Shown here one piece after another: positions 1-64,000 of a stretch of DNA of 64,000 nucleotides. Positions within the stretch are counted from its first letter, which is position 1. Each line of letters begins with the position of its first letter. The DNA comes from Bacilli bacterium (GTDB taxonomy: Bacteria > Bacillota_I > Bacilli_A > RF39 > UBA660), in assembly GCA_017511805.1 (NCBI GenBank), contig JAFWJA010000015.1, forward strand, positions 323,098-387,097, written 5' to 3'. The translations under genes were made by a program, and so were the position numbers. The notes below the pieces were generated by a model that worked only from the letters and a program-made list of their open reading frames with translations, ran no database searches and was not told the DNA's origin.

Positions 1-161
1 TTTAATCTTTGTAATCTTGAAGTAGATTTAGCTTTATGATTACTTAAAAAATTAAATATAAATATTAATACTAATAAGACCGCTATTACTGCAATTATAA
101 TAATAAGAAATTCACTATTCTTATCAACATTTTCTAAGTAATTAATCACATTTAAAGTCAT
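1..161 (-). CDS. Partial small membrane protein. Its N-terminus MTLNVINYLENVDKNSEFLIIIIAVIAVLLVLIFIFNF... starts at 161 and the gene continues off the 5' edge of the window.
   Basis: GGAG-type RBS 8-12 nt upstream of an ATG (reverse complement) at 159-161. Open frame on the minus strand with a hydrophobic TM stretch. Not in the ORF track because no stop lies inside the window. Confidence 0.3.
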   Translation of the reverse strand, partial: MTLNVINYLENVDKNSEFLIIIIAVIAVLLVLIFIFNFLSNHKAKSTSRLQRL

Positions 162-413
162 ATTCCCATCTCCTATTATTAATTATATTGCAGTACTGTA
201 CTGTCTCTATTAATCACTAAATTAATATTATCACATTTTGTCAAATTATGTATATACTTTTTTTCATTTTTTTTAGTTTTTTTCTATTACATAAAAATTA
301 TAAAACAAAATCAAAAAAATTAGTTAAATTTTTATACTATTTTTACTTTTTTGACACTTATTTGCTTTTATTTATTTTTTTATTTTGATATAATTTTAAT
401 AGAGGCGATTTAT

Positions 414-1439
414 ATGAACGATGTAACTGAAAATTTTATAGATATTTTTGATAATACAGATAAAATAGATTCTATTCCATCTAATGAAGAAAATATTTTT
501 AATAATCAAAATAATGAACAAGATAATACTTTTAGTGTATTAAAAACATATTCTGAAGATATGACCGCTAAAACATATATTACTAATCCAGCGATTGCTA
601 GAGATGAAGAAATTAAGAACTTAATACTAATATTATTAAGTCCTGAAAAATCACCTGTTTTAACTGGTAAAGCTGGTATAGGTAAAACTGCAATTGTTGA
701 AGGTTTATGTTATAGAATACAAACTAAAACAGTGCCAAATGCTCTACTTAATTCTAGAGTATATAAAATTAATACTTCTTCTTTATTGGGTACATATGAA
801 CATGAAGGAATTGAAGAATCTAAATTACAATTATTAATTAATGAAATAATGGGTAAAAAAGATATTATCTTATTTATAGATGAAATACACTCACTAGTAA
901 CATCAGTTAAAAATGGTGGTGGTGTTGATTTCCTTAACATGTTAAAACCAGGATTAGATCGTGGTGATATAAAAATAATTGGTGCGACTACTACTCAAGA
1001 GTTTAATGAATTCTTATTAAAAGATAAAGCTTTCTTACGTCGTTTTGAAAAGATTGAAGTTGAAGAACCAAATCAAGAAACTACTGTTAAGATATTAATG
1101 GGAACAAAAAGAAAAATTGAAGTATCAACTGGTGTTACTTTCCCATATACAGACTTTGTATTAGAACAAGTATGTAAGTTCATTGTTAATATGACTTCTG
1201 AATATAAAAGAATATATGAACATGGGTCTAGATATCCAGACGTATCATTATCACTTTTATCTAAATGTTTCACATATGCGAAATTTGATAATTCAAAGTA
1301 TGTAACATTTAAATATATTTATGAAGCAATTAAAAATACTAATTTAGTATATGATGATGTTGTTAGAAAAGAATTACCAATATTTAAAGAAACATTTAAA
1401 GATTGGTTAGAAAAAGAAAATGTAAATGTAGAAATATAA
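414..1439 (+). CDS. Standalone ClpB/ClpA-type AAA+ module (first nucleotide-binding domain only). There is no N-domain, no middle domain and no second ATPase domain.
   Basis: Walker A GKAGIGKTAIVEGL, Walker B ILFIDEIHSL, sensor GATT and Arg-finger RRFE all match the D1 module of ClpB/ClpC. The track ORF uses a TTG at 351. The better start is ATG 414, with an AGAGG RBS at 401-405. Confidence 0.6.
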   Translation: MNDVTENFIDIFDNTDKIDSIPSNEENIFNNQNNEQDNTFSVLKTYSEDMTAKTYITNPAIARDEEIKNLILILLSPEKSPVLTGKAGIGKTAIVEGLCYRIQTKTVPNALLNSRVYKINTSSLLGTYEHEGIEESKLQLLINEIMGKKDIILFIDEIHSLVTSVKNGGGVDFLNMLKPGLDRGDIKIIGATTTQEFNEFLLKDKAFLRRFEKIEVEEPNQETTVKILMGTKRKIEVSTGVTFPYTDFVLEQVCKFIVNMTSEYKRIYEHGSRYPDVSLSLLSKCFTYAKFDNSKYVTFKYIYEAIKNTNLVYDDVVRKELPIFKETFKDWLEKENVNVEI

Positions 1440-1443
1440 AAAA

Positions 1444-1470
1444 ATAGATATCAAATGATATCTATTTTTT
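1444..1470. terminator. Bidirectional rho-independent terminator between the convergent ClpB-like gene and dnaJ.
   Basis: Hairpin ATAGATATC-aaat-GATATCTAT flanked by an A-run (left) and a T-run (right). It overlaps the dnaJ TAG stop. Confidence 0.5.
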
Positions 1471-2601
1471 AAAATACTTTTTATATTTTTTAAATTTATC
1501 ATGATCATCAAGTGTAGTTTCACTTAATTCTTCAAATAATTTCTTTTGTTTTTTATCTAGTTTAGTAGGCATTAATACATTTAATAAAATATATAGATCA
1601 CCACGTTTAGATGAATTTACTATTGGTACTCCTCTACCTTTAATTCTTAATCTATCATTATTTTGAGAACCAGCTGGTATAGTAAGTTTAATATCACCAT
1701 CAAGAGTACTTACATCTTTAGTACAACCAAGTACTGCTTCTGTAATAGTAATTGGTAAAATAAGATATAAATCATTTTCATTTCTATTAAATAATTCATC
1801 ATCTCTAACTTCGAATTCTACATAGATATCTCCGTTAGGACCTCCATTGAATCCAGCTTCTCCTTTTTCTTTTATTCTAATTTGAGTACCTGTATCTACA
1901 CCTGCTGGTATAGTTATAGTAACAGTTTTTCTCTTTCTAACTTTACCTTGTCCTTTACAATCAGTACATCTTCTTTCATATGATTTACCAGTTCCACCGC
2001 AATCAGGACAAACAGTTTGACTTTGGAATACTCCAAATAAAGAGTTTTGTTGTTTTACTATTCTTCCTGATCCATGACATGTTTCACATGTTTTTTCATT
2101 AAATCCACCTTTACCATCACATGTTGAACATGATTCAGTTAAATCTAATGTAATGTCTTTTTTAGTACCAAAGACTGCATCTTTAAAATCAATCTCCATC
2201 TTATAAAGAACATCTTCACCCTTAGTAGGTCTATTTTGTGATTTCTTATTTCTAAATCCACCACCAAACATACCACTTAATATGTCACCTAAATCTATAT
2301 CATCAAAACCAAAACCAGATGTATTAAAGCCACCATAACTTCCGTATGGATTACCTCCTGCTCCTCCACCCATGTTTTGATCAAATGCTGCATGTCCAAA
2401 TTGATCATATGTCTTTCTTTTACCTTCATCAGATAATACTTCATATGCCTCTTGAACTTCTTTAAATTTATCTGCAGCATCAGGTTCTTTATTTAAATCA
2501 GGATGATATTTTTTAGCAAGTTTTCTAAAAGCACTTTTAATTTCTGCATCTGTTGCAGACTTAGAAACACCAAGTACTTCATAATAATCTCTTTTTGCCA
2601 T
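1462..2601 (-). CDS. dnaJ: Chaperone DnaJ (Hsp40).
   Basis: J-domain with HPD (KKYHPDLNK), a Gly/Phe-rich linker, four CxxCxGxG zinc-finger repeats and a C-terminal substrate-binding domain. Confidence 0.95.
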
Positions 2602-2602
2602 A

Positions 2603-4393
2603 CTACTTCTCCTTACTTATCTTAACAAATTCATCTATTAATGAATCAAAATACTTAATTGCATCTTCATATACTTTACTATCTTCTAAATCAAATCCTA
2701 GTACTTTAAAAGCATCTAACGGATATATATCTGATCCTAAAGATATAAACTTAATATAATTATCTAGAGCTTTTTTATCACCTGATAATATTTTAGCTAC
2801 ATTAGCAGACGCAACTGAGATACAAAATGAATAATCAAATAGATAATAATTCATATAATAATGACTTCTTCTTATCCAACCTGTATTTCCATTTTCATCT
2901 ATTATAACTTCTTTACCATAGTATTTTTCTAATGACTTTTGATCTAAATTATTCATATAATCTTTTGTTAATGCGTTTCCTTCTAGAGAATAATCGTAGA
3001 ATTCTCTTTCCATTTTACCTTCTCTAACAGCTCCAAAAAGATTAGATAAAAATACATTTAAAATATTATTAATACCAGATAGTTTTTCTTCTTTTGTTTT
3101 ACCATGTTCTGCTAAATAACTAGATAATAAACATTCATTTGTTAATGATACAACTTCCGCAACTAATTTAGTTACTTCTCTATATTGCATTTTGTTATAT
3201 TTCATAACAAATTGATGATGAACATTATGTCCACATTCATGAGCTATTGTACTAACTGAATCTAAATCATCATTAAAACTAAGTAATATTCTTGAATCAT
3301 GATCAGTTGTACTAGCAGAATATCCACCAGAACATTTTCCTTTATATTCGCAATAATCTATATAATGATTATCAATTATTTTGTTATAACAAGAAATATA
3401 TTCTTCACCAAGTGGTTTAACAACTTCTCTAATTAAATCATTAGCTTCTTCTATAGTATATTTTCTATCAGAAGAAGTTAAATCTAATCCTAGATCATAT
3501 TGATGTAATTCTTTTAAACCTAAAGTCTCTTTAAATACTCTATAGTATTTTTGTAATACATCTACATTATTTTCTACTGCACTAGTTAATGCATCATATG
3601 CTTTTTTAGACATATGATTATTAAATAATTTTGCATCCCATGCATCTTTAAATTTATGTATTTTTGAATTTGTATTATTTGCTTTAACATATGAATCTAA
3701 AAGTGAAGCTGATGTTCCTGCATGCATAGCTAAAACATCTTTATATTTTTTAAAGACTTCTTTTCTTATATTTTGATCTTTATTTTTTAATAATTTTCTT
3801 AAATTAGTAGAAGTAATAACAGTATCTTCTCCATCTATTTTAACAGTTCCATAATCATTTTCATTGTTTAATAGATTAGAAGATATATCTTCATAATTAT
3901 TCATCGCAGTTGTTAACTCATTAATAATTATTTCTTCTTTTTCTGATAAAGTATGTTCTTTACCTTTATATAGTTCTTCTAATACAAATTTAAATTCTAA
4001 TAAATCTTTATTATCAAATAACTTATTAAAATCTTCTTTAGATAGTTCTATCAATTCTGGTTCAAAGAAACTAACATTAGTAATATATTCACTATAAAGT
4101 ATAGTAGCTTTATTCTTTCTATCTATATTTTTAGCAATACCTAGTTCTTCATCATCTTTTAAATATGCATATATATAAAGATTTTCTACTTCATTTTGAA
4201 CTTCTATATCAAATTTTAAGAACTCATATAATTTAGCACTATCTTTTGTACATCCTACATATTTTTTTAATTCTTCTACTTCTTTTTTTGTTTTATTATA
4301 ACTAACTTCATAATCTTTATCATCTTTATAAAAATCACTTAAATCCCATTTATATTTATCAGGTACTTCACTTCTAGATTTATATTTATTCAT
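2603..4393 (-). CDS. pepF: Oligoendopeptidase F (M3B family).
   Basis: 596 aa. HEXXH zinc motif in [11 protein letters not shown]. Overall M3B-like length and composition. GGAG RBS before the ATG. It lies between dnaK and dnaJ. Confidence 0.85.
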
Positions 4394-4442
4394 ATGTTCT
4401 CCTTTTCAAAATAGAAAGTTCTAGTTACCTAGAACTTAACTA

Positions 4443-6266
<1,824 letters not shown>

Positions 6267-6276
6267 TTATTCCTCC

Positions 6277-6813
6277 TTATTGATTTACCTTAACCATTGC
6301 TGGTCTAATAACTTTATCTTTATAAGTATATCCTTTTTGTAATACTTCTATTATTTCATTATCCTTTTTACCATCAACATGATCTGTCATAACAGCTTGA
6401 TGCTTATTAGGATCAAATTCTTGTCCAAGACACTCTATTTCTCTTACCTCTTCTTTATTTAAGATATTTATTAAATTATCGTATATCATTTTAAAACCTT
6501 TTTGATAATTTAATACATCTTCATTATCTGAAGTAACATTAAGTGCTCTTTCAAAATTATCTACAACCTGTAATATCTCCATGATTAAACTTTCAGAAGC
6601 ATATTTCATCATTCTAGCATTTTCTTCTTCTTTTCTTCTTACTGTATTAATCATTTCTGCTGTAACTCTAATATTCTTATCTTCTAATTCTTTAATCTTA
6701 ATATTAAGAGCGTTTATTAATTCTTTTTCTTTACTTTTCTTTTATTTTTTATTTTCTTTTTTTTCTTCATGAACTTCTTCTACTTGTTCTTCTATAAACT
6801 TTTCTTCTTCCAT
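6277..6813 (-). CDS. grpE: Nucleotide-exchange factor GrpE. The full-length frame starts at an ATG overlapping the hrcA stop (6811-6813). It is interrupted by an in-frame TAA at 6742-6744 (codon 24). The track ORF (6277-6654) is only the C-terminal 125 aa.
   Basis: Minus-strand translation upstream of the track ORF gives MEEEKFIEEQVEEVHEEKKENKK*KKSKEKELINALNIKIKELEDKNIRVTAEMINTVRRKEEE. The segment after the stop is the canonical GrpE paired-helix region (compare E. coli ...RVKAEMENLRRRTE). The C-terminal four-helix and beta-sheet domain is present. Confidence 0.8.
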
Positions 6814-7802
6814 TATTGATTTCCTTTCAAATTATTCTTTATATAATCAAGAAGTGAAACTACTTTATCATATTCCATTCTCTTTGGACCTACTATAGCA
6901 AGTGTTTTTTCTTGGTTATCTATCATTACTTTTGTTTTAACAATAGTTAAATCGTCATCAAATTCATTTTCTTTTCCTATATATATATTTATACCATCAT
7001 CAACTTCTTCTATTTTACGAAGTGATTCTTCATCTAACTTATTAACTATTTTCTTAATCTTATCTACTTCATTAAATTCTGGAAGTTCATATATTTTATT
7101 CTTACCTCTTACAAACACTTCATTATCACTTTTAAAGTTATTAAATGCATTATAAAAGGCATTATAGATAGTTTCATAATTTAATATATAATTACTAATT
7201 ATTGGTTTAATTTCAAATTCTAGTTTAGAACTAACTTCACTAATAGGAGTTCCCACTATCATTTTATTAATTAACTCAACTATCTTTCTAACTTCTTCTA
7301 AATTACTTCCCTTAATATTAATAGTTTTATTTTCAACATGACCAGTATCTGTTACTACTATAGCAATTACATTTTCATCATTTATAGGAATAACTTCAAC
7401 TTGTTTAAGTTTAGTCTCACTACTCTTATTATCTAATATAACTGCTGTATAATTAGTCATATCTGAAATAATTTGTAAACTCTTCGAGATAGAGTCAGAT
7501 AACTCTAACTGAGTATTATTAAAGATCTTTTGTAAGTTTAATACTTCTTCACCATTCATCTCTTTTGGTTTCATTAAATGATCTACATAGTACCTATATC
7601 CTTTTTCTGATGGCACTCTACCCGAACTAGTATGGGTTTTCTCTAGATATCCTTCTTCTTCTAGAGCTTGCATCTCATTTCTAACTGTCGCAGATGAACA
7701 ATCAAGTATTTCACATATGTTCTTAGATCCAACTGGTTTAATAGTTTTAATATATTCTTCTACAATCAGTTTAAGAACATTTTCTTTTCTCTCACTAAGC
7801 AT
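6813..7802 (-). CDS. hrcA: Heat-inducible transcription repressor HrcA.
   Basis: N-terminal winged-helix motif (VGSKNICEILDCSSATVRNEMQALEEEGYLEKTHTSSGRVPSEKGYRYYVD). CIRCE operator immediately upstream. Conserved hrcA-grpE-dnaK order. Confidence 0.9.
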   Translation of the reverse strand: MLSERKENVLKLIVEEYIKTIKPVGSKNICEILDCSSATVRNEMQALEEEGYLEKTHTSSGRVPSEKGYRYYVDHLMKPKEMNGEEVLNLQKIFNNTQLELSDSISKSLQIISDMTNYTAVILDNKSSETKLKQVEVIPINDENVIAIVVTDTGHVENKTINIKGSNLEEVRKIVELINKMIVGTPISEVSSKLEFEIKPIISNYILNYETIYNAFYNAFNNFKSDNEVFVRGKNKIYELPEFNEVDKIKKIVNKLDEESLRKIEEVDDGINIYIGKENEFDDDLTIVKTKVMIDNQEKTLAIVGPKRMEYDKVVSLLDYIKNNLKGNQ

Positions 7803-7835
7803 CTTTTCACCTCCTATTGCAGGTTTACGTATTTC

Positions 7836-7864
7836 ATATTAACACAAAAAATTAGCACTGTCAA
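7836..7864 (-). promoter_or_regulatory. Sigma-A type promoter for the hrcA-grpE-dnaK operon, overlapping CIRCE.
   Basis: On the minus strand, TTGACA (7864-7859), a 17-nt spacer, then TAATAT (7841-7836). AGGAGG RBS before the hrcA ATG. Confidence 0.5.
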
Positions 7865-7878
7865 TATGTAAGTGCTAA
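7852..7878. promoter_or_regulatory. CIRCE operator (HrcA binding site).
   Basis: TTAGCACTG-N9-AAGTGCTAA compared with the consensus TTAGCACTC-N9-GAGTGCTAA. Two mismatches and perfect 9-nt spacing. Confidence 0.75.
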
Positions 7879-7900
7879 TTTATTTTTTCTTTACAATATA

Positions 7901-8713
7901 CTAATTTACGTCTATATCTCCTGTACTAGTTTTAATCTTTAACTCAATATCACTTTTTCTATTATTATTACTAATATTAACATCTCCTGTTGATGTATTT
8001 CCCTCTATATATATACTATTTGTCTTTTTGATACATATATCACCAGTACTAGCTTTGATCTTAGAATTCTTATTAATATTTAGTTCTTTAATATCTATAT
8101 CACCTGTTGTAGTAGATAATTCAATTGAATTATTAACAATTCCAAGATTTATATCACCTGTTGTTGAATTAATAACTAAATCATTTACTTCATCTATATC
8201 TATATCTCCTGTTGTTACATTAATAGTTGCGTCTTTTATAGATTTCAAATTAATATCACCAGTTGTAGTATTAATAACAGCATCTGATTTACTATATGAA
8301 TCAACCTCTATATCACCTGTTGTTGAATTAATAACTATATCTTTATCATAGTTCTTTGGTAAATATACATTAATCTTACTTCTATTAAAGAAACAAAATA
8401 ATACGCATTTTTCTTTTAAAGTTACTTTTAATTCTTTTTCTGTATTACTAATTTCTTTTTCTTCATACTTTTTAGAATATAATTCTACTTTTACTTTATC
8501 ATCTTTACTTTCCTTAATATATATATCAGCGATATTTGTATCAATACTTAAATTGTTAATCGAATCAAATTCTTTTGTTTCAATCAATTTAGCTTTTCCA
8601 AATATAAAATCAAAACTATATCCATTAACAATAAATCCTACTAAGAAAAATACTAATCCTAAAACTAATAAAGATAATAATACTATTAAGAATATTTTAA
8701 TACCATTATTCAT
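7901..8713 (-). CDS. Membrane-anchored DUF4097/LiaG-like putative adhesin with beta-helical (S/T)TTGDI(N/D) repeats.
   Basis: N-terminal TM followed by about 10 repeats of INSTTGDIxL / VTTGDIDI. Translationally coupled to the upstream XRE gene (ATGA overlap at 8706-8713). Confidence 0.55.
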   Translation of the reverse strand: MNNGIKIFLIVLLSLLVLGLVFFLVGFIVNGYSFDFIFGKAKLIETKEFDSINNLSIDTNIADIYIKESKDDKVKVELYSKKYEEKEISNTEKELKVTLKEKCVLFCFFNRSKINVYLPKNYDKDIVINSTTGDIEVDSYSKSDAVINTTTGDINLKSIKDATINVTTGDIDIDEVNDLVINSTTGDINLGIVNNSIELSTTTGDIDIKELNINKNSKIKASTGDICIKKTNSIYIEGNTSTGDVNISNNNRKSDIELKIKTSTGDIDVN

Positions 8714-9356
8714 TTTTATCCTCCTTACTTACACTAGGTTTCTTTTTCATACTATAAATTAATTTTGCTATTGTATCACATAGACCAATTATTAAAAATA
8801 TTACCCAAGTTATATACCATGCACCTGTAGCAAAACTTACAATAAAATATGTAACTAAACCTATAATACCAATAATAGAACATATAAGATCTATTTCTGA
8901 TTTTTCTTCTTTAGCTTTTTGTTCAAGAAGTTTTTCTTCAGCAGTTTGAACTGATTTATATTTAATTGCTGAAAAAACAATAAGACCTGTTGCTCCTGCT
9001 ATTATAGTAAAGAATAAACATACTCCTATTATTGGTTCATTAAATGATGTAGAAAAAAGTATAATTGCTACTAAAGATAATATATATAAGGATACAGCTA
9101 TTGCTATATTTCTAGCAAAATTATTTTTCTTATTTTCTTCTTTTGCTTTAATAATATCTTTAGAACCAGATAATAGTTCATCAGATGTAATTCCATAAAA
9201 TTCACATAATGGAATAATCTTATTAAAATCAGGTGTTGATTCACCAGTCTCCCATTTTGATATAGTTTGTCTAGATACATCTAGTACATTTGCAAGTTCT
9301 TCTTGCGATAAATTCTTTTCTTTTCTAAGTTTTAACAATCTCTCTGAAATTGTCAT
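8706..9356 (-). CDS. XRE-family helix-turn-helix transcriptional regulator with C-terminal transmembrane segments.
   Basis: LSQEELANVLDVSRQTISKWETGESTP is a typical HTH_3 motif. Three or four hydrophobic helices follow. Confidence 0.7.
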   Translation of the reverse strand: MTISERLLKLRKEKNLSQEELANVLDVSRQTISKWETGESTPDFNKIIPLCEFYGITSDELLSGSKDIIKAKEENKKNNFARNIAIAVSLYILSLVAIILFSTSFNEPIIGVCLFFTIIAGATGLIVFSAIKYKSVQTAEEKLLEQKAKEEKSEIDLICSIIGIIGLVTYFIVSFATGAWYITWVIFLIIGLCDTIAKLIYSMKKKPSVSKEDKNE

Positions 9357-9435
9357 ACCTTTTCACCTCTTTCAATATCAATTTTACAAAAAATATTGGT
9401 TGCGTTCAATATAGTTGACTTGGAAAACTGTCAAC

Positions 9436-9462
9436 TTACATTAACATTTTAACATAAAAAGA
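9436..9462. promoter_or_regulatory. Candidate operator/promoter of the XRE-TM regulator: an inverted repeat AGTTGAC-N10-GTCAACT containing a TTGACA hexamer.
   Basis: Inverted repeat read directly in the 9357-9470 intergenic region upstream of 8706-9356. Confidence 0.3.
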
Positions 9463-9481
9463 GTGTTTTATCACTCTTTTT
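9456..9481 (-). terminator. Rho-independent terminator after the KilA-N gene.
   Basis: AAAAAGAGTG-ttttat-CACTCTTTTT hairpin. It overlaps the TGA stop. Confidence 0.4.
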
Positions 9482-10325
9482 GTAGATTAATTAGGGTTTG
9501 ATTATTTTTAAGCAAATCCATTTGTCTTCTTGCAGCATCATTTAATTTTACTAGTCTTTCGCTCTGACTTAAACCAGCTTTTATAAACTCAGAATTAGAT
9601 ATTTCTAGGTTGTTTAGTATAACTAAATGTATTAAATCTGTATAATCTCTTATATTACCTGTTTTAGAAAGTTCAGAATTTTCTTCTCTCCATTCTTTTG
9701 CAGTCACACCAAATAGTGCTACATTTATAACATCTGCTTCTTCAGCATAAATATAATGAATTTGTTTATCTGTTAATTCTGGAACTAAATAATTTTTAAT
9801 TGCATCAGTATGAATTAAATAATTAACTTTAGAAAGAGTTCTATTAACACTCCACTCTATCTTATTTTGATAAGATTCATTCTTTTTTAATCTTTGAAAT
9901 TCTTGTATAAGATATAGTTTGAATTCAGGACTAAGCCAACTTGCGAATTCAAAAGCAATATCAGGATGAGCAAAAGTACCAACACTTGATTTTCCTCCAC
10001 TTGGTATAATACCAATAGCATTAAAATCTTTCCTCCATCTACTAGGAGTCATAGTAAATCTATTATATGGAACTTCTTTTATTTTAATTCCGTGGGATTC
10101 CACGGAATTAAAATTAGGATTATTTAGTTCTTCCCATAAAGAATAAAAAAGAAAAGAGTTTTTATTAGACATCCAATTTCTTATTACCCCTGATGGATCA
10201 TCACTATTTGCATACTTAGCTAAATCTGTTAAAGATATATAGTCTTCATTATTTAACCTCATTACTTTAATATTCCTATCCTTTACTTTTATAATTGCGC
10301 TAATTTCATTCTTCGTAGATTTCAC
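9471..10325 (-). CDS. KilA-N domain protein (phage/mobile-element associated DNA-binding domain) with a C-terminal domain of unknown function.
   Basis: N-terminal region ...NIKVMRLNNEDYISLTDLAKYANSDDPSGVIRNWMSNKNSFLFYSLWEE matches the KilA-N fold signature. The track start is a GTG. An alternative ATG lies at codon 22. Confidence 0.55.
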   Translation of the reverse strand: MKSTKNEISAIIKVKDRNIKVMRLNNEDYISLTDLAKYANSDDPSGVIRNWMSNKNSFLFYSLWEELNNPNFNSVESHGIKIKEVPYNRFTMTPSRWRKDFNAIGIIPSGGKSSVGTFAHPDIAFEFASWLSPEFKLYLIQEFQRLKKNESYQNKIEWSVNRTLSKVNYLIHTDAIKNYLVPELTDKQIHYIYAEEADVINVALFGVTAKEWREENSELSKTGNIRDYTDLIHLVILNNLEISNSEFIKAGLSQSERLVKLNDAARRQMDLLKNNQTLINLQKE

Positions 10326-10370
10326 CTACTCTCATACTTTATATTCTCTGTATGAAAGGAGAACTACGCA

Positions 10371-10400
10371 AAAAAAAGAAGAATTTGTTATTATTCTTCT
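10371..10400 (-). terminator. Rho-independent terminator directly after (and overlapping the last codons of) the giant surface-protein gene.
   Basis: AGAAGAAT-loop-ATTCTTCT hairpin followed by T8 on the minus strand. Confidence 0.55.
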
Positions 10401-13400
10401 CTTTTTTTCTTAATAGCAACTAGACCTAAAACTATAACTATTAATAGTAAAATTAGTACAATATAATTATTTCTTATTAAACCAGTTCCAAATGTTAATA
10501 TCAATGTTGCATATGTTTCTGCTGTTCTTGTTACTTTTGTATTATTATTTAATAATATATTATCACTAACACTATTTTCATATATTTCAAAGTCAATTTC
10601 TTTATTATCTTGACCAACTAATTTATATTGTCCTGGACCTAATCCATACAAGTATAATTTACCACTTAATGTATAGATTTTTTCTTGTCCACTACCCTTA
10701 CTATAATTACCTATAGTGTCTTCATCAAAATTAACTATATTATAAGAACCATCACTTAATTCATATAATTTATAATATTTATCATCCCTTAGACTAGTTC
10801 CATCTTCCATTTGATAAATAATTATATTTTTAGGATTAGTTTCTGTTCCTGTAATATTTGCTAAGAATTTATATATAGCTCCTCCTAGTCCACTAGGTGC
10901 TTGATCATTAACAATATTTATTCCAGCTGAAACATTATAACCAGTTGTTGTTAATGTATGACCATTTGTATAAATATTAACATCTATACCAGATGGTTTT
11001 ATTAAATCTGCTTCTAAAGCATAATCTTTTTGAAGTGATATAGTCGCTATTGAATTAGCTACTGCATAGTTAACTGCAGATTGTAAACTAGCAAAGTTTG
11101 TATTATTTACAACCACTACTACATCTTCTTCTCCAAGTGGAGCAAGTGTAGAACTAGTATAAGGTATATCATCTATTGTATTTGGATTTCTAACTTCTTT
11201 ATATCCTGGTTCTACATCTTTTATTGTTCCAATTACAGATCCTGTTCGACCAGATATAATTCCATCATAGAAATATATATTAGCACTATTATTTGTATTA
11301 TTAATACCATAACCTGTACCTAATATATATGGGTCAGTAATAGATGGTGTACCACCTTGTTCTCCGATATTTATAATACCAGTACTTGTATTATAAATAG
11401 CATCTCCATCAGAAGTAGTATATGTTCCTGATTTAATATTTGTTGTGCCACTTGAAGTATTATTTAATACATTACCTGATGTTGTTATGTATGTACCATT
11501 ATTAGAAGTAATTGTACCAGAACCAGTATTACTAAATATTGTACTTGTATTATTAGCAGTAACACTGTTTAATTCAATACTACCACCAGAACTACTTACT
11601 GTAGTAGCAGAATTAATGTTAACAGTATTAACTGTAACATTATTAGAACCTGATACTCCAATAGCAGTTCCAGATGCAGTAATATCTAAACTAGAAATAG
11701 TTGTTGTTCCTGATCCATTATTACTAATACCACTAGATCCTTGAATAGTAGTTCCTGAAATATCCATATCACCATAGTTATTAATAATAAGTGTTGAACC
11801 AGTATAACTTCCTCCAATTATAGTTAAATCACCAGTATTGATTATTCCTCCAGAATTAATATTATTATATGGAGAATTATATCCATAATTTAGTACAAAA
11901 TTGCTTATATTATTAAATGTACAATTATCTAATGTTAATGTACCAGAGTTATACGCTACAGCTTCATATGTTGATGTAATATTTGTGATAGTAGCAGTAC
12001 CATTATTATTAATAATACCACTTATACCACCATTAAATGTTCCACCTGTTATTGTTGCATTACCATTTACACCATTACGAACAATGGATCCTGTATTTCT
12101 AGAACTCCAAGATGTATCACCTTTTTCTAAGAATGTTCCTCCAGAAATATTTAGAATACCATCACTAAATATAACTCCTCCAGTATATGCTAAACTATCA
12201 TTGACTCTTTCTATACCTGTTAATTCTCCTCCAGTAATAGTAATTTCACCAGTTGATGAACTATATATTAATGGATCATTGAAATAATGTGGAGCAATAT
12301 TATAATCATAACATGTTTCTGAATTCTTTTTAACTACACCACCAGTAATTTTAATCTTACCAGTACTATTAAAAGCGGTTTCTACATAAGTACTTACTTC
12401 ACCACCATTAATTTCAATTTCATTAGTATTTTCTATTAAGTTAGCACCAAATAATGAATTACTCATAGTCAATTTACCATTATTTATTACTACTTTACCT
12501 GTATTAACTAATAAATTATTTGTAGTATAATCTAATGTCTTTAAATATGTACCACCTTCAAAAGTAAGTGTTCCATTATTTTCAAATATTTTTGAAATAT
12601 TACTTGTAATACCACCAGTACCAACTGAATCACTAGTCTTAGTATTATCAGTCATGGTTAATTTACCATTATTAGTTAAGAATAAAGAATTATTTGTAGT
12701 AATTAAGTATCCATTTAGATCTATTGTAATATCTTTAGTACTACCAACTACTACAGCATTTTCATTTGGTAATACACTAGCTTTTCTTAGTAATAATAGT
12801 GTATCTCCGTTTGACGCATCATCAATTGCTTCTTGAATTGTGTAATATTTATCTTGCGTAGATTTAGTAATATTTTGCATTACATACGTTCTATCTAGAT
12901 ATTCATTTTCTAAACCATCTACTGTTTCATTTATTATTTCATAATTATCTTCAAGATTAGTAATAGAACCACTATGAGCAGTATTACCTATTAATAATCC
13001 ATCATAGAAATTAATAGTAGCATTATTATTAGTATTATTTAAACCAACATTATTTCCTTTAATAATAGGATTAGTTTTAGATACTGTTCCATCAGCATGA
13101 ACACCTAATGTAATAGTACCTGATCCTGAATTATTAATACCATAATTAGAAGCATCTATATCAGTAGATAAGATATTAATATTACCTGTACCAGCTGAAC
13201 CAATACCTATTTGACCAATTATAGATGTATTTTGATCTATAGTTAATGTTCCTGTACCAGAATTAGAAATATTATTTGCAGAAGAACTTGTACTAGTAGA
13301 AGTTAATGTTGAATTAGTTATTGTAGCATCTGCTGTATTTGTAATTGTTGTTCCTGATGAAGTAATTGAAGTATTATCAATTGTTAATGTTCCATTATTT

Positions 13401-16400
13401 TCTAAACTATATCTACTAATTGAAGTTAAGTTTGAATTAGTCATTGTAGCAATTGCTCCAGAATAATTGACAATTGCAGAATCAAAACTTGAAGTAATAT
13501 TATTTATATCAATTGTTCCATAGTTATGAGCAATTATACCATTTGAACCAACGAATGAAGTTCCATCAATATTTGCTACTGCATTTAATTTATTCTCTAA
13601 GAATAATGATGCATGAATATCTCCCCAGTATCCTCTTGAACCATCTTCTCTAACAGTTCCTCCATTAAGATTAACTTCACCATAGTTTACTATTCCATAA
13701 TAAAGATAAGAATCTGAATTATTTGGATAATATCTACTCATATGTCTAAAGTCTATATCAGTAAATGTCATAATACCAGTTGCTTCATTATATATCATAT
13801 TAATCTTACTATCATAATGATCTTCTTTAGTAACTTTTATTTCATCACTTGTAGAAGTAATAGTTCCTGTATTATAAATAATCTTTGTATTATATGTTAA
13901 ATAATGACTATCATTTGATATTAATGTTCCATCATTATATATTATCCAAGAAGACATTCCATCTATACCAGTATATACTTTAATATTATCAGTATTCATT
14001 GTTCCTGAATTATAAATCATATCTGTACTATTATTAGAAATTTTCTTTATATCTAAATTTGATAAAGTAATATTATTACCATTATCTATTACTTTAGAAC
14101 CTGCGCTTTCAATATAACCAGGAATAATATCACCAGATGTTTCATCTACTTTTGAACTAGTAATAGTGAAATTACCATCATTTTCAAATAATAATGAATT
14201 ACCAGCAGATATCTTATATCCATCTAAATCTAATATAACTTCTTTAGATGAACCTACAGTAATTGAAGGTTCACTATTTGTAACAGTTAACTCTCTTAAT
14301 AATTTTAATGTATCTCCATTTGTTGCATTATCTATACCTTCTTGAATTGAATAATATTGTTCATGTGTTCTAGTATTTTCAACTGTATACACTTTATCTA
14401 AATATTTATGTTCTAATCCATCTACATTTTCAAGTATTATGCTATATCCTGATTCTATATTAGCAAGTGCTCCATTTAGTGCAGTTGTTCCTATTAACAA
14501 ACCATCATACATATTTATAGTAGCATTAACATTTGTATTATTTAGACCATTATTTCCTTTAATACTTGGATTTGTTTTAGAAACTGTTCCATCACTTACT
14601 CCTATATTGATAGTGCCAGCACCTGTATTATATATACCATTTAATACACCCTCAATAGTATTATCTTTTACATTAAGTGTTCCATCACCTGTAAATTGAA
14701 TACCATTTTGTGAGTTACCTGTAATAATATTATTATCTAATGTTGTAGTTCCTGAACTTGAACTAATAATACCATATTTACCTGTTAAAGTTGAACCAGT
14801 TACATTAGTAGTTCCAGAACCACTAAGTGATAATGCTGCTATTCTATCGTCATATGAACCAGGACTTCTTGTACTAATAATATCAGAATCAGTAACTGTT
14901 AAATTACCACTACTAGATAATGCTGTTGGATCACCCTTAATAGTAGAATTTGTTACTGTTAATGTACCACTATTTGAACTTGTACCTGAATTAACAGTTT
15001 GAATAGTAGAATCCACTATTTCCATTGTTCCATAGTTTTCAAATCCATTCCAACAATCAGATGTAATATTATCAATTTTAGCATATCCACTATTCTTAAT
15101 AATATATCCTCTTGATGATACGATTACTGTATCTGTAATATAAATATTACCATTTTCACGGTTATATGCAAATAATGAAGGATATCTATTACCATTATTA
15201 GATAAGTAATCTTTTAGATTTGCTCTACCACCATTAACATATATAGTTCCATAGTTTTCAAGTCCACCTGTTTCACGATTACCATCTTCTTTTTCAAAAT
15301 ATACATTATTTAATGTTACTAATCCAGTAGCTTCATTGGTAATTAATATATCTTTAGTATAACCTCCACTAGAAATCCATGCTGTAGTCATTAATTTACC
15401 ATTATTCATTGTCATAGTTCCAGAATTTCTAATAATTTGTGTTGAACCTGAATATATATCTGAATCTGTAATATTCATTGTACCTTTATTATTAATAATT
15501 TCTGTAGTCATATTATAATCATATCCAATTGATGTATAAACATTAGAATTATCAATGTTTAAAGTTCCATTATTTTCAATAAGATTTTGATATGTTTTTA
15601 ATTGATAAGATTTAATCATATCATATGTTAATGTACCATTATTAATTATTACTTTTTTAGAATATCCAACTATATATGTATCATCATTTAATTCACCATT
15701 ATATATATTAAGAGAACCATTATTTACTAAACCACTTTCTTCATTATATAGTTTAATAAAATGATTATCCATATTTATATTAATAATTTTATTTTCATTA
15801 ACATCAATAGTATTAGCAGCTTCTATGTCTTTTAGTAATACAATTTCAGTTTCTTGATTATTAGGTACTGCATTAATTGCTCCTTGTAATGTTGAATACT
15901 TTGTATCACCAATTCTAGCTACATACTCATCACCAGTTGGCTCATAATCAATTGGTTTTAATACTACACTTTCTAAAGTATCACCTTTAGTTACATATAA
16001 ATCATAGTTATCTGGAACATCAGTTATATGACCATTTATACTATTATTTACTTTACCTACCATTTTACCATCATAATAATTAAATTCTGGAATAGTATTT
16101 TTTGAGTAATTAATAGCTATAGCATTATTAGTAGCTTGTATTAATGGACTAGTTTCACTAACTGAATCTTCATTATCTCCAACAGTTAATTTACCGTAAT
16201 TAATACTAACACCTGTTGTATAATTTTCATTTGTACTAAAGTCACCTTTAATTGTTAACTCTGGTGCATTATTGTTATAATAGCATGAACCTGAGAATAC
16301 TCCAGTAGAATTAGTATTATTATTTGTAATACTACCTCCATCAATATTCATAGTTCCATAGTTATAGATTGTATTAGTATTAGAAGTACCTGCTGTAATA

Positions 16401-19400
16401 ACATCGGTATTCTCCATATTCATTGTTCCTCTACAAGGTGCATAGTAATCATCATAACCGTTTGTAATACTATGATGATTTGCATTAAATGTAGAATCAG
16501 AAATATTAACTATTCCATAGTTTTCTACATTCCATTCAGTATGTGTAAGATTACTTCCAGTTATATCAACTTCACCATCGTAATTATATATGTTAGAACC
16601 TCTTGTTCCACCCATTGTAGAATCTTTAACAATTATTTTTCTATATGAACCACTTCTATTATATATTCTGTCATTAATAATAGAATTATCAAATGTAATA
16701 GTACTTACTACACTTGATTGATTAGAATAGAATGATTCATTTGCAATACTATTTAATCTACTATTTTTAACAGTTAAATTATTATTAGTATCTTGATATA
16801 TATCTAATCCTTGACCATTTGAAGTAATATTATTTAATACTAAATCATTTATACTTCTATTATGAACATTTTTACTATTTGAAGAAGTATTTTCAAGCTT
16901 ATATCCTTTTATTTCGTCTTCGTTAACACCATCATTTAATATACCAATATTATTTGAAGAATACATGGCAATAGTACCTGATCCTTCAATAATATCACCA
17001 GATTCTGTATTATAAATACCTCTATTGCTATCTTTTAATCCTTTTAATATTCCATATTCTCCAATTGTTAATATACCTTTATTAGTAATAACATTGTATG
17101 ATCCAGCTTTATCTAGACTAATAATACCAGATTCTATATCAAGTTTAGCATCAAAATTATTAAATATTACAGAATTAGTTGTACTGGAAACATTTCCTGT
17201 AGGAATTGCATCTATCTTTATAGCATGTTGGTGTATAAACTCATTAAAGTTATATCTTGCAACATCAACATTATAATTTAGTTCAATTTCATCTGTTTTT
17301 AAAGTTCTATCATATATTTTAATACCATATATATAACCATTATAATTAGAACCACTTCCACCATCACGACCTAATCTAGTATTTGATAATGTACCCCAAT
17401 AATCTTTATTTGATCTCTTTTCTAGTTTTGTGCCATTATAATAAACTTCATAATCATCATTATCATAAGTAATTGCAATATGTTTAATTCTTCCATCTGC
17501 ATAATCAGATGGTAAATTAAATGTATAAGTACTTGTTGTTCCTACAATTATATATCCAGAATATACTCCAAATTCTATTTTTTCACTAGAATCTCCTAAA
17601 TATATAACTTGATTATTAGTATTTAATGGTTTAATTAATAATTCAACTGTTTCATTATTACCTGTAACAATTGGAGTATTAATAGTAGCATAACTATTTG
17701 ACCCATTAAAATACATTCCATTATCTTTATATGTTACATCTTGTAAACTAAAGTTATTACCATTACTTGAAATGTCTTCCCAAACATTTTCTGTATCTCC
17801 AGGATTTAATCCATCAAAGAATGCTAATAAGTTTTTATTATTATAATCACTAATACTATAAATGTTATTAGCATTTTCTATAGTTTTTTCTGATGCATTC
17901 TTTCTAATTGGATTTTTAGAATTAAATGTAATAGAATTTAGTGAACATCCAACAGTATAAGCACTTGGAGATGGTCCATGATAAACAATCATTTTGAAAT
18001 AATAATCACCTGGTTCATCTGGAGTTTCAACACTATAGTCATAACTCTTACCAGATGGAGTATCTATATCAAATTTTTCATAGGTTACAAAATCATCATA
18101 TCTATTTTCATCTGATGTAGAAAAACCAATATAAACATCACCCATATCTCCACCTACGTAATCATCATATGTAGTAATATTTCCTGTTACACTTCCATAA
18201 CTTGCTGAATTAATTGTTTCTTTATAAACAACTGAAGTCATTGTATTAGCATAACTTCTAACAACACTAACAGGATTATTACTATATCCAGAAGCATTAG
18301 TTATAGTAAAATTAGTATCTAATGATTCAACATTCATAGTATGTGCATCTGGATTTCCTCCACCTGCTATATAAATTTGATATGCTTCATCATATTCTTC
18401 ATCATATTGTTCTTGTAAATCAGATACACATTCTTCTGCAGCAGAAGTAATTCTTTGATATTCTTGTTCATATCTTATTAAATCTCTATTATAATCTGCA
18501 TCACTATGTACTAAATCATCTTCATATTTACTATCTATGATTTTCAAAGATCCATTATTTTTAATAACATAATCGTCTTTTGATGTAGTTAATGTATAAC
18601 CATTTAAATCAAGTACTACATCTCTTGTAGGTACTATTTCAAGTGGATTAGTTAATGTTATATTTCTAAGTATTTGAACTGTATCAACATCTTGATTCAA
18701 TACTGGGACGTTATATGTTGCAGTCGTAACTCTTGTAATATCATCAAGTTCTTCTACAGGGTATTCTTCTCCATAACTGTCTATTGAACCAATATAATTT
18801 ATAGTAAATTTATCATTTCCACGGCCAATACTACTATCTTTTCTATATCCTATATGTACGTAATTAATTCTACCTGCAGTTAAAGTAACTGTATAGTTTC
18901 CTGAAGATTCTCCTGATAAATATACAAATCTTCCTGTAGTATTATCATATTCTGGTGCTGTAGGATTGTCAGTAACAGTAATGTATCCAATATCACAATT
19001 TGATTCTGAAGAAATAGTTAGATTAAAGTTTAAATCTAAATCTTCTGCAACATTAGTCAAATCATATTCAAAATATGAATGTGCTGTAGAATAATCAACC
19101 CACGCATTATTATTTTCATAACCTCCTGCTCCATTAGGAACAAAATAATAATCACCATTTTGTGTTACATCAACTGATTCATAATCAAAACTATTCTTAG
19201 CTGTTTCTATTGATGAAATTATGAATGAATCTGGGTTAGATGCTCCTGTACCTGTACGTGCATAACATAAGTGAATATAGTTAATCTCGTTTGGTATCAA
19301 TTTAACAGGATAGTATTTATCACCAATATTTCCTGATATATAAATAGCTCTTCCTTCTTTATCATTCATTGAAGGCATATCACTATTATTTTTTACTGTT

Positions 19401-22400
19401 ACATATCCATAACTATAACCACCACTTGAATTTACTCTAGCTTTCATTAATAAATATTTTTGCTCAGAAACATTTGTTAAATCTATAACCATAAATGAAT
19501 GAGCACTAGATCTATCAATACGAGAATTACTATTATATAATTCATTATTTTCATTCTTAACAAACGGATAACCTGTATCTGAGAATAATGTTGCATCTTG
19601 TAAATCTGATAAATAAGTAGGTTTATATTTTCCAATATAAATATCATTTATAGAGAATAATTCAGGTTTATAATAATCTACTTGTGTTTTTATATGAAAT
19701 AAAAAGTGAACATAATATTCTTTTCCATTTTCTAATAATTTAGTATAATCTGTAGCAGCTTTTGAAGCTTCTATTTTAAACATTAAGTTTTCATCACTTG
19801 TAATATCTGGCATATCAGGACTATCAGTTATATATACATAACCATAGTTACTATTATTCGTACATCCACTATAACAATAGTAATAGTAATAAGCATCTTG
19901 TTCAGCATTAATAGTTAACATTTGTGGTTCTTCATAATTAGTTAAATCTATCTTTATATAAGAATGAGCTGTTGTTCCTGCCAAAGCAGTTGTATTGTTA
20001 CTATAATCCCTATATCTATTATTATTTGTATTTTGTAATTTACCAGTTGATTCATCATATATAAATCTATATTCCGAATCACTTCTTACTTGTTCAATTA
20101 AAGGTTTTGTATAATCAACATCTTCATAACTACCATTCTTACTATCATCAGTCGCACCTTGTACTTTAGTATAATAAGTAGATCTTATTCTTGCTTCTGC
20201 TTCTGCAAGTTGTACTAGTATTTCTACTTCTTTTCCTGGTATTAAATCAGATTTAACAGTAGTATTGTATAGATATGGTGTATCATCTACATTTCCTAAA
20301 ACTGATGTAGTAATACCTATTATTCTTCCATCATAGAAATTTAATGTTCCATCACTTTGAATACCATATACAGCTCCTTCAACAACTGGCGCTAGTGTAG
20401 ATACTTCTTGTGGTGCAGGTCTTTCATCATGTCCAACTATTAATGTTGCTCCACTAGCATTATAAATTCCTACTCCTGACGAATATATTTTACCTGGTGT
20501 TTCAGCTGTATCAATAACTTGTAATTTATAAAAATTATTAAATGCAGTAGATTCTGTTCCAGTAATAGTTTTCCCATTTATATCTAATAAAACACTTTGA
20601 CCTACTAGAATATCATTACTTTCTTCTGTGTTATCTATCATTTGAATATGACATGAAGTAGTACAATCTGTACTTTCTAATGCCTCACCTATAGATTCAT
20701 ATTTTTTTATTTCTTGATCATTACTATCTAATGTTCTACATACATAGTGTTTAGGTGGTGTTGTTATAGCAATACTATCACTGCTAACACGATCAACATT
20801 ATCATATACTTCAATTGTAATTGTATAATCATTTAATTCTTCTAAATTAGTAACTGTATACTCTTCTTCTAATTCGTGAGTATCAGCAACAATATTTTGT
20901 CTAGTATATACTAAAACTCCATTATTATATACTTTATATGTTTTTAAACCGGATTCATCATCTTTTATATTGATTTTGATTGTAGCTGTTATCGGAGTTA
21001 TTTCAGTATTAGTAAGTGAAACTATTGTTGGATTAATTTTATCAATATTATCTATATCATGACTTGTTTCTTCTGAACTAATACTTGATTTAACTGAATA
21101 AGCATTTACTACAGAATTATCACTAACAACAAAAGGCACTGTATATAATACATTTTGTCCTCCATCGATATTGTAATAATATGTATAGTCTTGATGTTCT
21201 GATGTAATTGTTACTGTTACGTTGTCTCTTACCCAAGTTGTAGGAGTATGACTAATTGATGGTGTTTCAACTAATTCAAATGAACTATATAAAGTTAAAT
21301 CACTTGTTACTGGTGTACTAAATATATATGGTTCATTATTTAGTGTCCAGTTAAGAAATATATTATGAGCCTTTGTTGGTATATTAGCTGGTGCTGAAAC
21401 TGTATCATTATAATCAACATGATCAATTGCAAATGGTACATCACCATTCATAAATGTTACTGTGTAACTATTTATTGTATAAACACTATGAAGAATAATA
21501 TTATCAGTTATTGGTGTATTGAAGTTATATGCTGGTCCATTTTCAGTTAAACTCCAATGACTAAATGTATATCCTGTTTTACTTGGACTAGTTTCTGGTT
21601 CAGTAGCAGTATTGTTATAATCAACTTTTTCTATTTCACCAAATTGATTTTCTCCATCCATAAATGTTACTGTATATTGATTTATTTGATATATAGCTTC
21701 TAATGATATAGTGCCTGTTGTTCCAGTACTAATTACATATGGATTATTAGTATTTGTACCATCATTCCATCCTATAAATGTATATCCTGTTTTGCTTGGA
21801 TTATTTATTGTTATGTCTGGACTTTCTATTGTATATTTATTTGGATTTGTTACTCCTTCTGGTAAAGTTCCTCCATTATAATTGTATGAAATACCATATT
21901 CTATAGGAGTATAATGTGCAGTTAATGTTTTATTACCTGTTGACCCATGTTCTATTATAAATGGATTTTTTGGATTCTCTGTACTTTCTGTCCATCCTAC
22001 AAATGTATATCCTGTTTTGCTTGGATTATTTATTGTTATATCTGGACTTTCTATTGTATATTTATCTGGATTACTAGTTACTGTTCCTCCATCTAATACA
22101 TAATCTATTCTATATTCATCAGCAGTAAATACTGCGGTTAATGTTTTATTACCTGTTGAACCTGCATTTAAAACATATGGATTATTAGTATTAGTACCAT
22201 CATTCCATCCTACAAATGTATATCCTGTTTTACTTGGATTATTAATTATTATTGTATCTGATGTTATATAGTATTTATTTGGATTTGTTACTCCTTCTGC
22301 TAATGAACCTCCATTATAAACATAATCTATTCTATATTCAGTTGGTGTATAATGCGCAGTTAATGTTTTATTACCTGTTGATCCATGTTCTATTATAAAT

Positions 22401-25369
22401 GGATTTTTTGGATTCTCTGTACTTTCTGTCCATCCTACAAAATCATATCCATTTTTAGTAGGATTATTAATTGTTATATCATCACTTAGTATTGTATATT
22501 CTGTTGGATTACTAGCTACTGTTCCTCCATCTAATACATAATCTATTCTATAAGTATCTAAATTATATACTGCGAATAATATGGTTGGTTCAGTAATAAT
22601 AGTACTAAAATCAAATGCTGTACCACCTTGTTCTAAACTCCAATGATTGAATGTATAACCTGTTTTACCTTGGCTTGCAATTGGACTAACTGTTGTTCCC
22701 CAATCTATTTCAATAGAAGTCAATCTATTATCATCATTAAATGTTACTGCTCTTTTTTGTAATTCAAAATTACTATTTAATCTAATATTTTGAGTTATTG
22801 GTGTACTAAAGTTATATGCTGTTGTTTCTCCTTCTAAACTCCAATAAGTAAATGTATGACCTTCTTTTGTAACAGTAGGTGTATCTTCATTAGTTAAAGT
22901 TGTATTATATGCTTTTGATACTGTACTTACTTTAGTACCTTCATTATAGAAATCTACATTATAATAATTTATTTCATAAACACTATATACTGTTAATGGT
23001 CCAGTTAATGGATTACCAAATGTATATTTAGGTCCATCTATTTCTTCACTCCACCATTTAAATGTATAACCTGTTTTAGATACTGTAGGTGGATAAACAA
23101 TACTTCCTGCATCTAAATTTTCATCTCTAATTGTTTCTCCATCATCAATAAATTGAACTCTATATTTTCTTATTTCAAATACTGCATATAAAGTAATATT
23201 ATTTTTAACTGGTGTACTGAAATTATATTCAGAACCACCATCTTCTAAACTCCAGTATTTAAAATCATAATATTGTTTTTCTGGATCAGTTACTGGTTTA
23301 GTAGCGGTATTATTATAATCAACTATTTCTACATCTCCATATTGAGTTCCTTCACTAATATATGTAACATTAAAGTGTTTTATTTCATAAACTGCATATA
23401 ATGTTAAATCTTTAGATAACGGTGAAGTAAAATCATATGCTGAACCATTTGGTGTTTCACTCCATCTTCTAAAGTCATATCCTTCTTTTGATACTTCAAT
23501 TGGATTTATTATTGATCCTGCATCTACTTGTTCATCATAAATAATTGTGTCATCATTTATAAATTTAACGTTATATTTAATTATTTCGAATACTGCATGT
23601 AATGTAATATTATGAGTTATTGGTGTATTAAAATCATATGCTTCTCCATCTTCTTCTAAACTCCAATGATCAAATCTATAATATTCTTTTTCTGGATTAA
23701 TATCTGGAGCAATAGCTTTATTACCATGTTTAACAGTTTGTACTTCTCCAAATACCTCATCACCATTTTTAAAAGTTACCGAATACTCATTTAATTTATA
23801 AACTCCATATAAAGTTAAATTATCTTCTATTTGAGTATCAAAGTCATATGCTACTCCATCTTGCTCAGTACTCCAGTATTCAAATGTTTTACCATCTACT
23901 TCAGGAGCTTCAATATTTTCTGCTGTATCGCCTTTATCAACTTCTAAACTCTCTATTGTTTCTCCTTCAACTATATAATCAACTCTATATTTTTGTACTT
24001 CCGTAAATCCATATAGAATTAAATCTTTATTAACTGGTAAACTAAAATTATATTTATTACTTCTATTTTTATCTGTATACCATCCATCAAATCCTGGTGT
24101 TGTAATAACTGGTTCTTCTATAATATTACCTTCAAGTACTTTTTCTTCTTTATACTTTTGACCATCTAATATATAAACTACTTTTTCATATATTTCTCCT
24201 TTAGTAGTCATTTTATTAATATATGTTTTAGCTGCACTTGTGCTTTCTATTTCAAGAACCAATCCTATTTCTCGTGATTCATTTTTTTCTAATGTAACTC
24301 CTTCAATTGGTCTATAGTAATAAATACCATCTACTTCTTCCCAACCATAATTTCCATCTTTTAGTTTTAATCCTTCGCTAGGTATATCTGATACTTCTTC
24401 TATTGTTCCAGATTTATCACCTGTATTCTTAACAACTAATTTGTATATTATTTCTCCACTAATTGTATTAGCTTTTTTAATTGTTTCTAATACTTCTTCT
24501 CTGTCATCATAAGTATAATTATAAGTTTTTCCATCTAATACTAAATTTAATGAAGTAATATATTTATTAGTTTCTATTTTATATGGTTCAACTTGTCTAA
24601 TAGTAAAATCTTTTTCTGTTCTACCAGAGACATCAGCAGTTTCTCTTTTGATAACTTCATAATTATCTTCATCTACATCTAACTCATAAGAACCTTCTTC
24701 TAAATCAGTAATAACATATTTACCAGATTCATTAGTATATGTTTTTTTAAGTATTTGTCCATTTTGTTTAATTGCAACTTCTATATCTTTAACTGGTAAT
24801 CCATTTTCATCTTTTACAATACCTTCTACTGAATTAGTAGAAACAGTAATTGTATTAGTATTAAGATTAGTATAATTGCCTGTTGCTTCTCTAACACTAA
24901 TTACTGGTGTTATTTCCACTTCATTTGGAGCATTCTCTATAATAAGTTTAAGTTTTATTTTCTTTTCTTGCCCTAATGTTACATCTTGCACTAGAACTTC
25001 TATTTCTTTTCCGTTATCTATTAAAGTGCTTGTTATTTTAGATCCTGTTATGGCTTTGAATCTAGCATATTTAAATTCTTCGTTAGTTAAACTAGCTTTA
25101 ATTATGGCATCTCTTTTTTCTAACCCTTCTATCTCATCTAAAGTAAAACTAACTTCATATTCAACAGTACTATTACCTTTAACAGTATTATCTTCAAGTA
25201 CAGCATCTCCTACACTACCTAATAATTTAGATTCTATATTAGATTTTTTAACACTAACTAATCCACTATATTTATCTATTTTATTAGTAGTTGAAAGAGC
25301 AACTATTGTCAAAAATAGCACTACTATAAGTAACAGTGAAATATACTTTTTTCTCTTGATTTTTTCCAT
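10391..25369 (-). CDS. Giant (~4990 aa) secreted, membrane-anchored multidomain surface protein (putative adhesin). Order of parts: signal peptide; CarboxypepD-reg/SdrD-B-like Ig domain; about 12 Listeria-Bacteroides (flg_new) repeats; an FN3/Ig-like segment; three ~190-aa jelly-roll-like modules; a LamG/ConA-like lectin domain; many right-handed parallel beta-helix units; a C-terminal TM anchor.
   Basis: Single 15-kb uninterrupted ORF. Likely true start is ATG 25369 (MEKIKRKKYISLLLIVVLFL, AGGAAG RBS) rather than the track GTG at 25378. Domain calls rest on motifs: GYTFxGW / TLYAVYE repeats, GDT(L/I)xLL starts of beta-helix units, and NxGTLT(I/V)xN rungs. Confidence 0.85.
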   Translation of the reverse strand: MEKIKRKKYISLLLIVVLFLTIVALSTTNKIDKYSGLVSVKKSNIESKLLGSVGDAVLEDNTVKGNSTVEYEVSFTLDEIEGLEKRDAIIKASLTNEEFKYARFKAITGSKITSTLIDNGKEIEVLVQDVTLGQEKKIKLKLIIENAPNEVEITPVISVREATGNYTNLNTNTITVSTNSVEGIVKDENGLPVKDIEVAIKQNGQILKKTYTNESGKYVITDLEEGSYELDVDEDNYEVIKRETADVSGRTEKDFTIRQVEPYKIETNKYITSLNLVLDGKTYNYTYDDREEVLETIKKANTISGEIIYKLVVKNTGDKSGTIEEVSDIPSEGLKLKDGNYGWEEVDGIYYYRPIEGVTLEKNESREIGLVLEIESTSAAKTYINKMTTKGEIYEKVVYILDGQKYKEEKVLEGNIIEEPVITTPGFDGWYTDKNRSNKYNFSLPVNKDLILYGFTEVQKYRVDYIVEGETIESLEVDKGDTAENIEAPEVDGKTFEYWSTEQDGVAYDFDTQIEDNLTLYGVYKLNEYSVTFKNGDEVFGEVQTVKHGNKAIAPDINPEKEYYRFDHWSLEEDGEAYDFNTPITHNITLHAVFEIIKYNVKFINDDTIIYDEQVDAGSIINPIEVSKEGYDFRRWSETPNGSAYDFTSPLSKDLTLYAVYEIKHFNVTYISEGTQYGDVEIVDYNNTATKPVTDPEKQYYDFKYWSLEDGGSEYNFSTPVKNNITLYAVFEIRKYRVQFIDDGETIRDENLDAGSIVYPPTVSKTGYTFKWWSEEIDGPKYTFGNPLTGPLTVYSVYEINYYNVDFYNEGTKVSTVSKAYNTTLTNEDTPTVTKEGHTFTYWSLEGETTAYNFSTPITQNIRLNSNFELQKRAVTFNDDNRLTSIEIDWGTTVSPIASQGKTGYTFNHWSLEQGGTAFDFSTIITEPTILFAVYNLDTYRIDYVLDGGTVASNPTEYTILSDDITINNPTKNGYDFVGWTESTENPKNPFIIEHGSTGNKTLTAHYTPTEYRIDYVYNGGSLAEGVTNPNKYYITSDTIIINNPSKTGYTFVGWNDGTNTNNPYVLNAGSTGNKTLTAVFTADEYRIDYVLDGGTVTSNPDKYTIESPDITINNPSKTGYTFVGWTESTENPKNPFIIEHGSTGNKTLTAHYTPIEYGISYNYNGGTLPEGVTNPNKYTIESPDITINNPSKTGYTFIGWNDGTNTNNPYVISTGTTGTISLEAIYQINQYTVTFMDGENQFGEIEKVDYNNTATEPETSPSKTGYTFSHWSLTENGPAYNFNTPITDNIILHSVYTINSYTVTFMNGDVPFAIDHVDYNDTVSAPANIPTKAHNIFLNWTLNNEPYIFSTPVTSDLTLYSSFELVETPSISHTPTTWVRDNVTVTITSEHQDYTYYYNIDGGQNVLYTVPFVVSDNSVVNAYSVKSSISSEETSHDIDNIDKINPTIVSLTNTEITPITATIKINIKDDESGLKTYKVYNNGVLVYTRQNIVADTHELEEEYTVTNLEELNDYTITIEVYDNVDRVSSDSIAITTPPKHYVCRTLDSNDQEIKKYESIGEALESTDCTTSCHIQMIDNTEESNDILVGQSVLLDINGKTITGTESTAFNNFYKLQVIDTAETPGKIYSSGVGIYNASGATLIVGHDERPAPQEVSTLAPVVEGAVYGIQSDGTLNFYDGRIIGITTSVLGNVDDTPYLYNTTVKSDLIPGKEVEILVQLAEAEARIRSTYYTKVQGATDDSKNGSYEDVDYTKPLIEQVRSDSEYRFIYDESTGKLQNTNNNRYRDYSNNTTALAGTTAHSYIKIDLTNYEEPQMLTINAEQDAYYYYYCYSGCTNNSNYGYVYITDSPDMPDITSDENLMFKIEASKAATDYTKLLENGKEYYVHFLFHIKTQVDYYKPELFSINDIYIGKYKPTYLSDLQDATLFSDTGYPFVKNENNELYNSNSRIDRSSAHSFMVIDLTNVSEQKYLLMKARVNSSGGYSYGYVTVKNNSDMPSMNDKEGRAIYISGNIGDKYYPVKLIPNEINYIHLCYARTGTGASNPDSFIISSIETAKNSFDYESVDVTQNGDYYFVPNGAGGYENNNAWVDYSTAHSYFEYDLTNVAEDLDLNFNLTISSESNCDIGYITVTDNPTAPEYDNTTGRFVYLSGESSGNYTVTLTAGRINYVHIGYRKDSSIGRGNDKFTINYIGSIDSYGEEYPVEELDDITRVTTATYNVPVLNQDVDTVQILRNITLTNPLEIVPTRDVVLDLNGYTLTTSKDDYVIKNNGSLKIIDSKYEDDLVHSDADYNRDLIRYEQEYQRITSAAEECVSDLQEQYDEEYDEAYQIYIAGGGNPDAHTMNVESLDTNFTITNASGYSNNPVSVVRSYANTMTSVVYKETINSASYGSVTGNITTYDDYVGGDMGDVYIGFSTSDENRYDDFVTYEKFDIDTPSGKSYDYSVETPDEPGDYYFKMIVYHGPSPSAYTVGCSLNSITFNSKNPIRKNASEKTIENANNIYSISDYNNKNLLAFFDGLNPGDTENVWEDISSNGNNFSLQDVTYKDNGMYFNGSNSYATINTPIVTGNNETVELLIKPLNTNNQVIYLGDSSEKIEFGVYSGYIIVGTTSTYTFNLPSDYADGRIKHIAITYDNDDYEVYYNGTKLEKRSNKDYWGTLSNTRLGRDGGSGSNYNGYIYGIKIYDRTLKTDEIELNYNVDVARYNFNEFIHQHAIKIDAIPTGNVSSTTNSVIFNNFDAKLDIESGIISLDKAGSYNVITNKGILTIGEYGILKGLKDSNRGIYNTESGDIIEGSGTIAMYSSNNIGILNDGVNEDEIKGYKLENTSSNSKNVHNRSINDLVLNNITSNGQGLDIYQDTNNNLTVKNSRLNSIANESFYSNQSSVVSTITFDNSIINDRIYNRSGSYRKIIVKDSTMGGTRGSNIYNYDGEVDITGSNLTHTEWNVENYGIVNISDSTFNANHHSITNGYDDYYAPCRGTMNMENTDVITAGTSNTNTIYNYGTMNIDGGSITNNNTNSTGVFSGSCYYNNNAPELTIKGDFSTNENYTTGVSINYGKLTVGDNEDSVSETSPLIQATNNAIAINYSKNTIPEFNYYDGKMVGKVNNSINGHITDVPDNYDLYVTKGDTLESVVLKPIDYEPTGDEYVARIGDTKYSTLQGAINAVPNNQETEIVLLKDIEAANTIDVNENKIININMDNHFIKLYNEESGLVNNGSLNIYNGELNDDTYIVGYSKKVIINNGTLTYDMIKSYQLKTYQNLIENNGTLNIDNSNVYTSIGYDYNMTTEIINNKGTMNITDSDIYSGSTQIIRNSGTMTMNNGKLMTTAWISSGGYTKDILITNEATGLVTLNNVYFEKEDGNRETGGLENYGTIYVNGGRANLKDYLSNNGNRYPSLFAYNRENGNIYITDTVIVSSRGYIIKNSGYAKIDNITSDCWNGFENYGTMEIVDSTIQTVNSGTSSNSGTLTVTNSTIKGDPTALSSSGNLTVTDSDIISTRSPGSYDDRIAALSLSGSGTTNVTGSTLTGKYGIISSSSGTTTLDNNIITGNSQNGIQFTGDGTLNVKDNTIEGVLNGIYNTGAGTINIGVSDGTVSKTNPSIKGNNGLNNTNVNATINMYDGLLIGTTALNGALANIESGYSIILENVDGLEHKYLDKVYTVENTRTHEQYYSIQEGIDNATNGDTLKLLRELTVTNSEPSITVGSSKEVILDLDGYKISAGNSLLFENDGNFTITSSKVDETSGDIIPGYIESAGSKVIDNGNNITLSNLDIKKISNNSTDMIYNSGTMNTDNIKVYTGIDGMSSWIIYNDGTLISNDSHYLTYNTKIIYNTGTITSTSDEIKVTKEDHYDSKINMIYNEATGIMTFTDIDFRHMSRYYPNNSDSYLYYGIVNYGEVNLNGGTVREDGSRGYWGDIHASLFLENKLNAVANIDGTSFVGSNGIIAHNYGTIDINNITSSFDSAIVNYSGAIATMTNSNLTSISRYSLENNGTLTIDNTSITSSGTTITNTADATITNSTLTSTSTSSSANNISNSGTGTLTIDQNTSIIGQIGIGSAGTGNINILSTDIDASNYGINNSGSGTITLGVHADGTVSKTNPIIKGNNVGLNNTNNNATINFYDGLLIGNTAHSGSITNLEDNYEIINETVDGLENEYLDRTYVMQNITKSTQDKYYTIQEAIDDASNGDTLLLLRKASVLPNENAVVVGSTKDITIDLNGYLITTNNSLFLTNNGKLTMTDNTKTSDSVGTGGITSNISKIFENNGTLTFEGGTYLKTLDYTTNNLLVNTGKVVINNGKLTMSNSLFGANLIENTNEIEINGGEVSTYVETAFNSTGKIKITGGVVKKNSETCYDYNIAPHYFNDPLIYSSSTGEITITGGELTGIERVNDSLAYTGGVIFSDGILNISGGTFLEKGDTSWSSRNTGSIVRNGVNGNATITGGTFNGGISGIINNNGTATITNITSTYEAVAYNSGTLTLDNCTFNNISNFVLNYGYNSPYNNINSGGIINTGDLTIIGGSYTGSTLIINNYGDMDISGTTIQGSSGISNNGSGTTTISSLDITASGTAIGVSGSNNVTVNTVNINSATTVSSSGGSIELNSVTANNTSTIFSNTGSGTITSNNGTYITTSGNVLNNTSSGTTNIKSGTYTTSDGDAIYNTSTGIINIGEQGGTPSITDPYILGTGYGINNTNNSANIYFYDGIISGRTGSVIGTIKDVEPGYKEVRNPNTIDDIPYTSSTLAPLGEEDVVVVVNNTNFASLQSAVNYAVANSIATISLQKDYALEADLIKPSGIDVNIYTNGHTLTTTGYNVSAGINIVNDQAPSGLGGAIYKFLANITGTETNPKNIIIYQMEDGTSLRDDKYYKLYELSDGSYNIVNFDEDTIGNYSKGSGQEKIYTLSGKLYLYGLGPGQYKLVGQDNKEIDFEIYENSVSDNILLNNNTKVTRTAETYATLILTFGTGLIRNNYIVLILLLIVIVLGLVAIKKKREE
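10394..10516 (-). other. C-terminal membrane anchor of the giant protein: a hydrophobic helix plus a KKKREE tail, with no LPXTG-type motif.
   Basis: ...TRTAETYATLILTFGTGLIRNNYIVLILLLIVIVLGLVAIKKKREE*. Confidence 0.5.
17263..17881 (-). other. LamG / concanavalin-A-like lectin domain inside the giant protein.
   Basis: ...NGSNSYATINTPIVTGNNETVELLIKPLNTNNQVIYLGDSSEKIEFGVYSGYIIVG...YYNGTKLEKRSNKDYWGTLSNTRLGRDGGSGSNYNGYIYGIKIYDRTLKTDEIELNY. Confidence 0.5.
18778..20101 (-). repeat. Three consecutive ~190-aa modules: (S/T)AHS(Y/F)..(I/Y)DLTN ... GGYSYGY(V/I)T(V/I) ... DMP / NPTAPEYD.
   Basis: Residues ~1760-2200 of the giant protein. They share the core KY(L/K)LxxxxxxxxGGYSYG with the N-terminal part of the glycine-rich modules of the second giant protein. 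Confidence 0.45.
21268..24121 (-). repeat. Block of about 12 Listeria-Bacteroides (flg_new, ~70-aa) repeats inside the giant protein.
   Basis: Repeating ...Y.V.F...G......V..G......P....K.GYTF.GW.........YDF.TP.T.N.TLYAV(Y/F)E... Confidence 0.6.
21690..22560 (-). repeat. Recent tandem duplication (~440-bp period, near-identical DNA) within the flg_new block.
   Basis: Protein segment RIDYVLDGGTV(A/T)SNP...GYTFVGWTESTENPKNPFIIEHGSTGNKTLTAHYTP plus its partner unit occurs twice. The DNA at ~21937-22060 and ~22357-22480 is almost identical. Confidence 0.6.
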
Positions 25370-25466
25370 AACAAACACTTCCTATTTTCTATTATTTATT
25401 CTTATAATAATTATAACATTTTAGTAATAAAAATAAAAGAAAAAAAGTACATTTTTTTGTACTTTT

Positions 25467-25796
25467 TTATACTTCAATAAATGGTTCAAAAAGACCATAT
25501 CCAAAATAATATACTAATACTGTTGTTACAACCCATCCAATGATTAAAGCAAGTTGAATCATAAGTATTTTATCTTTCTTTTTAACAACTGTTTTTTGAC
25601 TACTTTGTTGTTCTTCTTCCATAATCAAATCTTGCATTGAAATAACATTTGCTTGATCAGGAACAGTTTGATTTACTTGTGTAGGAGTAGATATATTTTG
25701 TGTTGGAACTACATATGAAGTAGTTGTATTAGTAGGTATTGTTACTTGTTGTTGATTCTGTTCACTACCAAAAATATCTGCCATAGTATCATCCAT
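25467..25796 (-). CDS. Small Gln/Thr-rich protein with a C-terminal TM helix; hypothetical.
   Basis: 109-aa ORF downstream of hemW on the same strand. C-terminal ILMIQLALIIGWVVTTVLVYYFGYGLF. Confidence 0.45.
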   Translation of the reverse strand: MDDTMADIFGSEQNQQQVTIPTNTTTSYVVPTQNISTPTQVNQTVPDQANVISMQDLIMEEEQQSSQKTVVKKKDKILMIQLALIIGWVVTTVLVYYFGYGLFEPFIEV

Positions 25797-25853
25797 GATA
25801 TCCCTCCTATCATAAAAATAATTATACTTTATAATTAATCATTTTTCAATAAC

Positions 25854-26927
25854 TCATACAAAATTAATTAAAATTTCATTAGAAATATACAGATACTTTT
25901 CATTTATAAAAATATAATCATCATTTATAATTAGTTTTTCTTCTTTAACTAAATCTTTTATATTAAATAGTTCTAGTATATCTTTATTATATTTCTTTTT
26001 AAAGTCTGATATATTTATACCTTTAATTTTTCTAAAACCTAGTATTAATTCTAATCTTATTTTTTCATCCAAATCTATTTTTTCTGACTCTTTATTATAA
26101 ATCTTATTTAAATAGTTAATTATGTTTTTAGAATTATTGTATCTATAATTTTCTATATAAGAAGATGCACCACATCCAAAACCATAGTATTCTTCATTAT
26201 TCCAATATGTTAAATTATGTTTTGATTCATAACCCGGTTTAGCATAATTACTTATTTCATAATGATTATAACCAGTTAATTTATTATTTATTAACTGATA
26301 CATATCATAATCTAAATCTTCATCAATTGGTTTAAAATGCATATTATTTAGTTTAGTATGTTCTTCAATTATAAGTGAATAACAAGATATATGAGGTATA
26401 TCTAGTTTTAAATATTTATCTAAATCTTCTTTTAAATCACTAAGTGATTGATTAGGAAGTGCATAAATAAGATCTATATTAATATTATCAAAGTACTTTT
26501 TAGTAAGTAGAATCTTTTCTTCAATATTTACTTTAACATTACGTTCTAAAAGAGATAAATAACTCTTATTAAAAGACTGTACACCTATACTAATTCTATT
26601 AACATTATATTTTTTACATAGTTCTAGTTTTTGGGAAGTTATATCTTCTATATTAAATTCTATTGTATATTCATAACCTGGTTTCAATTTAAAAATTGAA
26701 CATATTTCTAATAGTTTTTCTAATTCATCACACGACAAAGAAGATGGTGTTCCACCACCTATATAAGTAGTTTCTAGTTCTTCATTTTTATAATCTAAAT
26801 CTATTTCATTTTTAAGTGAATCTAAGTATTTTAAAACCCAATCTTTGTTATATATAAACTTACAAAAATCACAGTAAGAACATATATGTTTACAAAAAGG
26901 AATATGTATATAAGCACTTTTTACCAT
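25854..26927 (-). CDS. hemW: Radical-SAM heme chaperone HemW (oxygen-independent coproporphyrinogen-III-oxidase-like, HemN family).
   Basis: CxxxCxxC radical-SAM motif in IHIPFCKHICSYCDFC. ~357 aa, the short HemW type. Conserved lepA-hemW adjacency. Confidence 0.85.
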   Translation of the reverse strand: MVKSAYIHIPFCKHICSYCDFCKFIYNKDWVLKYLDSLKNEIDLDYKNEELETTYIGGGTPSSLSCDELEKLLEICSIFKLKPGYEYTIEFNIEDITSQKLELCKKYNVNRISIGVQSFNKSYLSLLERNVKVNIEEKILLTKKYFDNINIDLIYALPNQSLSDLKEDLDKYLKLDIPHISCYSLIIEEHTKLNNMHFKPIDEDLDYDMYQLINNKLTGYNHYEISNYAKPGYESKHNLTYWNNEEYYGFGCGASSYIENYRYNNSKNIINYLNKIYNKESEKIDLDEKIRLELILGFRKIKGINISDFKKKYNKDILELFNIKDLVKEEKLIINDDYIFINEKYLYISNEILINFV

Positions 26928-26934
26928 ATAACAC

Positions 26935-28719
26935 CTACTTATTTATACTTAGTATTTCTAGGAATGCATCACCAGGTACATCTACTTGACCAATAGTCTT
27001 CATCTTCTTTTTACCTTCTTTTTGTTTTTCAAGAAGTTTCTTCTTTCTACTTATATCTCCACCATAACATTTAGCAAGTACATCTTTTCTCATTGCTTTA
27101 ATATTTTCTCTTGCAATAACTTTATTACCAATTGAAGCTTGTACTGGTACTTCAAATAATTGTCTAGGTATTATTTCTCTTAATTTAGATACTAAGTTTT
27201 TACCTATATTATAAGCAAAATCTTTATGTACAATCATAGATAAAGCATCAACTGGTTCACCATTAAGAAGAATATCCATTTTAACAAGATTACTTGTTCT
27301 ATAACCTATTAGATCATAGTCAAATGATGCATATCCTTTTGTTACCGATTTTAACTTGTCAAAGAAGTCATACATGATCTCGGATAATGGTAATTCATAG
27401 TGAATATTAACTCTTGTTTTATTAATGTATTCCATGTTAACAAAAGTACCTCTTTTATTTTCACATAGTTCCATTATAGGACCTATATACTCTGTTGGTA
27501 CAAAGATACTTGTTTTAATATATGGTTCTTCTATATGGTCTATTACTTCTTTTTCTGGCATATTAGAAGGATTATCTACTTCAACCATAGTTCTATTAGT
27601 TAGATAAACATTATATATAACTGATGGTGAAGTTAGAATTATATTAATATTAAATTCTCTTTCTATTCTTTCTTTTATGATGTCCATGTGTAGTAGACCA
27701 AGGAACCCACATCTAAAACCAAAACCTAGAGCTTTACTAGTTTCTGGTGAAAACATAAGTGATGCATCGTTTAGTTTTAACTTTTCTAGTGCGTCTCTTA
27801 AATCATTATATTCATTTGTTTCTAAAGGATATATACCACTAAATACCATTGATTTCATTGGTACATAACCCTTTAATGCTTCAGTCGCTGGATCATTATC
27901 TAATGTAATAGTATCTCCTATTTTTATATCAGATATATTTTTAATAGATGCGCATAAATAACCTACTTGACCAGAAGTAAGTTCATTTACTTTAGTTATT
28001 TTAGGATTAGAATAACCTATTTCTACTACATCATATACTGAATTAGTAGACATAAATCTAATCTTATCTCCTACTTTTATTTTTCCATCTACTATTCTAA
28101 TTTGTACTACTACACCTCTATATGAATCAAAAGCACTATCAAAAATAAGGGCTTTTAACTTACTATTCTCTTCTCCACTAGGACTAGGTATCTTCTCTAT
28201 AATTCTATCAAGCAATATATCTACACCTTCACCAGTTTTACCTGAAGTATATATAATCTCTTCTTCGGTAAAACCAAATGTATCTATAAGTTCAGATGAT
28301 ACTTTTTCTTTATCAGCATTAGGTAAATCTATTTTGTTTACAACAGGTATTACTTCTAAATCATTTTCTAAAGCAAGATAATAATTTGCAATAGTTTGAG
28401 CTTCTATTCCTTGAGTTGCATCTACTAAAAGAATAGCACCTTCACAAGCCGCTAATGATCTAGATACTTCATAAGAAAAATCCACATGACCAGGAGTATC
28501 TATCAAATTAAAAGTATAACCTTTATATTCTAATTTAACTGCATTCATCTTAATAGTAATTCCTCTTTCTTGTTCAAGTTCCATACTATCAAGCATTTGA
28601 GATTTTAATTCTCTTTTAGATACCGCACCAGTTAATTCTAGAATACGATCTGCGATTGTACTTTTTCCATGATCTATATGCGCAATTATTGCAAAATTTC
28701 TAATTTTTTCTTGATTCAT
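26935..28719 (-). CDS. lepA: Translation elongation factor 4 (LepA).
   Basis: [25 protein letters not shown]-domain motifs. 594 aa. Confidence 0.95.
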
Positions 28720-28825
28720 AATAACACCTTTTTCTTTAAATATTATACAATAAATTTTACATATTTTAAAATAATAATTGATAGTTAGTAAAAATATGTG
28801 TTAACATATAATAAAGGAGGATAAT

Positions 28826-29152
28826 ATGAATAATAAATTAAAAATTGGTGGTATTGTATTAATTGGTATATTAATTCTTACTTTTTATGTAATTTATATG
28901 TTAGGTAGTTATGGTCCTGATAGTGTTGGATATAATAAAAAAGAAATGGAAGAAGATCAAATTTCTATTGAAGATAATGGAACTATTATTTATGCTAAAA
29001 AGAAAGATACTGGAACAGGTGGAATGGAAACATACATAGGTGACGGTTATACAATAATAGTATTACATGGAGGAGATATAATTAACTACTCTATTTATGT
29101 AAAAGATGAAAAAGTATGGACTTATGACAAAACTTATCCTTTAACTAATTAA
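28826..29152 (+). CDS. Small membrane-anchored hypothetical protein.
   Basis: AAGGAGG RBS. N-terminal TM (IGGIVLIGILILTFYVIYMLG). Confidence 0.5.
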   Translation: MNNKLKIGGIVLIGILILTFYVIYMLGSYGPDSVGYNKKEMEEDQISIEDNGTIIYAKKKDTGTGGMETYIGDGYTIIVLHGGDIINYSIYVKDEKVWTYDKTYPLTN

Positions 29153-29178
29153 AAAACAAACTATAAGTTTGTTTTTTT
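29153..29178. terminator. Bidirectional terminator hairpin AACAAACT-ata-AGTTTGTT flanked by A and T runs.
   Basis: Perfect 8-bp stem between convergent genes 28826-29152 (+) and 29177-29497 (-). Confidence 0.5.
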
Positions 29179-29497
29179 AATTTATCATTTTTTCTATTGC
29201 GTTAAATCCTTTTTTTATTACTAAGTTTACTGTACCATATAAAAAATCAGAAATACCATCTCCAATTTTAGTTATTCTATTACTATAATCTTTTGATGTA
29301 TCAGTTATATAATCTTTTACATTTATATCTTTTCCCTCTGATACATCTTTTTCAAATTCTTTTATTTTTTCTTCAGTAAACATTACTTTTTGACTATTTT
29401 GATACTCATAATAACCAGTTGAGCTAGCAGTTAATATTACTAAAAAAGAAACGAATAATATTAAAAAAATACCTGTTAATATTTTCTTATATTTCAT
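29177..29497 (-). CDS. Small membrane-anchored hypothetical protein. Its start overlaps the stop of the upstream SpoIIP-like gene by 4 nt.
   Basis: N-terminal TM (ILTGIFLILFVSFLVILTASS). Overlap at 29494-29497. Confidence 0.45.
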   Translation of the reverse strand: MKYKKILTGIFLILFVSFLVILTASSTGYYEYQNSQKVMFTEEKIKEFEKDVSEGKDINVKDYITDTSKDYSNRITKIGDGISDFLYGTVNLVIKKGFNAIEKMIN

Positions 29498-30564
29498 TCT
29501 GTATCATTCCTTATATAATCATTTATTTCATTACTTAATACTTCAATTGTATTTAAAACTTCAGTTATTGTATTATCTTTAGCTCCTAATTCAACAAGTA
29601 TTACATTCTTTGATATATCTTGATTATATGCTTCATACCAATCTTCTGTTTCTCTTTCATATATACCTCTAGATAAAGCTGGATACTTTAAATTAATATT
29701 CTTACTTAGTTTATCCATCATTACCCTATTTTCTTCAGCAGTTCTATTTGTTGTTCCTAATACAAAAAGTACTCTAGCATAGTTTTTACCATCTATTTCA
29801 ATTGTTGATATATCTTTATTAACAGAATCTCTATGTAAATCAATAAAGTATTTTAAACTAGGATACTTTTCTTTTGCTTGAGATATAAATACTCTTGATG
29901 CTCCATATAATTCATTACTAGGAAGACCCATACTCTTTATAAACTCATCCATGTTTGTATCTTCCCATACTGTTTTTATACCTAGTTTATTTAGTTTTTC
30001 AGATAATAAAGAAGATGCCATCATAACATTTGGAACCATATTATATGATTCTAAGCCTTGATTACTATAAGTTTCTAATTGATGTGTATTATAAATATAT
30101 AAAATAGGATCAGTGACTGACTCTGAATCATTTTTTATATAATTAGTTATTTTATTATATTCATCTGGATTATAATCATCTTCAGTACTATATTCTTCTT
30201 TAATAACTTTAGTTCCCTCACTATAGTTTTTACCATATGTCAATAAAGAACTAGGATTATTTTTATCTATTCCAGCGAATAATTTTAAAACTGAATTAAC
30301 TATAAAAGAATACTTGTTATTATTGTTATACGATTTATTAACTAAATAATCTAGAGTATATTTATTATTCAATGAATAACTCTTTTTATATAAATAATTA
30401 ATTGTAAAAGCAAAAGATAATAAAAATAAAATTAGAATTAAAAATCTCTTTAAAAATTTAAAACTTTTCTTCTTTTTAATATTTGCCTTTTTCAAATTTA
30501 TCACCCATAAACAAAATACAATATAAAATAAGAATAAAATGTCGTAATTATTACTTATTATCAT
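29494..30564 (-). CDS. SpoIIP-family protein (stage II sporulation protein P-like cell-wall amidase), membrane anchored.
   Basis: C-terminal region DLHRDS...GKNYARVLFVLG...KYPALSRGIY...YNQDISKNVILVELGAKDNT resembles the SpoIIP signature (DLHRDS, GK.YAR, KYP.LSRG, YNQ.LS). Confidence 0.55.
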   Translation of the reverse strand: MIISNNYDILFLFYIVFCLWVINLKKANIKKKKSFKFLKRFLILILFLLSFAFTINYLYKKSYSLNNKYTLDYLVNKSYNNNNKYSFIVNSVLKLFAGIDKNNPSSLLTYGKNYSEGTKVIKEEYSTEDDYNPDEYNKITNYIKNDSESVTDPILYIYNTHQLETYSNQGLESYNMVPNVMMASSLLSEKLNKLGIKTVWEDTNMDEFIKSMGLPSNELYGASRVFISQAKEKYPSLKYFIDLHRDSVNKDISTIEIDGKNYARVLFVLGTTNRTAEENRVMMDKLSKNINLKYPALSRGIYERETEDWYEAYNQDISKNVILVELGAKDNTITEVLNTIEVLSNEINDYIRNDTE

Positions 30565-30652
30565 TTTTTACTAATTTAGTGTAAAATGTTGCTTTTTTTA
30601 TTTATTTTTGATAAAATTAGTTAAGTTGAGACCCATTAGGAGGTGAAAGTAT

Positions 30653-30895
30653 ATGGCAAATATAAAAAGTGCTAAAAAAAGAATTTTAGTTAATGAAACT
30701 AAAAATGGAAATAATGTACCAAAAAAATCTACTATGAAAAGTGCAATTAAGAAAGCTGTTACTACTCCAACAGAAGAAACAGTAAATGAAGCATACAAAA
30801 GAATTGATAAAGCTTTAGCTAAGAATATTATTACTAAAAATAAAGCAGCAAGAGCTAAATCAAGAGTTAGTAAGAAATTAAACGAAACAAAATAA
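30653..30895 (+). CDS. rpsT: 30S ribosomal protein S20.
   Basis: MANIKSAKKRILVNETKNGNN... is a typical S20 N-terminus. 80 aa, basic. GGAGGTG RBS. Confidence 0.9.
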   Translation: MANIKSAKKRILVNETKNGNNVPKKSTMKSAIKKAVTTPTEETVNEAYKRIDKALAKNIITKNKAARAKSRVSKKLNETK

Positions 30896-30900
30896 AAATC

Positions 30901-30931
30901 AAATATCTTAAATAGATATTTTTTTTATTTT
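30901..30931 (+). terminator. Weak AT-rich hairpin plus T-run after rpsT.
   Basis: AAATATCT-taaat-AGATATTT followed by TTTTTTATTTT. Confidence 0.4.
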
Positions 30932-30957
30932 CGTGTATACTTATATTAGGTGAATTT

Positions 30958-31875
30958 ATGAAAAAAGTAATTATAGTATTATTTGTTATATTCATGTTTT
31001 TTGTATTTGATACAAGAATATTTAAAGATACAGCATATAATATTTATACTAAATTAGTTGATAAACAAGGTTATAGAATATCTAATAATCCAGATTTATT
31101 AAATCAGAATAATTACACAAAAAAAGATTATTCTAGTTATGCATCTACTACTGATAGTTTAACTGCTCATAATAAACAAGAATTAATTGATATATATTAT
31201 TCTGCTGTTAATAGTGGTTTTGATAGATTAACTTTTTATTGTGATTATCAATGTGATAATGATATTAATAATCTAAATAATAATGATGCTAACTTTACTT
31301 ATATTAATCAATTAGTTGGTGTATATAATACATATTCTAGTATTGAATCATCTTATACAACTAGTTTAAGAGTAGATTTAAATATTATTAGAAAATATAC
31401 TGAAGAAGAAATAGATAAAATAGATAAAAGAATAGATGAAATAATAATAGAACAAGGTATTAATAATTATGATAATGTACGTGATAAAATAAAAGTATTT
31501 CATGATTATATAGCTAATACAAATAGATATGATCAAGACATGGCTGAAAATAGAGAGTCTTTATATCATTCTGATACAGCTATAGGAGCATTATTTGAAG
31601 GAAAAGCAATATGTTCTGGATATTCTGATGCTATGAGTTTATTTCTTGATAAACTAGGATTAGAAAACGTTAGAATTGCTACAGAAGAACATGTGTGGAA
31701 TGTAGTTTTAATTGATGGAACTTGGTATCATATAGATTTAACTTGGGATGATCCTATTGTTACTAATGGTGGAGATATAATTCAATATGATTATTTCTTA
31801 ATAACTACTGATGAATTAAATAGTAAAAATGATATAGAACATCAATATAACGAAGAAGTTTATGACTTTATATAA
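30958..31875 (+). CDS. Transglutaminase-like cysteine protease-fold protein, secreted/membrane-anchored.
   Basis: Cys-His-Asp triad in context: GKAICSGYSDAMSLF ... EEHVWNVV ... WYHIDLTWDD. N-terminal signal/TM. Confidence 0.7.
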   Translation: MKKVIIVLFVIFMFFVFDTRIFKDTAYNIYTKLVDKQGYRISNNPDLLNQNNYTKKDYSSYASTTDSLTAHNKQELIDIYYSAVNSGFDRLTFYCDYQCDNDINNLNNNDANFTYINQLVGVYNTYSSIESSYTTSLRVDLNIIRKYTEEEIDKIDKRIDEIIIEQGINNYDNVRDKIKVFHDYIANTNRYDQDMAENRESLYHSDTAIGALFEGKAICSGYSDAMSLFLDKLGLENVRIATEEHVWNVVLIDGTWYHIDLTWDDPIVTNGGDIIQYDYFLITTDELNSKNDIEHQYNEEVYDFI

Positions 31876-31906
31876 AAAAAGAGATTATTAATCTCTTTTT
31901 TCTATG
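31874..31906. terminator. Bidirectional terminator between the transglutaminase-like gene (+) and miaA (-).
   Basis: AAAAAAAGAGATTAT-TAATCTCTTTTTT palindrome. Confidence 0.5.
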
Positions 31907-32757
31907 TATTTTATTACTTCTTTTACTGTATTATCAAAATTATTAAAATCTACATCAAACCATTTAATATCCATCTTATTCTTAAAGAAAGTAAATTGTC
32001 TTTTAGCATAATGTCTACTATTTTGTTTAATTAAATCTATTGCTTCTTCTTTTGATATTTCTTTATCATAATACTTAAATAATTCTTTATATCCAATTGG
32101 TGTTAAAGTAGCTTTAGTTCTTTCTTTTGAATAAAAGTATTTAGCTTCATCTTCTAAACCATTTTTAAGCATTATATCTACCCTTTTATTAATTCTATCA
32201 TATAATATATCTCTTTCTGTTTCTAAGCCTATAAAGTATACATTATCATACAATAACTTATCTCCATCATAAGATATATTATCATTTTCTAGATTAATTA
32301 GTGTTCTAATTAATCTTCTTTTATTATCTTTATCTACTACTATATCTTTATCTATTTTTATGATTTTGTCATATAATTCTTCTTTTGATAATGATTCATA
32401 ATCATTATTCTTTTCTTCTTTATTAAATTTATAATCATATAACGCTGCTTTTACATATAGACCTGTTCCACCTACAAAGATTATATTTTTACCTTTTTCT
32501 TCTAGTTCTTTTATTTTATTTCTAGCATCTATTTGATAATCATATACTGAATAATCTTCATCATAATTCTTTATATCTATTAAATGATGAGGTATTCCTT
32601 CAGCTTCTTCTTTAGTTACTTTAGCACTAGCTATATTCATTTCTTTATATATTTGAACTGAATCATAATTAATAATCTCAGCATTATATTTTTTAGCAAG
32701 TTCTATACTTAATTTAGTTTTACCAACTGCAGTAGGTCCTGCGATAACAATAATCAT
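31888..32757 (-). CDS. miaA: tRNA dimethylallyltransferase MiaA.
   Basis: P-loop [36 protein letters not shown], the C-terminal YAKRQ motif. 289 aa. Confidence 0.9.
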   Translation of the reverse strand: [289 protein letters not shown]

Positions 32758-32816
32758 AAAATCACCACTTTCATTATATCATAAATAAAAAAAGAAATAG
32801 CAATGCTATTCTTTTT

Positions 32817-34562
32817 TTACATTTTTTGTTTCTTTTTAATTTCTTCAGCTACTTGAATTATTTCTGGATGAGCTTTTTGTATTTCTTTGTCTACATATTG
32901 TAGTGCATATCCATCATTCTTTACAGCGGCCATAACAATCTCTGGATGTTCTTTTTGTATTTCTTTATCAGCATATTGTAGTGCATATCCATCATTCTTT
33001 ACTGCTTCTATAACAATCTCTGGATGGTCTTTTTGTATTTCTTTATCGACATATTTTAGTGCATATCCATCTTCCTTTACTGCTTCTAGAACAATCTCTG
33101 GATGAGCTTTTTTTATTTCTTTATCAACATATTGTAGTGCACATACATTTTGCTTTACTGCGGCCATAACTATCTCTGGATGAGCTTTTTGTATTTCTTT
33201 ATCAACATATTCTAGTGCATATCCATTTGATTTTACTGCGGCCATAACTATCTCTGGATGAGCTTTTTGTATTTCTTTATCAACATATATTAGTGCAAAT
33301 CCATTTTTCTTTAATGCTCTAATTAGAACATCTTCATCTTCTTCTCTTATTTTGACATTTTCTGGTAATTGTTTCATAGTTAAAAACATAACTTTTATAT
33401 CATCATTTGATGCATAATAATCTTCTAATATATTTCTTTTATTTTTTATCTTCGCTACTTTTGGATCTTGTCCCCAACCAAAACCATATTGTTTAGTATA
33501 TAAATCTTCTAATTCTTGCTCTGTTAATGACTCATTATTTTTTGTTTTCTTTCCTATAACAATAAGTTCTTTTAAATCTTCTACTTTTTGCATTTCTTCT
33601 TCTACATCTTCTTTTGATAAGAATGGCATTTCATTAAGTTTATTTTCAAGTACTCCAATCATGCTTTCTTCTAGATTTTGTCCGTCTTCTACTCCTCTTA
33701 TTTCACCTATATTGTTATGACCATCTAACCTTATTGCAATTCTAGGTGTTGTATAGTTTCCTTCTTTATCTTTTGTATAATATACATAAAAATCTCCACC
33801 ATTTTCTGCATTATTATATGGTCCACATACTTGTTTGATTGCCATATCTTCAGATGCTGTACACCAACCAGTATTTTTTCCTTCAAGTGATTTTGATAAT
33901 TTAATAGCTTCTTCCTTACTACCTTGATTATATTTAATCCATATTCCTTCAGTACTAGTTCTATCCGCTACGCTCTTTTTATATTGCTTTTCAAATAAAG
34001 TATATATTTTACTAAAGCTATCTGTTTTACTTAGTTTTTTGTCTATATCTTCAGTTATTTCTTCTTTATTAACTAATTTCATAATTGTAGTTATACATTT
34101 TGCAATTATTTCTGGATTACATTCTACAAAAGGTGCCTCTGTTTTTTTATTTCTTTTTAAATAAACACCTTTAAGATCATCATAACTACCCATTTTTAAC
34201 ATTCCTTGAAATGCCCAGTATTTTGCCCATGTCGGATAAACTGCTGTTGGATTTGAAAGATATTCTAACCACATAGTTAAGCTCTTCTTTTGAGCATTTT
34301 GTATTCTTTCAATTTCACTTTCATCTATTGCACGTATATTTTCTTTTTTTATAACGTATTTATCAAAATAAAGATTATATAATAGATTTTTCTTTCCATC
34401 TGTATCTGCTTTACTATGTACTCTTTCTAATCTATCCATATACTTTTTTATAGCTTCTAATCTCTTATCTTTAATTTCTTTAGTATGTTGTACTTCATCA
34501 CTCATATATAGATCTCTATATAATTTATCTAAGAATTCTTCACCTATATAATTATTTGCCAT
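32817..34562 (-). CDS. Protein with an N-terminal domain of unknown function and about 7 C-terminal DUF4116-type 30-aa repeats (DGYAL(K/Q)YVDKEIQKxHPEIVxxAVKxx).
   Basis: Repeats read directly in the translation. DUF4116 assignment is from the ALxYxxxEL..D.E(I/V)VL.AVK.NG periodic signature. Confidence 0.55.
   Translation of the reverse strand: MANNYIGEEFLDKLYRDLYMSDEVQHTKEIKDKRLEAIKKYMDRLERVHSKADTDGKKNLLYNLYFDKYVIKKENIRAIDESEIERIQNAQKKSLTMWLEYLSNPTAVYPTWAKYWAFQGMLKMGSYDDLKGVYLKRNKKTEAPFVECNPEIIAKCITTIMKLVNKEEITEDIDKKLSKTDSFSKIYTLFEKQYKKSVADRTSTEGIWIKYNQGSKEEAIKLSKSLEGKNTGWCTASEDMAIKQVCGPYNNAENGGDFYVYYTKDKEGNYTTPRIAIRLDGHNNIGEIRGVEDGQNLEESMIGVLENKLNEMPFLSKEDVEEEMQKVEDLKELIVIGKKTKNNESLTEQELEDLYTKQYGFGWGQDPKVAKIKNKRNILEDYYASNDDIKVMFLTMKQLPENVKIREEDEDVLIRALKKNGFALIYVDKEIQKAHPEIVMAAVKSNGYALEYVDKEIQKAHPEIVMAAVKQNVCALQYVDKEIKKAHPEIVLEAVKEDGYALKYVDKEIQKDHPEIVIEAVKNDGYALQYADKEIQKEHPEIVMAAVKNDGYALQYVDKEIQKAHPEIIQVAEEIKKKQKM
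32855..33310 (-). repeat. About 5.5 tandem copies of a 90-bp coding repeat (near-identical), encoding the DUF4116-like repeats.
   Basis: ...tctggatgagctttttgtatttctttatcaacatattgtagtgcatatccat... recurs with a 90-bp period. Confidence 0.6.
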
Positions 34563-34605
34563 AAAGTCACCTCTATTATTACAATTATAACAAAAAAATA
34601 GATTA

Positions 34606-34880
34606 ATTAAAATCTATTTTTCTAATTCTTCATATACTTTACTAGCTAATGTATTATGACCCTCAATGCTCATATGTAATCCATCTTCTTTAATATATTC
34701 TTCCTTAATTTCTTTTTCTTCTTCTGTTACTTTAGCACTAACTATATTCATATCTTTATATATTTGTACTGAATCATAATTAATAATCTCAGCATTATAT
34801 TTTTAAGCAAGTTCTATACTTAATTTAGTTTTACCAACTGCAGTAGGTCCTGCGATAACAATAATCATAAAAATCATCAA
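34606..34880 (-). pseudogene. Chimeric gene relic. A duplicated copy of the miaA 5' end (~150 bp, ~90% identical to 32620-32757) carries a premature TAA. It is fused to a diverged copy of the 3' end of the SGNH-hydrolase gene (compare 35956-36050).
   Basis: Minus-strand translation: [83 protein letters not shown]. The first part equals the MiaA N-terminus. The tail resembles the SGNH C-terminus DGLHMNEIGHSRVADKVYEILN. Confidence 0.6.
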
Positions 34881-34896
34881 TTTCATTATATCAAAA

Positions 34897-35754
34897 TTAT
34901 TTATCTTTTTCTATTTTTTCTTGTTCATCTATATATTTATATTTTAGATTATTATTTGAATTAATTATAGTTTTCCCTAAGTTCTTTTCAATATTTTCTC
35001 TTGCAGCTTTAGAAGCACTTCCACCCATTTTAGCTATTATTTGATTTTGTTTTAAACCTTGCGGGTTATGTTCTTTAACAAGTTCCCTAGTAGCAGCTTC
35101 ACCCAGGTCAGTTAATATTACTTCAAGATCAGACATATTATCTCTTAAAGATTCTTTTCTTATACCTTTAAATTCTTTATATTCTTTAGCAGTCATACCT
35201 GACCATTCTTTATAAATATCATTTGTAAGAATAGCATATTCTACTCTATCTTTAACTCCATGTTCTTCCCAAGTTTTAGTTAATTTTTTTCTATTTATAA
35301 TAGCTTTAATTCTAGCTTCAATCCATTCTAAAGAATAACCTTTTTTTAAGTAAAAATCTACCATTTCATCAATTCCTATAGATGGATCAAAAACTTCATC
35401 AACTTTTTGTTTTCCTAATTTCGCTAACCATAGCTTAAATGGTTCTGCTTTTGGTGAAGGGACTGACTCAATTAATCTAAATATTCCTTCAGTATCTAAA
35501 GTATCTGTCAAGTATTTCTTACCATCCTTAGAAGATTTTAATTTCAGTTGTACACAATTAGTGTACAACTCACTTCCCTCTTCTGTTAATCTTCTTTTTA
35601 ACATATTCCAATAATTTCTTGGATTAGTACTTTCAGTTAACGCTGCAATCACATCTACCACACTAAAATAATATTCTTCCTCCTCTTTATTCCAAATACT
35701 TCTTATTTCTTTTCCTTCAAATAAATTTGTAATTGTTTCTAGTTTGTTTTTCAT
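34897..35754 (-). CDS. Bro-N domain protein of the DinD (DNA-damage-inducible protein D) type; phage-derived antirepressor-like.
   Basis: N-terminal ...LFEGKEIRSIWNKEEEEYYFSVVDVIAALTESTNPRNYW matches the Bro-N signature. ~285 aa, like DinD. Confidence 0.5.
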   Translation of the reverse strand: MKNKLETITNLFEGKEIRSIWNKEEEEYYFSVVDVIAALTESTNPRNYWNMLKRRLTEEGSELYTNCVQLKLKSSKDGKKYLTDTLDTEGIFRLIESVPSPKAEPFKLWLAKLGKQKVDEVFDPSIGIDEMVDFYLKKGYSLEWIEARIKAIINRKKLTKTWEEHGVKDRVEYAILTNDIYKEWSGMTAKEYKEFKGIRKESLRDNMSDLEVILTDLGEAATRELVKEHNPQGLKQNQIIAKMGGSASKAARENIEKNLGKTIINSNNNLKYKYIDEQEKIEKDK

Positions 35755-35825
35755 ATAAAATCTCCTTTCTTTTTACAATCTAGTTTTATTACTTATATTT
35801 CACATCACCTCCTTTAATGAATAAA

Positions 35826-35870
35826 AAAAGGAGTATACCTCCTTTCTTTCCAAAAGGAAGTATACTCCGC
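35826..35870 (-). terminator. GC-rich hairpin (GGAGTATAC...GTATACTCC with an inner TTCC-aaaa-GGAA) followed by a T-run on the minus strand. Likely terminator of the uvrC-mutL-TIM-like-SGNH operon.
   Basis: 9-bp perfect outer stem, the only strongly GC-rich intergenic element in the window. It lies after the SGNH-hydrolase stop. Confidence 0.4.
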
Positions 35871-35957
35871 AGCATGTCTATTCTATTTCTTGCCTTAATA
35901 AAATAAACGTTATCGTCTCAAATTGTCATATTAACACTTGGCAATTAATTAATACAT

Positions 35958-36572
35958 TTAGTTTAATATTTCATATACTTTATCCGCTACTCTACTATGA
36001 CCTATTTCATTCATATGTAATCCATCTTCACATAGATCTATATCATTAAAGTATATGTTTTTAATATTATTATCATTAAAATATTTAATTATATTTTGTC
36101 TATTATTTTCTGTTTTATCAAATAATTCTTTATATTCAACACCAGGTAAAGCAAAGTTAACTGGTAATAAATATATTATCTCTGGTAATTTACCATTAAA
36201 ATACCTATTATTATCTTCATCAAATAATTGATCTAGTAACTCTTTATAAGATAATAAGTCCTTTATGATATTATCACTATTTCTATTTGATTCTGGTCTT
36301 AAATCATTACTACCAAGAGATATTATAAGTATATCTAATGGTGCGATAGATTTATAAGTACTTAAAAAAGTATCTATACCATTTCTATATATTTCATTCT
36401 TATCTACAGACCCCGCAAATCTTCCAGGTAATCCTTCTTGATAAACTTTATAATCATTACCTAGTTTTTCTTGAAGAATATTACACCATTGTTTATCATC
36501 TGGTATTCTTCTTCTAGTAAGAAAATTATCTCCCCATGTATTTGAATCACCATATACTAATATTTTCTTCAT
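35958..36572 (-). CDS. SGNH/GDSL-family hydrolase (lipase/esterase/acylhydrolase fold).
   Basis: ILVYGDSNTWG (block I, catalytic Ser), LGSND (block III) and a DGLH-type block V (catalytic Asp/His) in DGLHMNEIGH. Confidence 0.7.
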   Translation of the reverse strand: MKKILVYGDSNTWGDNFLTRRRIPDDKQWCNILQEKLGNDYKVYQEGLPGRFAGSVDKNEIYRNGIDTFLSTYKSIAPLDILIISLGSNDLRPESNRNSDNIIKDLLSYKELLDQLFDEDNNRYFNGKLPEIIYLLPVNFALPGVEYKELFDKTENNRQNIIKYFNDNNIKNIYFNDIDLCEDGLHMNEIGHSRVADKVYEILN

Positions 36573-37120
36573 ACTAACTCCTTATATTTATCTATATTTA
36601 TATATTCTCTTCCAATTAATATTCCATATAGATCTTTTATTTTTAGAATATCCTTAACTGTATCTAATCTTATTCCTCCACCATATATGACTCTTATATC
36701 TTTATATATAGTTTTAACTTCTTTAATAAAAGATTCTATTTCACTAATTGGAACTGTTTTATCAGTTCCAACATAACTATCTACTTCATACGCTACTATT
36801 ATGTTTTTATAGTCAGAAATACCTTTTAAATCTTGTTTTAACATATCAATTGAGTTAACACATAGAATAACAGTTATACCTAGTTTTAAAGCCTCTTTTA
36901 CTTGATTATTAATTATCTCATTAGTAAGAATACTTCTATAGTCTTTATGACCTAGTAAAGCATATTTAAAATTAGAATCAACAATAGAATTAGTTCCTAG
37001 ATTATCATATTCTAAACTATATAAATCTTCTTTGTTAGGTATAACTATTACATTCTTATTTAAATCATTAACATAATCTTGCTTTATTCTATTTTTCTTT
37101 AAATTAACTACTATTATCAT
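36569..37120 (-). CDS. Miniaturised triosephosphate-isomerase-like protein. 183 aa versus ~250 for canonical TIM. The catalytic Asn/Lys/His/Glu positions are retained.
   Basis: IIVVNLKKN ~ IIAGNWKMN. LLGHKDYR ~ VIGHSERR. ILCV ~ IICVGE. IIVAYEVDSYVGTDKT ~ VIAYEPIWAIGTGKS. RVIYGGGI...GILIGREYIN ~ IQYGGSV...GALVGGASL. About 60 residues between strands 2 and 4 are absent. Confidence 0.45.
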   Translation of the reverse strand: MIIVVNLKKNRIKQDYVNDLNKNVIVIPNKEDLYSLEYDNLGTNSIVDSNFKYALLGHKDYRSILTNEIINNQVKEALKLGITVILCVNSIDMLKQDLKGISDYKNIIVAYEVDSYVGTDKTVPISEIESFIKEVKTIYKDIRVIYGGGIRLDTVKDILKIKDLYGILIGREYINIDKYKELV

Positions 37121-37121
37121 A

Positions 37122-38876
37122 TTACATTACCCTCTTAAATAATTTCTCTAATTCATATGTTGGATAATGAATTATAGTTGGTCTTCCATGAGCACAGTTA
37201 TATGGATTTTTACATGTTTCTAAATCATCTATAATCTTTTGCATTTCTTCTAAAGAAATTTCTGTATTTGCTTTTATAGATGCTTTACAAGCCATCATCG
37301 CAGATATACTATCATTAAATCTTTCTAAATCAAAATTCTTATTCATTGTTATTATTTTTTCTAATACATTTTGAACAAATAATTCTTCTAATCCTTCTTT
37401 AAACCAAGTTGGATGAGATTTAACTACATATGAACTATCTCCAAATTCTTCAATTTCTATACCTAAACTTCTTATAAAATCTAAATGTTGTTTTATTATT
37501 AAGAATTCATCTTTTGGATATTCTAAATTCATTGGAAATAACATAGATATAGTTTCATGTTTAGGATCTGCCATAGCTTTCTTATATTTTTCATAATTAT
37601 ATCGTTCCGCTGCGGCATGTTGATCTATTAAATACATTCCCTTTTCATTATGGCAAACTATATAAGTACCTAGTACTTGACCAACCGGATATATCTTTGG
37701 AAATGGTTTAGTATCAGATTCTGGTTCTTTATAATTATAATCATCTTCTTTTTCTTTAATATCGTTTTCTGATACAGAAAAATCCATTACTAATTCAGTT
37801 ACTTCTTCATAAGTTTTTTCTTCAGAAACAGGCTCTATTTTTTTAACAATATTATTTAAATTAACATCATGAGTAGATGCATCTACTCCTAGGAAATGAT
37901 TATCTAAAACCTTTTCTATTTCTTTACTAACCATATCTTTTAAATCATCAAAATTACTAAGTTTAATATCTTGTTTTGAAGGATGTATATTAACATCAGT
38001 TAATGTTGGATCTACATTTATATTTAGTACTACAATTGGATATCTATTATCTGGTTTATATTTATGATAAGCATCATTTATTACTCTATTTAAATCACTA
38101 TTTCTAACTACTCTACCATTAACTATTGTTATAAAATGATTTCTATTTGATTTATTTACTTCTGGAAGTGATATATATCCTGATATTTCATAATCATCAT
38201 TTTCGCATTCTAGCTTAAGCATCTTTTTAGATACAGAAGTACCATATATTTGATTTATAGTTTTAAGTAAATTACCTGAACCATCTGTTTTTAATATAAC
38301 CTTATCATTATTAGTTAAAGTAAATCTAATATCAGTATGAGATAAAGCCGCTCTATCTATAACACTAGTAACATTAGCTAGTTCACTTTGTAAACTATTT
38401 AGATACTTTAATCTAGCTGGAGTATTAAAGAATAAATCTTTAACCTCTATAACAGTTCCTTGTCTTAAATCACTCTTTTCCTTACTAACAACCTTACCAC
38501 CCTCTAGTTTGTATGTAATCCCAGTGTTACCGTTACTTGTTTTTAAAGAGACTATTGATACAGAAGCTATTGAAGGTAGAGCTTCACCTCTAAAACCAAG
38601 AGTATTTATATTAAATAGATCTTCTTCTTTTAATAATTTACTAGTTGCATGAGCTTCAAAACAAAGTAGAGCATCATCTTCATCCATACCTGATCCATTA
38701 TCAGTTACTTTTATAGATTTAGTACCTGAATCAATTAAATCTATTTTTATATCATTAGCACCTGCATCTATAGAGTTCTCTATTAATTCTTTAACAACAG
38801 ATGCACATTTTTCTACTACTTCACCAGCCGCTATTTTATTAGATAAACTTTCACTCATTATTTGTATTTTGCTCAT
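37122..38876 (-). CDS. mutL: DNA mismatch repair protein MutL.
   Basis: GHKL ATPase motifs (NSIDAGA, DNGSGM, GFRGEAL). The C-terminal dimerisation domain carries the endonuclease-type motif. 584 aa. Confidence 0.95.
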   Translation of the reverse strand: MSKIQIMSESLSNKIAAGEVVEKCASVVKELIENSIDAGANDIKIDLIDSGTKSIKVTDNGSGMDEDDALLCFEAHATSKLLKEEDLFNINTLGFRGEALPSIASVSIVSLKTSNGNTGITYKLEGGKVVSKEKSDLRQGTVIEVKDLFFNTPARLKYLNSLQSELANVTSVIDRAALSHTDIRFTLTNNDKVILKTDGSGNLLKTINQIYGTSVSKKMLKLECENDDYEISGYISLPEVNKSNRNHFITIVNGRVVRNSDLNRVINDAYHKYKPDNRYPIVVLNINVDPTLTDVNIHPSKQDIKLSNFDDLKDMVSKEIEKVLDNHFLGVDASTHDVNLNNIVKKIEPVSEEKTYEEVTELVMDFSVSENDIKEKEDDYNYKEPESDTKPFPKIYPVGQVLGTYIVCHNEKGMYLIDQHAAAERYNYEKYKKAMADPKHETISMLFPMNLEYPKDEFLIIKQHLDFIRSLGIEIEEFGDSSYVVKSHPTWFKEGLEELFVQNVLEKIITMNKNFDLERFNDSISAMMACKASIKANTEISLEEMQKIIDDLETCKNPYNCAHGRPTIIHYPTYELEKLFKRVM

Positions 38877-38925
38877 AATATCACCAATAAAATTATATCA
38901 AAAAAAAGTAGATTTGTATCTACTT

Positions 38926-39921
38926 TTATTCAAATATATATGGGTCTTCTTGTGATCCATCTCCACTTATATATTTAGTTAAACCATTAATATATATTAC
39001 TCTATTAACATATATATTTTCTTGTAATTCTTTAGTTTTAACTAGTTTATTATTATCAACATAATATACATTACTATTTTCTGCAGTATTACAAGAATAT
39101 GTATCTCCTATTAGATTAAATATATAACTCTTACAGTTTTCACTATTAATATCAGTTATATTCTTAAAATCACATTCATTTGCGGCATTAACTATATCTG
39201 ATACATTAATATATGAACTATATCCATAATACTTAGGAGTTACCTTAGTATATTCATTATTTCTCTTTTCATTTTTAAGAATTTGTTCTAAATTAGAATT
39301 CTCACTTCTAACATAACCTACATAGAATATTCCTTTAGTTCCAATAGGTTCTTCTTCTATTTTTTCATCAAAATAATTAATCTTACCAGTTGATCCCCAT
39401 TTTTGAATATTATCTCTTTCTACACTTATTAATTTAACAAAGTTAGAATTAGTAACACTCATAATTCTATACATCTTGTCATTATATTTTATATAGTTAT
39501 TAGGTTCACCTTTATAAACATATTTTACATCAAAAGGCATACCTTCATTAGTAGATGATTCTACTACATTTTCATCTTTAATAATTTTATTAACTAAATA
39601 ATTTGTTTCTTCTATAAATATATATTCATCATTAAGTACTTTTACATATCCTTTTAATTCAGTATCTTCTTCTAGATAGCCTTTTTGAATCATTTCTTTA
39701 GTACTAATTCTATATTCTAAATCTTCTTCATTAGATATATCGTTAAAATATTCTTTATTATTAGATATATATGTTTTTGCTTTTTCAATTATAGTTTCAG
39801 GTGTAACTGCAACTTCCGCTTCTTTTGATGTACCTCTTGATGCATAACAAACATACGCTAATGCTAAAGCAGCGACTACAATAATAGATATTCTTATGAT
39901 ATTAAACTTTTTACTAAACAT
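38926..39921 (-). CDS. Signal-anchored extracytoplasmic hypothetical protein.
   Basis: N-terminal IIRISIIVVAALALAYVCYASRG. No recognisable domain. Confidence 0.45.
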   Translation of the reverse strand: MFSKKFNIIRISIIVVAALALAYVCYASRGTSKEAEVAVTPETIIEKAKTYISNNKEYFNDISNEEDLEYRISTKEMIQKGYLEEDTELKGYVKVLNDEYIFIEETNYLVNKIIKDENVVESSTNEGMPFDVKYVYKGEPNNYIKYNDKMYRIMSVTNSNFVKLISVERDNIQKWGSTGKINYFDEKIEEEPIGTKGIFYVGYVRSENSNLEQILKNEKRNNEYTKVTPKYYGYSSYINVSDIVNAANECDFKNITDINSENCKSYIFNLIGDTYSCNTAENSNVYYVDNNKLVKTKELQENIYVNRVIYINGLTKYISGDGSQEDPYIFE

Positions 39922-39987
39922 AACAACACCTCAATTATATTATAAATAATATAAATATAAATATCAATTATAAAAAGAAAAAAATAT

Positions 39988-41757
39988 TTACTTTTGTAAA
40001 TATTCTTTTAATACTGGTATTACATTTTTAGGAATAATTTTTTCTAATTCAGAATCTGATGCTTCAAGTATTCCTTTTAATGAACCAAATTTCTTTAATA
40101 ATTCTTTTTTTCTTTGTTTACCAATACCTGGTATTTCATCTAGTTTAGATGAGAAAGTTCCTTTACTTCTAATTTCTTTATGATAATTAATTGTAAACCT
40201 ATGTACTTCTTCACTAATTGTTTCTAAAAAGTGAAATAAATCACTATTCTTTTCAATTGGTATTTCTTCATTATCACTTGATATTAAAGCAGTTATTCTA
40301 TGTTTATCATTCTTTTTCATACCATAAACTGGTATATCTAAACATAAGTTTTCTAGTACTTCATTAGTAGCATTTATTTGTATAATACCACCATCAGTAA
40401 GTATTAAATCTGGTTTAACTAGATCATCATTAATAACTCTAGCATATCTTCTTTCTACAACTTCTTGCATCATATGATAATCATCTACTTCATCACCAAT
40501 AATCTTATACTTACGATAGTCTTTAGTACTCTTTTTACCATCAACGAATACAACCATTCCACTAACTCTAAAATTACCAAATAAATGCGAATTATCAAAT
40601 GACTCTATTCTATGAACACTTATACCAAGTAATTTACCTAATTCTTCACAAGCATGAACTGTTCTATTATAATCATTCTTAATTAAAGTAATCTTATCTT
40701 CAATTTTTATTTTAGCGTTCTCTTCTGCCATATCTAATAATTTCTTTTTAGGACCTTTAACTGGAGTAATAACTGTTTTACCTATTATTTCAGTTAATAA
40801 ATCATTATCTAGACCTTCTGGAACAAGAATTTCTCTTGGTTTAAATCTTTCATCTTGTTCATAAAAAGATATTATAAAATTACTTAATACATCAACTGGT
40901 TCTTCATTTAATTCATATATATAACTATCTCTTTCTACAAGATTACCATTTCTAGAATGTAATACTTGAACAGATATATAATCTTTATATACATAATAAT
41001 TAAATATATCTCTATTAATATTATCATTAAAATCAATCTTTTGTTTTTCAAGAGTAATCTTGATATAATCCATTAACTCTTTAATCTCTTTAGCTTTTTC
41101 AAAATTTAATTTTTCAGATGCTTTATACATTTCTGATTCTAACTTCTTATATAGTTCATTATAATTACCATTTAAAAATGATATTATTTCATTAACCATA
41201 TTATCTATTACTTCTTTATCAATATCAAGTTTACAATAACCTAAACACTCACCTATATGATAATAAAGACATAGATCATCTTTAAAAGTCTTACATTTTT
41301 TTAATGGATACATTCTATTTAATATTTGAACTATTTTTTTAGCGGCATATCCATTTGGATATGGACCAAATAATCTAACATTTTTTTGTTTCATTCTTTT
41401 AGAAGGTCTTACTATAGATAGTTCTGGATATTTATCATAACTAAGTTCTATATATGGATACTGTTTATCATCTCTAAATATAATATTATATTTAGGATCA
41501 TATTTCTTAATAAGATTTATTTCTAATAAAAGAGCTTCTTTTTCTGAACCAGTTACTATATATTCAAAATCAGATATGTTTTCTACAAGTACTTTAGTTT
41601 TACCATACTTAGTTCCCATAAAATAACTTTTAACTCTGTTTTTAAGTATTTTAGCTTTACCTACATATATAATAGTACCTGTTTTATCTTTCATTAAATA
41701 ACAACCAGGAGAACTAGGTAACAACGCTAATTTCTTTTTAATATTATCTTTATCCAT
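39988..41757 (-). CDS. uvrC: Excinuclease ABC subunit C (UvrC).
   Basis: N-terminal GIY-YIG (PGCYLMKD...IIYVGKAKILKNRVKSY), the UvrBC-interacting region, an RNase-H-like endonuclease domain, and a C-terminal HhH2 (IPGIGKQRKKELLKKFGS). Confidence 0.95.
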   Translation of the reverse strand: MDKDNIKKKLALLPSSPGCYLMKDKTGTIIYVGKAKILKNRVKSYFMGTKYGKTKVLVENISDFEYIVTGSEKEALLLEINLIKKYDPKYNIIFRDDKQYPYIELSYDKYPELSIVRPSKRMKQKNVRLFGPYPNGYAAKKIVQILNRMYPLKKCKTFKDDLCLYYHIGECLGYCKLDIDKEVIDNMVNEIISFLNGNYNELYKKLESEMYKASEKLNFEKAKEIKELMDYIKITLEKQKIDFNDNINRDIFNYYVYKDYISVQVLHSRNGNLVERDSYIYELNEEPVDVLSNFIISFYEQDERFKPREILVPEGLDNDLLTEIIGKTVITPVKGPKKKLLDMAEENAKIKIEDKITLIKNDYNRTVHACEELGKLLGISVHRIESFDNSHLFGNFRVSGMVVFVDGKKSTKDYRKYKIIGDEVDDYHMMQEVVERRYARVINDDLVKPDLILTDGGIIQINATNEVLENLCLDIPVYGMKKNDKHRITALISSDNEEIPIEKNSDLFHFLETISEEVHRFTINYHKEIRSKGTFSSKLDEIPGIGKQRKKELLKKFGSLKGILEASDSELEKIIPKNVIPVLKEYLQK

Positions 41758-41832
41758 ATATTCACCTTCTTTAGTAAAAAAGCATCTAATTTCATTGAAA
41801 TTAAATGCAATTTTCTTTATTCTATCATATTT

Positions 41833-42489
41833 TTATTTTTTAGTAAAACTATAGTAAGTAGCAGTATTCATATTAGCAACATCTAAATATGTATTATTTT
41901 TAAGAATAAATCCATAAAATGGTGTGTGTTTATAATTAACTTCTTTTTCTGCTCCATTATATATTAACTTATCATAATTTATATCTATAACTACTAAATT
42001 ACTTTCATCATATTTACTATTTCTATCAAATAAACCTTCTAATTCTTCTTTAGTAACACCATATGAAGATAAATCATCTGTTAAAAATTCAAGAGCATCA
42101 GATCCCATATAGAATTTATAAGTACCTGTATAATAATTATCATCATGTACTCCTTCGTCTCTATACCAATAAAGTCTATCATCACCAAATACCATTTCTG
42201 ATTCATCACCCGCAATCCAAGTAGTATCTTTTAATATATTATTACTTGAACCACCTTTATTATTACTAAATAAATTAATCAATAAAAATGTTAGTGCTGT
42301 TATAAAACCTATACCTACAATTAGTAAAAGTATTTTTAAAAACTTATTACTTTTATTTTTAACTGGTTGTGTTATAGGTGCTTCAGGTATAGCAACTGGT
42401 TTAACTTCTTCAGTAACTATCTGATTACCACAACTAGTACAAAATACTGTTCCTTCCTCTACTTTATTTCCACACTTATTACAAAACAT
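41833..42489 (-). CDS. Zinc-ribbon (CxxC...CxxC) / single-TM / extracytoplasmic-domain protein; hypothetical. It is the first gene after the SipW/TasA-like cluster.
   Basis: MFCNKCGNKVEEGTVFCTSCGN, then TM LLLIVGIGFITALTFLLINLF. Confidence 0.45.
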   Translation of the reverse strand: MFCNKCGNKVEEGTVFCTSCGNQIVTEEVKPVAIPEAPITQPVKNKSNKFLKILLLIVGIGFITALTFLLINLFSNNKGGSSNNILKDTTWIAGDESEMVFGDDRLYWYRDEGVHDDNYYTGTYKFYMGSDALEFLTDDLSSYGVTKEELEGLFDRNSKYDESNLVVIDINYDKLIYNGAEKEVNYKHTPFYGFILKNNTYLDVANMNTATYYSFTKK

Positions 42490-42539
42490 AAAACACTCTC
42501 CTTTTATTATATATTAACAAATAATTAATTTATATTCAA

Positions 42540-43661
42540 TTACTTTCCCTTTAACTTTACAGCAGGATACGCTATATAAGGTATTCTTAATATCACTTTT
42601 CCGTATACTTTATTGGGTTTTACATACTTATTATCGGAAGTATTATTCATATCCCCTTTAGTGATATATGTTTTATCACTATTTACTTTAATAATTCTAT
42701 GGATTATTATTCTATCATTATCATCATAATACGCAATTACATCATTTTCTTTTAAGTTCTCTTTATCAACATATTTATTAATTATTACTGCATCTCCTAT
42801 ATTATAATTTGGAGACATAGATGCAGTTTCTATACCTATCATTTTAAATGGTCCAATACCAAATATTAATAAAACTAGTATTAGAATAATACCTAAGAAT
42901 ACATAATCTGATTTTTTTACTTTCCTATTTTTTTCTTCTTTTACTACTAGTACTTTTGAGGTAGATATAAGCATTGAAAATGGTAATATAAGTAATAATA
43001 ATGAATTAATATGATCATTTATATCCGGTACAACTGGTACTATATAAATATATAATACTGTTACTAATCTATATATCATACTAGCCTTAAAGTTATTTGA
43101 AGTATATGTTAAATATGATAACGCTATATTATTTAAAACAGTTGGTAAGAATGATAAAGTTATAAAATTAAATATAGTTTCTATATTATTAAATGAATCA
43201 AATCTTATTAATAAGTTAGTATCAAATATAATAAGTACTATTGTTAAAAGAGTTATATACTTTTTATTATCTTTATCTGCACTAATAAACATATATCTAA
43301 ATAGTTCTATACAAATATAAATAACCAGTATAAATATACTATTTTTAAATATATCTATTATGTTAATTGAATATGAGTTCTTAAGGAAACCTGTAATAAA
43401 ACCTATTAAATAATATATTAAAAAGAATAACAATAATTTAATAACAACATTTTTTATTATCTTTTTATTAGTATCATTATTAATAGTTTTTCTATACCCT
43501 AGTAATTTATATCCAAGAAATAATAAAATAAGACAAAAAACAGAAGTTAAACATTCGTTAAACTTCAATAAGTATTTACATATTAAAAATCTATGAATAA
43601 TAGTATATAGTAATACTAATATTAGTAAAATGTTATAACTTCTTTTTTTCATAATTATCAC
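42540..43661 (-). CDS. Polytopic membrane protein (about 8 TM) fused to a catalytically intact C-terminal SipW-type (S26B, ER/archaeal-type) signal-peptidase domain.
   Basis: C-terminal IETASMSPNYNIGDAVIIN ... NDRIIIHRIIKV ... ITKGDMNNTSD aligns with SipW SGSMEP ... VTHRIV ... KGDNN (Ser, His, Asp). The N-terminal ~270 aa are multi-pass membrane helices. Paralogous to 45227-46372. Confidence 0.6.
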   Translation of the reverse strand: MIIMKKRSYNILLILVLLYTIIHRFLICKYLLKFNECLTSVFCLILLFLGYKLLGYRKTINNDTNKKIIKNVVIKLLLFFLIYYLIGFITGFLKNSYSINIIDIFKNSIFILVIYICIELFRYMFISADKDNKKYITLLTIVLIIFDTNLLIRFDSFNNIETIFNFITLSFLPTVLNNIALSYLTYTSNNFKASMIYRLVTVLYIYIVPVVPDINDHINSLLLLILPFSMLISTSKVLVVKEEKNRKVKKSDYVFLGIILILVLLIFGIGPFKMIGIETASMSPNYNIGDAVIINKYVDKENLKENDVIAYYDDNDRIIIHRIIKVNSDKTYITKGDMNNTSDNKYVKPNKVYGKVILRIPYIAYPAVKLKGK

Positions 43662-43664
43662 TTT

Positions 43665-44204
43665 CTAGTTTTCAATATAATTTAGTTCTATTCCTTTTTC
43701 TACTGTAAATGGAGTTGTACCTCCTAAATTAGGTAGATATTCTATTTTAACTCTTATAGTCTTTTCTCCATCTTTATTTAAAGTACTACCTACTGAAGGT
43801 AATCCTTCCATAGTATAATCTATATATGGGGTATCAATAATAGTACTATCTTCTGTACCAGTTAAATTAATAGAATCTAGTATAGCATTCATAGTACCTG
43901 AATTCTTTACTTTAACAGTAAATTCATAGAAATTACCTGGTTCATTTAATGTAATAACAAACGATAATTTATTTGGATGTTCTGGATCTATTCTTACATA
44001 ATTATTATTATCATTAGTAAATGATCCAGATGTAACAGATATATCTTTAAAAGAAATATCCCATCTTACTCCCCCAACATTTACATTTGCATCTATATTT
44101 AAAGATGCCATTAGTTTAGAATATCCTAAAGATATTCCACCTATTAAAACAATAAATAAAATTATGAAGTAATATCTATATTTGTATACAATACTTTGTT
44201 TCAT
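43665..44204 (-). CDS. TasA/camelysin-like secreted beta-sandwich protein with a SipW-cognate-like N-terminal signal peptide (paralog 1 of 3).
   Basis: N-terminal RYYFIILFIVLIGGISLGYSKLMASL. Core LNEPGNFYEFTVKVKNSGTMNAILDSINLTG resembles the TasA/CalY dlkPGDsvkkeFxlxNxGsL motif. Paralog of 44241-44807 and 46381-47061. Confidence 0.5.
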   Translation of the reverse strand: MKQSIVYKYRYYFIILFIVLIGGISLGYSKLMASLNIDANVNVGGVRWDISFKDISVTSGSFTNDNNNYVRIDPEHPNKLSFVITLNEPGNFYEFTVKVKNSGTMNAILDSINLTGTEDSTIIDTPYIDYTMEGLPSVGSTLNKDGEKTIRVKIEYLPNLGGTTPFTVEKGIELNYIEN

Positions 44205-44240
44205 ATAAGCACCTCTTTCATATAGAAAAAAGCTAATTAA

Positions 44241-44807
44241 TTAGCTCCTATTTTGAACATAATCTAGTTCTATAGTTTTAGTAAATGTGTAATCTGATCC
44301 TGGTAACTCTTGTGCTGTTATATCAAGAGGATACTCTACTCTAATAGTTACAGTATTTTTATTAGCTGCACCTACATTTAGTACGTCTCCTACTGATGGC
44401 ATACCAGTTACAGAATAATCTAGATATGGTATTTCTGCTATTTGAGCAGGTGTTAATCCTGTTTCTCTAATTGCATCTAATTTAGCAGGTAATGTTCCTT
44501 CATTTACTATATCTACTGTAAATTCATAGAAATCACCTGGAGCATTTAATGTAACTGTATAAGTAACTTTAGTATCATCATTTGCATCTATTACGGCAGT
44601 ATTATTACCTGAATTTAAATATGAACCTTCTGTGACTTGTATATTACTAAAATGTACAATCCATTCTGTCTTACTTATTTTAGTATTACCATTTATTTGT
44701 AATGTTGTTTGAAGTGCAGAATAACCTAAACTAACTCCTACTAACAAAAGCAAAAAAACTGGTATTAAAAACTTTTTATTTAATAATATATTTTTCTTCT
44801 CTCTCAT
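44241..44807 (-). CDS. TasA/camelysin-like secreted protein (paralog 2 of 3).
   Basis: NKKFLIPVFLLLLVGVSLGYSALQTTLQ signal. LNAPGDFYEFTVDIVNEGTLPAKLDAIRETGL core. Confidence 0.5.
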   Translation of the reverse strand: MREKKNILLNKKFLIPVFLLLLVGVSLGYSALQTTLQINGNTKISKTEWIVHFSNIQVTEGSYLNSGNNTAVIDANDDTKVTYTVTLNAPGDFYEFTVDIVNEGTLPAKLDAIRETGLTPAQIAEIPYLDYSVTGMPSVGDVLNVGAANKNTVTIRVEYPLDITAQELPGSDYTFTKTIELDYVQNRS

Positions 44808-44844
44808 ATATTACTCCTACAATAATATAATTATATCAAATAAT

Positions 44845-45174
44845 CTAATTTTTTTTAAGTATAAAAGTATAAATTTCATCATTATTTTTTACATAAAATT
44901 CACACTCTTTACTATTCATTATATAAAATATTGGTTTTTTTTCTCCAAACTTAACATTTACTAAATCATCAAAGTATTTAGCTTTAACTATTTTTTTATT
45001 TTTAGTATCTATTTTTTTAGCTAATTCTACTAAACAATAATCATATAATTTAAATATTTTAGTAATACTATTTAAATATGGATCTTTACTAGAACTAGTT
45101 ATTAATAGTAATAAAGATATTATTAATAAAACTATTATTACAAACGAAAAAGATATTTGCTTCATAAAAAGCAA
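44845..45174 (-). CDS. Small single-TM protein, paralog of 47825-48151 (both have an (E/H)EC(E/I)F motif).
   Basis: N-terminal TM ISFSFVIIVLLIISLLLLI. ...SKECEFYVKNNDEIYTFILK compares with ...EHECIFVIEDKYNNLICIVK. Confidence 0.4.
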   Translation of the reverse strand: MLFMKQISFSFVIIVLLIISLLLLITSSSKDPYLNSITKIFKLYDYCLVELAKKIDTKNKKIVKAKYFDDLVNVKFGEKKPIFYIMNSKECEFYVKNNDEIYTFILKKN

Positions 45175-45226
45175 TATTATTAATGATATTGTTAATATAA
45201 TTGATGTAATTAAATAATACTTAGTC

Positions 45227-46372
45227 TTATTCGTTTAAATCTCCTCCTACTAAATTCTTAAACCATATAGTTGGATATGCAATTTTACCTATTCTAAAAT
45301 CTACATATTTACCTAATACACTTTCTTTAGATATTTCTTTATATGTTTCTTTTTTATCTTGATCTATTTCTTTAGTAACATAGATCTTACCATTTTCTAC
45401 TTTAGTTATTTTTTCAATAACTATTTTATTATTTTCTTTGTACGCTACTATATCATCTATATGATAATCTTCATATGATACCTTTTGATTTATCATAATA
45501 GCGTCACCCTTATTAATACCACTTATTGTACTCTTTTCTACTCCAATTAAGTAATATTTAAAGAATCCTGATATTAATCCTATTACTATAGTAAAGAATA
45601 TAATTAGTACTATATCTATTACTAATCTAACTATACTTATATTCTTTTTATCTTTATCAAAATTATTAATATATCTATAAGAATATATAAATATTAATGA
45701 AGGTAAAACTATATTACAAATAGATGTTAAATAGTTACCTAACATAGGTTTATAAGTACAAATATAAGTATATAAACATAATGGTATTACATATACAATA
45801 CATGGATAATAGCCTACTTTCTTAGTTAAATAAGTAAGCATTATATTTTTAATAACAATTGGAAGCATTGTAACTGTAATATAAATAAATATATTTTTAG
45901 CAGTTATATCAAATCTATATATATTTAGTATTAAATCAAATATAATTATTAAGAATGTCATAAAGTAGATAGTACTCTTATTATCTTTATTATTACTTAC
46001 ATAATTATATCTAAAGAATTCTAAACATAGTACTGATATAAAAGGCATAATACTATTTTTTAATATAGAGAAAAAATCGCTAGAAAAAACATCTCTACCA
46101 TAACCAGTAAATATACCAAGTAAATATATTACTGAAAAATATATTAATAAACCTACTGCAACCAGTTTAATTATCTTTTTATTTAAAGTACTAAATTCAA
46201 ATATTTTAAAATCATATATAATATAACTAATAAGAGCTATAGTTAGTATAAATATTGCACTTATAATTGATGAATAACCTTGAAAAAATGTAAATACAAC
46301 TGAAAAATATAAAATTATAAAACTAATAAAAGATATAATAAACAACCTATTTTTATTCTCTATTGAATTCAT
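45227..46372 (-). CDS. Paralog of 42540-43661: polytopic membrane domain plus a SipW-like domain in which all three catalytic positions are substituted (predicted pseudo-peptidase).
   Basis: Aligned segments: EKSTISGINKGDAIMIN (catalytic Ser becomes Thr, Pro becomes Gly). KIVIEKITKV (His becomes Glu). VTKEIDQD (GD(N/M)N becomes EIDQ). The TM domain conserves KNSI..CxE(L/F)FRY, NKDNK, IIIFD, LPxVxxNIxL(S/T)YLT. Confidence 0.55.
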   Translation of the reverse strand: MNSIENKNRLFIISFISFIILYFSVVFTFFQGYSSIISAIFILTIALISYIIYDFKIFEFSTLNKKIIKLVAVGLLIYFSVIYLLGIFTGYGRDVFSSDFFSILKNSIMPFISVLCLEFFRYNYVSNNKDNKSTIYFMTFLIIIFDLILNIYRFDITAKNIFIYITVTMLPIVIKNIMLTYLTKKVGYYPCIVYVIPLCLYTYICTYKPMLGNYLTSICNIVLPSLIFIYSYRYINNFDKDKKNISIVRLVIDIVLIIFFTIVIGLISGFFKYYLIGVEKSTISGINKGDAIMINQKVSYEDYHIDDIVAYKENNKIVIEKITKVENGKIYVTKEIDQDKKETYKEISKESVLGKYVDFRIGKIAYPTIWFKNLVGGDLNE

Positions 46373-46380
46373 TTTTTCAC

Positions 46381-47061
46381 CTACTTCTCTATATATGTTA
46401 CTTTATATGTTAGATTTAATTCCTGATCTGTATCAGGTAAATCTTCTACTTCTATATCTTCTAAATACTCTATTTCTAGATGTATTTTTTTCTTTTCACC
46501 TACTAATAAAGTATCTCCTTCTTTAATAGTAGTTCCATCTTTATAAGTTACTTTATATTTAATATATTTCATTTGAGTAGAATTAAGACCAGTTAAAACA
46601 GTATCATATATTTTTGCATCTATATTACCATTATTAACAACATCTACATCAAATGAATATTTTTCACCAGGTACTCTTAAATATATAGTATAGTTTACTT
46701 CAGTTTTATTACTTAAAATATGAGCATCAGTTATTGCTTCAATAGAATCAGCATCTACTTCAAGATTTTCAAATTCTATTTGCCAATTTATATTAGAAGG
46801 TTCTATTACTGGTACACTATCTTTTCTTGTTGGAGTACTAGAACTAGATCCTCTATTATTACTTGTATCAGATTTATCATCTTTTTTATCATCAGTCTTC
46901 TTATCATCTGTAGTAGGATTATCTGTTGGTTCTAAATATTTATTGTTATTCATTTTAACGCCAAAATTACTTGCTAAAGATGCATACATAAACGTAATTA
47001 CTATTAACAATAATATAAAGAATATTGGATAAAAACGACCTTTTTTATTATCATTATTCAT
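46381..47061 (-). CDS. TasA/camelysin-like secreted protein (paralog 3 of 3) with an extra low-complexity D/K/S-rich linker after the signal peptide.
   Basis: RFYPIFFILLLIVITFMYASLASNF signal. LRVPGEKYSFDVDVVNNGNIDAKIYDTVLTGL core. Confidence 0.5.
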   Translation of the reverse strand: MNNDNKKGRFYPIFFILLLIVITFMYASLASNFGVKMNNNKYLEPTDNPTTDDKKTDDKKDDKSDTSNNRGSSSSTPTRKDSVPVIEPSNINWQIEFENLEVDADSIEAITDAHILSNKTEVNYTIYLRVPGEKYSFDVDVVNNGNIDAKIYDTVLTGLNSTQMKYIKYKVTYKDGTTIKEGDTLLVGEKKKIHLEIEYLEDIEVEDLPDTDQELNLTYKVTYIEK

Positions 47062-47124
47062 GCTATCACCTATTATTAATATAATAACATATTTTAAGTC
47101 AAAAAAAAAGCAAAATTGCTTTCT

Positions 47125-47835
47125 TTAATCTATATTATCAATAAGTAATTTATCATTTTTAATAGTATATGTTACTTTTATTTCTCCATCTACTTTTCCA
47201 TACTTATTTATATTGTTATCATCTATGAATTTTTTAATATTTTTAACACTACCTTCTCCATTTAAATACTTATTTAAATCTTTAATATCTATAATAGCAT
47301 CAGTATCTTGATTTAAACCAGAATAATAATTTAAAACATCATATGGATTATCTACTACTAGTTTTTTAAAAGTAGAAACATACTTATTAGTAATATTTTT
47401 ACCTATACTACTTTGACTATATTTAATAATCTTTTTAGAAGCTATATCCTTTTTAGTCAAAACATTATTATATTTATACTGATTTATTTCATGAGTAATT
47501 CCTTCTTCTGCCATCTTACTAGTAATACCTATTTTTTCTAATTTATTAATATTATAATCCACATTAAAATAGTTATTAATAGTGTTTAAAATTTCATCAT
47601 CAGTAAAAGTATTCTTATTCTCTTTATCACTTAAATACTTAATAGCAAAACTAATATATTTACCTTTATCATCAGTATCTACTACTTCATCTAAATAGTC
47701 TCCTATTTCACTATTAAATTCATTTATTTTAACACTTTCTAAACTAGATAATCTTCTATTAACAAAGAATAATACTAGACCTGCAACTACTAATAAAACT
47801 ATTACTATTTTAAATACCATTGTCTTATTTTTCAT
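47125..47835 (-). CDS. Signal-anchored extracytoplasmic protein, paralog of 48194-48997.
   Basis: N-terminal TM. Shared core: KYISFAIKYLSDKENKNTFTDDEILNTINNYFNVDYNINKLEKIGITSKMAEEGI versus KFILFALKYHYYQEDKNTLTSTEISDFINDIFDIEMNPKDVKNIGVSPIMAESGV. Confidence 0.45.
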   Translation of the reverse strand: MKNKTMVFKIVIVLLVVAGLVLFFVNRRLSSLESVKINEFNSEIGDYLDEVVDTDDKGKYISFAIKYLSDKENKNTFTDDEILNTINNYFNVDYNINKLEKIGITSKMAEEGITHEINQYKYNNVLTKKDIASKKIIKYSQSSIGKNITNKYVSTFKKLVVDNPYDVLNYYSGLNQDTDAIIDIKDLNKYLNGEGSVKNIKKFIDDNNINKYGKVDGEIKVTYTIKNDKLLIDNID

Positions 47836-48151
47836 ACTCTACCTCTTTTACTATACATATTAAATTATTATATTTATCTTCAATAACAAAAATGCACTCA
47901 TGTTCTTTTAATTCATATATTATTTTCTTATCTAATTCATAACTAATTTTAATTATATCATCAACATTTTTTAAATATATATTCTCTTTATCTTTCAATT
48001 TATAATTATCTTTTTTTATTAATATAGAACTATATGTTTTTATTATATTATTTATATATCTTTTATAATCTTTTTTAATATAATTTTTATATATTAAATA
48101 AAGAATAATTATAACTAATAATGTAACACCTAATATTATATATTTAATCAT
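47825..48151 (-). CDS. Small single-TM protein, paralog of 44845-45174. Its start overlaps the downstream gene by 11 nt.
   Basis: N-terminal TM IILGVTLLVIIILYLIY. Overlap 47825-47835. Confidence 0.4.
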   Translation of the reverse strand: MIKYIILGVTLLVIIILYLIYKNYIKKDYKRYINNIIKTYSSILIKKDNYKLKDKENIYLKNVDDIIKISYELDKKIIYELKEHECIFVIEDKYNNLICIVKEVEYEK

Positions 48152-48193
48152 ATTAACACCATAATAATTATACCATTTTTAAAAAGAAAAAAT

Positions 48194-48997
48194 CTACTTT
48201 ATTTCGTAGATTTTTAATTTATCATTATCACCAATTGTATAAGTAATATAAACAGTATCTAGTTTTTTAGCACATTTACTTAAATCAAAGTCACTATTAT
48301 TTAAGAAATACATTATCTTATTATAATCACCTGTTTGTAAATATTCTTTTAAATATGATACATCTATCATATCTTCTTCTTTTTTATCTATATTATATTC
48401 TAATATATAGTTAAACAATTCTAATGGATTTTCTATTAAATATTTAGTATATTTAACTTTATATTTAGATTTAGAAGATTTACTTATGCTATCTATTTTG
48501 TAATAAATAACTGATTTAGTTTCTAATTCTCTTTTATTAGTATTATCTATAGAAATAGTATATGAATCATTATCACTATTATATATAACTCCTGATTCTG
48601 CCATAATAGGACTTACACCTATATTTTTTACATCTTTTGGATTCATTTCTATATCAAATATATCATTTATAAAATCAGATATTTCTGTACTTGTTAATGT
48701 ATTTTTATCTTCTTGATAATAATGATATTTTAATGCAAATAATATGAATTTATCATTCGAATCACTATCGGTATTCTCTATTTCATTAATATAGTTAACA
48801 AAGGGAGTAGTTTCTTTTATTATCTTGTTCTTTTCTATATCTGAGACACTTCTTGTTACTAAGAAATATACTAGTGTAGATACTAGGAACACTAGTATTA
48901 GTATTCCTAGTACTACATAGTTAATATGTTCTTTTATATACTCTTTGTTACTAATCTTTTTTATAAATTGTTTTATGTTGTTAAATATCTTTTTCAT
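48194..48997 (-). CDS. Signal-anchored extracytoplasmic protein, paralog of 47125-47835. It is the first gene downstream of the giant gene, 8 nt away.
   Basis: Short cytoplasmic N-terminus, TM VVLGILILVFLVSTLVYFLV, and a ~220-aa external domain. Confidence 0.45.
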   Translation of the reverse strand: MKKIFNNIKQFIKKISNKEYIKEHINYVVLGILILVFLVSTLVYFLVTRSVSDIEKNKIIKETTPFVNYINEIENTDSDSNDKFILFALKYHYYQEDKNTLTSTEISDFINDIFDIEMNPKDVKNIGVSPIMAESGVIYNSDNDSYTISIDNTNKRELETKSVIYYKIDSISKSSKSKYKVKYTKYLIENPLELFNYILEYNIDKKEEDMIDVSYLKEYLQTGDYNKIMYFLNNSDFDLSKCAKKLDTVYITYTIGDNDKLKIYEIK

Positions 48998-49005
48998 TTT
49001 GCCTC

Positions 49006-52000
49006 CTACTTCATGAATTCTAGGATACAGTAATTATATCCTGTCAATTCATCTATCTTAGTAACAACTTGATAGTTCTTATCTGTTGCTGTTGTTATAT
49101 CTCCGTTTACTCTTGGTGATGTAGAACCAATTATATAACCATCATAGAATTTAAATGTTCCATTTCCTTGGCTGATACCTATACCAGTAGTAGTTCCAAT
49201 AGCTTCTATATATGGATTAGTAATTGATACATCAGCATTTTCTGTACCTCTACCATCTTCTATACCAAGTACTACTGATCCTCTTGTAATATAGATACCA
49301 TATGCTATATTACCTGAAGCATGTATTGATCCAGTTTCTATAGTTATTTCTCCGCCTTCTGCATATAATCCATAAGATGCACTTTCTGTATCATGAACTG
49401 AAATATTAACATTATTTAATACTGGAGAACCATCTACAGAATATACACCACCAGCATATTTAGAATTATATGTTTCTATAGTTCCACCAGTCATTCTAAT
49501 TGAACCAGATGTACTATATAAACCATATGCATTATTAGAATTATATGCCTTAATAGTAGCATTAGTAACATTAGATGTATTTTCACTATTACTATCTATT
49601 GCTGAGGCAATTTCCGCTCCTGAAACAGTAAACTTATCGCGAGTAGAATTTAAAATACTTGTATTATGAATAACATTAAGTTTTTTATTTCTTTCATTAT
49701 TAAGATTATGAGTTAATATATATTCATTATCAGTTGATATTAATGTACCACTGTTATCAATAGTTGATATTGTAATATCAGTTTCATAGTAATTATTAGC
49801 ATTAGTGTGACTAATAGTAGAATTACTAATTGATAATATTCCAGTATTAGTAATAGTAACTTCATTGCCTTCAGAAGTTGTTTGATATGTAATAGTAGTT
49901 CCATCAATAGTAGTATTACCAGCATTATCTATAAACTTAGTAATAGTACCACCATTAATTATTAGTTCTGCATTTGTCTTAGCATTACTAATTTGACCAT
50001 TAATATTAGTATTAGTAATTGTTGTTCTTTCAGTTGAGTACTTATAATAAGCAATTTGTCTTGATGTTAATGTACAATTTGAAATATTTTCTAGATCTGA
50101 TGAATTACTATAGATAGCATATAGATCACCTTTAATAGTAGAATTTGTTAATGTCATTTTACCATTGTTAATTATACCTATATTATCTACATCTAAATCA
50201 ATATTATCTATAGTCATAATACCATTAGTATCATTCTTAATCGCAGTATCTCCTATTATTTCAATATTACTTATATTTAATGTTCCATTATTTATAATAG
50301 ATGATTCTGATGATCTAGAATTTATAATAGAATTTGTTAATTCACTAGTAATTGTTAAATCACCGCTATTATTAATTGGTTTAAATGTTCTTAAAGTATG
50401 ACCATTTAGATCTAGTGTTAATCTTACTCCATCATATATATAAGATTCATGAGATAAAATTGTATCATCTAACAATTCAATAACATCATCATCATTTACT
50501 TCATTAAATGCTTGTTGAATATTATTATATGTCTTATCTTGTGTCTTATTATGGATAGTATAAGAAGATTCTACTAAGTACGCTATATTCGAATAATCTT
50601 GAGTATAGTTATCTTCAGATTCATATGCATACATAGTTTTATTAATTAGTCTTGGATTTCCAATAAATCCAGTACCACCACCTGCTGGTCCATAATATCC
50701 TGCTGCTCCTCCATAGAAACCACTTCCACCACCAGACATATAATTGTTTGAATTATTAGTTTTATTAGAACCAAATCCAAATGATGGATATATTTGACCT
50801 GTGTTAGCATTTGTCATAGTAGCATATCTACACTTAGTATATGTTCCTGGTCTATTTGTTGTAGCACCATTACCATAGTTTTCACATACACCATTCATTG
50901 ATTTTGCATTACCTGCAGTAAGTCCTCCAGCATGTCCTCCGTCACCAGAGTAATCTGGATATAGTTCGTGAGTAGAAGAACCTCCTCCACCACCTGCAAC
51001 TATTAAGATTGCATTTTCGGCACCTGTTAAATATCTTAATGTGTTAGGATTTGTAGCTATTGATGTTGCTCCTCCACCACCAGCATAAACTCCGTTATAC
51101 TTCATAGTTGAAGAGTTATATTGCCCTGCTGCATATCCACCACCATTATATCCATATGTTGTACTATAAGTCATTTTTCTACATGATTGTGTAGTACATC
51201 CATCTGGTGCTTCAACATCAACACTTTGTCCTTGACCACCTACTGCTATATATAATGTCTCATTCTTATCAAGATATACTTCACCTACTGAATAGCCTCC
51301 ATAACCTCCAGTATTTGAATTACCTAAATATGAAGTATTTCCTCCTTGAGCTCCCCATACCTCAAGTTTATATTTACCTGGGCAATAGATATCAAGAGTT
51401 TGCATTCCATTAGTATGATCATATAAATAAACATTATTTACTAAACTTTCACAATATGCATCTGAATAAGCATATTTTGCATATAATATCATTGAATTTT
51501 GTACTAATGTTTCTGGTGTAACTTTAGTAGAGAAATCTGAATCTATATACCAACCTTTAAATATTAGGTTACTATCTGTATTAATAGGTTCAGGAATGTT
51601 TCCAAGTGCATCACCACGATTATAAATTAATGTATTATCCTCAATTGTTCCAACACTTGATATTAGATTTACTTCAATTTGTTTAGCATTAGCTTTTCTC
51701 TTAATATAAGTAATCTTAGCATATCCATCACCAGTGTTACCAGTCATTGTATATGTACCATCATATGAAGGTACTTTTGAACCACCACCTAATAGTGTAG
51801 TATCGTACATATAATATTTGGATCCTACTAGATATCCAGATGGTTTATATGATGTTGCTGTTAATACGTAGCCAGATCCTCCACCGCCACCTTGTTGGGC
51901 CATTGAAGAACCGCCTCCGCCGTACCAGCCACCGCCTCCGGCTCCACCGACATATGATCCACCTTGTCCAAATGAACCATTTCTACCAGCACCAGTTTGA

Positions 52001-55000
52001 GTACCTCCGTCACCAGCGTCGGACCAATAACCATTCCAGCCACCACCTTTAGAACCAGATTCGCCACCACCGGCACCTCCACCAGATGCTGTTCCAGGGC
52101 CTCCGCCTCCACCAGCGACAATAATTCTAGAATATAAACTACTTGTAAGTCTAATATCAGTAGCTCCTCCACCCATTATTGTACCAGGGCCAGAGCCTCC
52201 TCCATTATAACCTCCATTAGTACCAGAAGTTCCTACATATACGAATAATTCTTGACCTAAAGATAAATCTATATAACCAGCAGAATATCCACCATTTGCT
52301 CCACCTTGAGCTCCCCATACTTCTAATTTATATGTACCTGTACACATAGAAGTAAATTTTTGAGAAGATTTAGTAGGTAAATATGTATATTCTCTTCCTA
52401 TATAGTCTTCACAGTTAATATTTTCATATATTTGATCATCTGGATCAATACTAACTGAATTATCTTCATATGTTATTCTTGCATAACCATTACCTTCTTT
52501 AGCAGTATTAGCAATTGGTTCTGCACTAACATCTTCTGTATTTCTATTTTTATACTTTTGTAAGTACATTTGCATTTCATCAGTTGTTTCATATACTTCA
52601 TATCCTTCTCTAATAATATCTATACTATCAGGAGTTCCTTTTATATATCCTTTTAATATACCAGAATAGAAATATACTTCTCCATCTAATCTATATACAC
52701 TATATAGACCACCTTCAATAGAAGGATTTTCAATAGAAACAGAATCATTTTCATTTCCTATTACTACAAGTGAATCTTCATTATTTTGATATATACCATA
52801 TAATTCACCTATTATAGAACCAGTATTAAATTGTAATGATTTTCTACTAGTTTGTGTATTACCTATATATACACCAATGTTTTTAGAACTAATATTTGTA
52901 TTATTAAGTACCATATTTGATTCATAAGTTGCTGCATATATACCATAACCAGTATTATTACCAGTAGTAGTAATATCAACATTAGTTAAATTTAGGTCAC
53001 CACTATATACATTTATACCTGTATCTTTAGCAGTAATACTTGCATCTGTAATAGTTAAACCAACCATTGTATAGATACCTGTACCTACTTCATTAGTTAT
53101 TTCTATATCATTTATATCACATGTTGCATTTGTACCACAATAGATGCCATATTCAGAACCAGATCCTCTAGATATAATAGATACATGATCTATATCTATA
53201 TCACTATAAGCAAAATAGATTCCTGATTGACCAGATTTAATTGATGTATTATATATTTTTACATCATTACGTCTTTCAGCAGTATTCTTACTAGTTGAAT
53301 CATAATATCCTCTTCCAGTTCTTGCAATAAGATCACTTTCATTTATAGTAACTATATTATTACCGTTACCATTATTCATGTATACTGAAGTATAATCGGC
53401 ATTTATTTTTGTATTATAAACGCTAATTGTCGAGTTATATGAATTTGAATAAATACCATATGATCCTTCTAAAGTAGAATCTGTTACATTTAAAGTAATA
53501 TTTTGTCCATTATCAATATAGATAGGATTTGAACTACTTTTAATAGTAGCATTATTTCTTACATCTATAACTGCTCCATTAACATGATTTGATATAGCAC
53601 CATTATAACTTGAGGTAGATAATGTAGAAACAGTTACATATTCTACTGTTAAATTCTTATAATTAGCTACACCACTAGTTTTTATGTTTTGTAAAATACC
53701 ATTTTTAGCTTCACTACTATCTGTAATTATTAAGTTTGAATTGTTTGTAAATGTTTCACTCATAACTAATTTTTTGTTATTTAAATCTAATGTAATATTT
53801 TTACCAGCAGGTATTGTTACTGCATCCGGAACTGAAGCACTTGCTACTACTTTAATAGTACCATTAGCATCTATTGCATCTATAGCATCATCAAAATTAT
53901 CATATCTTTCTCCATCTACTTCTAAGAATCCATCTCTTGATGATAGATAATTTAATACCCAAATATTACTAGCAACATTATATCCAGTCATATGTGCATT
54001 TGATAATCTTGGATTTCCAATATAACCAGATCCTCCACCTCCACCACTATAATCGTTGATTACTGATGTTGATGATTGATCATTTGTTCCACCGGAACCT
54101 CCGCCGTACCAACCTCCGCCTCCGGCTCCACCATAAACTCTATTTTCTACATTTATGGTAGTATCTGCACCTTTACCAAATGTTCCTATTCCTTTTTCAG
54201 GATGTAAGTTATTATGTCCACCTTCAGTTTGTGTACCACCGGTACCATAGTTAGCAAATGTACCTGTATTAACAGAACCATCATTAGCTATATAGCCTCC
54301 TCCTGCTCCTCCAGTACCTCTGTTATAACTTGTAGAGTAATATGAGCCTCCTCCTGCTCCTCCAGCAACTATTAATATTGAATCTTTATTATTTTCTAAT
54401 TCATATAGTTGTCCTGAAGCTGTGGCAATATGTGTAGCTCCTCCACCTGAAACTGATGTAATTTGGTATGAAGACCAATTATTAGTAACTGAACCTCCAC
54501 CATTATATCCACCATCAGCGGTACCAGTTCTACTATTTAAGATTTGTCCTTGTCCTCCAACATTTATATAAAGTGTTTCTCCTTGAGTAAGTTCTATTTC
54601 TCCTTGTGAGTAACCACCTTGTGCTGCAGGGAAATTACTTGTATTTGATGTAGATGTTCCTGCACCCCATACTTCAAGTAAGTATTTACCTGTACATGGA
54701 ACATTAAATGTTTCTTCACCATTAATATATTCATAATCATATACATCGTTTGTATAACATAATCCTATATCTTCACCTAAATATGTAATTCTAGCATAAC
54801 CATTACCAGTTTTAGCAACATCACTAGTTGCTGCACTAGATACTTTAGTTGTACTATAAGTTCTTGTTTTTAAATCTTCTTCAGATGATGAACTTTCTTC
54901 AACAATATCATGATTTTGTCTTAAGTTAACAATAGTACCAGAATATCCATATTTACGTCCTTTTAGAACACCATTATAGAAACTAGTAACAGCACCAGTA

Positions 55001-58000
55001 TATTGAACTCTAACACCATATTCTTGTCCAATAAATACAGGATCCACTTTATTTAATTCTGCATCTTTATCACCTATAGTCACTTTAGCATTAGTTCTAA
55101 TATCTAATCCTGAAACTGTACCTTCATAAGTACCACTATTAAATGTGTAATTACCTCCCGCATATACATCAACGGCAGTTCCTACACCTTTATAAGTACC
55201 ACCATTAAATACTACAGTACCAGAACTATATAAATATAAACCAGTAGATTTTTCTGATTCTACATTACAATTATTAAATGTACCATTATTCGTTCCACTA
55301 GATAGATATATAGCATTATAAGTATTAGCAACAAAACTAGAATTTTCAAATAAGAAGTTAGTAGTTGATCCTGAAGAATAGTTATAATAAGCATAGTTTT
55401 TACCAGTTAAAGTAGAATCTTTAATATTTAAAGTAGATGAACTTCCACTAGTAAAGTTAAAATAAATACCATATGAATTATTAGAAGTTAAAGTACTATT
55501 ATCTATAGTTAAATTAATTCCTTTTCCATAATTATATACTACTTCGTTATTTGATGTTAATTCTGAATTATCAATAACAACTACTTGATTATAATTAGTA
55601 TTTATAAGATTAGCAGTAGTAGTTATTTTTGAATTTAGAATATTAACTTTACCACCAGTTGTAGTAGAAGTTATTACATTTTTACTAGAATTAACAACAA
55701 TTCCATCCATAGTGAATGTACCTTTGTTTTCAATAACTCTAGTTAAACTATTTGTTATTTTTCCAGTTTTATCATCACTATTATCTACAATAGTAAATGT
55801 TCCTTTATTAACAAACTCACTTCTCATAGATAATGTATTACCATCAAGATCTAATGTAATATTTTTACCTAATGGTATTACTGATTGCTCTGATAATTCT
55901 ACATCTTTAATAACATAAATAGTTCCTTCTTCATCAATAGCATCTACAGCATCTGCAAATGAATTAAAGTATTCATCTCCAACTCTTAAGAACACTTCTC
56001 TATCTTCTAGATAGTTTCTTACATAAGTTCTTATTAATGCTTTTACATTATATCCATACATTATTCCATTTTCAATTCTTGAATTAGCTATGTATCCAGA
56101 ACCACCACCAGAAGTTACAGTTACAGATTTAGTACTACCACCACCGTAGTAGCCTCCTCCACCTGCATTACCCATAGTTCCATAACTATCAGCACCTCTA
56201 CCAAATGATCCTTTACCTTCTTCAGTAGAACTACTTTGATCAAATCCTGGACCTACTTGTGTACCTCCAGTACCATAGTATATAGATGGTGTACCACCCA
56301 TATATCCACCACCGGAACCACCATAATGTTCATTATATGAACCATTACCATATATAGTTCCACTAGCTCCACCACCACCAACTATAAGAATTGAATCTTT
56401 GTTATCTTCAAGTTCACTTAATAATCCTGGTGCTGTTGCAATATGAGTTGCTCCACCTGATCCATATATTGTTAATCTAGTGCTACTAGAACCAGTGTAT
56501 GTATAATCATTAATGTAAATATCTCCGCCACCATTATATCCACCTTTAACAACATATGTACCTGATACACTATTTTTATATTGACCTTGTCCACCTACTG
56601 TTATATATAAAACTTCATTTTCAGTAAGTTCTATTTCACCATATGAATATCCTCCATATGATCTATTACTATATGAAGCTGAACCCCATACTTCTAATTT
56701 ATATCTTCCAGTACATGGTACTGTAAATTCTGCTGTATTACCTGTATAACCATAAGTATATTCTTGATTATTTGTACAAGTTTCATTAGTTTCACCAATA
56801 TAAGTTATCTTAGCATAACCTGGACCTGATTTAGCATAATTTGATGTAGCTGTTTGACTATAATTAGTAGTAGAATTAGTATTCCAAATATCTGCTTCTG
56901 GAATAGTTTCTATTTCTTCAGCAACTACCTTACCTCTTCTTAATTCTCCAAGAGACATATTAAAACCATAAGTAGAACCTCTTAATAAACCATTATAGAA
57001 ATTAATTATTGTTCCACTAATAGCATATACGCCATATATTCCTCCAGAAATATAAGGATCTTCTTTAGAGTATTCTTTACTCTTATCTCCTATATTTACT
57101 ACTGTTACATTTGAAGAAGTACGAATACCATAGGATTTACCTACTATAGAACCACTCATAATGTATGCTGTATAACCACCAACATTAATACCTGTTCCTT
57201 CAACATCAATATCACAATCATAAACATAAACGTTATTAGAACCAATATTAATACCTGTACTTGATGATCCTCCTCCAGAAACATTAACATTTGTTAAAAT
57301 GTATTTATAATTAGTATTTGAACTTAGTGTGATTCCTGTATAACTAGTATTTTTTGCAAGATTTATAGTTACATTATTTATTATTGCGTCTTTTTCAACG
57401 TTACATGAACTTAATATAACACCATCTGTATTATTAGTATTAATAGTTACATTTTCTAATACTAATTCATATGCAGTACCAATTTCTATTGGATGTTCAC
57501 TAACACTAGTTGAAGTATGTTCAAAAGTACCTCCATGAATATATATATAATTACCATTAGAAGCAACAAGGCCAAATGTTTTTCCTTTAAATTCTCCAGC
57601 ATTAATTGTTAGAGTATTTGGACAATCTTGATACTGATTAGTGCTTTTTGTAGTATATGCTCTAACATTTATTGCACTTTCATTAGTAGAAGTAACTTTA
57701 CCATCATTTATTGTAATTGTATTACCTTTTAGATTTTGAGCATCCAAATATGAATAAATACCAGTTTTATATGATTTAATTTCACCATCATTCATTGTGA
57801 AATTAACTTTACTATAATGTAGATTAATACCATATATATCTTGATTATTTGATGTATCAATAACAACTGTACCACCAATAGTTAAATTTTTTGGTGAATC
57901 AATACCAGAAATAGTACCTGATTCTAATGTAAGTGTCTCAGTTTGATTATTATATATTGCATAGTTATTATCTGATTTAATTAATGTATCTCCTGATGTA

Positions 58001-61000
58001 GTAACAGTACCATTTGTATAAATAGTATAGTTATCTATAGTTGTTAATTCTGCATCATTAAGTATTAAATCTCCATTATTTAAAACTGCATAATTATCAG
58101 AGTTCTTTTCATGGAACTTAATATTTTCTAATGTTAATGTACCATTATTATTAATAGTAGAAGCACTATTAATAATAGTATTAGTTTCTTCAGAATTATA
58201 TATTTTAAGAGTACCATTATTTGTAAATGTATCTCCTATTGAGAAACTATGACCATTTGTATTAATAAGAATATTAGCATTTTCACTTACATTAAGTGGA
58301 TATGTTGCTTCAAAGTTATCTCTTCTTATAAATATTTCATATCCAGTCTTAGTAGCAGTATCAATAGCATCTTGTAATCTAAAGAAATATTGTGTTCCTC
58401 CTACTCTAGTTTCTGCAACTGCATTGTCAGGATTACCAATTAGGTAAACTCTTTGGCAATCCTTATCAATGTTATAGTAGTTATATATAAAGTATCCTTG
58501 TGGTACTTTATCAACTTTACCATTAAGTGCTACATCACCTTCAATGTATCCATCATAGAAGTTAAACCTACCACTTTGTTCTAGACCAATATCAGTACCT
58601 ATGATTTTGACATTATCTTCAATCATATCTCCATCATTATCACCTATTGTAAGATTTCTTCTATTATCAAGAGCAGTTCCATTAGGATTTTCAATAGTAC
58701 CATTTATAAGAGTTAAATCACCATTATTGATTACTTTACCTGTAATAGTATAGTCATTTAAATCTAATGTAACTGTTTTTGTATTAGTTGATTCTGCTTC
58801 TGTTACATTCTTAATTAATTCAATAGTATCTCCATCTTTTGCTTCATCAAATGCTTCTTGAACTGATAAGAAGTAATCCGTATCTATTCTAGCAACTGCA
58901 TTCTCATCAATTTCCCATATAGCAGTAACTGTTATATCTTTTAATCCTACTGTTATTACATATGGATCTTGCTCTGTACCAGTTCCAGATAGAACACTTG
59001 GATCATTTACTTCCCATCCTAAGAAGTTGCATCCACGCTTTGTTGGAGTTAATAATGTATATGTTTCTTCATATTTCTTATAGATTTCTCTTATATCTTT
59101 ACTTCCATCATATACACCATAATTAGGATTTATTGTAATAATTAAATCTGTTTCTTTATTTCTAATTGCTTCTTCAGATAAACTTTGTAGATATTTCTTT
59201 TCACTTTGAATATCTTGTTCTGTTCTTATTCTTGAGTAATCCGCAATTTGATTTATTTCTCCTTCAACCGCTTTAGTACCTTCTATGTAACCATCGTACA
59301 TAATTAAATTACCTTCATTAACTATAGTAGTAGTTTCACTAATTATTCTTATATTAGAACTTGATACATTACCATCATTTTCTCCTAGAATAACAGTACC
59401 ATAATTAATTATTGTATTCTTATCAAAGTTTTGAAGAGAGCCATTATATACATTAAATGTACCACTATTAATTAATTTAGTTGTAATACTATGTTTATTT
59501 AAATCTAGTGTTACATAACCACCAGTAGGTATTACTAAATCTTCAGATACAGATTTTAATAATTTAATTGTATCTCCTTCTTCACACTTATCTATTGCAT
59601 CTTGTACAGTTGAATAATAAACTCCATTTAATAATGCAACTGTATCTCCTTGATAGTCATGACCCATGTACTCAAGTAATGCATATTCAAATCCAGTATT
59701 TTCATCAACATATGTAGTAACTTCGTATTGATATTCAACATTAGTAGTTGTTTCTGGTTTAGCAAATTTACTTGCTTCAATAATACCATCATAGAAGTTA
59801 AATGCACCATTTATCTTTTTAACACCAATACCTCTATCACCTTGTACATAGATTAATGGATCAGTTGTAGATACATCTGCAGTTTCTCCTCCAGTACCTT
59901 CATAATGTCCCATTTCAAATGTACCAGTATTAGCATATACACCATAAGCATTAACTGCTCTTTCTACATCTATCTTACCAGATAATATAGTTGCTTTAGC
60001 ATTAGCGCTATTTGAATATATACCATATGCCACACTACCACCAGTAACATTTATTTCAGAATCTGAAATAGTTATATCGCCAGTACCTTGGTTAGTAATA
60101 CCCCTATATTCATAAGTATTATTTAATGAACCAATATTAATTTTAGAATTATTTTGAATAGTTAAATTCTTAGTATTTAATATAGCTTGCGAATGTTTAC
60201 CAACATCTGATTTATTAACTAAGATATTAGTATTATCTATAGTCATTGTACTAGAGTTACTAATTGCAGTATCTAAACTACTTTGTGATGTAGAACCAAT
60301 TGTATTTGTATAAGTTGATCCTATTAATGACATAGTACCAGTATTAGTAATCTTAGAATTATTAATATTTGAATTCGATACTGTTAATGTACTAGTAGAA
60401 TTTTGAATATTACTATTTATAGTACATGTATCACATGTAGTTTCATTAGTACCAGAATTATAGAATACTCCAGTTAAAGTAGTTCCTGTTATATTAACTT
60501 CTTTATTAGAATTATTATAAATACTATAATTAGTTCCTGTATATGTGCCATTATTAATGGTAAGTGTACTTGTGTTATTTACTGCAATCTTATTAGCTTT
60601 AACTATAGAATTATTTATAGTAGCATTACCAGAATTTGTAATACCAGATACACTATCTACATTAATATTATTTGCATTTAAAGTACCTTCATTATTAATT
60701 ACATAATTAGAAGTACTTGTGTTCTTAAGACTAACATTACTAATATTTAAAGTATTCTTGTTATTAATAATACTAATAGAACCAGATGTCTTAATTGATG
60801 CTTCAGTTTGTGCATCATTTGTAATAGTCATATTACCATTATTAGTGATAGTCTTATTAGCAGATATAGTATATCCTTTAAGATTTAAAGTAAATGTTTT
60901 ATTATTAGGAATAGTTAAATCGTAATATAATGGAACATTTGTTAATAATTCAATTGTTTCATTAGTTCCTACTTCACTAATAGCACTTTGTAGATTACCA

Positions 61001-64000
61001 TAACTAACTCCTGTATTAATATTAATAGCTACATCAGATTCAGCGATTAAATATGCTGTTAAGAAATTCTTCTTATCTAATACTTCAGTATCTTCAAATA
61101 CTTGAGCATGATCTGCAAGTGCATTTAAATTACCATGATATCTATCAGTTATACCTTTTAAGATACCATCATAGAAATTAACATTTCCTGCAGTAATATA
61201 TAGACCATATGTATCACCTTTTAATACAGGTGAATCTATGTTAATAGTGCCATCATTCTTACCAAGTGTTAATGTATTAGTACTTCCTTTAGATACACCA
61301 AATGTTGCTCCTTCAATAACACCACCATTTATTTCTGTTTCTTTATAAGTAAATAAACCTACATCAGATAAACTTACTATATGACCACCATTAATAATTA
61401 ACTTACCTGAATTACTATTACTACTTGTTGTAGTCATACCTGTTGTATATCCAGTTATTTCTCCACCATTAATAGTAACGTTTGAAGTATTAATAACATA
61501 TATACCATTTGAAGTATCTGATGTTATTGTTCCACCATTAACAGTTAAACTACTGTCATTAATATAAATTGCATTTTTATTTATTGTATGAATAGTACTA
61601 TCATTAATAGCAACTGAACTAGTACTATAAATAGCTTCTTTATCAGTTGTACTAATAGAACCAGAATCTACTGTTAAAGTACCACTATTATTAATACCAT
61701 AACCTGTATCACTAGTAATAGTACATCCATCTATTGTAAGAGTACCAGTATTCTTAATACCATCTTTAGTTTCAGAATTAAATGTTCCACCTTTTATAGT
61801 AGTAGTACCAGAGTTTTCAATAACATTAGCACTTAAGTTATTTATACCACCAGATTCACTACCATTAAGTATAGTTACATTTCCTTGTATCTTTAATGGT
61901 TGTGTCATTATTAAACTATGACCATTTAAATCAAATGTAACTGTTTTACCTGAAGGTATACTTTGTGCATAATCAATATATGCATCTCTAATAACTGTAA
62001 TAGTTCCTTCAGTACCAGTTATTGCATTATATGCTTTATTTATAGAATTGAATTCTTCATTACCTACTCTTAAGAAGTTTCCTTTTTCAATTAAGTAATT
62101 AGTTTGATATTCTATTTTATTTATATAATCATAATCATTTTCAATTAAACTAGCTTCTGGAATTATATTAATAAGTCCACTATAACCAGAAGTAACACCT
62201 TTTAATACTCCATCATAGAAAGATGTATATGCTGTTGTAGTTAAACCATAATCAGTATGACCTATTATTTCAGGTTTATCTATATATATATTTCCATCAT
62301 CTTTACCTATTTGAATTTCTGCTGATGTATTAATACCATCTGTTGAACCTTCTATAGTACCTCCATAGATATTTAATTTACCTGTAGTATCACCAGTCAT
62401 ATTAATACCATTACCGTTAGTACCTACTATATGACCATCATTAACTGTTACTGTTTTATATGAACAATTATAATTTACATTTTTATTAGGACAATATAAT
62501 TCATTCTTAATACCTACTGTACCAGTTATTTCTCCACCACTTACTGTAATATCATTATGTGAATTAATAGCTATGTTATTAGTAGATGTAATTGTACCAC
62601 CTTGAATATCTATTTCTCCAAAGTAACTAGATATAGCATTATTTTCAGTTGAACTAATTGTTCCACCTGTTATAGTTATATCACCATAATCTCCATAGAT
62701 ACCATAATTAGTACTTGTTATAGTACCATCTGATATAGTAACTGATTCAGCACTATTTAAATTATTTATACCTATGTTACTAGTAGTAATAGTACCACCA
62801 GTTATTTCTAAAGTTTTACCATTATTAATACCAATCTTTGTATCAGTAATAGTAACATCATTAATAGTTAAACTATCATTATTAACAATTGCTACTTCTA
62901 CTGCTTTAACATTAGCGTTATTAATAATCATATCTTTGTTATTAACTATTGATATATCACCAGTACTATTATAATTACCACCATTAATAGTTAAACTATT
63001 ATTATTAGTTATACCTTCTACTCTTGTTGGATTAATGGAACCAGTTTGTTCAGTAGAACTATCTACTATTGTTAATATACTTTCATTTATTATTGTTTGA
63101 GTACTTGTAATAGTTTTACCATTTAGATCTAATGTAATATTCTTATCTTCTCCAAGAACAGTTTGAACAAATGTAATATCAACATCTCTTGTTACTATAA
63201 TTGTTCCACCATCAGATACTGCATCAGATGCTTCATCTAAACTATTATAGTAATTAGATCCAACTTGTAACCATGGTTCAAAATTATCAACATATTCTTT
63301 TTGATATGTAGTACCATCTATTTCTACTTCTGTTTTAAATACTGAACCTCCTGTTGGAGTACCAGTTATTGTTCCATAATGTGAATCTATTTCTCCAATT
63401 AATTCTCCATCATAGAAATTAACTTCTGTACCTTCACTATATAATCCATAAGATTCACCTTTTATACTAGGATTATTTGATACTATAGTTCCTTCATTAT
63501 CACCTAATGTAATTATTCCTTTATTATGAACACCATATGTTTCACCTTCAATAGTTCCTCCAGTAATAGTACCTTCTTTATTTACGGTAACACCAGCGCC
63601 TTCACTAGAAGAAACAGATCCATTACTCATAGTAAAGTTATCAGATATAATTCCATTTCCAGTTCCTGTTACTGTACCTCCAGTAATATTTGTTTTACCA
63701 TTTATTACTTTGTTCGGATTATTTGTATTAACATAAGTATAATCTTTAATTGCTGTACCATCTGATGTAACTGTTCCTCCTGTTACAGTTATATCATTTG
63801 AATCAATACCATATGTCTTGCCGTTAACAGTACCACCATTAATAGTAACTTTACCACCATTATTGTTATTAGTAGCTTCACTATATATTGCTGTACCTTC
63901 AGTAGATGTTACTAAACCACTATTAACAGTAACATTTAAACTATTAATAGTTGGTCCATTTGTTGAAGTAACTGTTCCACCATCAACTACTATTGTTCCA
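49006..64000 (-). CDS. Second giant surface protein. More than 4990 codons lie inside the window and the 5' end is beyond the 3' edge. It is built from right-handed beta-helix units with FYDG caps, single Listeria-Bacteroides repeats, and four tandem ~280-aa glycine-rich modules resembling the ALK/LTK glycine-rich domain. There is no C-terminal TM anchor.
   Basis: The open frame continues from the track start (ATG 63630) to 64000 with no in-frame stop (I checked every codon 63631-64000). The upstream translation ...GNGIISDNFT- is the same beta-helix repeat type. Confidence 0.85.
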   Translation of the reverse strand, partial: GTIVVDGGTVTSTNGPTINSLNVTVNSGLVTSTEGTAIYSEATNNNNGGKVTINGGTVNGKTYGIDSNDITVTGGTVTSDGTAIKDYTYVNTNNPNKVINGKTNITGGTVTGTGNGIISDNFTMSNGSVSSSEGAGVTVNKEGTITGGTIEGETYGVHNKGIITLGDNEGTIVSNNPSIKGESYGLYSEGTEVNFYDGELIGEIDSHYGTITGTPTGGSVFKTEVEIDGTTYQKEYVDNFEPWLQVGSNYYNSLDEASDAVSDGGTIIVTRDVDITFVQTVLGEDKNITLDLNGKTITSTQTIINESILTIVDSSTEQTGSINPTRVEGITNNNSLTINGGNYNSTGDISIVNNKDMIINNANVKAVEVAIVNNDSLTINDVTITDTKIGINNGKTLEITGGTITTSNIGINNLNSAESVTISDGTITSTNYGIYGDYGDITITGGTISSTENNAISSYFGEIDIQGGTITSTNNIAINSHNDITVSGGEITGTVGIKNELYCPNKNVNYNCSYKTVTVNDGHIVGTNGNGINMTGDTTGKLNIYGGTIEGSTDGINTSAEIQIGKDDGNIYIDKPEIIGHTDYGLTTTAYTSFYDGVLKGVTSGYSGLINIIPEASLIENDYDYINKIEYQTNYLIEKGNFLRVGNEEFNSINKAYNAITGTEGTITVIRDAYIDYAQSIPSGKTVTFDLNGHSLIMTQPLKIQGNVTILNGSESGGINNLSANVIENSGTTTIKGGTFNSETKDGIKNTGTLTIDGCTITSDTGYGINNSGTLTVDSGSISTTDKEAIYSTSSVAINDSTIHTINKNAIYINDSSLTVNGGTITSDTSNGIYVINTSNVTINGGEITGYTTGMTTTSSNSNSGKLIINGGHIVSLSDVGLFTYKETEINGGVIEGATFGVSKGSTNTLTLGKNDGTINIDSPVLKGDTYGLYITAGNVNFYDGILKGITDRYHGNLNALADHAQVFEDTEVLDKKNFLTAYLIAESDVAININTGVSYGNLQSAISEVGTNETIELLTNVPLYYDLTIPNNKTFTLNLKGYTISANKTITNNGNMTITNDAQTEASIKTSGSISIINNKNTLNISNVSLKNTSTSNYVINNEGTLNANNINVDSVSGITNSGNATINNSIVKANKIAVNNTSTLTINNGTYTGTNYSIYNNSNKEVNITGTTLTGVFYNSGTNETTCDTCTINSNIQNSTSTLTVSNSNINNSKITNTGTMSLIGSTYTNTIGSTSQSSLDTAISNSSTMTIDNTNILVNKSDVGKHSQAILNTKNLTIQNNSKINIGSLNNTYEYRGITNQGTGDITISDSEINVTGGSVAYGIYSNSANAKATILSGKIDVERAVNAYGVYANTGTFEMGHYEGTGGETADVSTTDPLIYVQGDRGIGVKKINGAFNFYDGIIEASKFAKPETTTNVEYQYEVTTYVDENTGFEYALLEYMGHDYQGDTVALLNGVYYSTVQDAIDKCEEGDTIKLLKSVSEDLVIPTGGYVTLDLNKHSITTKLINSGTFNVYNGSLQNFDKNTIINYGTVILGENDGNVSSSNIRIISETTTIVNEGNLIMYDGYIEGTKAVEGEINQIADYSRIRTEQDIQSEKKYLQSLSEEAIRNKETDLIITINPNYGVYDGSKDIREIYKKYEETYTLLTPTKRGCNFLGWEVNDPSVLSGTGTEQDPYVITVGLKDITVTAIWEIDENAVARIDTDYFLSVQEAFDEAKDGDTIELIKNVTEAESTNTKTVTLDLNDYTITGKVINNGDLTLINGTIENPNGTALDNRRNLTIGDNDGDMIEDNVKIIGTDIGLEQSGRFNFYDGYIEGDVALNGKVDKVPQGYFIYNYYNIDKDCQRVYLIGNPDNAVAETRVGGTQYFFRLQDAIDTATKTGYEIFIRRDNFEATYPLNVSENANILINTNGHSFSIGDTFTNNGTLKIYNSEETNTIINSASTINNNGTLTLENIKFHEKNSDNYAVLNNGDLILNDAELTTIDNYTIYTNGTVTTSGDTLIKSDNNYAIYNNQTETLTLESGTISGIDSPKNLTIGGTVVIDTSNNQDIYGINLHYSKVNFTMNDGEIKSYKTGIYSYLDAQNLKGNTITINDGKVTSTNESAINVRAYTTKSTNQYQDCPNTLTINAGEFKGKTFGLVASNGNYIYIHGGTFEHTSTSVSEHPIEIGTAYELVLENVTINTNNTDGVILSSCNVEKDAIINNVTINLAKNTSYTGITLSSNTNYKYILTNVNVSGGGSSSTGINIGSNNVYVYDCDIDVEGTGINVGGYTAYIMSGSIVGKSYGIRTSSNVTVVNIGDKSKEYSKEDPYISGGIYGVYAISGTIINFYNGLLRGSTYGFNMSLGELRRGKVVAEEIETIPEADIWNTNSTTNYSQTATSNYAKSGPGYAKITYIGETNETCTNNQEYTYGYTGNTAEFTVPCTGRYKLEVWGSASYSNRSYGGYSYGEIELTENEVLYITVGGQGQYKNSVSGTYVVKGGYNGGGDIYINDYTYTGSSSTRLTIYGSGGATHIATAPGLLSELEDNKDSILIVGGGGASGTIYGNGSYNEHYGGSGGGYMGGTPSIYYGTGGTQVGPGFDQSSSTEEGKGSFGRGADSYGTMGNAGGGGYYGGGSTKSVTVTSGGGSGYIANSRIENGIMYGYNVKALIRTYVRNYLEDREVFLRVGDEYFNSFADAVDAIDEEGTIYVIKDVELSEQSVIPLGKNITLDLDGNTLSMRSEFVNKGTFTIVDNSDDKTGKITNSLTRVIENKGTFTMDGIVVNSSKNVITSTTTGGKVNILNSKITTTANLINTNYNQVVVIDNSELTSNNEVVYNYGKGINLTIDNSTLTSNNSYGIYFNFTSGSSSTLNIKDSTLTGKNYAYYNYSSGSTTNFLFENSSFVANTYNAIYLSSGTNNGTFNNCNVESEKSTGLYLYSSGTVVFNGGTYKGVGTAVDVYAGGNYTFNSGTYEGTVSGLDIRTNAKVTIGDKDAELNKVDPVFIGQEYGVRVQYTGAVTSFYNGVLKGRKYGYSGTIVNLRQNHDIVEESSSSEEDLKTRTYSTTKVSSAATSDVAKTGNGYARITYLGEDIGLCYTNDVYDYEYINGEETFNVPCTGKYLLEVWGAGTSTSNTSNFPAAQGGYSQGEIELTQGETLYINVGGQGQILNSRTGTADGGYNGGGSVTNNWSSYQITSVSGGGATHIATASGQLYELENNKDSILIVAGGAGGGSYYSTSYNRGTGGAGGGYIANDGSVNTGTFANYGTGGTQTEGGHNNLHPEKGIGTFGKGADTTINVENRVYGGAGGGGWYGGGSGGTNDQSSTSVINDYSGGGGGSGYIGNPRLSNAHMTGYNVASNIWVLNYLSSRDGFLEVDGERYDNFDDAIDAIDANGTIKVVASASVPDAVTIPAGKNITLDLNNKKLVMSETFTNNSNLIITDSSEAKNGILQNIKTSGVANYKNLTVEYVTVSTLSTSSYNGAISNHVNGAVIDVRNNATIKSSSNPIYIDNGQNITLNVTDSTLEGSYGIYSNSYNSTISVYNTKINADYTSVYMNNGNGNNIVTINESDLIARTGRGYYDSTSKNTAERRNDVKIYNTSIKSGQSGIYFAYSDIDIDHVSIISRGSGSEYGIYCGTNATCDINDIEITNEVGTGIYTMVGLTITDASITAKDTGINVYSGDLNLTNVDITTTGNNTGYGIYAATYESNMVLNNTNISSKNIGVYIGNTQTSRKSLQFNTGSIIGELYGIYQNNEDSLVVIGNENDSVSIENPSIEGGLYSVYRLDGEVYFYSGILKGYIKGTPDSIDIIREGYEVYETTDEMQMYLQKYKNRNTEDVSAEPIANTAKEGNGYARITYEDNSVSIDPDDQIYENINCEDYIGREYTYLPTKSSQKFTSMCTGTYKLEVWGAQGGANGGYSAGYIDLSLGQELFVYVGTSGTNGGYNGGGSGPGTIMGGGATDIRLTSSLYSRIIVAGGGGGPGTASGGGAGGGESGSKGGGWNGYWSDAGDGGTQTGAGRNGSFGQGGSYVGGAGGGGWYGGGGSSMAQQGGGGGSGYVLTATSYKPSGYLVGSKYYMYDTTLLGGGSKVPSYDGTYTMTGNTGDGYAKITYIKRKANAKQIEVNLISSVGTIEDNTLIYNRGDALGNIPEPINTDSNLIFKGWYIDSDFSTKVTPETLVQNSMILYAKYAYSDAYCESLVNNVYLYDHTNGMQTLDIYCPGKYKLEVWGAQGGNTSYLGNSNTGGYGGYSVGEVYLDKNETLYIAVGGQGQSVDVEAPDGCTTQSCRKMTYSTTYGYNGGGYAAGQYNSSTMKYNGVYAGGGGATSIATNPNTLRYLTGAENAILIVAGGGGGSSTHELYPDYSGDGGHAGGLTAGNAKSMNGVCENYGNGATTNRPGTYTKCRYATMTNANTGQIYPSFGFGSNKTNNSNNYMSGGGSGFYGGAAGYYGPAGGGTGFIGNPRLINKTMYAYESEDNYTQDYSNIAYLVESSYTIHNKTQDKTYNNIQQAFNEVNDDDVIELLDDTILSHESYIYDGVRLTLDLNGHTLRTFKPINNSGDLTITSELTNSIINSRSSESSIINNGTLNISNIEIIGDTAIKNDTNGIMTIDNIDLDVDNIGIINNGKMTLTNSTIKGDLYAIYSNSSDLENISNCTLTSRQIAYYKYSTERTTITNTNINGQISNAKTNAELIINGGTITKFIDNAGNTTIDGTTITYQTTSEGNEVTITNTGILSISNSTISHTNANNYYETDITISTIDNSGTLISTDNEYILTHNLNNERNKKLNVIHNTSILNSTRDKFTVSGAEIASAIDSNSENTSNVTNATIKAYNSNNAYGLYSTSGSIRMTGGTIETYNSKYAGGVYSVDGSPVLNNVNISVHDTESASYGLYAEGGEITIETGSIHASGNIAYGIYITRGSVVLGIEDGRGTENADVSITNPYIEAIGTTTGIGISQGNGTFKFYDGYIIGSTSPRVNGDITTATDKNYQVVTKIDELTGYNYCILEFMK
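50600..51420 (-). repeat. Glycine-rich module D (CPGKYKLEVWGAQGG ... LYIAVGGQGQ ... GGGGATSIAT ... ILIVAGGGGGS ... GGGSGFYGGAAGYYGPAGGGTGFIGNPRL).
   Basis: Read directly. Confidence 0.6.
51690..52500 (-). repeat. Glycine-rich module C (GNGYARITY ... CTGTYKLEVWGAQGG ... GGGATDIRLT ... IIVAGGGGGPG ... GGAGGGGWYGGGGS ... GGGGGSGYVL ... GDGYAKITY).
   Basis: Read directly. Confidence 0.6.
53950..54820 (-). repeat. Glycine-rich module B (GNGYARITY ... CTGKYLLEVWGAG ... LYINVGGQGQ ... GGGATHIATA ... ILIVAGGAGGG ... GGAGGGGWYGGGSGG ... GGGGGSGYIGNPRL).
   Basis: Read directly. Confidence 0.6.
55960..56830 (-). repeat. Glycine-rich module A: ...GPGYAKITY ... EFTVPCTGRYKLEVWGSAS..GGYSYGEIEL..LYITVGGQGQ ... 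GGATHIATA ... ILIVGGGGASG ... GGGGYYGGGS ... GGGSGYIANSRI.
   Basis: Read directly. Local GC spike from GGN codons. Confidence 0.6.

Follow-up and report, generated by a model that had tools for sequence, protein, structure and literature searches.

Is the grpE gene of this Bacilli bacterium genuinely broken, has a single assembly merely made it appear so, or is the stop codon within it put to use by the cell? The locus that raises this question lies in a 64,000-nt stretch of DNA (hereafter the window), where grpE occupies 6277-6813 on the minus strand as a conceptual 178-codon gene (stop codon included) that is interrupted at codon 24. Its ATG (6813-6811) overlaps the TAA stop of hrcA by one base (TAATG), and translation from this start yields MEEEKFIEEQVEEVHEEKKENKK, then a TAA at 6744-6742, and then KKSKEKELINALNIKIKELEDKNIRVTAEMINTV, after which the frame is unchanged and continues with KKSKEKELINALNIKIKELEDKNIRVTAEMINTVRRKEEE until the normal stop at 6279-6277. 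Translation therefore confirms the original prediction that an in-frame TAA lies 23 codons past a natural grpE start overlapping the hrcA stop. According to the translation and to the AF2 model of a close homolog, the 23 codons preceding the stop (6745-6813, minus strand) correspond to the disordered tail of GrpE together with two residues at the start of its long helix. Beyond the stop, no frame offers an ATG, GTG or TTG until the ATG of codon 54 (6654) is reached at a distance of 88 nt, and this ATG opens an ORF of 125 aa (MINTV...; 6277-6654, minus strand). The conceptual 178-aa protein matches Pfam PF01025 with 162 bits (cut-off 25.8; E=1.3e-47) over profile positions 3-165 of 165, while the 125-aa ORF scores 145.9 bits and aligns to positions 43-165 only. 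The tail, helix and core of GrpE, which are required in one unbroken frame, are thus separated in the window by the TAA. Both the Pfam match and the existence of an intact protein differing from the window product only at codon 24 indicate that this is no chance pattern of ORFs.

The origin of the stop can be traced through near-identical ENA and Logan contigs, which were retrieved by exact look-up of the window's HrcA, DnaK, LepA, a 381-aa protein and a 4,992-aa giant protein. In all of those covering the site, grpE codon 24 is GAA (Glu) where the window has TAA, a difference of one nucleotide at 6744, which is A on the plus strand of the window (T in the gene) and C in every other assembly (G in the gene). 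Ten independent, near-identical assemblies carry GAA, namely ERZ28655227, ERZ27256851, ERZ28655611, ERZ27256859, ERZ28018745, ERZ28653664, ERZ28653799, ERZ28019015, ERZ28019020 and Logan SRR12529293, and the grpE genes of contigs L004-L007 and L009-L012 are identical to that of the window except at gene nucleotide 70 (G there, T in the window). The disagreement is equally solitary over longer distances: among the 46,908 window positions lying under near-identical contigs, 6744 is the sole site at which the window disagrees with all of them. It is also the only mismatch among 50,982 bases shared with the 226-kb ENA contig ERZ28019020:k141_893260 (50,981 matches across window positions 5391-56372), which encodes a 178-aa GrpE, and the lone mismatch over 24,979 nt shared with another contig (L187). 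The intact allele, P0121, which has Glu at codon 24 and otherwise equals the window product, is present on 16 public contigs. An exact look-up in 15 billion proteins found none of the 125-, 110- and 109-aa products of the window, and the TAA allele is likewise absent from all per-sample assemblies of ENA and Logan in the collection. At the level of sequence comparison, these results establish the lesion as a G>T substitution on the sense strand (Glu24, GAA to TAA) that is private to one assembly and not programmed, and the uninterrupted gene as both the population-wide and the clade-wide state.

This outcome also bears on how the stop had initially been viewed. It had been placed in a homopolymer-rich tract, with sequencing error as a candidate cause and AAA as an example of the sense codon to be expected at 6742-6744. 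The tract is indeed A-rich, but a homopolymer-length error is rejected, as the frame is kept and the window differs from the ten assemblies by one G>T substitution with no gaps. Since the lesion is a substitution from GAA, the A-rich surroundings have no relevance as a cause of length errors, and the ancestral codon in the sister assemblies is GAA rather than AAA. Separately, two contigs (L001 and L002) carry seven linked differences from window positions 6780-6816, affecting the first 12 grpE codons and the last hrcA codon (F6I, I7V, E12K and silent changes), with the remainder of grpE identical; this cluster resembles either a short tract of recombination or the outcome of relaxed constraint acting on the tail.

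Beyond the immediate population, a comparison with the grpE of close relatives, which had been suggested as a check on the stop, likewise yields uninterrupted genes. A protein search returned a 178-aa GrpE (P0001) with 98% identity and 100% coverage, and 119 of the best 120 GrpE protein clusters are 159-184 aa in length with an uninterrupted N-terminus, the remaining one (P0072) being 125 aa. The motif KK(E/D)KK(N/S)K runs across the stop site in all close relatives retrieved, save P0072, which starts downstream of the site. K22, K25 and K28 are invariant around the stop site in the aligned relatives, and so the residues flanking the stop are selected together as one polypeptide. In a GTDB scan (one genome per species, that of the window not among them), the nearest genomes are ruminant and other gut "Bacilli bacterium" MAGs of the RGIG and RUG series, the closest of which, MAG RGIG2368, is 92% identical. 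Each of the 20 GTDB relatives inspected has an unbroken GrpE frame that begins with an ATG located at the hrcA stop or immediately downstream of it. A scan of JGI metagenomes for strain-level grpE alleles gave a nearest match of only 69% identity. The short P0072 derives from a second, independently interrupted gene in a relative of about 90% identity (L003, a 592-bp ENA contig, ERZ27291642 k119_999600). Here, the break (L003:88-113) is an imperfect 13-nt tandem duplication, TAAAGAAAAAGAA followed by TAAGGAAAAAGAA, located five codons downstream of the stop in the window; it creates an in-frame TAA plus a frameshift, and the gene caller reports the same 125-aa MINTV... product.

Were the stop put to use by the cell, it would presumably be read through, hopped or frameshifted past as a regulated feature, or else this organism would not use TAA as a stop. 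In principle, AAA-UAA-AAG within an A-rich region would let a peptidyl-tRNA-Lys re-pair 6 nt downstream, and short hops over stop codons are known in E. coli, where they occur with low efficiency. However, a programmed signal would be conserved, and this stop is missing from every relative, including the contig that matches the window at all of the remaining 50,981 positions compared. TAA is also the commonest stop in the window, terminating 23 of its 36 ORFs, hrcA and grpE included (TAG 9, TGA 4); the code is standard, and an alternative genetic code was rejected. The A8 and A6 runs were considered as sites of frameshift bypass or transcriptional slippage, and this was rejected as well, as the downstream GrpE is encoded in frame 0, whereas both alternative frames stop within a few codons and neither regains frame 0, such that a second shift would be needed. 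When the entire window was searched against Rfam at gathering thresholds, no structured RNA or known recoding element was found. Programmed recoding is therefore close to refuted, and it is the least probable of the readings considered here.

A restart of translation downstream of the stop was one of the three candidates put forward in the original prediction, together with sequencing error and nonsense mutation. The latter two remain live, whereas a designed reinitiation is not supported by the features of the site. Pairing energies against the anti-Shine-Dalgarno sequence have a median of -6.9 kcal/mol for 29 window genes and reach -5.9 kcal/mol at the natural grpE start, but only -2.4 kcal/mol upstream of ATG 6654 and -1.1 kcal/mol upstream of the ATA of codon 33 (6715-6717, minus strand), neither of which has a Shine-Dalgarno sequence. 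A dedicated restart signal, in the sense of a ribosome binding site plus a start conserved for the downstream part, is found at neither position, and the alignments indicate that Met54, the counterpart of E. coli Met69, is kept as a structural residue and not for use as a start. The ATA is of interest due to a GenBank record, MBR3116987.1 (P0122; 'MAG: nucleotide exchange factor GrpE [Bacilli bacterium]'), which is located on a 647-kb MAG contig and is the sole shortened member of its 90% cluster. Its 146 aa equal the window GrpE from Asn34 to the end, and its initial Met falls on the ATA (Ile33). The record probably annotates the window grpE locus itself, and its start is likely an annotation work-around that avoids the TAA. 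The lesion would then have led to a mis-annotation, and the record does not count as evidence for initiation at the ATA. In E. coli, AUA initiates at 0.02-3% of AUG (10.1101/063800).

The consequences of such restarts can be estimated from structure. The window GrpE aligns to the solved structures 4ANI (E=6e-36), 1DKG (E=1e-16) and 3A6M, and the AF2 model of the 98%-identical P0001 (mean pLDDT 79) exhibits the expected GrpE layout, with a disordered tail (1-21, pLDDT below 50), a long paired helix (22-70), the two helices of the four-helix bundle (74-91 and 98-120) and a C-terminal beta domain (123-177). In this numbering, the TAA falls two residues into the long helix. A product begun at codon 33 would lack the tail plus 11 of the 49 long-helix residues, and one begun at codon 54 would lack the tail plus 32 of them. 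The downstream Met had been matched to E. coli Met77; alignment to 1DKG and our own count of the E. coli sequence instead place it at Met69. Consequently, a start at Met54 would fall within the conserved helix motif L63-R75 of E. coli GrpE, which contacts the DnaK substrate-binding domain (PMC12915176), and the invariant R49 would be lost. With the exception of the Met77 placement, the claim that reinitiation at this ATG removes about half of the paired helix and probably cripples GrpE broadly holds, as 32 of 49 helix residues and part of the DnaK-contact motif would be missing. In M. tuberculosis GrpE, refolding activity depends on the long helix and substrate release on the tail; DnaK cannot function in vitro without the long helix of GrpE, and mutations of the interface are lethal in mycobacteria (PMC10803776). 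By analogy, a restart product would be badly impaired, although its NBD-binding core would be intact.

The remaining readings have to be weighed against one another. Our preference, with a probability of roughly one half, is that the TAA is a genuine and very young nonsense allele in the sampled gut population. The sister contigs reveal real microdiversity of roughly 1e-4 to 1e-3 per site, and 5.5% of the possible coding substitutions in the window, and 20% of the G>T changes among them, are nonsense. In addition, the clean remainder of the window (95% coding, with two ORFs of about 15 kb intact) argues against a generally error-prone assembly. Against a real allele stand the importance of the long helix and of the GrpE interface described above and the fact that the TAA is supported by a single deposited assembly. 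It is also absent from all per-sample assemblies, which one would not expect of a majority allele in a sampled animal. These latter points lend weight to the converse reading, in which the true codon 24 is GAA, grpE is intact and the T is a base-call, consensus or assembly artefact, that is, an error or a rare minor variant taken up into one assembly (e.g. by a low-coverage spot, a co-assembly path choice or a bin reassembly). We consider this a serious contender that falls somewhat short of even odds. It would readily account for a sole difference in about 51 kb from an independent assembly, for the GAA found in ten other assemblies and on 16 contigs, and for the location of the change within a strongly conserved gene. 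Moreover, single assemblies of this population recurrently show sporadic gene breaks, as in the L003 grpE described above. In a sister assembly (L176), the first giant gene is divided into gene calls of 1,407 and 2,585 aa, and in L005 (ERZ27256859:k141_974142), two G>T changes 2 nt apart (AGA GGA to ATA TGA; R437I and G438*) at L005:5349-5354, equivalent to window positions 4950-4955, split dnaK at codons 437-438 into calls of 437 and 122 aa. The L005 pair shares its G>T class with the grpE change; it is either a multi-nucleotide mutation or an artefact of sequencing or assembly, and it suggests that artefacts of this class occur in these data. G>T (C>A) changes are a known artefact class of oxidised Illumina libraries and constitute a signature of library damage. 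Conversely, substitution errors rarely enter an Illumina consensus. As De Bruijn assemblers keep the path of higher coverage, an error in a long contig (likely the 647-kb one) would need majority read support; no other lesion is visible in 64 kb of A-run-rich DNA with 26.5% GC. Related ruminant MAGs were obtained from Illumina NovaSeq reads using MEGAHIT, with co-assemblies included (PMC8199421), which would favor an artefact if the window belongs to the same RGIG set, but this membership is something that we infer.

Two further readings accept the TAA as real and differ in what the cell is supposed to live on. According to one, the bacterium survives on a shortened, functional GrpE made from ATG54, from ATA33 or through termination-reinitiation after a 23-codon upstream ORF, so that the gene would effectively be split into a tail peptide and a core exchange factor. 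A scanning post-termination ribosome would meet ATG54 first, and the 125-aa ORF still encodes the parts that make the main contacts to the DnaK NBD, namely the four-helix bundle and the beta domain (PMC12915176). Likewise, E. coli GrpE 33/34-197 still binds DnaK and is deficient only in tail-dependent substrate release, and the 90%-identical relative L003/P0072, interrupted independently a few codons away, leaves the same 125-aa downstream ORF. We nevertheless regard this reading as quite improbable. In a genome whose genes normally have a Shine-Dalgarno sequence, both candidate starts are without one, AUA is a very poor start codon, the gap from the stop to ATG54 is 88 nt, and a start at Met54 would cut into the L63-R75 motif and forfeit R49. 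Furthermore, no relative is stably organized in this manner, given the full-length GrpE of 20/20 genomes and 119/120 protein clusters. According to the other reading, which we consider unlikely, the TAA is not only real but at high frequency in the gut of one animal, where the bacterium would live without full-length GrpE, either via a restart product deprived of the tail and of between one quarter and two thirds of the thermosensor helix or via traces of hop or read-through protein at AAA-UAA-AAG, with the Lys/Glu-rich linker between tail and helix being a recurrent break point, as L003 might hint. A recurrent break point is unsupported by the present data, since one additional interrupted allele in 120 protein clusters and 20 genomes is too few.

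If, as we favor, the TAA is a genuine and very young nonsense allele, several inferences can be made regarding its effects. Ribosomes starting at ATG 6813 would release a 23-residue peptide that is roughly the disordered tail, as read directly from the open frame, and the remaining 154 grpE codons would presumably be translated only via rare events. Leaky termination, or a hop of tRNA-Lys from AAA23 to AAG25 across the UAA, may produce traces of near-full-length protein, whereas a weak restart at ATG54, which lies 88 nt downstream, or at ATA33, neither of which has a Shine-Dalgarno sequence, would give a product without the tail and without 11 to 32 residues of the 49-residue long helix that contacts DnaK. 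DnaK itself should still be made, as dnaK has its own strong ribosome-binding site. The cell would accordingly be GrpE-deficient or hypomorphic, a condition that an organism of the class Bacilli may tolerate at the constant temperature of the gut. B. subtilis tolerates the loss of DnaK from 16 to 52 C (PMC8957991), and thus a deficiency in GrpE need not kill a gut organism of this class. For the same reason, the statement that grpE is essential in most bacteria, on which the significance of the stop had originally been based, is too strong for this lineage. Nonsense alleles of this kind are seen among near-clonal genomes, in which selection has had little time to remove them.

The genes surrounding grpE appear to be in good order. 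Upstream lies an intact hrcA (6813-7802, minus strand; PF01628) and downstream an intact dnaK (4443-6263, minus strand), both preceded by strong Shine-Dalgarno sequences, that of dnaK being AAGGAGGA (-11.1 kcal/mol). A CIRCE operator, TTAGCACTT-N9-CAGTGCTAA, is located upstream of hrcA at 7852-7878 (minus strand; 2 mismatches to the consensus, 0.01 chance matches expected), and it is overlapped by a sigma-A-type promoter, TTGACA-17-TAATAT with a TG extension, at 7836-7864 (minus strand; 10/12 matches). The features of a class I heat-shock operon are therefore present, with CIRCE (TTAGCACTC-N9-GAGTGCTAA) at the promoter followed by the gene order hrcA-grpE-dnaK. Next to dnaK are the genes for an M3 oligoendopeptidase (2603-4393, minus strand; Peptidase_M3_N) and dnaJ (1462-2601, minus strand; DnaJ, DnaJ_C and CXXCXGXG domains), and this pair (1462-4393) is possibly co-transcribed with hrcA-grpE-dnaK. 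Elsewhere in the window, two giant ORFs are found on the minus strand. The one at 10391-25378 encodes 4,992-4,995 aa with CarboxypepD_reg, Flg_new and Laminin_G_3 domains and a C-terminal hydrophobic segment, whereas the one at 49006-64000 runs off the window edge, has an ALK_LTK_GRD match and measures 5,695 aa in a sister contig; both products are probably surface proteins. The latter ORF is listed from 63630 only, in comparison to the 5,695-aa sister product, but a second disruption near the window end was rejected, as the frame is open to the edge. Two genes encoding KilA-N/Bro-N domains, which are typical of DNA-binding proteins from phage and mobile elements, are situated amid housekeeping genes at 9471-10325 and 34897-35754 (both minus strand).

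The significance of the locus depends upon which of the two leading readings applies, as the TAA reflects either a knock-out mutation of very recent origin or an error in base calling, and neither entails a new mechanism. In the case of an artefact, the lesson is one of caution in MAG annotation, since one miscalled base would have sufficed to produce a GenBank GrpE entry that is 32 residues too short and implies an ATA start. If the allele is real, a deleterious nonsense mutation was caught segregating in a near-clonal gut population, with a hint that the DnaK system of this lineage tolerates GrpE deficiency, as in B. subtilis. Should it be both real and at high frequency, it would constitute a natural experiment showing what portion of GrpE is required by the DnaK cycle. 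Beyond data quality, the TAA is otherwise of little consequence.

When compared with known systems, the locus is for the most part conventional. The order hrcA-grpE-dnaK with CIRCE and a sigma-A promoter upstream matches the canonical hrcA-grpE-dnaK-dnaJ operon of Firmicutes under HrcA/CIRCE control, the difference being that a gene for a PepF-like M3 oligoendopeptidase lies between dnaK and dnaJ, whereas B. subtilis has a plain hrcA-grpE-dnaK-dnaJ arrangement. The conceptual product is equally similar to canonical GrpE of PF01025, both in its full-length Pfam match and in its predicted architecture, and the TAA at codon 24 is confined to the window assembly. The nearest functional parallels to a truncated form are the engineered tail-less proteins, E. 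coli GrpE 33/34-197, which is well behaved (PMC12915176), and M. tuberculosis GrpE deltaN42 (PMC10803776), both of which still bind DnaK while GrpE-stimulated substrate release is lost or reduced. However, these constructs keep the whole long helix, whereas the restart products from codons 33 and 54 would lack 11 to 32 of its 49 residues, and in the window the tail would be released as a separate 23-mer, unlike in the constructs. The locus also resembles the segregating nonsense and pseudogene lesions and the assembly errors encountered in MAGs, which share the hallmark of one private disruptive change on an otherwise identical background. Nothing distinguishes the window grpE from this general class, to which the breaks in L005 dnaK, L003 grpE and the L176 giant gene provide sister cases. 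The grpE TAA thus belongs to a known class, that of a segregating nonsense allele or an assembly miscall, and represents neither a new translational mechanism nor a new kind of GrpE.

Follow-up and report, generated by a model that had tools for sequence, protein, structure and literature searches.

A giant surface-protein gene in an uncultured gut Bacilli bacterium is followed by a run of ten small genes on the same strand, which raises the question of what these genes build and whether they act on the giant protein. We analysed the stretch of 64,000 nt that contains them (the window; contig JAFWJA010000015.1). With a probability of roughly 60%, sequence comparison points to a system for surface fibres that belongs to the TasA superfamily, resembles AbpX and Tafi most closely and probably bears the giant adhesin. 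Fibres of the AbpX/Tafi kind have barely been studied in bacteria.

Organisation of the gene cluster

A sequence-only reading of the window had proposed ten tightly spaced or overlapping minus-strand genes, and all ten open reading frames were recovered exactly, with intergenic spacing ranging from an 11-nt overlap to 63 nt. All features of the cluster given below lie on the minus strand. The paralogue sets proposed in that reading were also borne out by BLASTP, as described for each pair.

PIL proteins are probable remote homologues of AbpX

Three genes encode small secreted proteins, here termed PIL, namely pil179 (43665..44204; 179 aa), its paralogue pil188 (44241..44807; 188 aa) and the variant pil226 (46381..47061; 226 aa). 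BLASTP matched pil179 to pil188 with E 1e-35 and pil188 to pil226 with E 5e-16, and the PIL profile recognised pil179 and pil226 at E 8e-65 and E 8e-61, respectively. These proteins had been credited with TasA/camelysin-like cores and SipW-cognate signal peptides, which was not confirmed. None of them matched Peptidase_M73 (PF12389) even at E <= 1, so that the TasA/camelysin family was rejected, and none matched the SipW-cognate signal model TIGR04088 in the NCBIfam scan at the same E limit. When 35 representatives of the PIL family were compared with PF12389, there was a single sub-threshold match (20.2 bits vs 22.5).

A profile of 149 PIL sequences matched P. abyssi AbpX with 21.2 bits in a collinear alignment that extends from the signal peptide through to the C-terminus; 2,000 shuffles in which the signal peptide was left intact gave at most 12.8 bits. 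Comparison by hhalign gave P values of 1.9e-4 and 5e-4. These results suggested remote homology between the PIL proteins and AbpX, an archaeal fibre subunit of the TasA superfamily; because the similarity is remote, the homology is considered probable rather than certain. The regions of cleavage and strand donation are alike, reading IGLTYA followed by QWSETLSLSATIS in AbpX and ISxGYA followed by ALxTTLxINGxxxI in PIL. The PIL motif, G-Y-(A/S) at positions -3 to -1 and then LxTTLxINGxxxI, is nearly invariant across the family, and in pil188, which starts with a signal anchor, cleavage is predicted after GYS30, ahead of the putative donor strand ALQTTLQINGNTKIS. The AlphaFold model of a PIL subunit showed a confident beta-sandwich, with residues 33-49 disordered and the N-terminal strand unplaced. 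The architecture required of such a subunit is thus present in PIL as a putative type I cleavage site, an amphipathic N-terminal strand and a beta-sandwich core. Membership of the AbpX subfamily in the strict sense was ruled out, as the calcium-binding W2 and E4 of AbpX are unconserved and align to Leu and Thr in PIL.

In the variant pil226 the N-terminal motif is divergent and a linker of ~60 aa of low complexity precedes the beta-sandwich; this subunit may serve as an anchor or adaptor. A role as an uncleaved anchor is not implied by the sequence, because pil226 and its relatives in most lineages also carry a plausible cleavage site between AYA and S.

One fused peptidase is intact and its paralogue is a pseudo-peptidase

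The two proteins that had been read as multipass membrane domains fused to SipW-type peptidases are sp373 (42540..43661; 373 aa) and sp381 (45227..46372; 381 aa). The multipass fusion and the paralogy were upheld, with 33% identity over 345-349 residues, homology along the whole length and a BLASTP E of 4e-39; sp381, however, is catalytically dead, and sp373 is not SipW. sp373 matched TIGR02228 with 77.3 bits against a cut-off of 51.85 and has intact catalytic residues (Ser281, His321 and Asp337); by this profile match it is a signal peptidase of the S26B (archaeal/Sec11/SipW) type, presumably dedicated to the cluster. Neither sp373 nor sp381 reached the cut-off of the SipW equivalog model (62.4 bits vs 190). 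In sp381 the catalytic Ser is replaced by Thr and the His by Glu, and no S26 model matched in Pfam and NCBIfam scans. Lacking both the catalytic Ser and His, sp381 is therefore a pseudo-peptidase, composed of a CPBP-fold membrane domain and an S26-derived domain. Gene callers place the start of sp373 at the ATG at 43652, which gives a protein of 370 aa.

About eight membrane helices had been proposed for these proteins. The AlphaFold model of sp373 contains the 8-helix domain but adds an anchor helix before the S26 domain, giving 9 in total, compared with ten in family member P0121. In this predicted model the 8-helix domain has the fold of CAAX proteases (CPBP). The CPBP/Abi sequence model (PF02517) gave no Pfam match among 63 members of the peptidase family at E <= 1, and of the CPBP motifs EExxxR, FxxxH and HxxxD/N only Glu119 and Arg122 (in ELFRY) are conserved, with no conserved His. 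We regard the membrane domain, as modelled, as a degenerate relative by fold and not as a family member by sequence. It might still be an active intramembrane protease, so that the substrate would be cut twice, within the membrane by the CPBP domain and outside it by the S26 domain. This is very unlikely, since no His or Asn is conserved at motifs 2 and 3, the best structural match of the domain is the non-catalytic SpdC, and the degenerate proteins SpbR and SpdC act as binding partners (PMC12260438). More than 419 relatives of the peptidase were found among species-representative genomes.

Two small proteins resemble the C-terminal part of DUF5305

The small proteins sm108 (47825..48151; 108 aa), whose gene has the 11-nt overlap with anc236, and sm109 (44845..45174; 109 aa) matched each other weakly in BLASTP (E 0.017), and each also matched the C-terminal half of DUF5305. 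Against PF17231, with a cut-off of 29, sm108 scored 26.7 bits over profile positions 124-212 and sm109 20.5 bits over positions 124-217. Their homologues at the corresponding position, downstream of the peptidase genes of relatives, scored 44.9, 44.2, 50.1 and 64 bits, and in phmmer sm109 matched a DUF5305 protein of 190 aa from locus L007 (E 2e-12), the one with 44.9 bits. Full-length DUF5305 proteins, 350-400 aa long, occur in more distant relatives. The full architecture, consisting of an extracellular beta-sandwich, two membrane helices and a cytoplasmic domain, is absent from sm108 and sm109, which span only one helix and the C-terminal, cytoplasmic domain. By these profile matches and by analogy, sm108 and sm109 are probably truncated DUF5305 (TafG-like) accessories of the peptidase.

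The gene set is conserved in related genomes

The order PIL, fused peptidase, DUF5305 was nearly universal among 80 loci from related genomes. A PIL gene lies directly upstream of 70/81 peptidase genes in these loci and DUF5305 directly downstream of 61/81, and at 26/81 a PIL-fusion protein of >=300 aa is encoded nearby. Such a gene set, conserved across many genomes, is not a product of chance. The dead peptidase lineage was found in five genomes. Every dead peptidase gene (in L007, L011, L022 and L048) has a pil226-type variant immediately upstream, and a giant gene is upstream in all four cases in which the upstream DNA is visible. Whether the cluster always follows a giant gene had been proposed as a check; the set itself is conserved, but not always with a giant, as locus L009 has the module without one.

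The PIL family comprises at least 6,587 clusters at 50% identity, and adhesin-type passengers behind the N-terminal PIL module include BspA LRR, DUF285 and ALK_LTK_GRD domains. Such a distribution could also mean that the module is an N-terminal sorting or anchoring tag, an envelope stalk domain common to many surface proteins, and not a fibre. The fused CPBP-S26 protein would then be a sorting protease that releases or repositions proteins, as in exosortase and myxosortase systems, which would leave the small PIL-only proteins as decoys or short surface proteins. In most of the 6,587 clusters the module indeed precedes a passenger domain, CPBP-family enzymes do serve as sorting proteases (myxosortase, PMC11980579), and the polymerisation of PIL proteins is itself a prediction. 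We nevertheless consider a tag unlikely. Between one and six PIL-only genes (170-240 aa) stand in tandem before nearly every peptidase gene, an arrangement typical of major and minor subunits of fibres. In addition, AbpX, which the PIL profile recognises, forms a fibril with a cryo-EM structure according to a preprint (bioRxiv 10.64898/2026.01.04.697558), and the catalytic motifs of the CPBP domain are degenerate.

The giant adhesin probably carries a PIL module

The giant adhesin gene occupies 49006..64000, where its reading frame is open to the window end; the window holds the 3' 4,997 codons, and ~698 5' codons lie outside. On a longer contig of the same species (L001) the gene encodes 5,695 aa. 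Pfam domains of the protein are a beta-helix and four ALK_LTK glycine-rich domains. An orthologue of 5,469 aa in L013+L048, collinear and 41% identical, begins with a full PIL module (residues 11-186, E 2.7e-43), and the C-terminus of the giant protein is conserved in L007, L011 and L048. Because the orthologue starts with a PIL module, the giant protein of the window is itself probably an adhesin-bearing fibre subunit. The linkage of the cluster to giant adhesins that had been claimed is real and conserved for this gene, but the second giant gene (10391-25378) is unlinked, with neither such an adjoining cluster nor a PIL module.

No sortase was found among the cluster genes in Pfam and NCBIfam model scans. 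LPXTG or other C-terminal sorting signals are absent from the giant protein, which ends in ...YCILEFMK, and from the PIL proteins. Judged by its own genes and these C-termini, the cluster does not qualify as a sortase-dependent Gram-positive pilus.

It could also be supposed that the cluster makes a released, TasA-like biofilm matrix, with PIL proteins secreted and polymerising away from the cell as TasA does, and that the giant gene is independent and merely co-located or co-regulated. TasA and AbpX do form matrix fibres or lattices (bioRxiv 10.64898/2026.01.04.697558), mature PIL proteins are acidic like AbpX, and the giant-free locus L009 would agree with this. A free matrix is nonetheless quite improbable, given that the orthologous giant has a full PIL module at its N-terminus and that the giant, the variant PIL and the dead peptidase are syntenic across four lineages with an identity of only 38-41%. 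That the cluster forms fibres and displays the giant protein, as previously suggested, is therefore retained in part: the locus is a fibre-type cluster with an S26B peptidase and the orthologous giant has the PIL module, but the subunits are not of the TasA/camelysin family.

Proposed mechanism of fibre assembly

From the homologies, folds, residue states and gene linkage of the cluster we infer the following steps for the preferred fibre model. pil188, pil179 and, by extension, the N-terminus of the giant would be synthesised with a signal anchor whose last residues are G-Y-(A/S). sp373 would cut after G-Y-(A/S) and expose the amphipathic N-terminal strand ALxTTLxINGxxxI, which would enter the beta-sandwich of a neighbouring subunit (donor-strand complementation), resulting in a fibre that bears the giant adhesin. 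The 8-helix CPBP-fold domain is most likely non-cutting and probably holds a membrane helix, likely the signal anchor of the substrate, beside the S26 active site; the CPBP-S26 chain would then be a fused form of the SpbR-SpsB partnership of S. aureus. The truncated DUF5305 proteins may act as peptidase accessories, as proposed for TafG. A second module, pil226, sp381, sm109 and pil188, would be specialised for the giant adhesin. Within it, by analogy to SipA from the pili of S. pyogenes, sp381 would be a chaperone or anchor that binds a subunit without cutting it.

Comparison with known systems

The cluster had been said to fit no system that could be named, which was not sustained, as archaeal Tafi loci and AbpX loci bring subunits of this kind together with DUF5305 and a dedicated peptidase. 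AbpX homologues occur in Thermoproteota, Bacillota and Chloroflexota, and multi-helix (ten-helix) peptidases and DUF5305 have already been noted at AbpX loci, those of Bacillota included (bioRxiv 10.64898/2026.01.04.697558). AbpX loci share several features with the present one: acidic subunits of ~160 aa with a signal peptide ending in ..YA and then an amphipathic donor strand, a dedicated signal peptidase of the TIGR02228 type that spans the membrane with many helices, and, besides a DUF5305 accessory, both minor subunits and larger 'tip' proteins. They differ in that the similarity is remote (21 bits) and W2/E4 are absent here, no SLH or LPXTG anchors and no sortase were seen here, and the present peptidase has 9 helices (10 in P0121) and DUF5305 is truncated. 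New with respect to the preprint (bioRxiv 10.64898/2026.01.04.697558) are the CPBP fold, the pseudo-peptidase paralogue and the giant (>5,000 aa) adhesin with a subunit module.

Tafi, the Tat-fimbriae of haloarchaea (pilins TafA/C/E, peptidase TafD, DUF5305 protein TafG), are strand-donating pili, as is predicted here from genes. Their loci also pair fibre subunits with a dedicated S26 peptidase and a DUF5305 partner, and TafD is needed for pilin processing (PMC11821415, PMC12337348); tip, adaptor and anchor subunits are found, and tafD/tafG pairs are duplicated in some genomes. In contrast, Tafi pilins are mostly Tat-exported, whereas the present system is bacterial with Sec-type signal anchors, TafD contains four membrane helices plus an additional domain at the C-terminus, and here one peptidase duplicate is catalytically dead. 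The Bacillus tapA-sipW-tasA operon also unites a fibre subunit with an accessory protein and a dedicated peptidase of the S26B type, and donor-strand assembly is likely a common principle. However, there was no Peptidase_M73, SipW equivalog or TIGR04088 match in the present cluster, SipW has two membrane helices, TapA is missing here, and TasA is not fused to an adhesin.

SipA (LepA), the signal-peptidase-like protein of S. pyogenes sortase pili, is of the Ser/Lys S26A type, has a single membrane helix and works with sortases (PMC4049620), whereas sp381 derives from a Ser/His-type enzyme and retains the CPBP-fold domain. In S. aureus the degenerate CAAX-like protein SpbR binds the signal peptidase SpsB; SpbR-SpsB and SpdC-SagB are each two partners, unlike the one polypeptide here (PMC12260438). 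SpbR moreover inhibits cleavage and has no detectable sequence similarity to the present protein.

A possible display system of uncultured gut bacteria

The system is carried by lineages of Bacilli and Clostridia from gut and rumen, of which few have been cultured well. Tentatively, PIL and the CPBP-S26 fusion may constitute a large and essentially unstudied adhesin-display or pilus system of uncultured members of these classes, sufficiently distinct from TasA, AbpX and Tafi to form a separate class of surface-assembly machinery in Gram-positive bacteria beside sortase pili, in which the membrane domain would recognise the signal anchor, adhesins reaching >5,000 residues would be mounted on strand-linked fibres via an N-terminal module, and a pseudo-peptidase lineage would have evolved for the giant. 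If true, such a system would explain the display of thousands of surface proteins (BspA-type LRR, DUF285 and glycine-rich giants). The fusion would be a natural single-chain version of SpbR-SpsB, a pairing so far described only in S. aureus; as a degenerate CAAX-protease-fold domain is here fused to a signal peptidase, the analogy suggests that this pairing is old and widespread. The enzyme could serve as a compact model for how signal peptidases acquire substrate specificity, and the conserved pseudo-peptidase beside a giant adhesin as a natural experiment on the roles of non-catalytic signal-peptidase homologues in fibre assembly.

Other genes of the cluster

Two signal-anchored paralogues, anc236 (47125..47835; 236 aa) and anc267 (48194..48997; 267 aa, with an ectodomain of ~200 aa), matched each other with a BLASTP E of 4e-20. 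Their homologues were found in L013 and L022 only, always as a tandem pair within giant-adhesin loci, and anc267 showed no Pfam match, no PDB profile match and no profile link to PIL or DUF5305. At the other end, zn218 (41833..42489) encodes a zinc ribbon, one membrane helix and an ectodomain; the ribbon that had been read from the sequence was verified by PF13240 (28.1 bits vs a cut-off of 25). Homologues of zn218 are restricted to contigs of the same species, and the gene is no conserved part of the system. It is probably co-transcribed with the cluster, and the sole terminator-like hairpin of the minus strand, a hairpin with a T run (41782..41808) identified by consensus match only, lies just 3' of zn218, between this gene and uvrC.

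Gene content and conservation of the cluster

The sequence-only reading had described ten minus-strand genes lying downstream of a giant adhesin gene, and all ten open reading frames were found exactly where it placed them, with spacing from an 11-nt overlap to 63 nt. The paralogies it proposed were also recovered by all-against-all BLASTP. The two polytopic membrane proteins, sp373 (373 aa, 42540-43661) and sp381 (381 aa, 45227-46372), matched each other at E 4e-39, and the two signal-anchored proteins, anc236 (47125-47835) and anc267 (48194-48997), at E 4e-20. Among the three small secreted fibre-subunit-like proteins, here called PIL, the 179-aa pil179 (43665-44204) matched the 188-aa pil188 (44241-44807) at E 1e-35, and pil188 matched the 226-aa pil226 (46381-47061) at E 5e-16. 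The small membrane proteins sm108 (47825-48151) and sm109 (44845-45174) were weakly similar (E 0.017), and both matched the C-terminal half of DUF5305. The tenth gene, zn218 (41833-42489), encodes a zinc-ribbon protein, and a terminator-like hairpin at 41808-41782, the sole minus-strand one in the region, lies directly 3' of it. A promoter scan was uninformative in such AT-rich DNA (77 sites vs 81 expected); the G+C content of the window is about 25%, and the Firmicute housekeeping and sporulation genes uvrC, mutL, lepA, hemN, hrcA-grpE and spoIIP are present in it.

More than 419 relatives of the peptidase were obtained in a scan of species-representative genomes, mostly from metagenome-assembled genomes of uncultured gut or rumen Bacilli, 'Mollicutes/Tenericutes' and Clostridia. 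In 80 retained loci, open reading frames were then called and matched to profiles built from the window proteins, which gave 81 peptidase genes. A PIL gene, in one to six tandem copies, stood directly upstream of 70 of the 81, a DUF5305-like gene directly downstream of 61, and a PIL gene within 8 kb of 77, and for 26 a PIL-fusion protein of 300 aa or more was encoded nearby. Close relatives shared a four-gene block of PIL, polytopic protein, DUF5305 and PIL, which lies downstream of giant genes in loci L007 and L011 and in L009 sits beside a pair of Flg_new proteins. In relatives, the DUF5305 homologues scored above the Pfam cut-off (44.9, 44.2, 50.1 and 64 bits), and those of the window are truncated to one helix and the cytoplasmic domain. 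The cluster is real. It is both widespread and conserved, and represents a divergent relative, in bacteria, of the AbpX and Tafi systems, the strand-linked fibres known from archaea.

Among the profile-scored loci, homologues of zn218 were restricted to the window species, and the anc family to the window species, L013 and L022. The anc-family profile had no match in the PDB. The idea that DUF5305 is split, with anc236 and anc267 as its missing extracellular part, was rejected, as hhalign aligned the membrane helix only.

Four to six tandem PIL-only genes preceded the peptidase gene in L023, L045, L060 and L067, which suggests that the fibre subunit has diversified in antigenicity or function. 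The Firmicute-type cluster also occurred in bins labelled Saccharibacteria, Muribaculaceae, Bacteroidaceae and Paludibacteraceae (L027, L028, L033, L034, L039, L053, L083, L087 and L090), which could be due to mis-binning or horizontal transfer.

PIL proteins and their probable relation to AbpX

The PIL proteins had been read as TasA/camelysin-like cores with SipW-cognate signal peptides. This assignment was not upheld, because Pfam/NCBIfam scans gave no match to either Peptidase_M73/TasA or TIGR04088 (SipW-cognate signal). An approximate TasA sequence scored 2.9 bits against the PIL profile, that is, no similarity. Against PDB sequences no significant match was obtained by single-sequence or profile search, and Foldseek of the PIL model against the PDB returned generic beta-sandwiches only (E > 0.003).

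The decisive comparison was with the AbpX sequence, taken from a preprint supplement. Aligned to the 149-sequence PIL profile, it scored 21.2 bits and was collinear throughout, signal peptide and final strand included; none of 2,000 shuffles that preserved the signal peptide exceeded 12.8 bits. Mature AbpX alone scored 11.3 bits, and full shuffles reached 5.6 at most. The hhalign comparison of PIL and AbpX gave P 1.9e-4, and the cleavage and donor regions were similar, IGLTYA/QWSETLSLSATIS in AbpX and ISxGYA/ALxTTLxINGxxxI in PIL. The calcium-binding W2 and E4 of AbpX were not conserved in PIL, and the predicted mature PIL proteins are acidic (pI 4.2-4.5). We conclude that PIL is probably an AbpX-like but remote branch within the TasA superfamily that falls outside the TasA family itself.

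A probably active signal peptidase and its catalytically dead paralogue

Both polytopic proteins had been taken for SipW-type (S26B) peptidases, which stood for sp373 in part and failed for sp381. sp373 passed TIGR02228, the archaeal-type signal peptidase model (77.3 bits, cut-off 51.85), but fell below the SipW equivalog cut-off (62 bits vs 190). Alignment to human SEC11 showed the catalytic Ser (ASMSP), the His (IHRI) and the GD motif all present; the ATG start chosen by gene callers gives 370 aa for this protein. sp381 is 33% identical to sp373 over the whole length, with Thr replacing the catalytic Ser and Glu replacing the His, and it matched no peptidase model in the Pfam/NCBIfam scans. 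The Ser/His/Asp set was kept in 85 of 96 aligned family members, and the 11 members in which it was not intact came from five genomes (window species, L007, L011, L022 and L048). The dead paralogue is a conserved lineage and not a decaying gene.

The proposed fusion of a peptidase domain to a large multipass domain was confirmed and given a likely fold. The AlphaFold model of sp373, which is confident (pLDDT 89.5), places eight helices in the membrane over residues 2-242, followed by a ninth at 250-267 and a beta-rich peptidase domain; the multipass part is predicted to be a degenerate CPBP (CAAX-protease/Abi) fold. Of the CPBP motifs, only Glu119 (96/96 members) and Arg122 (94/96), dead paralogues included, were conserved (ELFRY in helix 4, the motif 1 position). 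The family alignment had no conserved His matching CPBP motifs 2 and 3, and CPBP sequence models matched none of 63 family members. The alternating positively charged loops, read from sequence and model, point to a cytoplasmic N-terminus and an extracellular peptidase domain. Single-pass enzymes are known partners of degenerate CPBP proteins: SagB is bound by SpdC, and the signal peptidase SpsB is both bound and inhibited by SpbR (PMC12260438). By analogy, sp373 looks like a single-chain version of a pair of the SpdC-SagB or SpbR-SpsB type.

One giant adhesin is linked to the system

The linked giant adhesin gene (49006-64000, minus strand) encodes four ALK/LTK glycine-rich domains (PF12810, E 7e-104). 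Its frame runs on to the window end without a break, which makes the listed ATG start (63630) a window-boundary artefact; a 226-kb contig from this species encodes the protein at 5,695 aa. The closest genome relative is a sheep-rumen Bacilli metagenome-assembled genome, in which L013 and L048 overlap on one contig with the order PIL, active peptidase, DUF5305, anc, anc, 5,469-aa giant, variant PIL, dead peptidase and short DUF5305. This giant is collinear with that of the window (41% identity over ~2,000 residues; both end in ...YCILEFM), and a complete PIL module occupies its N-terminus (residues 11-186, E 2.7e-43). At their C-termini, the L007 and L011 giants are likewise orthologous to the window giant. 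In addition, every dead peptidase was preceded by a PIL variant, the type to which pil226 belongs. The variants share SIAYASLA(I/F)N(L/I)G(I/V)K as a distinct motif near the N-terminus, and most carry a Pro-rich or charged linker ahead of the sandwich. The linked giant adhesin is thereby assigned, through the PIL module seen in its orthologue, as a probable member of the PIL/peptidase system.

The orthologous giants (window 49006-49100, minus strand; L007, L011 and L048) have in common the C-terminus ...NYQV..E.GY.YC(I/V)LE(F/I)M(K/M/Y), which is not an LPXTG signal.

The linkage to a giant adhesin claimed earlier holds for the gene at 49006-64000; it does not extend to the second giant surface protein (4,995 aa; 10391-25378, minus strand), in which Laminin_G_3 and CarboxypepD_reg domains accompany 14 Listeria-Bacteroides (Flg_new) repeats. 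Its N-terminal signal anchor is of the ordinary kind, its C-terminus carries a membrane anchor (...IVLILLLIVIVLGLVAIKKKREE), and it lacks a PIL module, so that only one of the two giant genes is linked to the cluster. The second giant was also considered as part of a similar system, which was rejected on the missing PIL module, on the C-terminal anchor and on the KilA-N, HTH (HTH_3) and DUF4097 genes downstream of it.

PIL family architecture and a proposed mechanism

At E <= 0.001 an exhaustive search with the PIL profile yielded 6,587 representative clusters, 1,499 of them at E <= 1e-30. Among the best 150 of the 6,587, the module was nearly always N-terminal, and most proteins had 300-1,350 aa. 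Passengers behind it, in the 35 of 150 examined, included ALK_LTK glycine-rich domains (3/35, all in other genomes), BspA-type and other LRRs, DUF285 and NAGPA; no Pfam model spans the module itself. The main rival explanation treats PIL as a tag, for sorting or as a stalk, and not as a polymerising unit.

The analysis shows the homologies, predicted-model folds, residue states and gene linkage of the cluster, and the steps of the polymerising reading, the most likely one, are inferred. PIL precursors would insert into the membrane via the signal anchor, sp373 would cleave after G-Y-(A/S), and the freed N-terminal strand would complement a neighbouring subunit to build the fibre, into which the giant adhesin may be incorporated via its own PIL module. 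The CPBP-fold domain might keep the membrane helix at the peptidase active site, and DUF5305 may aid the peptidase. In haloarchaeal Tafi, deletion of the gene for the dedicated S26 peptidase TafD blocks TafA processing and fibre formation, the DUF5305 protein TafG is the proposed TafD partner, and the tip, adaptor and anchor subunits are modelled as joined via donor strands (PMC11821415, PMC12337348). sp381 could hold a subunit without cutting, as chaperone or anchor for the giant-adhesin module; in S. pyogenes, pilus polymerisation requires SipA, a signal-peptidase homologue that is catalytically dead (PMC4049620).

AbpX homologues have been reported in Bacillota and Chloroflexota, in loci with minor subunits, tip proteins, a DUF5305 accessory protein and a dedicated peptidase 'possessing ten transmembrane helices'; the preprint does not mention a CAAX/CPBP fold (bioRxiv 10.64898/2026.01.04.697558). 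The general architecture, including the multi-helix peptidase, has thus been in the literature since 2025-2026. As far as we found, three points are new: the membrane domain is predicted to have a CPBP fold, a pseudo-peptidase lineage goes with giant adhesins, and the subunit module serves thousands of surface proteins, adhesins of >5,000 residues among them, as an N-terminal handle.

One PIL protein, P0140 (480 aa), has three tandem modules, and gave the sole sub-threshold matches to Peptidase_M73 (E 5.6e-4) and to a WxL-interacting peptidoglycan-binding domain.

Other features of the window

Genes with KilA-N and Bro-N domains, which are typical of phages and mobile elements, lie amid housekeeping genes at 9471-10325 and 34897-35754 (minus strand), and a DUF4116 repeat protein is encoded at 32817-34562. 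Positive GC and AT skew within the window was confined to 30001-32000, coinciding with a plus-strand gene (30958-31875) that sits in an otherwise minus-strand window.

Follow-up and report, generated by a model that had tools for sequence, protein, structure and literature searches.

Why does a gene cluster of apparent surface-fibre type encode, beside an active signal peptidase, a second copy of the same membrane protein that has lost every catalytic residue? The question is posed by a 64,000-nucleotide stretch of contig JAFWJA010000015.1 from a gut/rumen Bacilli bacterium (hereafter the window). Two open reading frames on its minus strand, A (42540-43661) and B (45227-46372), had been described in an earlier note, made from the letters alone, as the active and the inactive member of a peptidase pair.

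An active signal peptidase and its inactive paralogue

A (373 aa counted from a GTG start; most homologues begin at its Met4) and B (381 aa) share 33% identity and 57% positives over 349 aa in BLASTP (E=9e-48). The two proteins are paralogues, with a similarity far above chance. Both have the same layout of about nine transmembrane (TM) helices followed by an S26 domain of the ER/SipW type, predicted to be extracytoplasmic. The motifs by which the earlier note had paired them, namely KNSI..C(I/L)E(L/F)FRY, (D/N)KDNK, (L/I)IIFD and LPxVxxNIxL(S/T)YLT, are all present in both, as is a multipass signature consisting of G86, G90, E118, R121, P171, Y181, P209 and P224. The multipass domain is common to 1,624 protein clusters, nearly all of them about 375-390 aa in length.

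A is an active multipass SipW/ER-type signal peptidase I. It matches the archaeal/ER-type signal peptidase I model TIGR02228 (1.2e-21) and PF10502, both above cutoff, and aligns with human SEC11A/C across the GSMEP, HR and TKGDNN motifs. Because of this alignment, Ser281 (codon 42819-42821), His321 (42699-42701) and Asp337 (42651-42653, all minus strand) can be assigned as the catalytic positions, and the full triad previously attributed to A is thereby confirmed.

B comprises a multipass domain (residues 1-270; 46372-45563) and a pseudo-peptidase domain (residues 271-381; 45562-45230). No Pfam or NCBIfam model matches B, and its S26 homology is shown through the 33% identity to A across the domain. 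In the wider family, PF10502 is weakly matched by 66 of 76 members, many dead ones included, and precomputed PF10502 matches exist for three proteins of B's own clade (P0025-27). Pairwise and multiple alignments place Thr282 (codon 45527-45529) in the catalytic Ser column and Glu320 (45413-45415) in the His column, while residues 333-338 (T-K-E-I-D-Q; 45359-45376) stand in place of the active T-K-G-D-x-N box. BLAST pairs Asp337 of A with an Asp of B's EIDQD by way of a one-residue gap, and MAFFT pairs it with Glu335; the box is destroyed under either alignment, and the members of the clade share no conserved Asp at this site. The register on which the claim of a lost catalytic site depended therefore holds, and the pairwise alignment reveals no Ser/His dyad in B.

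The loss is not confined to the window. B belongs to a monophyletic clade (50/50 terminals) of about 50 full-length proteins (379-412 aa, 37-100% identity) nested inside the active family, and the triad is missing in every member. A scan of the genome collection with the dead-clade alignment recovered three species genomes only, and a metagenome scan recovered six loci. The best explanation is that the catalytic residues were lost once, early in the history of the clade and long ago. A second, independent loss of catalysis has occurred in the same gene context (P0203, locus L020).

Gene neighbourhood of the dead copy

All genes described here lie on the minus strand. Directly upstream of B, with 8 nt between its stop codon and the start of B, is the gene for a 226-aa linker-type subunit (46381-47061), whose orthologue occupies this position in every examined locus. 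The protein is built of a signal anchor, a MYASLASNFGVKMN strand motif, an Asp/Lys/Ser/Pro-rich linker of about 50 aa and a beta-sandwich. Downstream of B follows a short DUF5305-like protein (44845-45174; 109 aa) that consists of a TM helix and a cytoplasmic part only and matches PF17231 at profile positions 124-217 (E=3.4e-4); a second such protein (47825-48151; 108 aa) matches with E=4.6e-6. Both matches are below the gathering cutoff and cover the C-terminal half only.

Two canonical small subunits lie between the gene of the 109-aa protein and A. The first (44241-44807; 188 aa) has a signal anchor, LGYS-ALQTTLQINGNTKI and then a beta-sandwich, modelled by AlphaFold2 (AF2) with a pLDDT of 84. 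The second (43665-44204; 179 aa), directly upstream of A, was assigned by conserved synteny and its 39% identity to the first. Further upstream of B are two paralogous membrane-anchored proteins of 236 aa (47125-47835) and 267 aa (48194-48997), conserved in three further loci (L005, L009 and L011) and without family matches in Pfam or NCBIfam. Beyond them lies a giant repeat protein (49006-64000; >4990 aa), whose reading frame runs past the window end and which contains beta-helix-like repeats and glycine-rich (ALK_LTK_GRD) domains. The other giant open reading frame of the window (10391-25378), examined in case it marked a second system, proved to be unrelated. An Rfam scan of the window returned zero matches.

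The small subunits had been labelled TasA-like. In favour of the label are the gene context, a weak Foldseek match of the 188-aa subunit to the TasA fibre structure 8aur (prob 0.95, E=0.027, among generic beta-sandwiches) and weak PF12389 matches in its orthologues (E 1.5e-3 to 6e-3). On the other hand, an HMM profile of the small subunits gave no meaningful match to PDB sequences. [quoted passage not shown] The assignment of the subunits to the TasA/AbpX superfamily rests mostly on context and is accordingly tentative.

The invariant neighbour is a linker-type subunit gene

In all loci examined, which represent about 12 lineages, the dead copy is preceded by the linker-type subunit gene at a distance of 0-9 nt. 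This special subunit carries an IAYASLAxNxGVKxN motif, usually with a Pro/Lys-rich linker, which is nearly missing in three loci (L003, L015 and L022). Most loci have a DUF5305 gene downstream of it. Full-length DUF5305 is found in L003, L006, L007, L020 and L021. Homologues of the giant protein (6500-7700 aa) flank the dead copy in L001, L003, L005, L009, L010, L014, L015, L018, L021 and L022; the N-terminus is visible in one locus, L001, where the protein starts with a complete small-subunit module. The smallest operon (L021) reads giant, linker-type subunit, dead copy, DUF5305. Neither a sortase nor an LPXTG protein is encoded in any of the loci. Locus L005 belongs to the same genome as the window.

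Because B is always encoded right after the linker-type subunit, it probably holds or anchors this fibre subunit and does not cut it. We therefore favour, with a probability of roughly 0.55, a role in which B binds the linker-type subunit without catalysis, whether as its receptor, its chaperone or its anchor.

The earlier note had instead proposed the active copy as the partner of B, for which B might hold the substrate or act as a scaffold. The adjacency behind this proposal is real, in that A and B share one operon in the window and L011 and the corresponding copies do so in L001/L002, but these are the only two lineages in which the active copy adjoins the dead one. If A and B together formed a heteromeric signal-peptidase complex, with B as the subunit that does not catalyse, B could tune or widen specificity in the manner of the accessory subunits of the eukaryotic signal peptidase complex. 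The identical multipass signature of A and B would suit such a complex, and DUF5305 has been proposed elsewhere as a signal peptidase accessory subunit (bioRxiv 10.64898/2026.01.04.697558). However, most dead-clade loci (L003/L004/L022, L005, L009, L010, L014/L021 and L015) have no active copy in their readable flanks of up to about 10 kb, and the neighbour that never varies is the linker-type subunit, not A. We thus regard a complex with A as unlikely.

Possible residual proteolysis by the peptidase-like or the multipass domain

In the dead clade the Ser column holds A, T, K, N, L, E, S, Y or D, versus 100% Ser in the active clade, and the His column holds Asp in 77% of members and E, A, Y or S in the rest, versus 100% His. 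All C-domain positions that are conserved in the active clade only lie in the catalytic boxes, and all of them are replaced in the dead clade. Thr282 was excluded as a replacement nucleophile because its column is hypervariable. A rescue by a Ser/Lys dyad was likewise excluded, since Lys never occurs in the His column and the Lys at +1 is not conserved.

What might still support a non-canonical protease is Ser281 of B, with its 93% conservation among dead-clade members, combined with the Asp or Glu found at the former His position in about 80% of members. This residue is, however, one position upstream of the nucleophile column, and P0007, P0011, P0013, P0016 and P0038-42 carry Ala, Tyr or Ser in the His column, so that no conserved general base stands beside it.

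Alternatively, proteolysis might reside in the multipass domain. The AF2 model of B (pLDDT 89.8) comprises nine TM helices plus a beta domain, and a positive-inside count of 11 vs 4 leads to a predicted N-in/C-out topology, with the peptidase-like domain predicted to be extracytoplasmic. In TM4, near the cytoplasmic face according to the AF2 helix boundaries, lie Glu118 and Arg121 of the CLEFFRY motif (46010-46021). Rce1 likewise has a Glu/Arg pair on TM4 near the cytoplasmic face, and its structure (4cad_C) is the sole large fold match of the multipass domain in Foldseek (254 aligned columns, TM 0.49 on the target, prob 0.72). Membership in the CPBP/Rce1 proteases, which share the multi-helix bundle and the Glu...Arg motif with this domain alone, was considered on account of the ExxR motif and this match. 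Neither the Pfam scans (PF02517 matched 0 of 76 family members), nor a search of PDB sequences with a profile, nor the conserved residues support it. The Foldseek E-value is 0.63; the register is ExxR, unlike the EExxxR of Rce1/CPBP; the FxxxH and HxxxN motifs are absent; and the only conserved motif is E118-x-x-R121, with no conserved His anywhere in the domain, whereas CPBP catalysis requires two. Moreover, Glu118 and Arg121 are invariant in the dead and active clades alike and therefore cannot account for the difference between A and B. In either form, continued protease activity of B seems improbable.

Selection on the dead domain

Consistent with retention of a function, B shows a dN/dS of 0.17 overall against an 88% identical orthologue. 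The value for the multipass domain is 0.14, and that for the dead domain is 0.21 against L011 and 0.36 against L013; for A it is 0.12 overall and 0.078 for the active C-domain. The dead domain has acquired conserved residues of its own, specific to the clade (S281, Y311, Y344, Y356, K363, A365 and F371). In the orthologues, the triad is substituted clade-wide and no frameshifts or truncations were found. The view that B is a conserved pseudo-enzyme and not a product of decay is thus upheld by the full-length monophyletic clade, by purifying selection on the dead domain (0.21-0.36) and by the confident predicted fold.

The somewhat stronger constraint on the multipass domain (0.14 vs 0.21) could mean that this part alone is at work, for example as a membrane platform for signal-anchor helices, and that the C-terminal domain is a tolerated vestige. 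We consider this a poor prospect: a dN/dS of 0.21-0.36 still indicates constraint on the dead domain, which is never truncated among about 50 clade members, keeps Y356, A365 and F371 as clade-specific invariant residues and has a mean column identity (0.64) no lower than that of the multipass domain (0.61). Decay of B into a pseudogene after duplication might be read from its lost catalytic residues and missing Pfam and NCBIfam matches, but is refuted by the intact reading frame, the overall dN/dS, the strict synteny and the conservation of the clade down to 37% identity.

A possible mode of action

On the favoured reading, in which B serves the linker-type subunit as receptor, chaperone or anchor, its parent enzyme would have been a dedicated multipass (9-10 TM) ER/SipW-type signal peptidase serving surface fibres of the TasA/AbpX superfamily. 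A duplication of the module of subunit, peptidase and DUF5305 may have been followed by a single early loss of the Ser, the His and the GDxN box, after which B would have persisted as a membrane protein with an extracytoplasmic peptidase-like domain that has ceased to cut. The most likely cognate ligand of B is the upstream linker-type subunit, which is probably co-translated with it. Jointly with the multipass domain and DUF5305, the dead domain could bind the signal-anchor and the N-terminal strand (IAYASLAxNxGVKxN) of this subunit in the former substrate groove. Binding might either tether the subunit at the membrane, as the base of a structure carrying the giant subunit-fused protein, or present it for donor-strand assembly.

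The first of these outcomes can be worded more specifically, although we advance it with considerable doubt. The disabled groove of B would act as a socket that takes hold of the linker subunit by its signal-anchor and N-terminal strand and blocks its cleavage; the membrane-tethered subunit would span the wall with its Pro/Lys-rich linker and provide a sortase-independent anchor for the megadalton giant protein, with or without the major subunits, via donor-strand complementation. Against the favoured reading in general stand the tentative TasA/AbpX assignment and a plausible signal peptidase site (x-Y-A|S) retained by the linker-type subunit, which may simply be cleaved by an active enzyme. 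Given that the linker is nearly absent in L003, L015 and L022, a wall-spanning role cannot be universal either. If true, such a socket would be a new route of fibre anchoring in monoderm bacteria, made from a pseudo-enzyme, and it seems to have arisen on at least two occasions, in the B clade and in P0203.

Relation to known fibre systems

The closest precedent for B is SipA (LepA) of Streptococcus pyogenes and of related streptococcal pilus islands. The S. pyogenes protein keeps the signal peptidase fold but lacks the catalytic Ser/Lys, pili cannot polymerise without it, and its preserved peptide-binding cleft has been suggested as the site at which it binds a component of the pilus (PMC4049620). 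SipA was also the best, though non-significant, PDB sequence match of the dead-clade profile. Like SipA, B is a signal-peptidase fold that has lost catalysis, is under selection and is encoded within a surface-fibre cluster. However, SipA is of P-type (Ser/Lys) ancestry, has a single TM helix and belongs to a sortase-dependent pilus island with sortase-polymerised pili, whereas B descends from the ER/archaeal type (Ser/His/Asp), has a 9-TM domain, is tied to one specific subunit gene and lies in a sortase-less cluster resembling a donor-strand fibre system. B may therefore resemble SipA in its mode of action but is not a member of the SipA family.

The cluster itself is best compared with AbpX/TasA-superfamily loci, which encode a dedicated 'ten-TM' signal peptidase I and a DUF5305 accessory protein; there the peptidase is treated as a processing enzyme, and catalytically dead paralogues are unmentioned (bioRxiv 10.64898/2026.01.04.697558). 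A and the 1,624-cluster multipass family fit this description, and the AF2 model of B shows nine TM helices plus the signal peptidase domain. Both systems have a multipass N-terminal domain fused to a TIGR02228-type peptidase, a DUF5305 neighbour, small signal-anchored beta-sandwich subunits, minor subunits and large tip-like proteins.

A dedicated ER-type signal peptidase beside its fibre subunits is likewise found in the SipW-TasA-TapA system of Bacillus subtilis, where the catalytic residues of SipW are Ser47/His87/Asp106, and in TafD-TafG of the haloarchaeal tafi. SipW and TafD differ from B in being active and in having 2-4 TM helices. Processing of TafA has been shown by experiment to depend on TafD, and TafG belongs to the DUF5305 family (PMC11821415). 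In B. subtilis the accessory role falls to TapA, which is no peptidase homologue and figures in one account (PMC10151520) as a nucleator or anchor acting via strand complementation.

A dedicated ER-type signal peptidase has come to be seen as a hallmark gene of TasA-superfamily fibres in bacteria and archaea, while fibre nucleation and anchoring beyond the TapA system remain largely obscure. B, an ancient and conserved dead paralogue locked to one subunit gene and to giant adhesin-like proteins, is a concrete candidate for this step in uncultured gut and rumen Bacilli. If the proposed role is true, the principle of a dead signal peptidase as fibre assembly factor, known from SipA, would extend to another peptidase lineage and another fibre chemistry, as a clean case of convergent pseudo-enzyme recruitment. 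The finding also bears on annotation: the dead-copy genes go without a family match, and some of their relatives are named 'signal peptidase I' despite a mechanism that is impossible for them.

A catalytically dead paralogue of an active signal peptidase

The window is from a low-GC (~25%) MAG of an uncultured "Bacilli bacterium" (locus tags IKF36_*). From 42.5 to 64 kb, its minus strand carries a single cluster of co-directional genes, which opens with a giant repeat protein (49006 to past the window end), followed by 267-aa, 108-aa (DUF5305-like) and 236-aa proteins, a 226-aa small protein (46381-47061), the peptidase homologue B (45227-46372, 381 aa), a 109-aa DUF5305-like protein, two small proteins of 188 aa (44241-44807) and 179 aa (43665-44204), and the peptidase A (42540-43661, 373 aa). 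Beyond A lie a zinc-ribbon membrane protein, uvrC and mutL.

Judged by sequence, A and B are clearly paralogues (BLASTP, 33% identity over 349 aa, E=9e-48), and all multipass-domain motifs that an earlier note had listed as shared were found in both. A scored above cutoff against two models, TIGR02228 (archaeal/ER-type signal peptidase I, 1.2e-21) and PF10502. Its GSMEP, HR and TKGDNN motifs align with human SEC11A/C, and its catalytic positions are therefore Ser281, His321 and Asp337, intact as claimed. The listed GTG start of A (MIIMKKRS...) is probably three codons too early, since 92% of active-clade homologues start at the position of Met4 (ATG at 43652). B matched no Pfam or NCBIfam model. 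Pairwise and multiple alignments bore out the claim that B lacks the catalytic residues: Thr282 occupies the Ser column and Glu320 the His column. The Asp column differs by alignment, being either Glu335 or an Asp reached via a one-residue gap, and the TKGDxN box is absent under either.

Conservation and selection in the dead clade

A search with B as query returned 108 homologues, which were aligned. Ser, His and Asp were missing in every one of P0001-P0045 (37-100% identity to B, 379-412 aa) and present in all of P0046-P0108. In a neighbour-joining tree, the dead set was monophyletic (50/50 terminals) and sat within the active family, with A in its sister group; this topology points to a single, ancient loss of catalysis after duplication for the clade of B. 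The C-domain positions conserved in the active clade only (S281, M282, H321, R322, T334, K335, G336, D337 and D343) are precisely the catalytic boxes, and all nine are substituted in the dead clade, whose own C-domain has fixed S281, Y311, Y344, Y356, K363, A365 and F371.

As locus L011 carries the entire orthologous cluster at ~88% identity, it could be compared with the window gene by gene (Nei-Gojobori). For B, dN/dS was 0.17 overall, 0.14 in the multipass domain and 0.21 in the dead domain (0.36 against a 75% orthologue in L013); for A, it was 0.12 overall and 0.078 in the active domain, and other genes of the cluster ranged from 0.15 to 0.37. The dead domain of B is thus ~2.7-fold relaxed relative to the active domain of A, and still clearly under purifying selection. 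Given a full-length clade with clade-wide substitutions, purifying selection and a confidently predicted fold, decay is excluded, and B is a conserved non-peptidase homologue, as the earlier note had proposed.

Sequence comparison suggests at least two losses of catalysis in the multipass family, because a further homologue (P0203, L020:536-1669; 30% identical to A, 26% to B) lies outside the clade of B, yet has lost Ser, His and GDxN in the same gene context (subunit - dead copy - DUF5305 - subunit). The loss in P0203 would then be independent.

Fold and topology

The AF2 model of B, built from a 76-sequence alignment (pLDDT 89.8, pTM 0.85), has nine TM helices spanning residues 2-268, followed by a beta-rich C-domain (273-361), which the positive-inside rule (11 K+R vs 4) places outside the membrane. 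A weak PF10502 match is retained in 66 of the 76 family members. A profile of residues 1-270 recovered 1,624 clusters (50% identity) among 1.84 billion representatives; nearly all are ~375-390 aa long, i.e., of the same fused architecture, and 126 of the top 148 matches are Ser/His/Asp-positive. The multipass domain has no Pfam family and no sequence relative in the PDB. Its sole sizeable fold match was Rce1 (4cad_C, probability 0.72, TM-score 0.36 by query and 0.49 by target), and no His is conserved in its alignments; CPBP membership is therefore unsupported. Glu118 and Arg121 in TM4 are invariant across dead and active clades and, being common to A and B, cannot explain their functional split. 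In one 812-aa homologue (P0202), the multipass domain and the beginning of the SPase domain are followed by a ~500-aa C-terminal region whose GNHEFD motif suggests a 5'-nucleotidase or metallophosphatase; P0202 could be a genuine fusion or a chimera produced by gene calling.

Genes that travel with the dead copy

We read the loci around dead-clade genes in metagenomes and species genomes (L001-L005, L008-L019, L021, L022) and assigned their ORFs by comparison with the window proteins. Wherever the upstream gene was visible (~12 independent lineages), an orthologue of the 226-aa protein lay directly upstream of the dead copy, 0-9 nt away. These linker-type proteins have a signal anchor, a conserved I-A-Y-A-S-L-A-x-N-x-G-V-K-x-N segment and a C-terminal beta-sandwich; a Pro/Lys/Glu/Thr-rich linker of up to ~100 aa or more usually follows the I-A-Y-A-S segment and is almost missing in L003, L015 and L022. 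Downstream of the dead copy, most loci have a DUF5305 gene, and an ALK_LTK_GRD-containing giant (6,500-7,700 aa) lies nearby in almost all. The minimal operon (L021) consists of giant, linker subunit, dead copy and DUF5305, with nothing further related in the 10 kb downstream. B is thus an ancient, selected, catalytically disabled paralogue, its predicted fold and topology preserved, and is genetically locked to one special subunit, DUF5305 and a giant subunit-fused protein.

The earlier note had suggested that B partners the active copy. That may hold where the two genes sit together but fails as a general rule: among the loci read, an active multipass peptidase adjoins the dead copy in no lineage other than window/L011 and L001/L002. 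A second dead-clade copy in the MAG of the window (P0011, IKF36_01935, L005:10001-11167; 51% identical to B) belongs to another cluster with a 7725-aa giant and 264-aa, 254-aa, 183-aa, 187-aa and 226-aa proteins; no active peptidase adjoins it and no DUF5305 gene follows it, and a short 183-aa DUF5305-like ORF lies upstream within the cluster. Active-clade loci L006 and L007 show a canonical small subunit, an active peptidase and DUF5305, presumably the ancestral arrangement.

The short DUF5305-like ORFs of the window (47825-48151 and 44845-45174, minus strand; 108-109 aa) match only profile positions 124-217, the TM and cytoplasmic part, and their relatives have 187-373 aa; by this comparison, the window lineage seems to have lost the extracellular half or split it off. 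Their membrane-anchored 267-aa and 236-aa neighbours are paralogues without family assignment.

Subunits and the giant protein

The canonical small proteins combine a signal anchor, G-Y-(A/S), A-L-x-T-T-L-x-I-N-G-x-T-K-I and a beta-sandwich with a PGDFYEFTVD motif, modelled by AF2 as helix plus sandwich (pLDDT 84). Foldseek against the PDB gave weak matches only, among them the TasA fibre 8aur (probability 0.95, E=0.027), adaptin ears and WSSV VP28; orthologues matched PF12389 (camelysin/TasA) below threshold, and a profile search of PDB sequences found no match. Placement in the TasA superfamily is therefore plausible, mainly from context.

The giant of L001 (L001:14273-21185, 6772 aa) opens with a complete small-subunit module, made up of a signal anchor, LGYAFLSRTLNINGNTRI and a PGDFYEFTV beta-sandwich, and fused to repeats that extend over >6,500 aa. 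Such a fusion suggests incorporation of the giant into the fibre or its attachment through the same assembly chemistry, possibly as fibre tip or cargo. A conserved C-terminus (...NYQV.T..DE...Y.YCILEF(I/M)K) is common to all the giants. The giant of the window has several Gly-rich block repeats (GGGGxGGxxGG...GGGGSGY), the counterpart of ALK_LTK_GRD in homologues; its frame is open to the window edge, with the N-terminus beyond, so it is longer than the listed 4874 aa.

A possible role in fibre assembly

SPases bind their substrate as an extended strand, and strand capture would be a natural form of action for B. The linker-type subunit would dock, by its signal anchor and N-terminal strand, in the former substrate groove of B. 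B would then serve either as a tether that keeps this subunit at the membrane, where it forms the base of the structure, or, in the manner proposed for SipA, as a chaperone for its assembly. The subunit keeps a plausible cleavage site (x-Y-A|S), so its sequence fits both retention of the uncut form and retention after cleavage elsewhere. That B instead works by an alternative catalytic mechanism is unlikely, as no general base is conserved.

The closest functional precedent is SipA of S. pyogenes, an SPase-fold protein that lacks the catalytic Ser/Lys and without which pili are not polymerised (PMC4049620). SipA was also the top PDB sequence match for the C-domain of A and for the dead-clade profile, non-significantly in both. 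In tafi, the dedicated SPase TafD is needed for subunit processing and fibre formation and is paired with the DUF5305 protein TafG (PMC11821415). In AbpX loci of bacteria and archaea, the dedicated SPase I is described as having "ten transmembrane helices" and is accompanied by a DUF5305 "SPase I accessory" protein, by minor subunits and by tip proteins and anchors; the January 2026 preprint does not mention inactive, pseudo- or catalytic-residue-lacking SPase copies (bioRxiv 10.64898/2026.01.04.697558). Our data support B as a pseudo-enzyme, and a dead SPase, here of the ER-type multipass lineage, may act as a fibre assembly factor, which would extend this idea to TasA/AbpX-like loci of uncultured gut/rumen Bacilli.

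Other features of the window

A second giant ORF (10391-25378, minus strand, 4995 aa) starts with an ordinary signal peptide and ends in a TM anchor. It resembles the fibre-cluster giant (49006-64000) weakly, at repeat level only, has neither subunit module nor peptidase neighbours, and appears to be an unrelated surface protein. An Rfam scan of the whole window found no RNA family. Between 30000 and 32000, GC skew changes sign locally and GC falls to 0.218, coinciding with the sole sizeable plus-strand ORF mid-window (30958-31875).

Follow-up and report, generated by a model that had tools for sequence, protein, structure and literature searches.

Layout of the giant gene and its neighbours

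The window, by which we mean the whole 64,000-nucleotide stretch of DNA analysed, comes from a low-GC 'Bacilli bacterium' that is uncultured and was recovered from ruminant gut metagenomes. On the minus strand, a single frame stays open between 49006 and the window edge; no stop precedes the ATG at 63630, from which module residues are numbered (Table 1). The in-window part of the giant protein comprises 4997 codons and the public full-length product has 5695 aa, so that approximately 698 N-terminal residues lie outside the window. Based on Pfam searches, the protein matches PF12810, Beta_helix (PF13229) and, weakly, an Ig-like family, and nothing else; no NCBIfam model matches the protein or a single module.

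Four glycine-rich modules, M1–M4, lie at 50581–56847 on the minus strand, where the first-pass annotation had seen them (50600–56830). Four copies are indeed present, but the tandem arrangement that it described is not, as the layout is interspersed: the last beta-helix units are each followed by a PF12810 domain. Most of the upstream units start with ...GTI.V..D....ITLDLNG.T and end with ...NFYDG.L.G. No hydrophobic or transmembrane segment occurs across the 4997 in-window residues, and the C-terminus, ...ELTGYNYCILEFMK, has no LPXTG motif, hydrophobic segment or membrane anchor.

In the neighbouring locus, one of the membrane proteins carries a SipW-like signal peptidase domain and the other is a divergent look-alike; ORF 42540–43661 matches the signal peptidase I model TIGR02228 with 77 bits. 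The small secreted paralogues (ORFs 43665–44204, 44241–44807 and 46381–47061), encoded just downstream of the giant gene, have no significant Pfam or NCBIfam family match. Additionally, these three ORFs are 29–39% identical to a domain at the N-terminus of the giant's full-length homologues, and the N-termini of six co-linear homologues show a hydrophobic signal-like segment followed by a domain of ~150 aa. From these homologues, we infer that the giant protein probably carries a signal peptide and is exported.

Table 1. Positions of the features in the window
Feature	Position	Strand	Residues and evidence
Giant ORF	49006–64000	-	open at window edge
Seven or more upstream units that lack glycine-rich domains	56848–63999	-	head/cap motifs and PF13229
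M1, ALK/LTK-type glycine-rich domain	55996–56847	-	aa 2262–2545; PF12810 84.9 bits (isolated module) and motifs
Right-handed beta-helix unit separating M1 from M2, 389 aa	54829–55995	-	PF13229 32.8 bits, above cut-off; unit head/cap motifs
M2, glycine-rich domain, copy used for modelling	53926–54828	-	aa 2935–3235; PF12810 107 bits (isolated module)
Beta-helix unit between M2 and M3, 470 aa	52516–53925	-	PF13229 16.8 bits, below the cut-off of 25.9 (E 0.0056); same head/cap motifs
M3, glycine-rich domain	51706–52515	-	aa 3706–3975; PF12810 104.9 bits (isolated module)
M3/M4 linker, ~64 aa, Listeria-Bacteroides-repeat-like (Flg_new) domain	51514–51705	-	PF09479 26.6 bits, just below the cut-off of 27
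M4, glycine-rich domain, longest variable inserts	50581–51513	-	aa 4040–4350; PF12810 113.4 bits (isolated module) and alignment
Last beta-helix unit, C-terminus ...GYNYCILEFMK	49009–50580	-	same C-terminus in homologues
G.GYA.ITY strand, four copies	56800–56826, 54781–54807 (GNGYARITY, M2 N-side), 52468–52494, 51706–51732	-	starts at aa 2269, 2942, 3713, 3967
Neighbouring locus	42540–47061	-	two multi-pass membrane proteins and three small secreted paralogues
Second giant protein	10391–25378		three repeats of 145–165 aa each, aa 1760–2215, window 18734–20101

Glycine-rich modules and their predicted fold

PF12810 (ALK_LTK_GRD) matches the whole protein in four stretches with E=6.8e-104 (347.6 bits), and the single modules reach 85–113 bits, compared with a curated gathering threshold of 24.5 bits. 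Because of these scores, the landmark pattern is far beyond chance. All eight landmarks listed in the first-pass annotation recur in identical order in M1, M2, M3 and M4, as seen by motif search and alignment, the strings that it quoted being M2 or consensus forms. Variants are LFVYVGTSG and GGGATDIRLT in M3, SGGATHIATA and GNAGGGGYYGGG in M1, and MSGGGSGFYGGA and AGGGTGFIGNPRL in M4. Collectively, the profile matches show the four modules to be true members of the PF12810 ALK/LTK glycine-rich domain family, as had been proposed.

The glycine content of the modules is 18–27%, the highest being that of M3 (27%), which covers positions 5–242 of the 243 in the Pfam profile, the C-terminal GDGYAKITY strand included. 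Variable, indel-rich loops alternate with the conserved glycine blocks, and the conserved non-glycine residues include a cysteine pair, 21–23 residues apart, in all four modules. The GxGYA(K/R)ITY strand had been assigned once to each module. Four copies exist, and the first three lie 37–50 aa ahead of the module cysteine of M1–M3; the fourth, however, directly follows M3, 116 aa ahead of the M4 cysteine. M1 and M2 carry the strand on the N-side only, whereas it is C-terminal in 92 of 120 homologues.

For comparison with solved structures, a single-sequence phmmer search with the whole module region found no match among PDB sequences, and a profile of the four modules matched 7LIR, the solved glycine-rich domain of C. 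elegans ALK (SCD-2), at a non-significant E=0.19. A deeper profile of 76 sequences (M2 with the other three modules and 72 homologues from databases) was needed, and it matches 7LIR with E=5.6e-6 over 215 positions. In this alignment, the ALK sequence is paired with TvpvtGtYkLEvWGAqGG, GGAThI and IVaGGGGG. At E<=0.01, the profile did not extend to human ALK.

The AF2 model of M2 (pLDDT 88.4, pTM 0.89) places beta strands in the first half of the module, and GNGYARITY is a predicted strand in a block with a pLDDT of 97. Residues 156–274 contain almost no DSSP helix or strand, a pattern that polyglycine-II (PGII) helices would give, and most of their 10-residue blocks have a mean pLDDT >84. In Foldseek, the top 21 matches of this model are all ALK/LTK, in line with the likeness first suggested, and the predicted fold is superposable on ALK/LTK structures as a beta-sandwich interwoven with a glycine-rich lattice. 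In ALK, this domain holds 14 polyglycine-II (PPII) helices packed in a lattice (PMC11364801). The modelled glycine-rich head is also structurally similar to phage receptor-binding glycine-rich heads. Collectively, the modelling predicts a beta-sandwich that would bear a lattice of glycine-rich extended helices, with the glycine motifs as the scaffold.

The modules were compared at both sequence levels. Pairwise identity is 37–55% in protein and 49–61% in DNA, identical amino acids in module pairs use the same codon in only 51–65%, and there are no long near-identical DNA repeats. These values rule out the recent duplication that had been raised and show the four modules to be old, diverged duplicates. 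The public contigs, five in all, show 100% identity over up to 9992 nt and thus offer no strain variation from which to read loop diversification.

Homologues and the second giant protein

An exhaustive HMMER search for the domain gave 4297 cluster representatives, and the best matches are proteins of 4000–7200 aa with up to 11 matched stretches apiece. Five co-linear homologues (P0173, P0162, P0161, P0156 and P0192) are 35–45% identical to the giant protein over 2200–3700 aa. Co-linear homologues are 5400–6600 aa long, with three to five glycine-rich domains in matching C-proximal positions and a shared ...CILEF C-terminus; window residue 1 of the giant protein pairs with their residues 699–783. 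Other lineages have six to eight domain copies per ORF. The best word-index matches are mostly single-domain proteins of 350–500 aa, some with a prepilin N-methyl signal. Neither GTDB genomes nor JGI metagenomes, when scanned, yielded a relative of the N-terminal 600 aa.

On the viral side, 26 BFVD proteins match the domain at E<=1e-3, as do six PHROG families, and the window modules score 85–118 bits against phrog_1589. C. difficile phage phiMMP02 gp26 matches PF12810 over the full profile with 182.5 bits, and its gene directly follows those for baseplate J, XkdT and the tail fibre. Public data already contain many members of the domain family and many multi-copy giants of this layout, so the architecture is not rare and the array is less striking than it had been called. 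Such proteins already bear labels in Pfam, NCBI and UniProt, and no new kind of system is present here. In the literature searched, no paper on a cellular bacterial member of the family was found.

The second giant protein had been credited with three related modules sharing a 'KYLL...GGYSYGYVTV' core. Its three repeats exist, but only one of them contains this string, and they are not detectably related to the glycine-rich domain at the sequence level. The protein has no PF12810 match, and its repeats do not match a custom glycine-rich domain HMM even at E<=10. BLASTP against the domain gives E>=0.2 and hhalign a probability of 0.2%. Moreover, in P0243, a co-linear homologue of the second giant, this repeat type forms a domain of its own next to true glycine-rich domains. 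Based on these results, we reject kinship of the repeats with the domain. One repeat was modelled with AF2 from only three sequences, and the model is of low confidence (pLDDT 63).

Proposed role and relation to known systems

By analogy, we put at roughly 0.6 the probability that the giant protein is a secreted fibre of serial beta-helix units, of which the C-proximal ones display diverged glycine-rich binding heads. This region codes for the C-proximal half of the 5695-aa protein, which is a chain of at least 11 right-handed beta-helix units, and the four diverged domains would be binding heads of different specificities along this rigid fibre. Such a protein might act as an adhesin or recognition protein that is multivalent and targets the surfaces of the host, food particles or partner cells, and the label 'surface protein/adhesin' is plausible. 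The binding-head role is suggested because the glycine-rich domains of phage tail fibres and ALK are ligand-binding heads. [quoted passage not shown] The giant protein may be exported and mounted by the neighbouring SipW-like peptidase/paralogue system, since the N-terminal domain of its homologues is shared with the paralogues next to the peptidase.

A more elaborate proposal, which we regard as rather unlikely, would make the giant protein the decorated subunit of an undescribed, SipW-processed Firmicute surface fibre with multi-specific ALK-type heads on beta-helix stalks. The SipW-like peptidase would process the N-terminal domain common to the giant and the small paralogues; the latter would build or anchor the fibre, and the giant subunit would display the heads. 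If this were true, the metazoan ALK/LTK ligand-binding domain would descend from bacterial or phage adhesin heads.

It is quite unlikely that the protein is instead a polysaccharide-degrading enzyme, with catalytic beta-helix units of the lyase or hydrolase type and glycine-rich domains as carbohydrate-binding or stabilising appendages. In its favour, there are generic PF13229 matches, many rumen enzymes have beta-helices of this type and the organism itself stems from ruminant gut metagenomes, and in phage tailspikes a beta-helix goes together with receptor-degrading activity. However, no catalytic family (pectate lyase, GH28, GH55 etc.) matches at E<=0.01 in Pfam or NCBIfam, and a series of at least 11 units with conserved head/cap motifs looks structural. 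A purely structural role, in which the glycine-rich domains would be rigid knobs or spacers of a surface fibre or coat without a specific ligand, also seems improbable. It would suit the copy number of three to five across co-linear homologues and the compact, hydrogen-bond-rich nature of polyproline-II/polyglycine-II bundles (PMC11364801). In every characterised relative, however, the domain serves in recognition (ALK with ALKAL, Pam3 gp24, phage brush domains), and the variable loops between conserved glycine blocks fit a diversifying binding surface.

Given the frequency of the domain in phage tail regions and the KilA-N and Bro-N domain genes elsewhere in the window, a prophage or phage-tail-like remnant, that is, a chromosomal gene for a phage receptor-binding protein, was also considered. 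We reject it as highly improbable because of the size of the protein, its co-linear giant homologues and the non-phage flanks: the chromosomal setting comprises the dnaK operon, lepA, mutL, uvrC and uncharacterised membrane proteins, and no capsid, terminase, baseplate or tape-measure gene is among the flanking genes. A compositional artefact, whereby low-complexity glycine-rich sequence draws a biased Pfam model without homology, might be read from the glycine content, the phmmer null and the four-module E value, but is barely credible and effectively refuted, for example, by the 76-sequence profile match to 7LIR.

The ALK/LTK glycine-rich domain is mostly treated as an oddity of a single family of metazoan receptors. 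As this window illustrates, the sequences closest to it occur in large numbers in gut Bacilli and phages, in adhesin-like or tail-fibre contexts, and surface recognition is a plausible ancestral function. The family also offers a diverse sequence set for the study of polyglycine-II lattice folding and binding-loop presentation. With two giant-protein genes of 15–17 kb within 64 kb, the organism seems to invest heavily in surface interaction.

Among known systems, the SipW/TasA-type fibres of Firmicutes resemble this locus in that a SipW-like (archaeal-type) peptidase gene adjoins small secreted paralogues, whose signal and domain recur at the N-termini of the giant's homologues. In contrast, nothing ties these paralogues to TasA, and a multi-pass membrane domain is fused to the peptidase here; the formation of a fibre by this analogy would be entirely hypothetical. 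Unlike sortase-anchored Gram-positive adhesins, the giant protein does not end in LPXTG followed by a hydrophobic segment and a charged tail. The phage receptor-binding domains of Pam3 gp24 (7YPX), Bxb1 gp33 'brush' (9D93) and S16 gp38 (6F45) are among its closest known glycine-rich counterparts. Phage PF12810 proteins (phiMMP02 gp26; PHROGs 1589, 5811 and 7388) are true family members like the giant's modules. However, they have a single N-terminal domain in ~560 aa, are annotated as of unknown function and lie in a tail-fibre gene block, whereas the giant gene lies outside any phage tail gene block. Finally, the ALK/LTK glycine-rich domain (PF12810; 7LS0, 7LRZ, 7NX3, 7LIR) is a family relative, with an identity to ALK of only 22–27%. 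In contrast to the receptors, the giant protein has no kinase, MAM, LDLa or EGF-like module in Pfam and no transmembrane helix in its in-window part. It bears four copies per chain on beta-helix units, and M1 and M2 differ from ALK/LTK in the N-side position of the G.GYA.ITY strand. As the ALKAL ligands are metazoan, the ligand of the bacterial modules must differ.

Identity and fold of the glycine-rich modules

Pfam family PF12810 (ALK_LTK_GRD) matched the giant protein in four stretches (347.6 bits, E=6.8e-104), and the isolated modules M1–M4 each scored 84.9–113.4 bits against a cut-off of 24.5, which confirms the ALK/LTK glycine-rich domain identity proposed in the first-pass annotation. 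Among PDB sequences, a single-sequence query gave no match and a four-module profile nothing significant. A 76-sequence profile, comprising the four modules and 72 homologues, matched the solved structure of SCD-2, the ALK homologue of C. elegans (7LIR), across 215 positions with E=5.6e-6. In this alignment, 'TvpvtGtYkLEvWGAqGG' of the profile is paired with TVPVTGFYRMEICGAGGGS, and the GGAT and VAGGG blocks are also paired.

The AlphaFold2 model of M2, built on the 76-sequence alignment, has a mean pLDDT of 88.4 and a pTM of 0.89. Its first half contains about a dozen strands, and in residues 156–274 DSSP helix and strand are almost absent, with mean pLDDT above 84 in most 10-residue blocks. 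In a predicted model, this near-absence is how polyglycine-II segments would be expected to appear; ALK contains 14 polyglycine-II helices (PMC11364801). In a Foldseek comparison of the model with the PDB, the top 21 matches are all ALK/LTK entries (E 6e-5 to 1e-2, probability 0.99–1.0; TM-scores modest at 0.27–0.40), followed by noise from E=0.27. Collectively, it is nearly certain that M1–M4 belong to the ALK/LTK glycine-rich domain family.

Regular-expression searches located all eight landmarks described for the modules, in one order, in each of M1–M4; the strings originally quoted are essentially those of M2, with recognisable variants in the other three. Additionally, 61 columns are invariant across the modules, including the LEVWG tryptophan, several tyrosines and glycines, and a cysteine pair spaced by 21–23 residues in every copy. 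The modules had been described as tandem; they do not lie head to tail, being separated by spacers of 389, 470 and about 64 residues. The M1/M2 and M2/M3 spacers both match PF13229, the family of right-handed beta-helices, the first above and the second below threshold, and the M3/M4 spacer scores 26.6 bits for a Listeria-Bacteroides repeat (cut-off 27). Pairwise identity is 37–55% in protein and just 49–61% in DNA, and no long near-identical DNA repeats were found among the copies, which speaks against the recent duplication raised as a possibility. Judged by sequence divergence, the four copies are old duplicates.

In 92 of the 120 best homologues, the domain ends in a strand with the motif 'AK.G.GYA.ITY', and the PF12810 profile also ends with this strand, M3 reaching position 242 of 243. 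M1 and M2 carry it on the N-side only, 37 residues ahead of the first conserved cysteine, and M3 has one on either side; in the AlphaFold2 model of M2, the N-side copy is a confident strand. M1 and M2 may be circularly permuted relative to the common form, which on geometric grounds seems more likely than donation of the strand across the beta-helix insertion.

The second giant protein, a separate ORF, contains 14 Listeria-Bacteroides repeats, Laminin_G_3 and CarboxypepD_reg, and has no PF12810 match. Of the three related modules reported in it, the repeats themselves are present, without a Pfam match, but their relation to the glycine-rich domain is not supported: BLASTP gave E>=0.2, hhalign a probability of 0.2%, and a custom glycine-rich domain HMM no match even at E<=10. 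Moreover, P0243, a co-linear homologue of the second giant protein, contains this repeat type (55% identical to repeat 3) as a separate domain beside three true glycine-rich domains that the second giant protein lacks; the repeat is therefore a different module, and a glycine-less version of the glycine-rich domain was rejected. An AlphaFold2 model from the three copies alone is an all-beta sandwich of low confidence (pLDDT 63).

Features of the window (giant-protein residues numbered from the ATG at 63630)
Feature	Residues	Position	Strand	Remarks
Giant ORF		49006-63630	minus	ATG-started ORF call, 4874 aa
M1	2262-2545	55996-56847	minus	
M2	2935-3235	53926-54828	minus	
M3	3706-3975	51706-52515	minus	
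M4	4040-4350	50581-51513	minus	
G.GYA.ITY strand		54781-54807, 56800-56826, 52468-52494, 51706-51732	minus	
Second giant protein		10391-25378	minus	4995 aa; signal-like N-terminus; C-terminal membrane anchor
Three repeats of second giant protein	1760-2215	18734-20101	minus	145-165 aa each; motif AHSY..DLTN....GY.TV.D.P
Small secreted paralogues		43665-44204, 44241-44807, 46381-47061	minus	homologous to N-terminal domain of giant-protein homologues
Multi-pass membrane protein		42540-43661	minus	C-terminal signal peptidase I domain; TIGR02228 77 bits, SipW model 62 bits
Second multi-pass membrane protein		45227-46372	minus	translation resembles 42540-43661 by eye

Cellular and phage relatives

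The multi-copy architecture is not rare: like the domain itself, it proved very common. A word-indexed search returned 2465 proteins at E<=1e-5 among 8000 scored candidates; the matches listed are mostly single-domain proteins of 350–500 aa, all with a precomputed PF12810 match; several carry a prepilin N-methyl signal, and some bear the name 'glycine-rich (domain-containing) protein [Bacilli bacterium]'. When 1.84 billion cluster representatives were searched exhaustively with HMMER, 4297 matched at E<=1e-3, of which 1884 reached E<=1e-10; the best were proteins of 4000–7200 aa, each matched in as many as 11 stretches. Furthermore, a one-genome-per-species scan found at least 116 loci, mostly in uncultured gut Bacilli or 'Tenericutes', with the others in Saccharibacteria, Bacteroidales (among them the cultured Segatella paludivivens), Clostridia, Myxococcota and Flavobacteriales; single ORFs among these loci hold 6–8 domain copies.

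Five homologues (P0173, P0162, P0161, P0156 and P0192) are co-linear with the giant protein at 35–45% identity over 2200–3700 residues, and a sixth, P0157, aligns in shorter stretches. All six carry 3–5 glycine-rich domains in matching C-proximal positions, and most share a ...CILEF tail. The giant protein is a new member of a known, populous family and has a widely recurring architecture. No paper on cellular bacterial members was found in the literature searched. The best word-index match to the in-window N-terminal 600 aa (62200–63999, minus strand) is P0139 (39% identity), a partial protein encoded in a MAG of Candidatus Saccharibacteria; the Saccharibacteria matches may point to surface-protein modules being exchanged among gut lineages with reduced genomes.

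Among phages, gp26 of C. difficile phage phiMMP02 matches PF12810 along the whole profile with 182.5 bits, and its gene directly follows those for baseplate J, XkdT and a tail fibre. M1–M4 match six PHROG families and, at E<=1e-3, 26 BFVD viral models. In UniProt, many BFVD phage proteins with the domain bear the automatic name 'receptor protein-tyrosine kinase', evidently transferred from the ALK domain, and this is likely a misannotation.

Genomic setting and probable export

The frame upstream of the ATG at 63630 is free of stops to the window edge, giving 4997 codons in the window, so the start of the gene lies outside it. On public metagenome contigs with an identical downstream gene, one labelled ruminant gut metagenome, the product has 5695 aa and a precomputed PF12810 match, so that about 698 N-terminal residues fall outside the window, in agreement with the pairing of window residue 1 with residues 699–783 of the co-linear homologues. 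Compared with window 49006–58997, the public contigs L001–L005, which derive from five different samples or assemblies, are 100% identical over as much as 9992 nt of the giant gene and show no strain-level variation in it.

The region has a G+C content of 22–32%, and the remaining window is ordinary chromosome (hrcA-grpE-dnaK-dnaJ, lepA, spoIIP, miaA, mutL, uvrC). The SpoIIP homologue (29494–30564, minus strand, 165.7 bits) hints at a walled, possibly sporulating organism. KilA-N (9471–10325), Bro-N (34897–35754) and Cro/C1-type HTH (8706–9356) proteins, which are phage-derived regulator types, lie among the housekeeping genes, with no adjoining phage structural genes in the window. A triosephosphate isomerase ORF (36569–37120, minus strand, 183 aa) spans Pfam profile positions 77–242 of 245 and may be truncated or have a miscalled start.

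No hydrophobic segment was found in the 4997 in-window residues of the giant protein, and no LPXTG motif at its C-terminus. In all six homologues, a signal-like hydrophobic segment at the N-terminus precedes a domain of about 150 aa (motif PGDFYEFTV..VNDG), and three small downstream ORFs share 29–39% identity with this domain (E 1e-13 to 1e-30). These ORFs are interleaved with two multi-pass membrane protein ORFs at 42540–47061; 'SMSP' in the first corresponds to 'STISG' in the second, which has no family match. The giant protein is probably exported, and the homologies suggest that it would be fed into a SipW-type system for export and assembly; the locus may encode such a system or a fibre system resembling SipW/TasA.

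Beta-helix units and putative binding heads

The in-window giant protein contains ten cap motifs ('...P.I.G..YG......NFYDG.L.G') and, by pattern search, seven conserved unit heads ('L.VG...Y.S...A......GTI.V..D......IP..K.ITLDLNG.T'). Several units match PF13229, and with a partial unit at the window edge there are therefore at least 11. Glycine-rich domains follow just three of the caps, those at residues 2211, 2884 and 3654, where a linker of 50–60 residues leads to M1, M2 and M3, respectively; M4 comes after M3, and one final beta-helix unit closes the protein.

In the 76-sequence alignment, conserved blocks (GGYS, VGG.G, GGYNGGG, GGGATHIA, ILIVAGGGGG, GTGGTQ, GGGGYYGGG and GGGSGYIGN) are interleaved with poorly conserved, indel-rich segments. 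The beta-helix units would form a rigid fibre, which might display M1–M4 as four diverged binding heads. A multi-headed adhesin is the best-supported functional reading, with a probability of roughly 55–60%. [quoted passage not shown] Phage receptor-binding heads combine glycine-rich motifs with variable tips (PMC9608196), and the module alignment follows the same logic.
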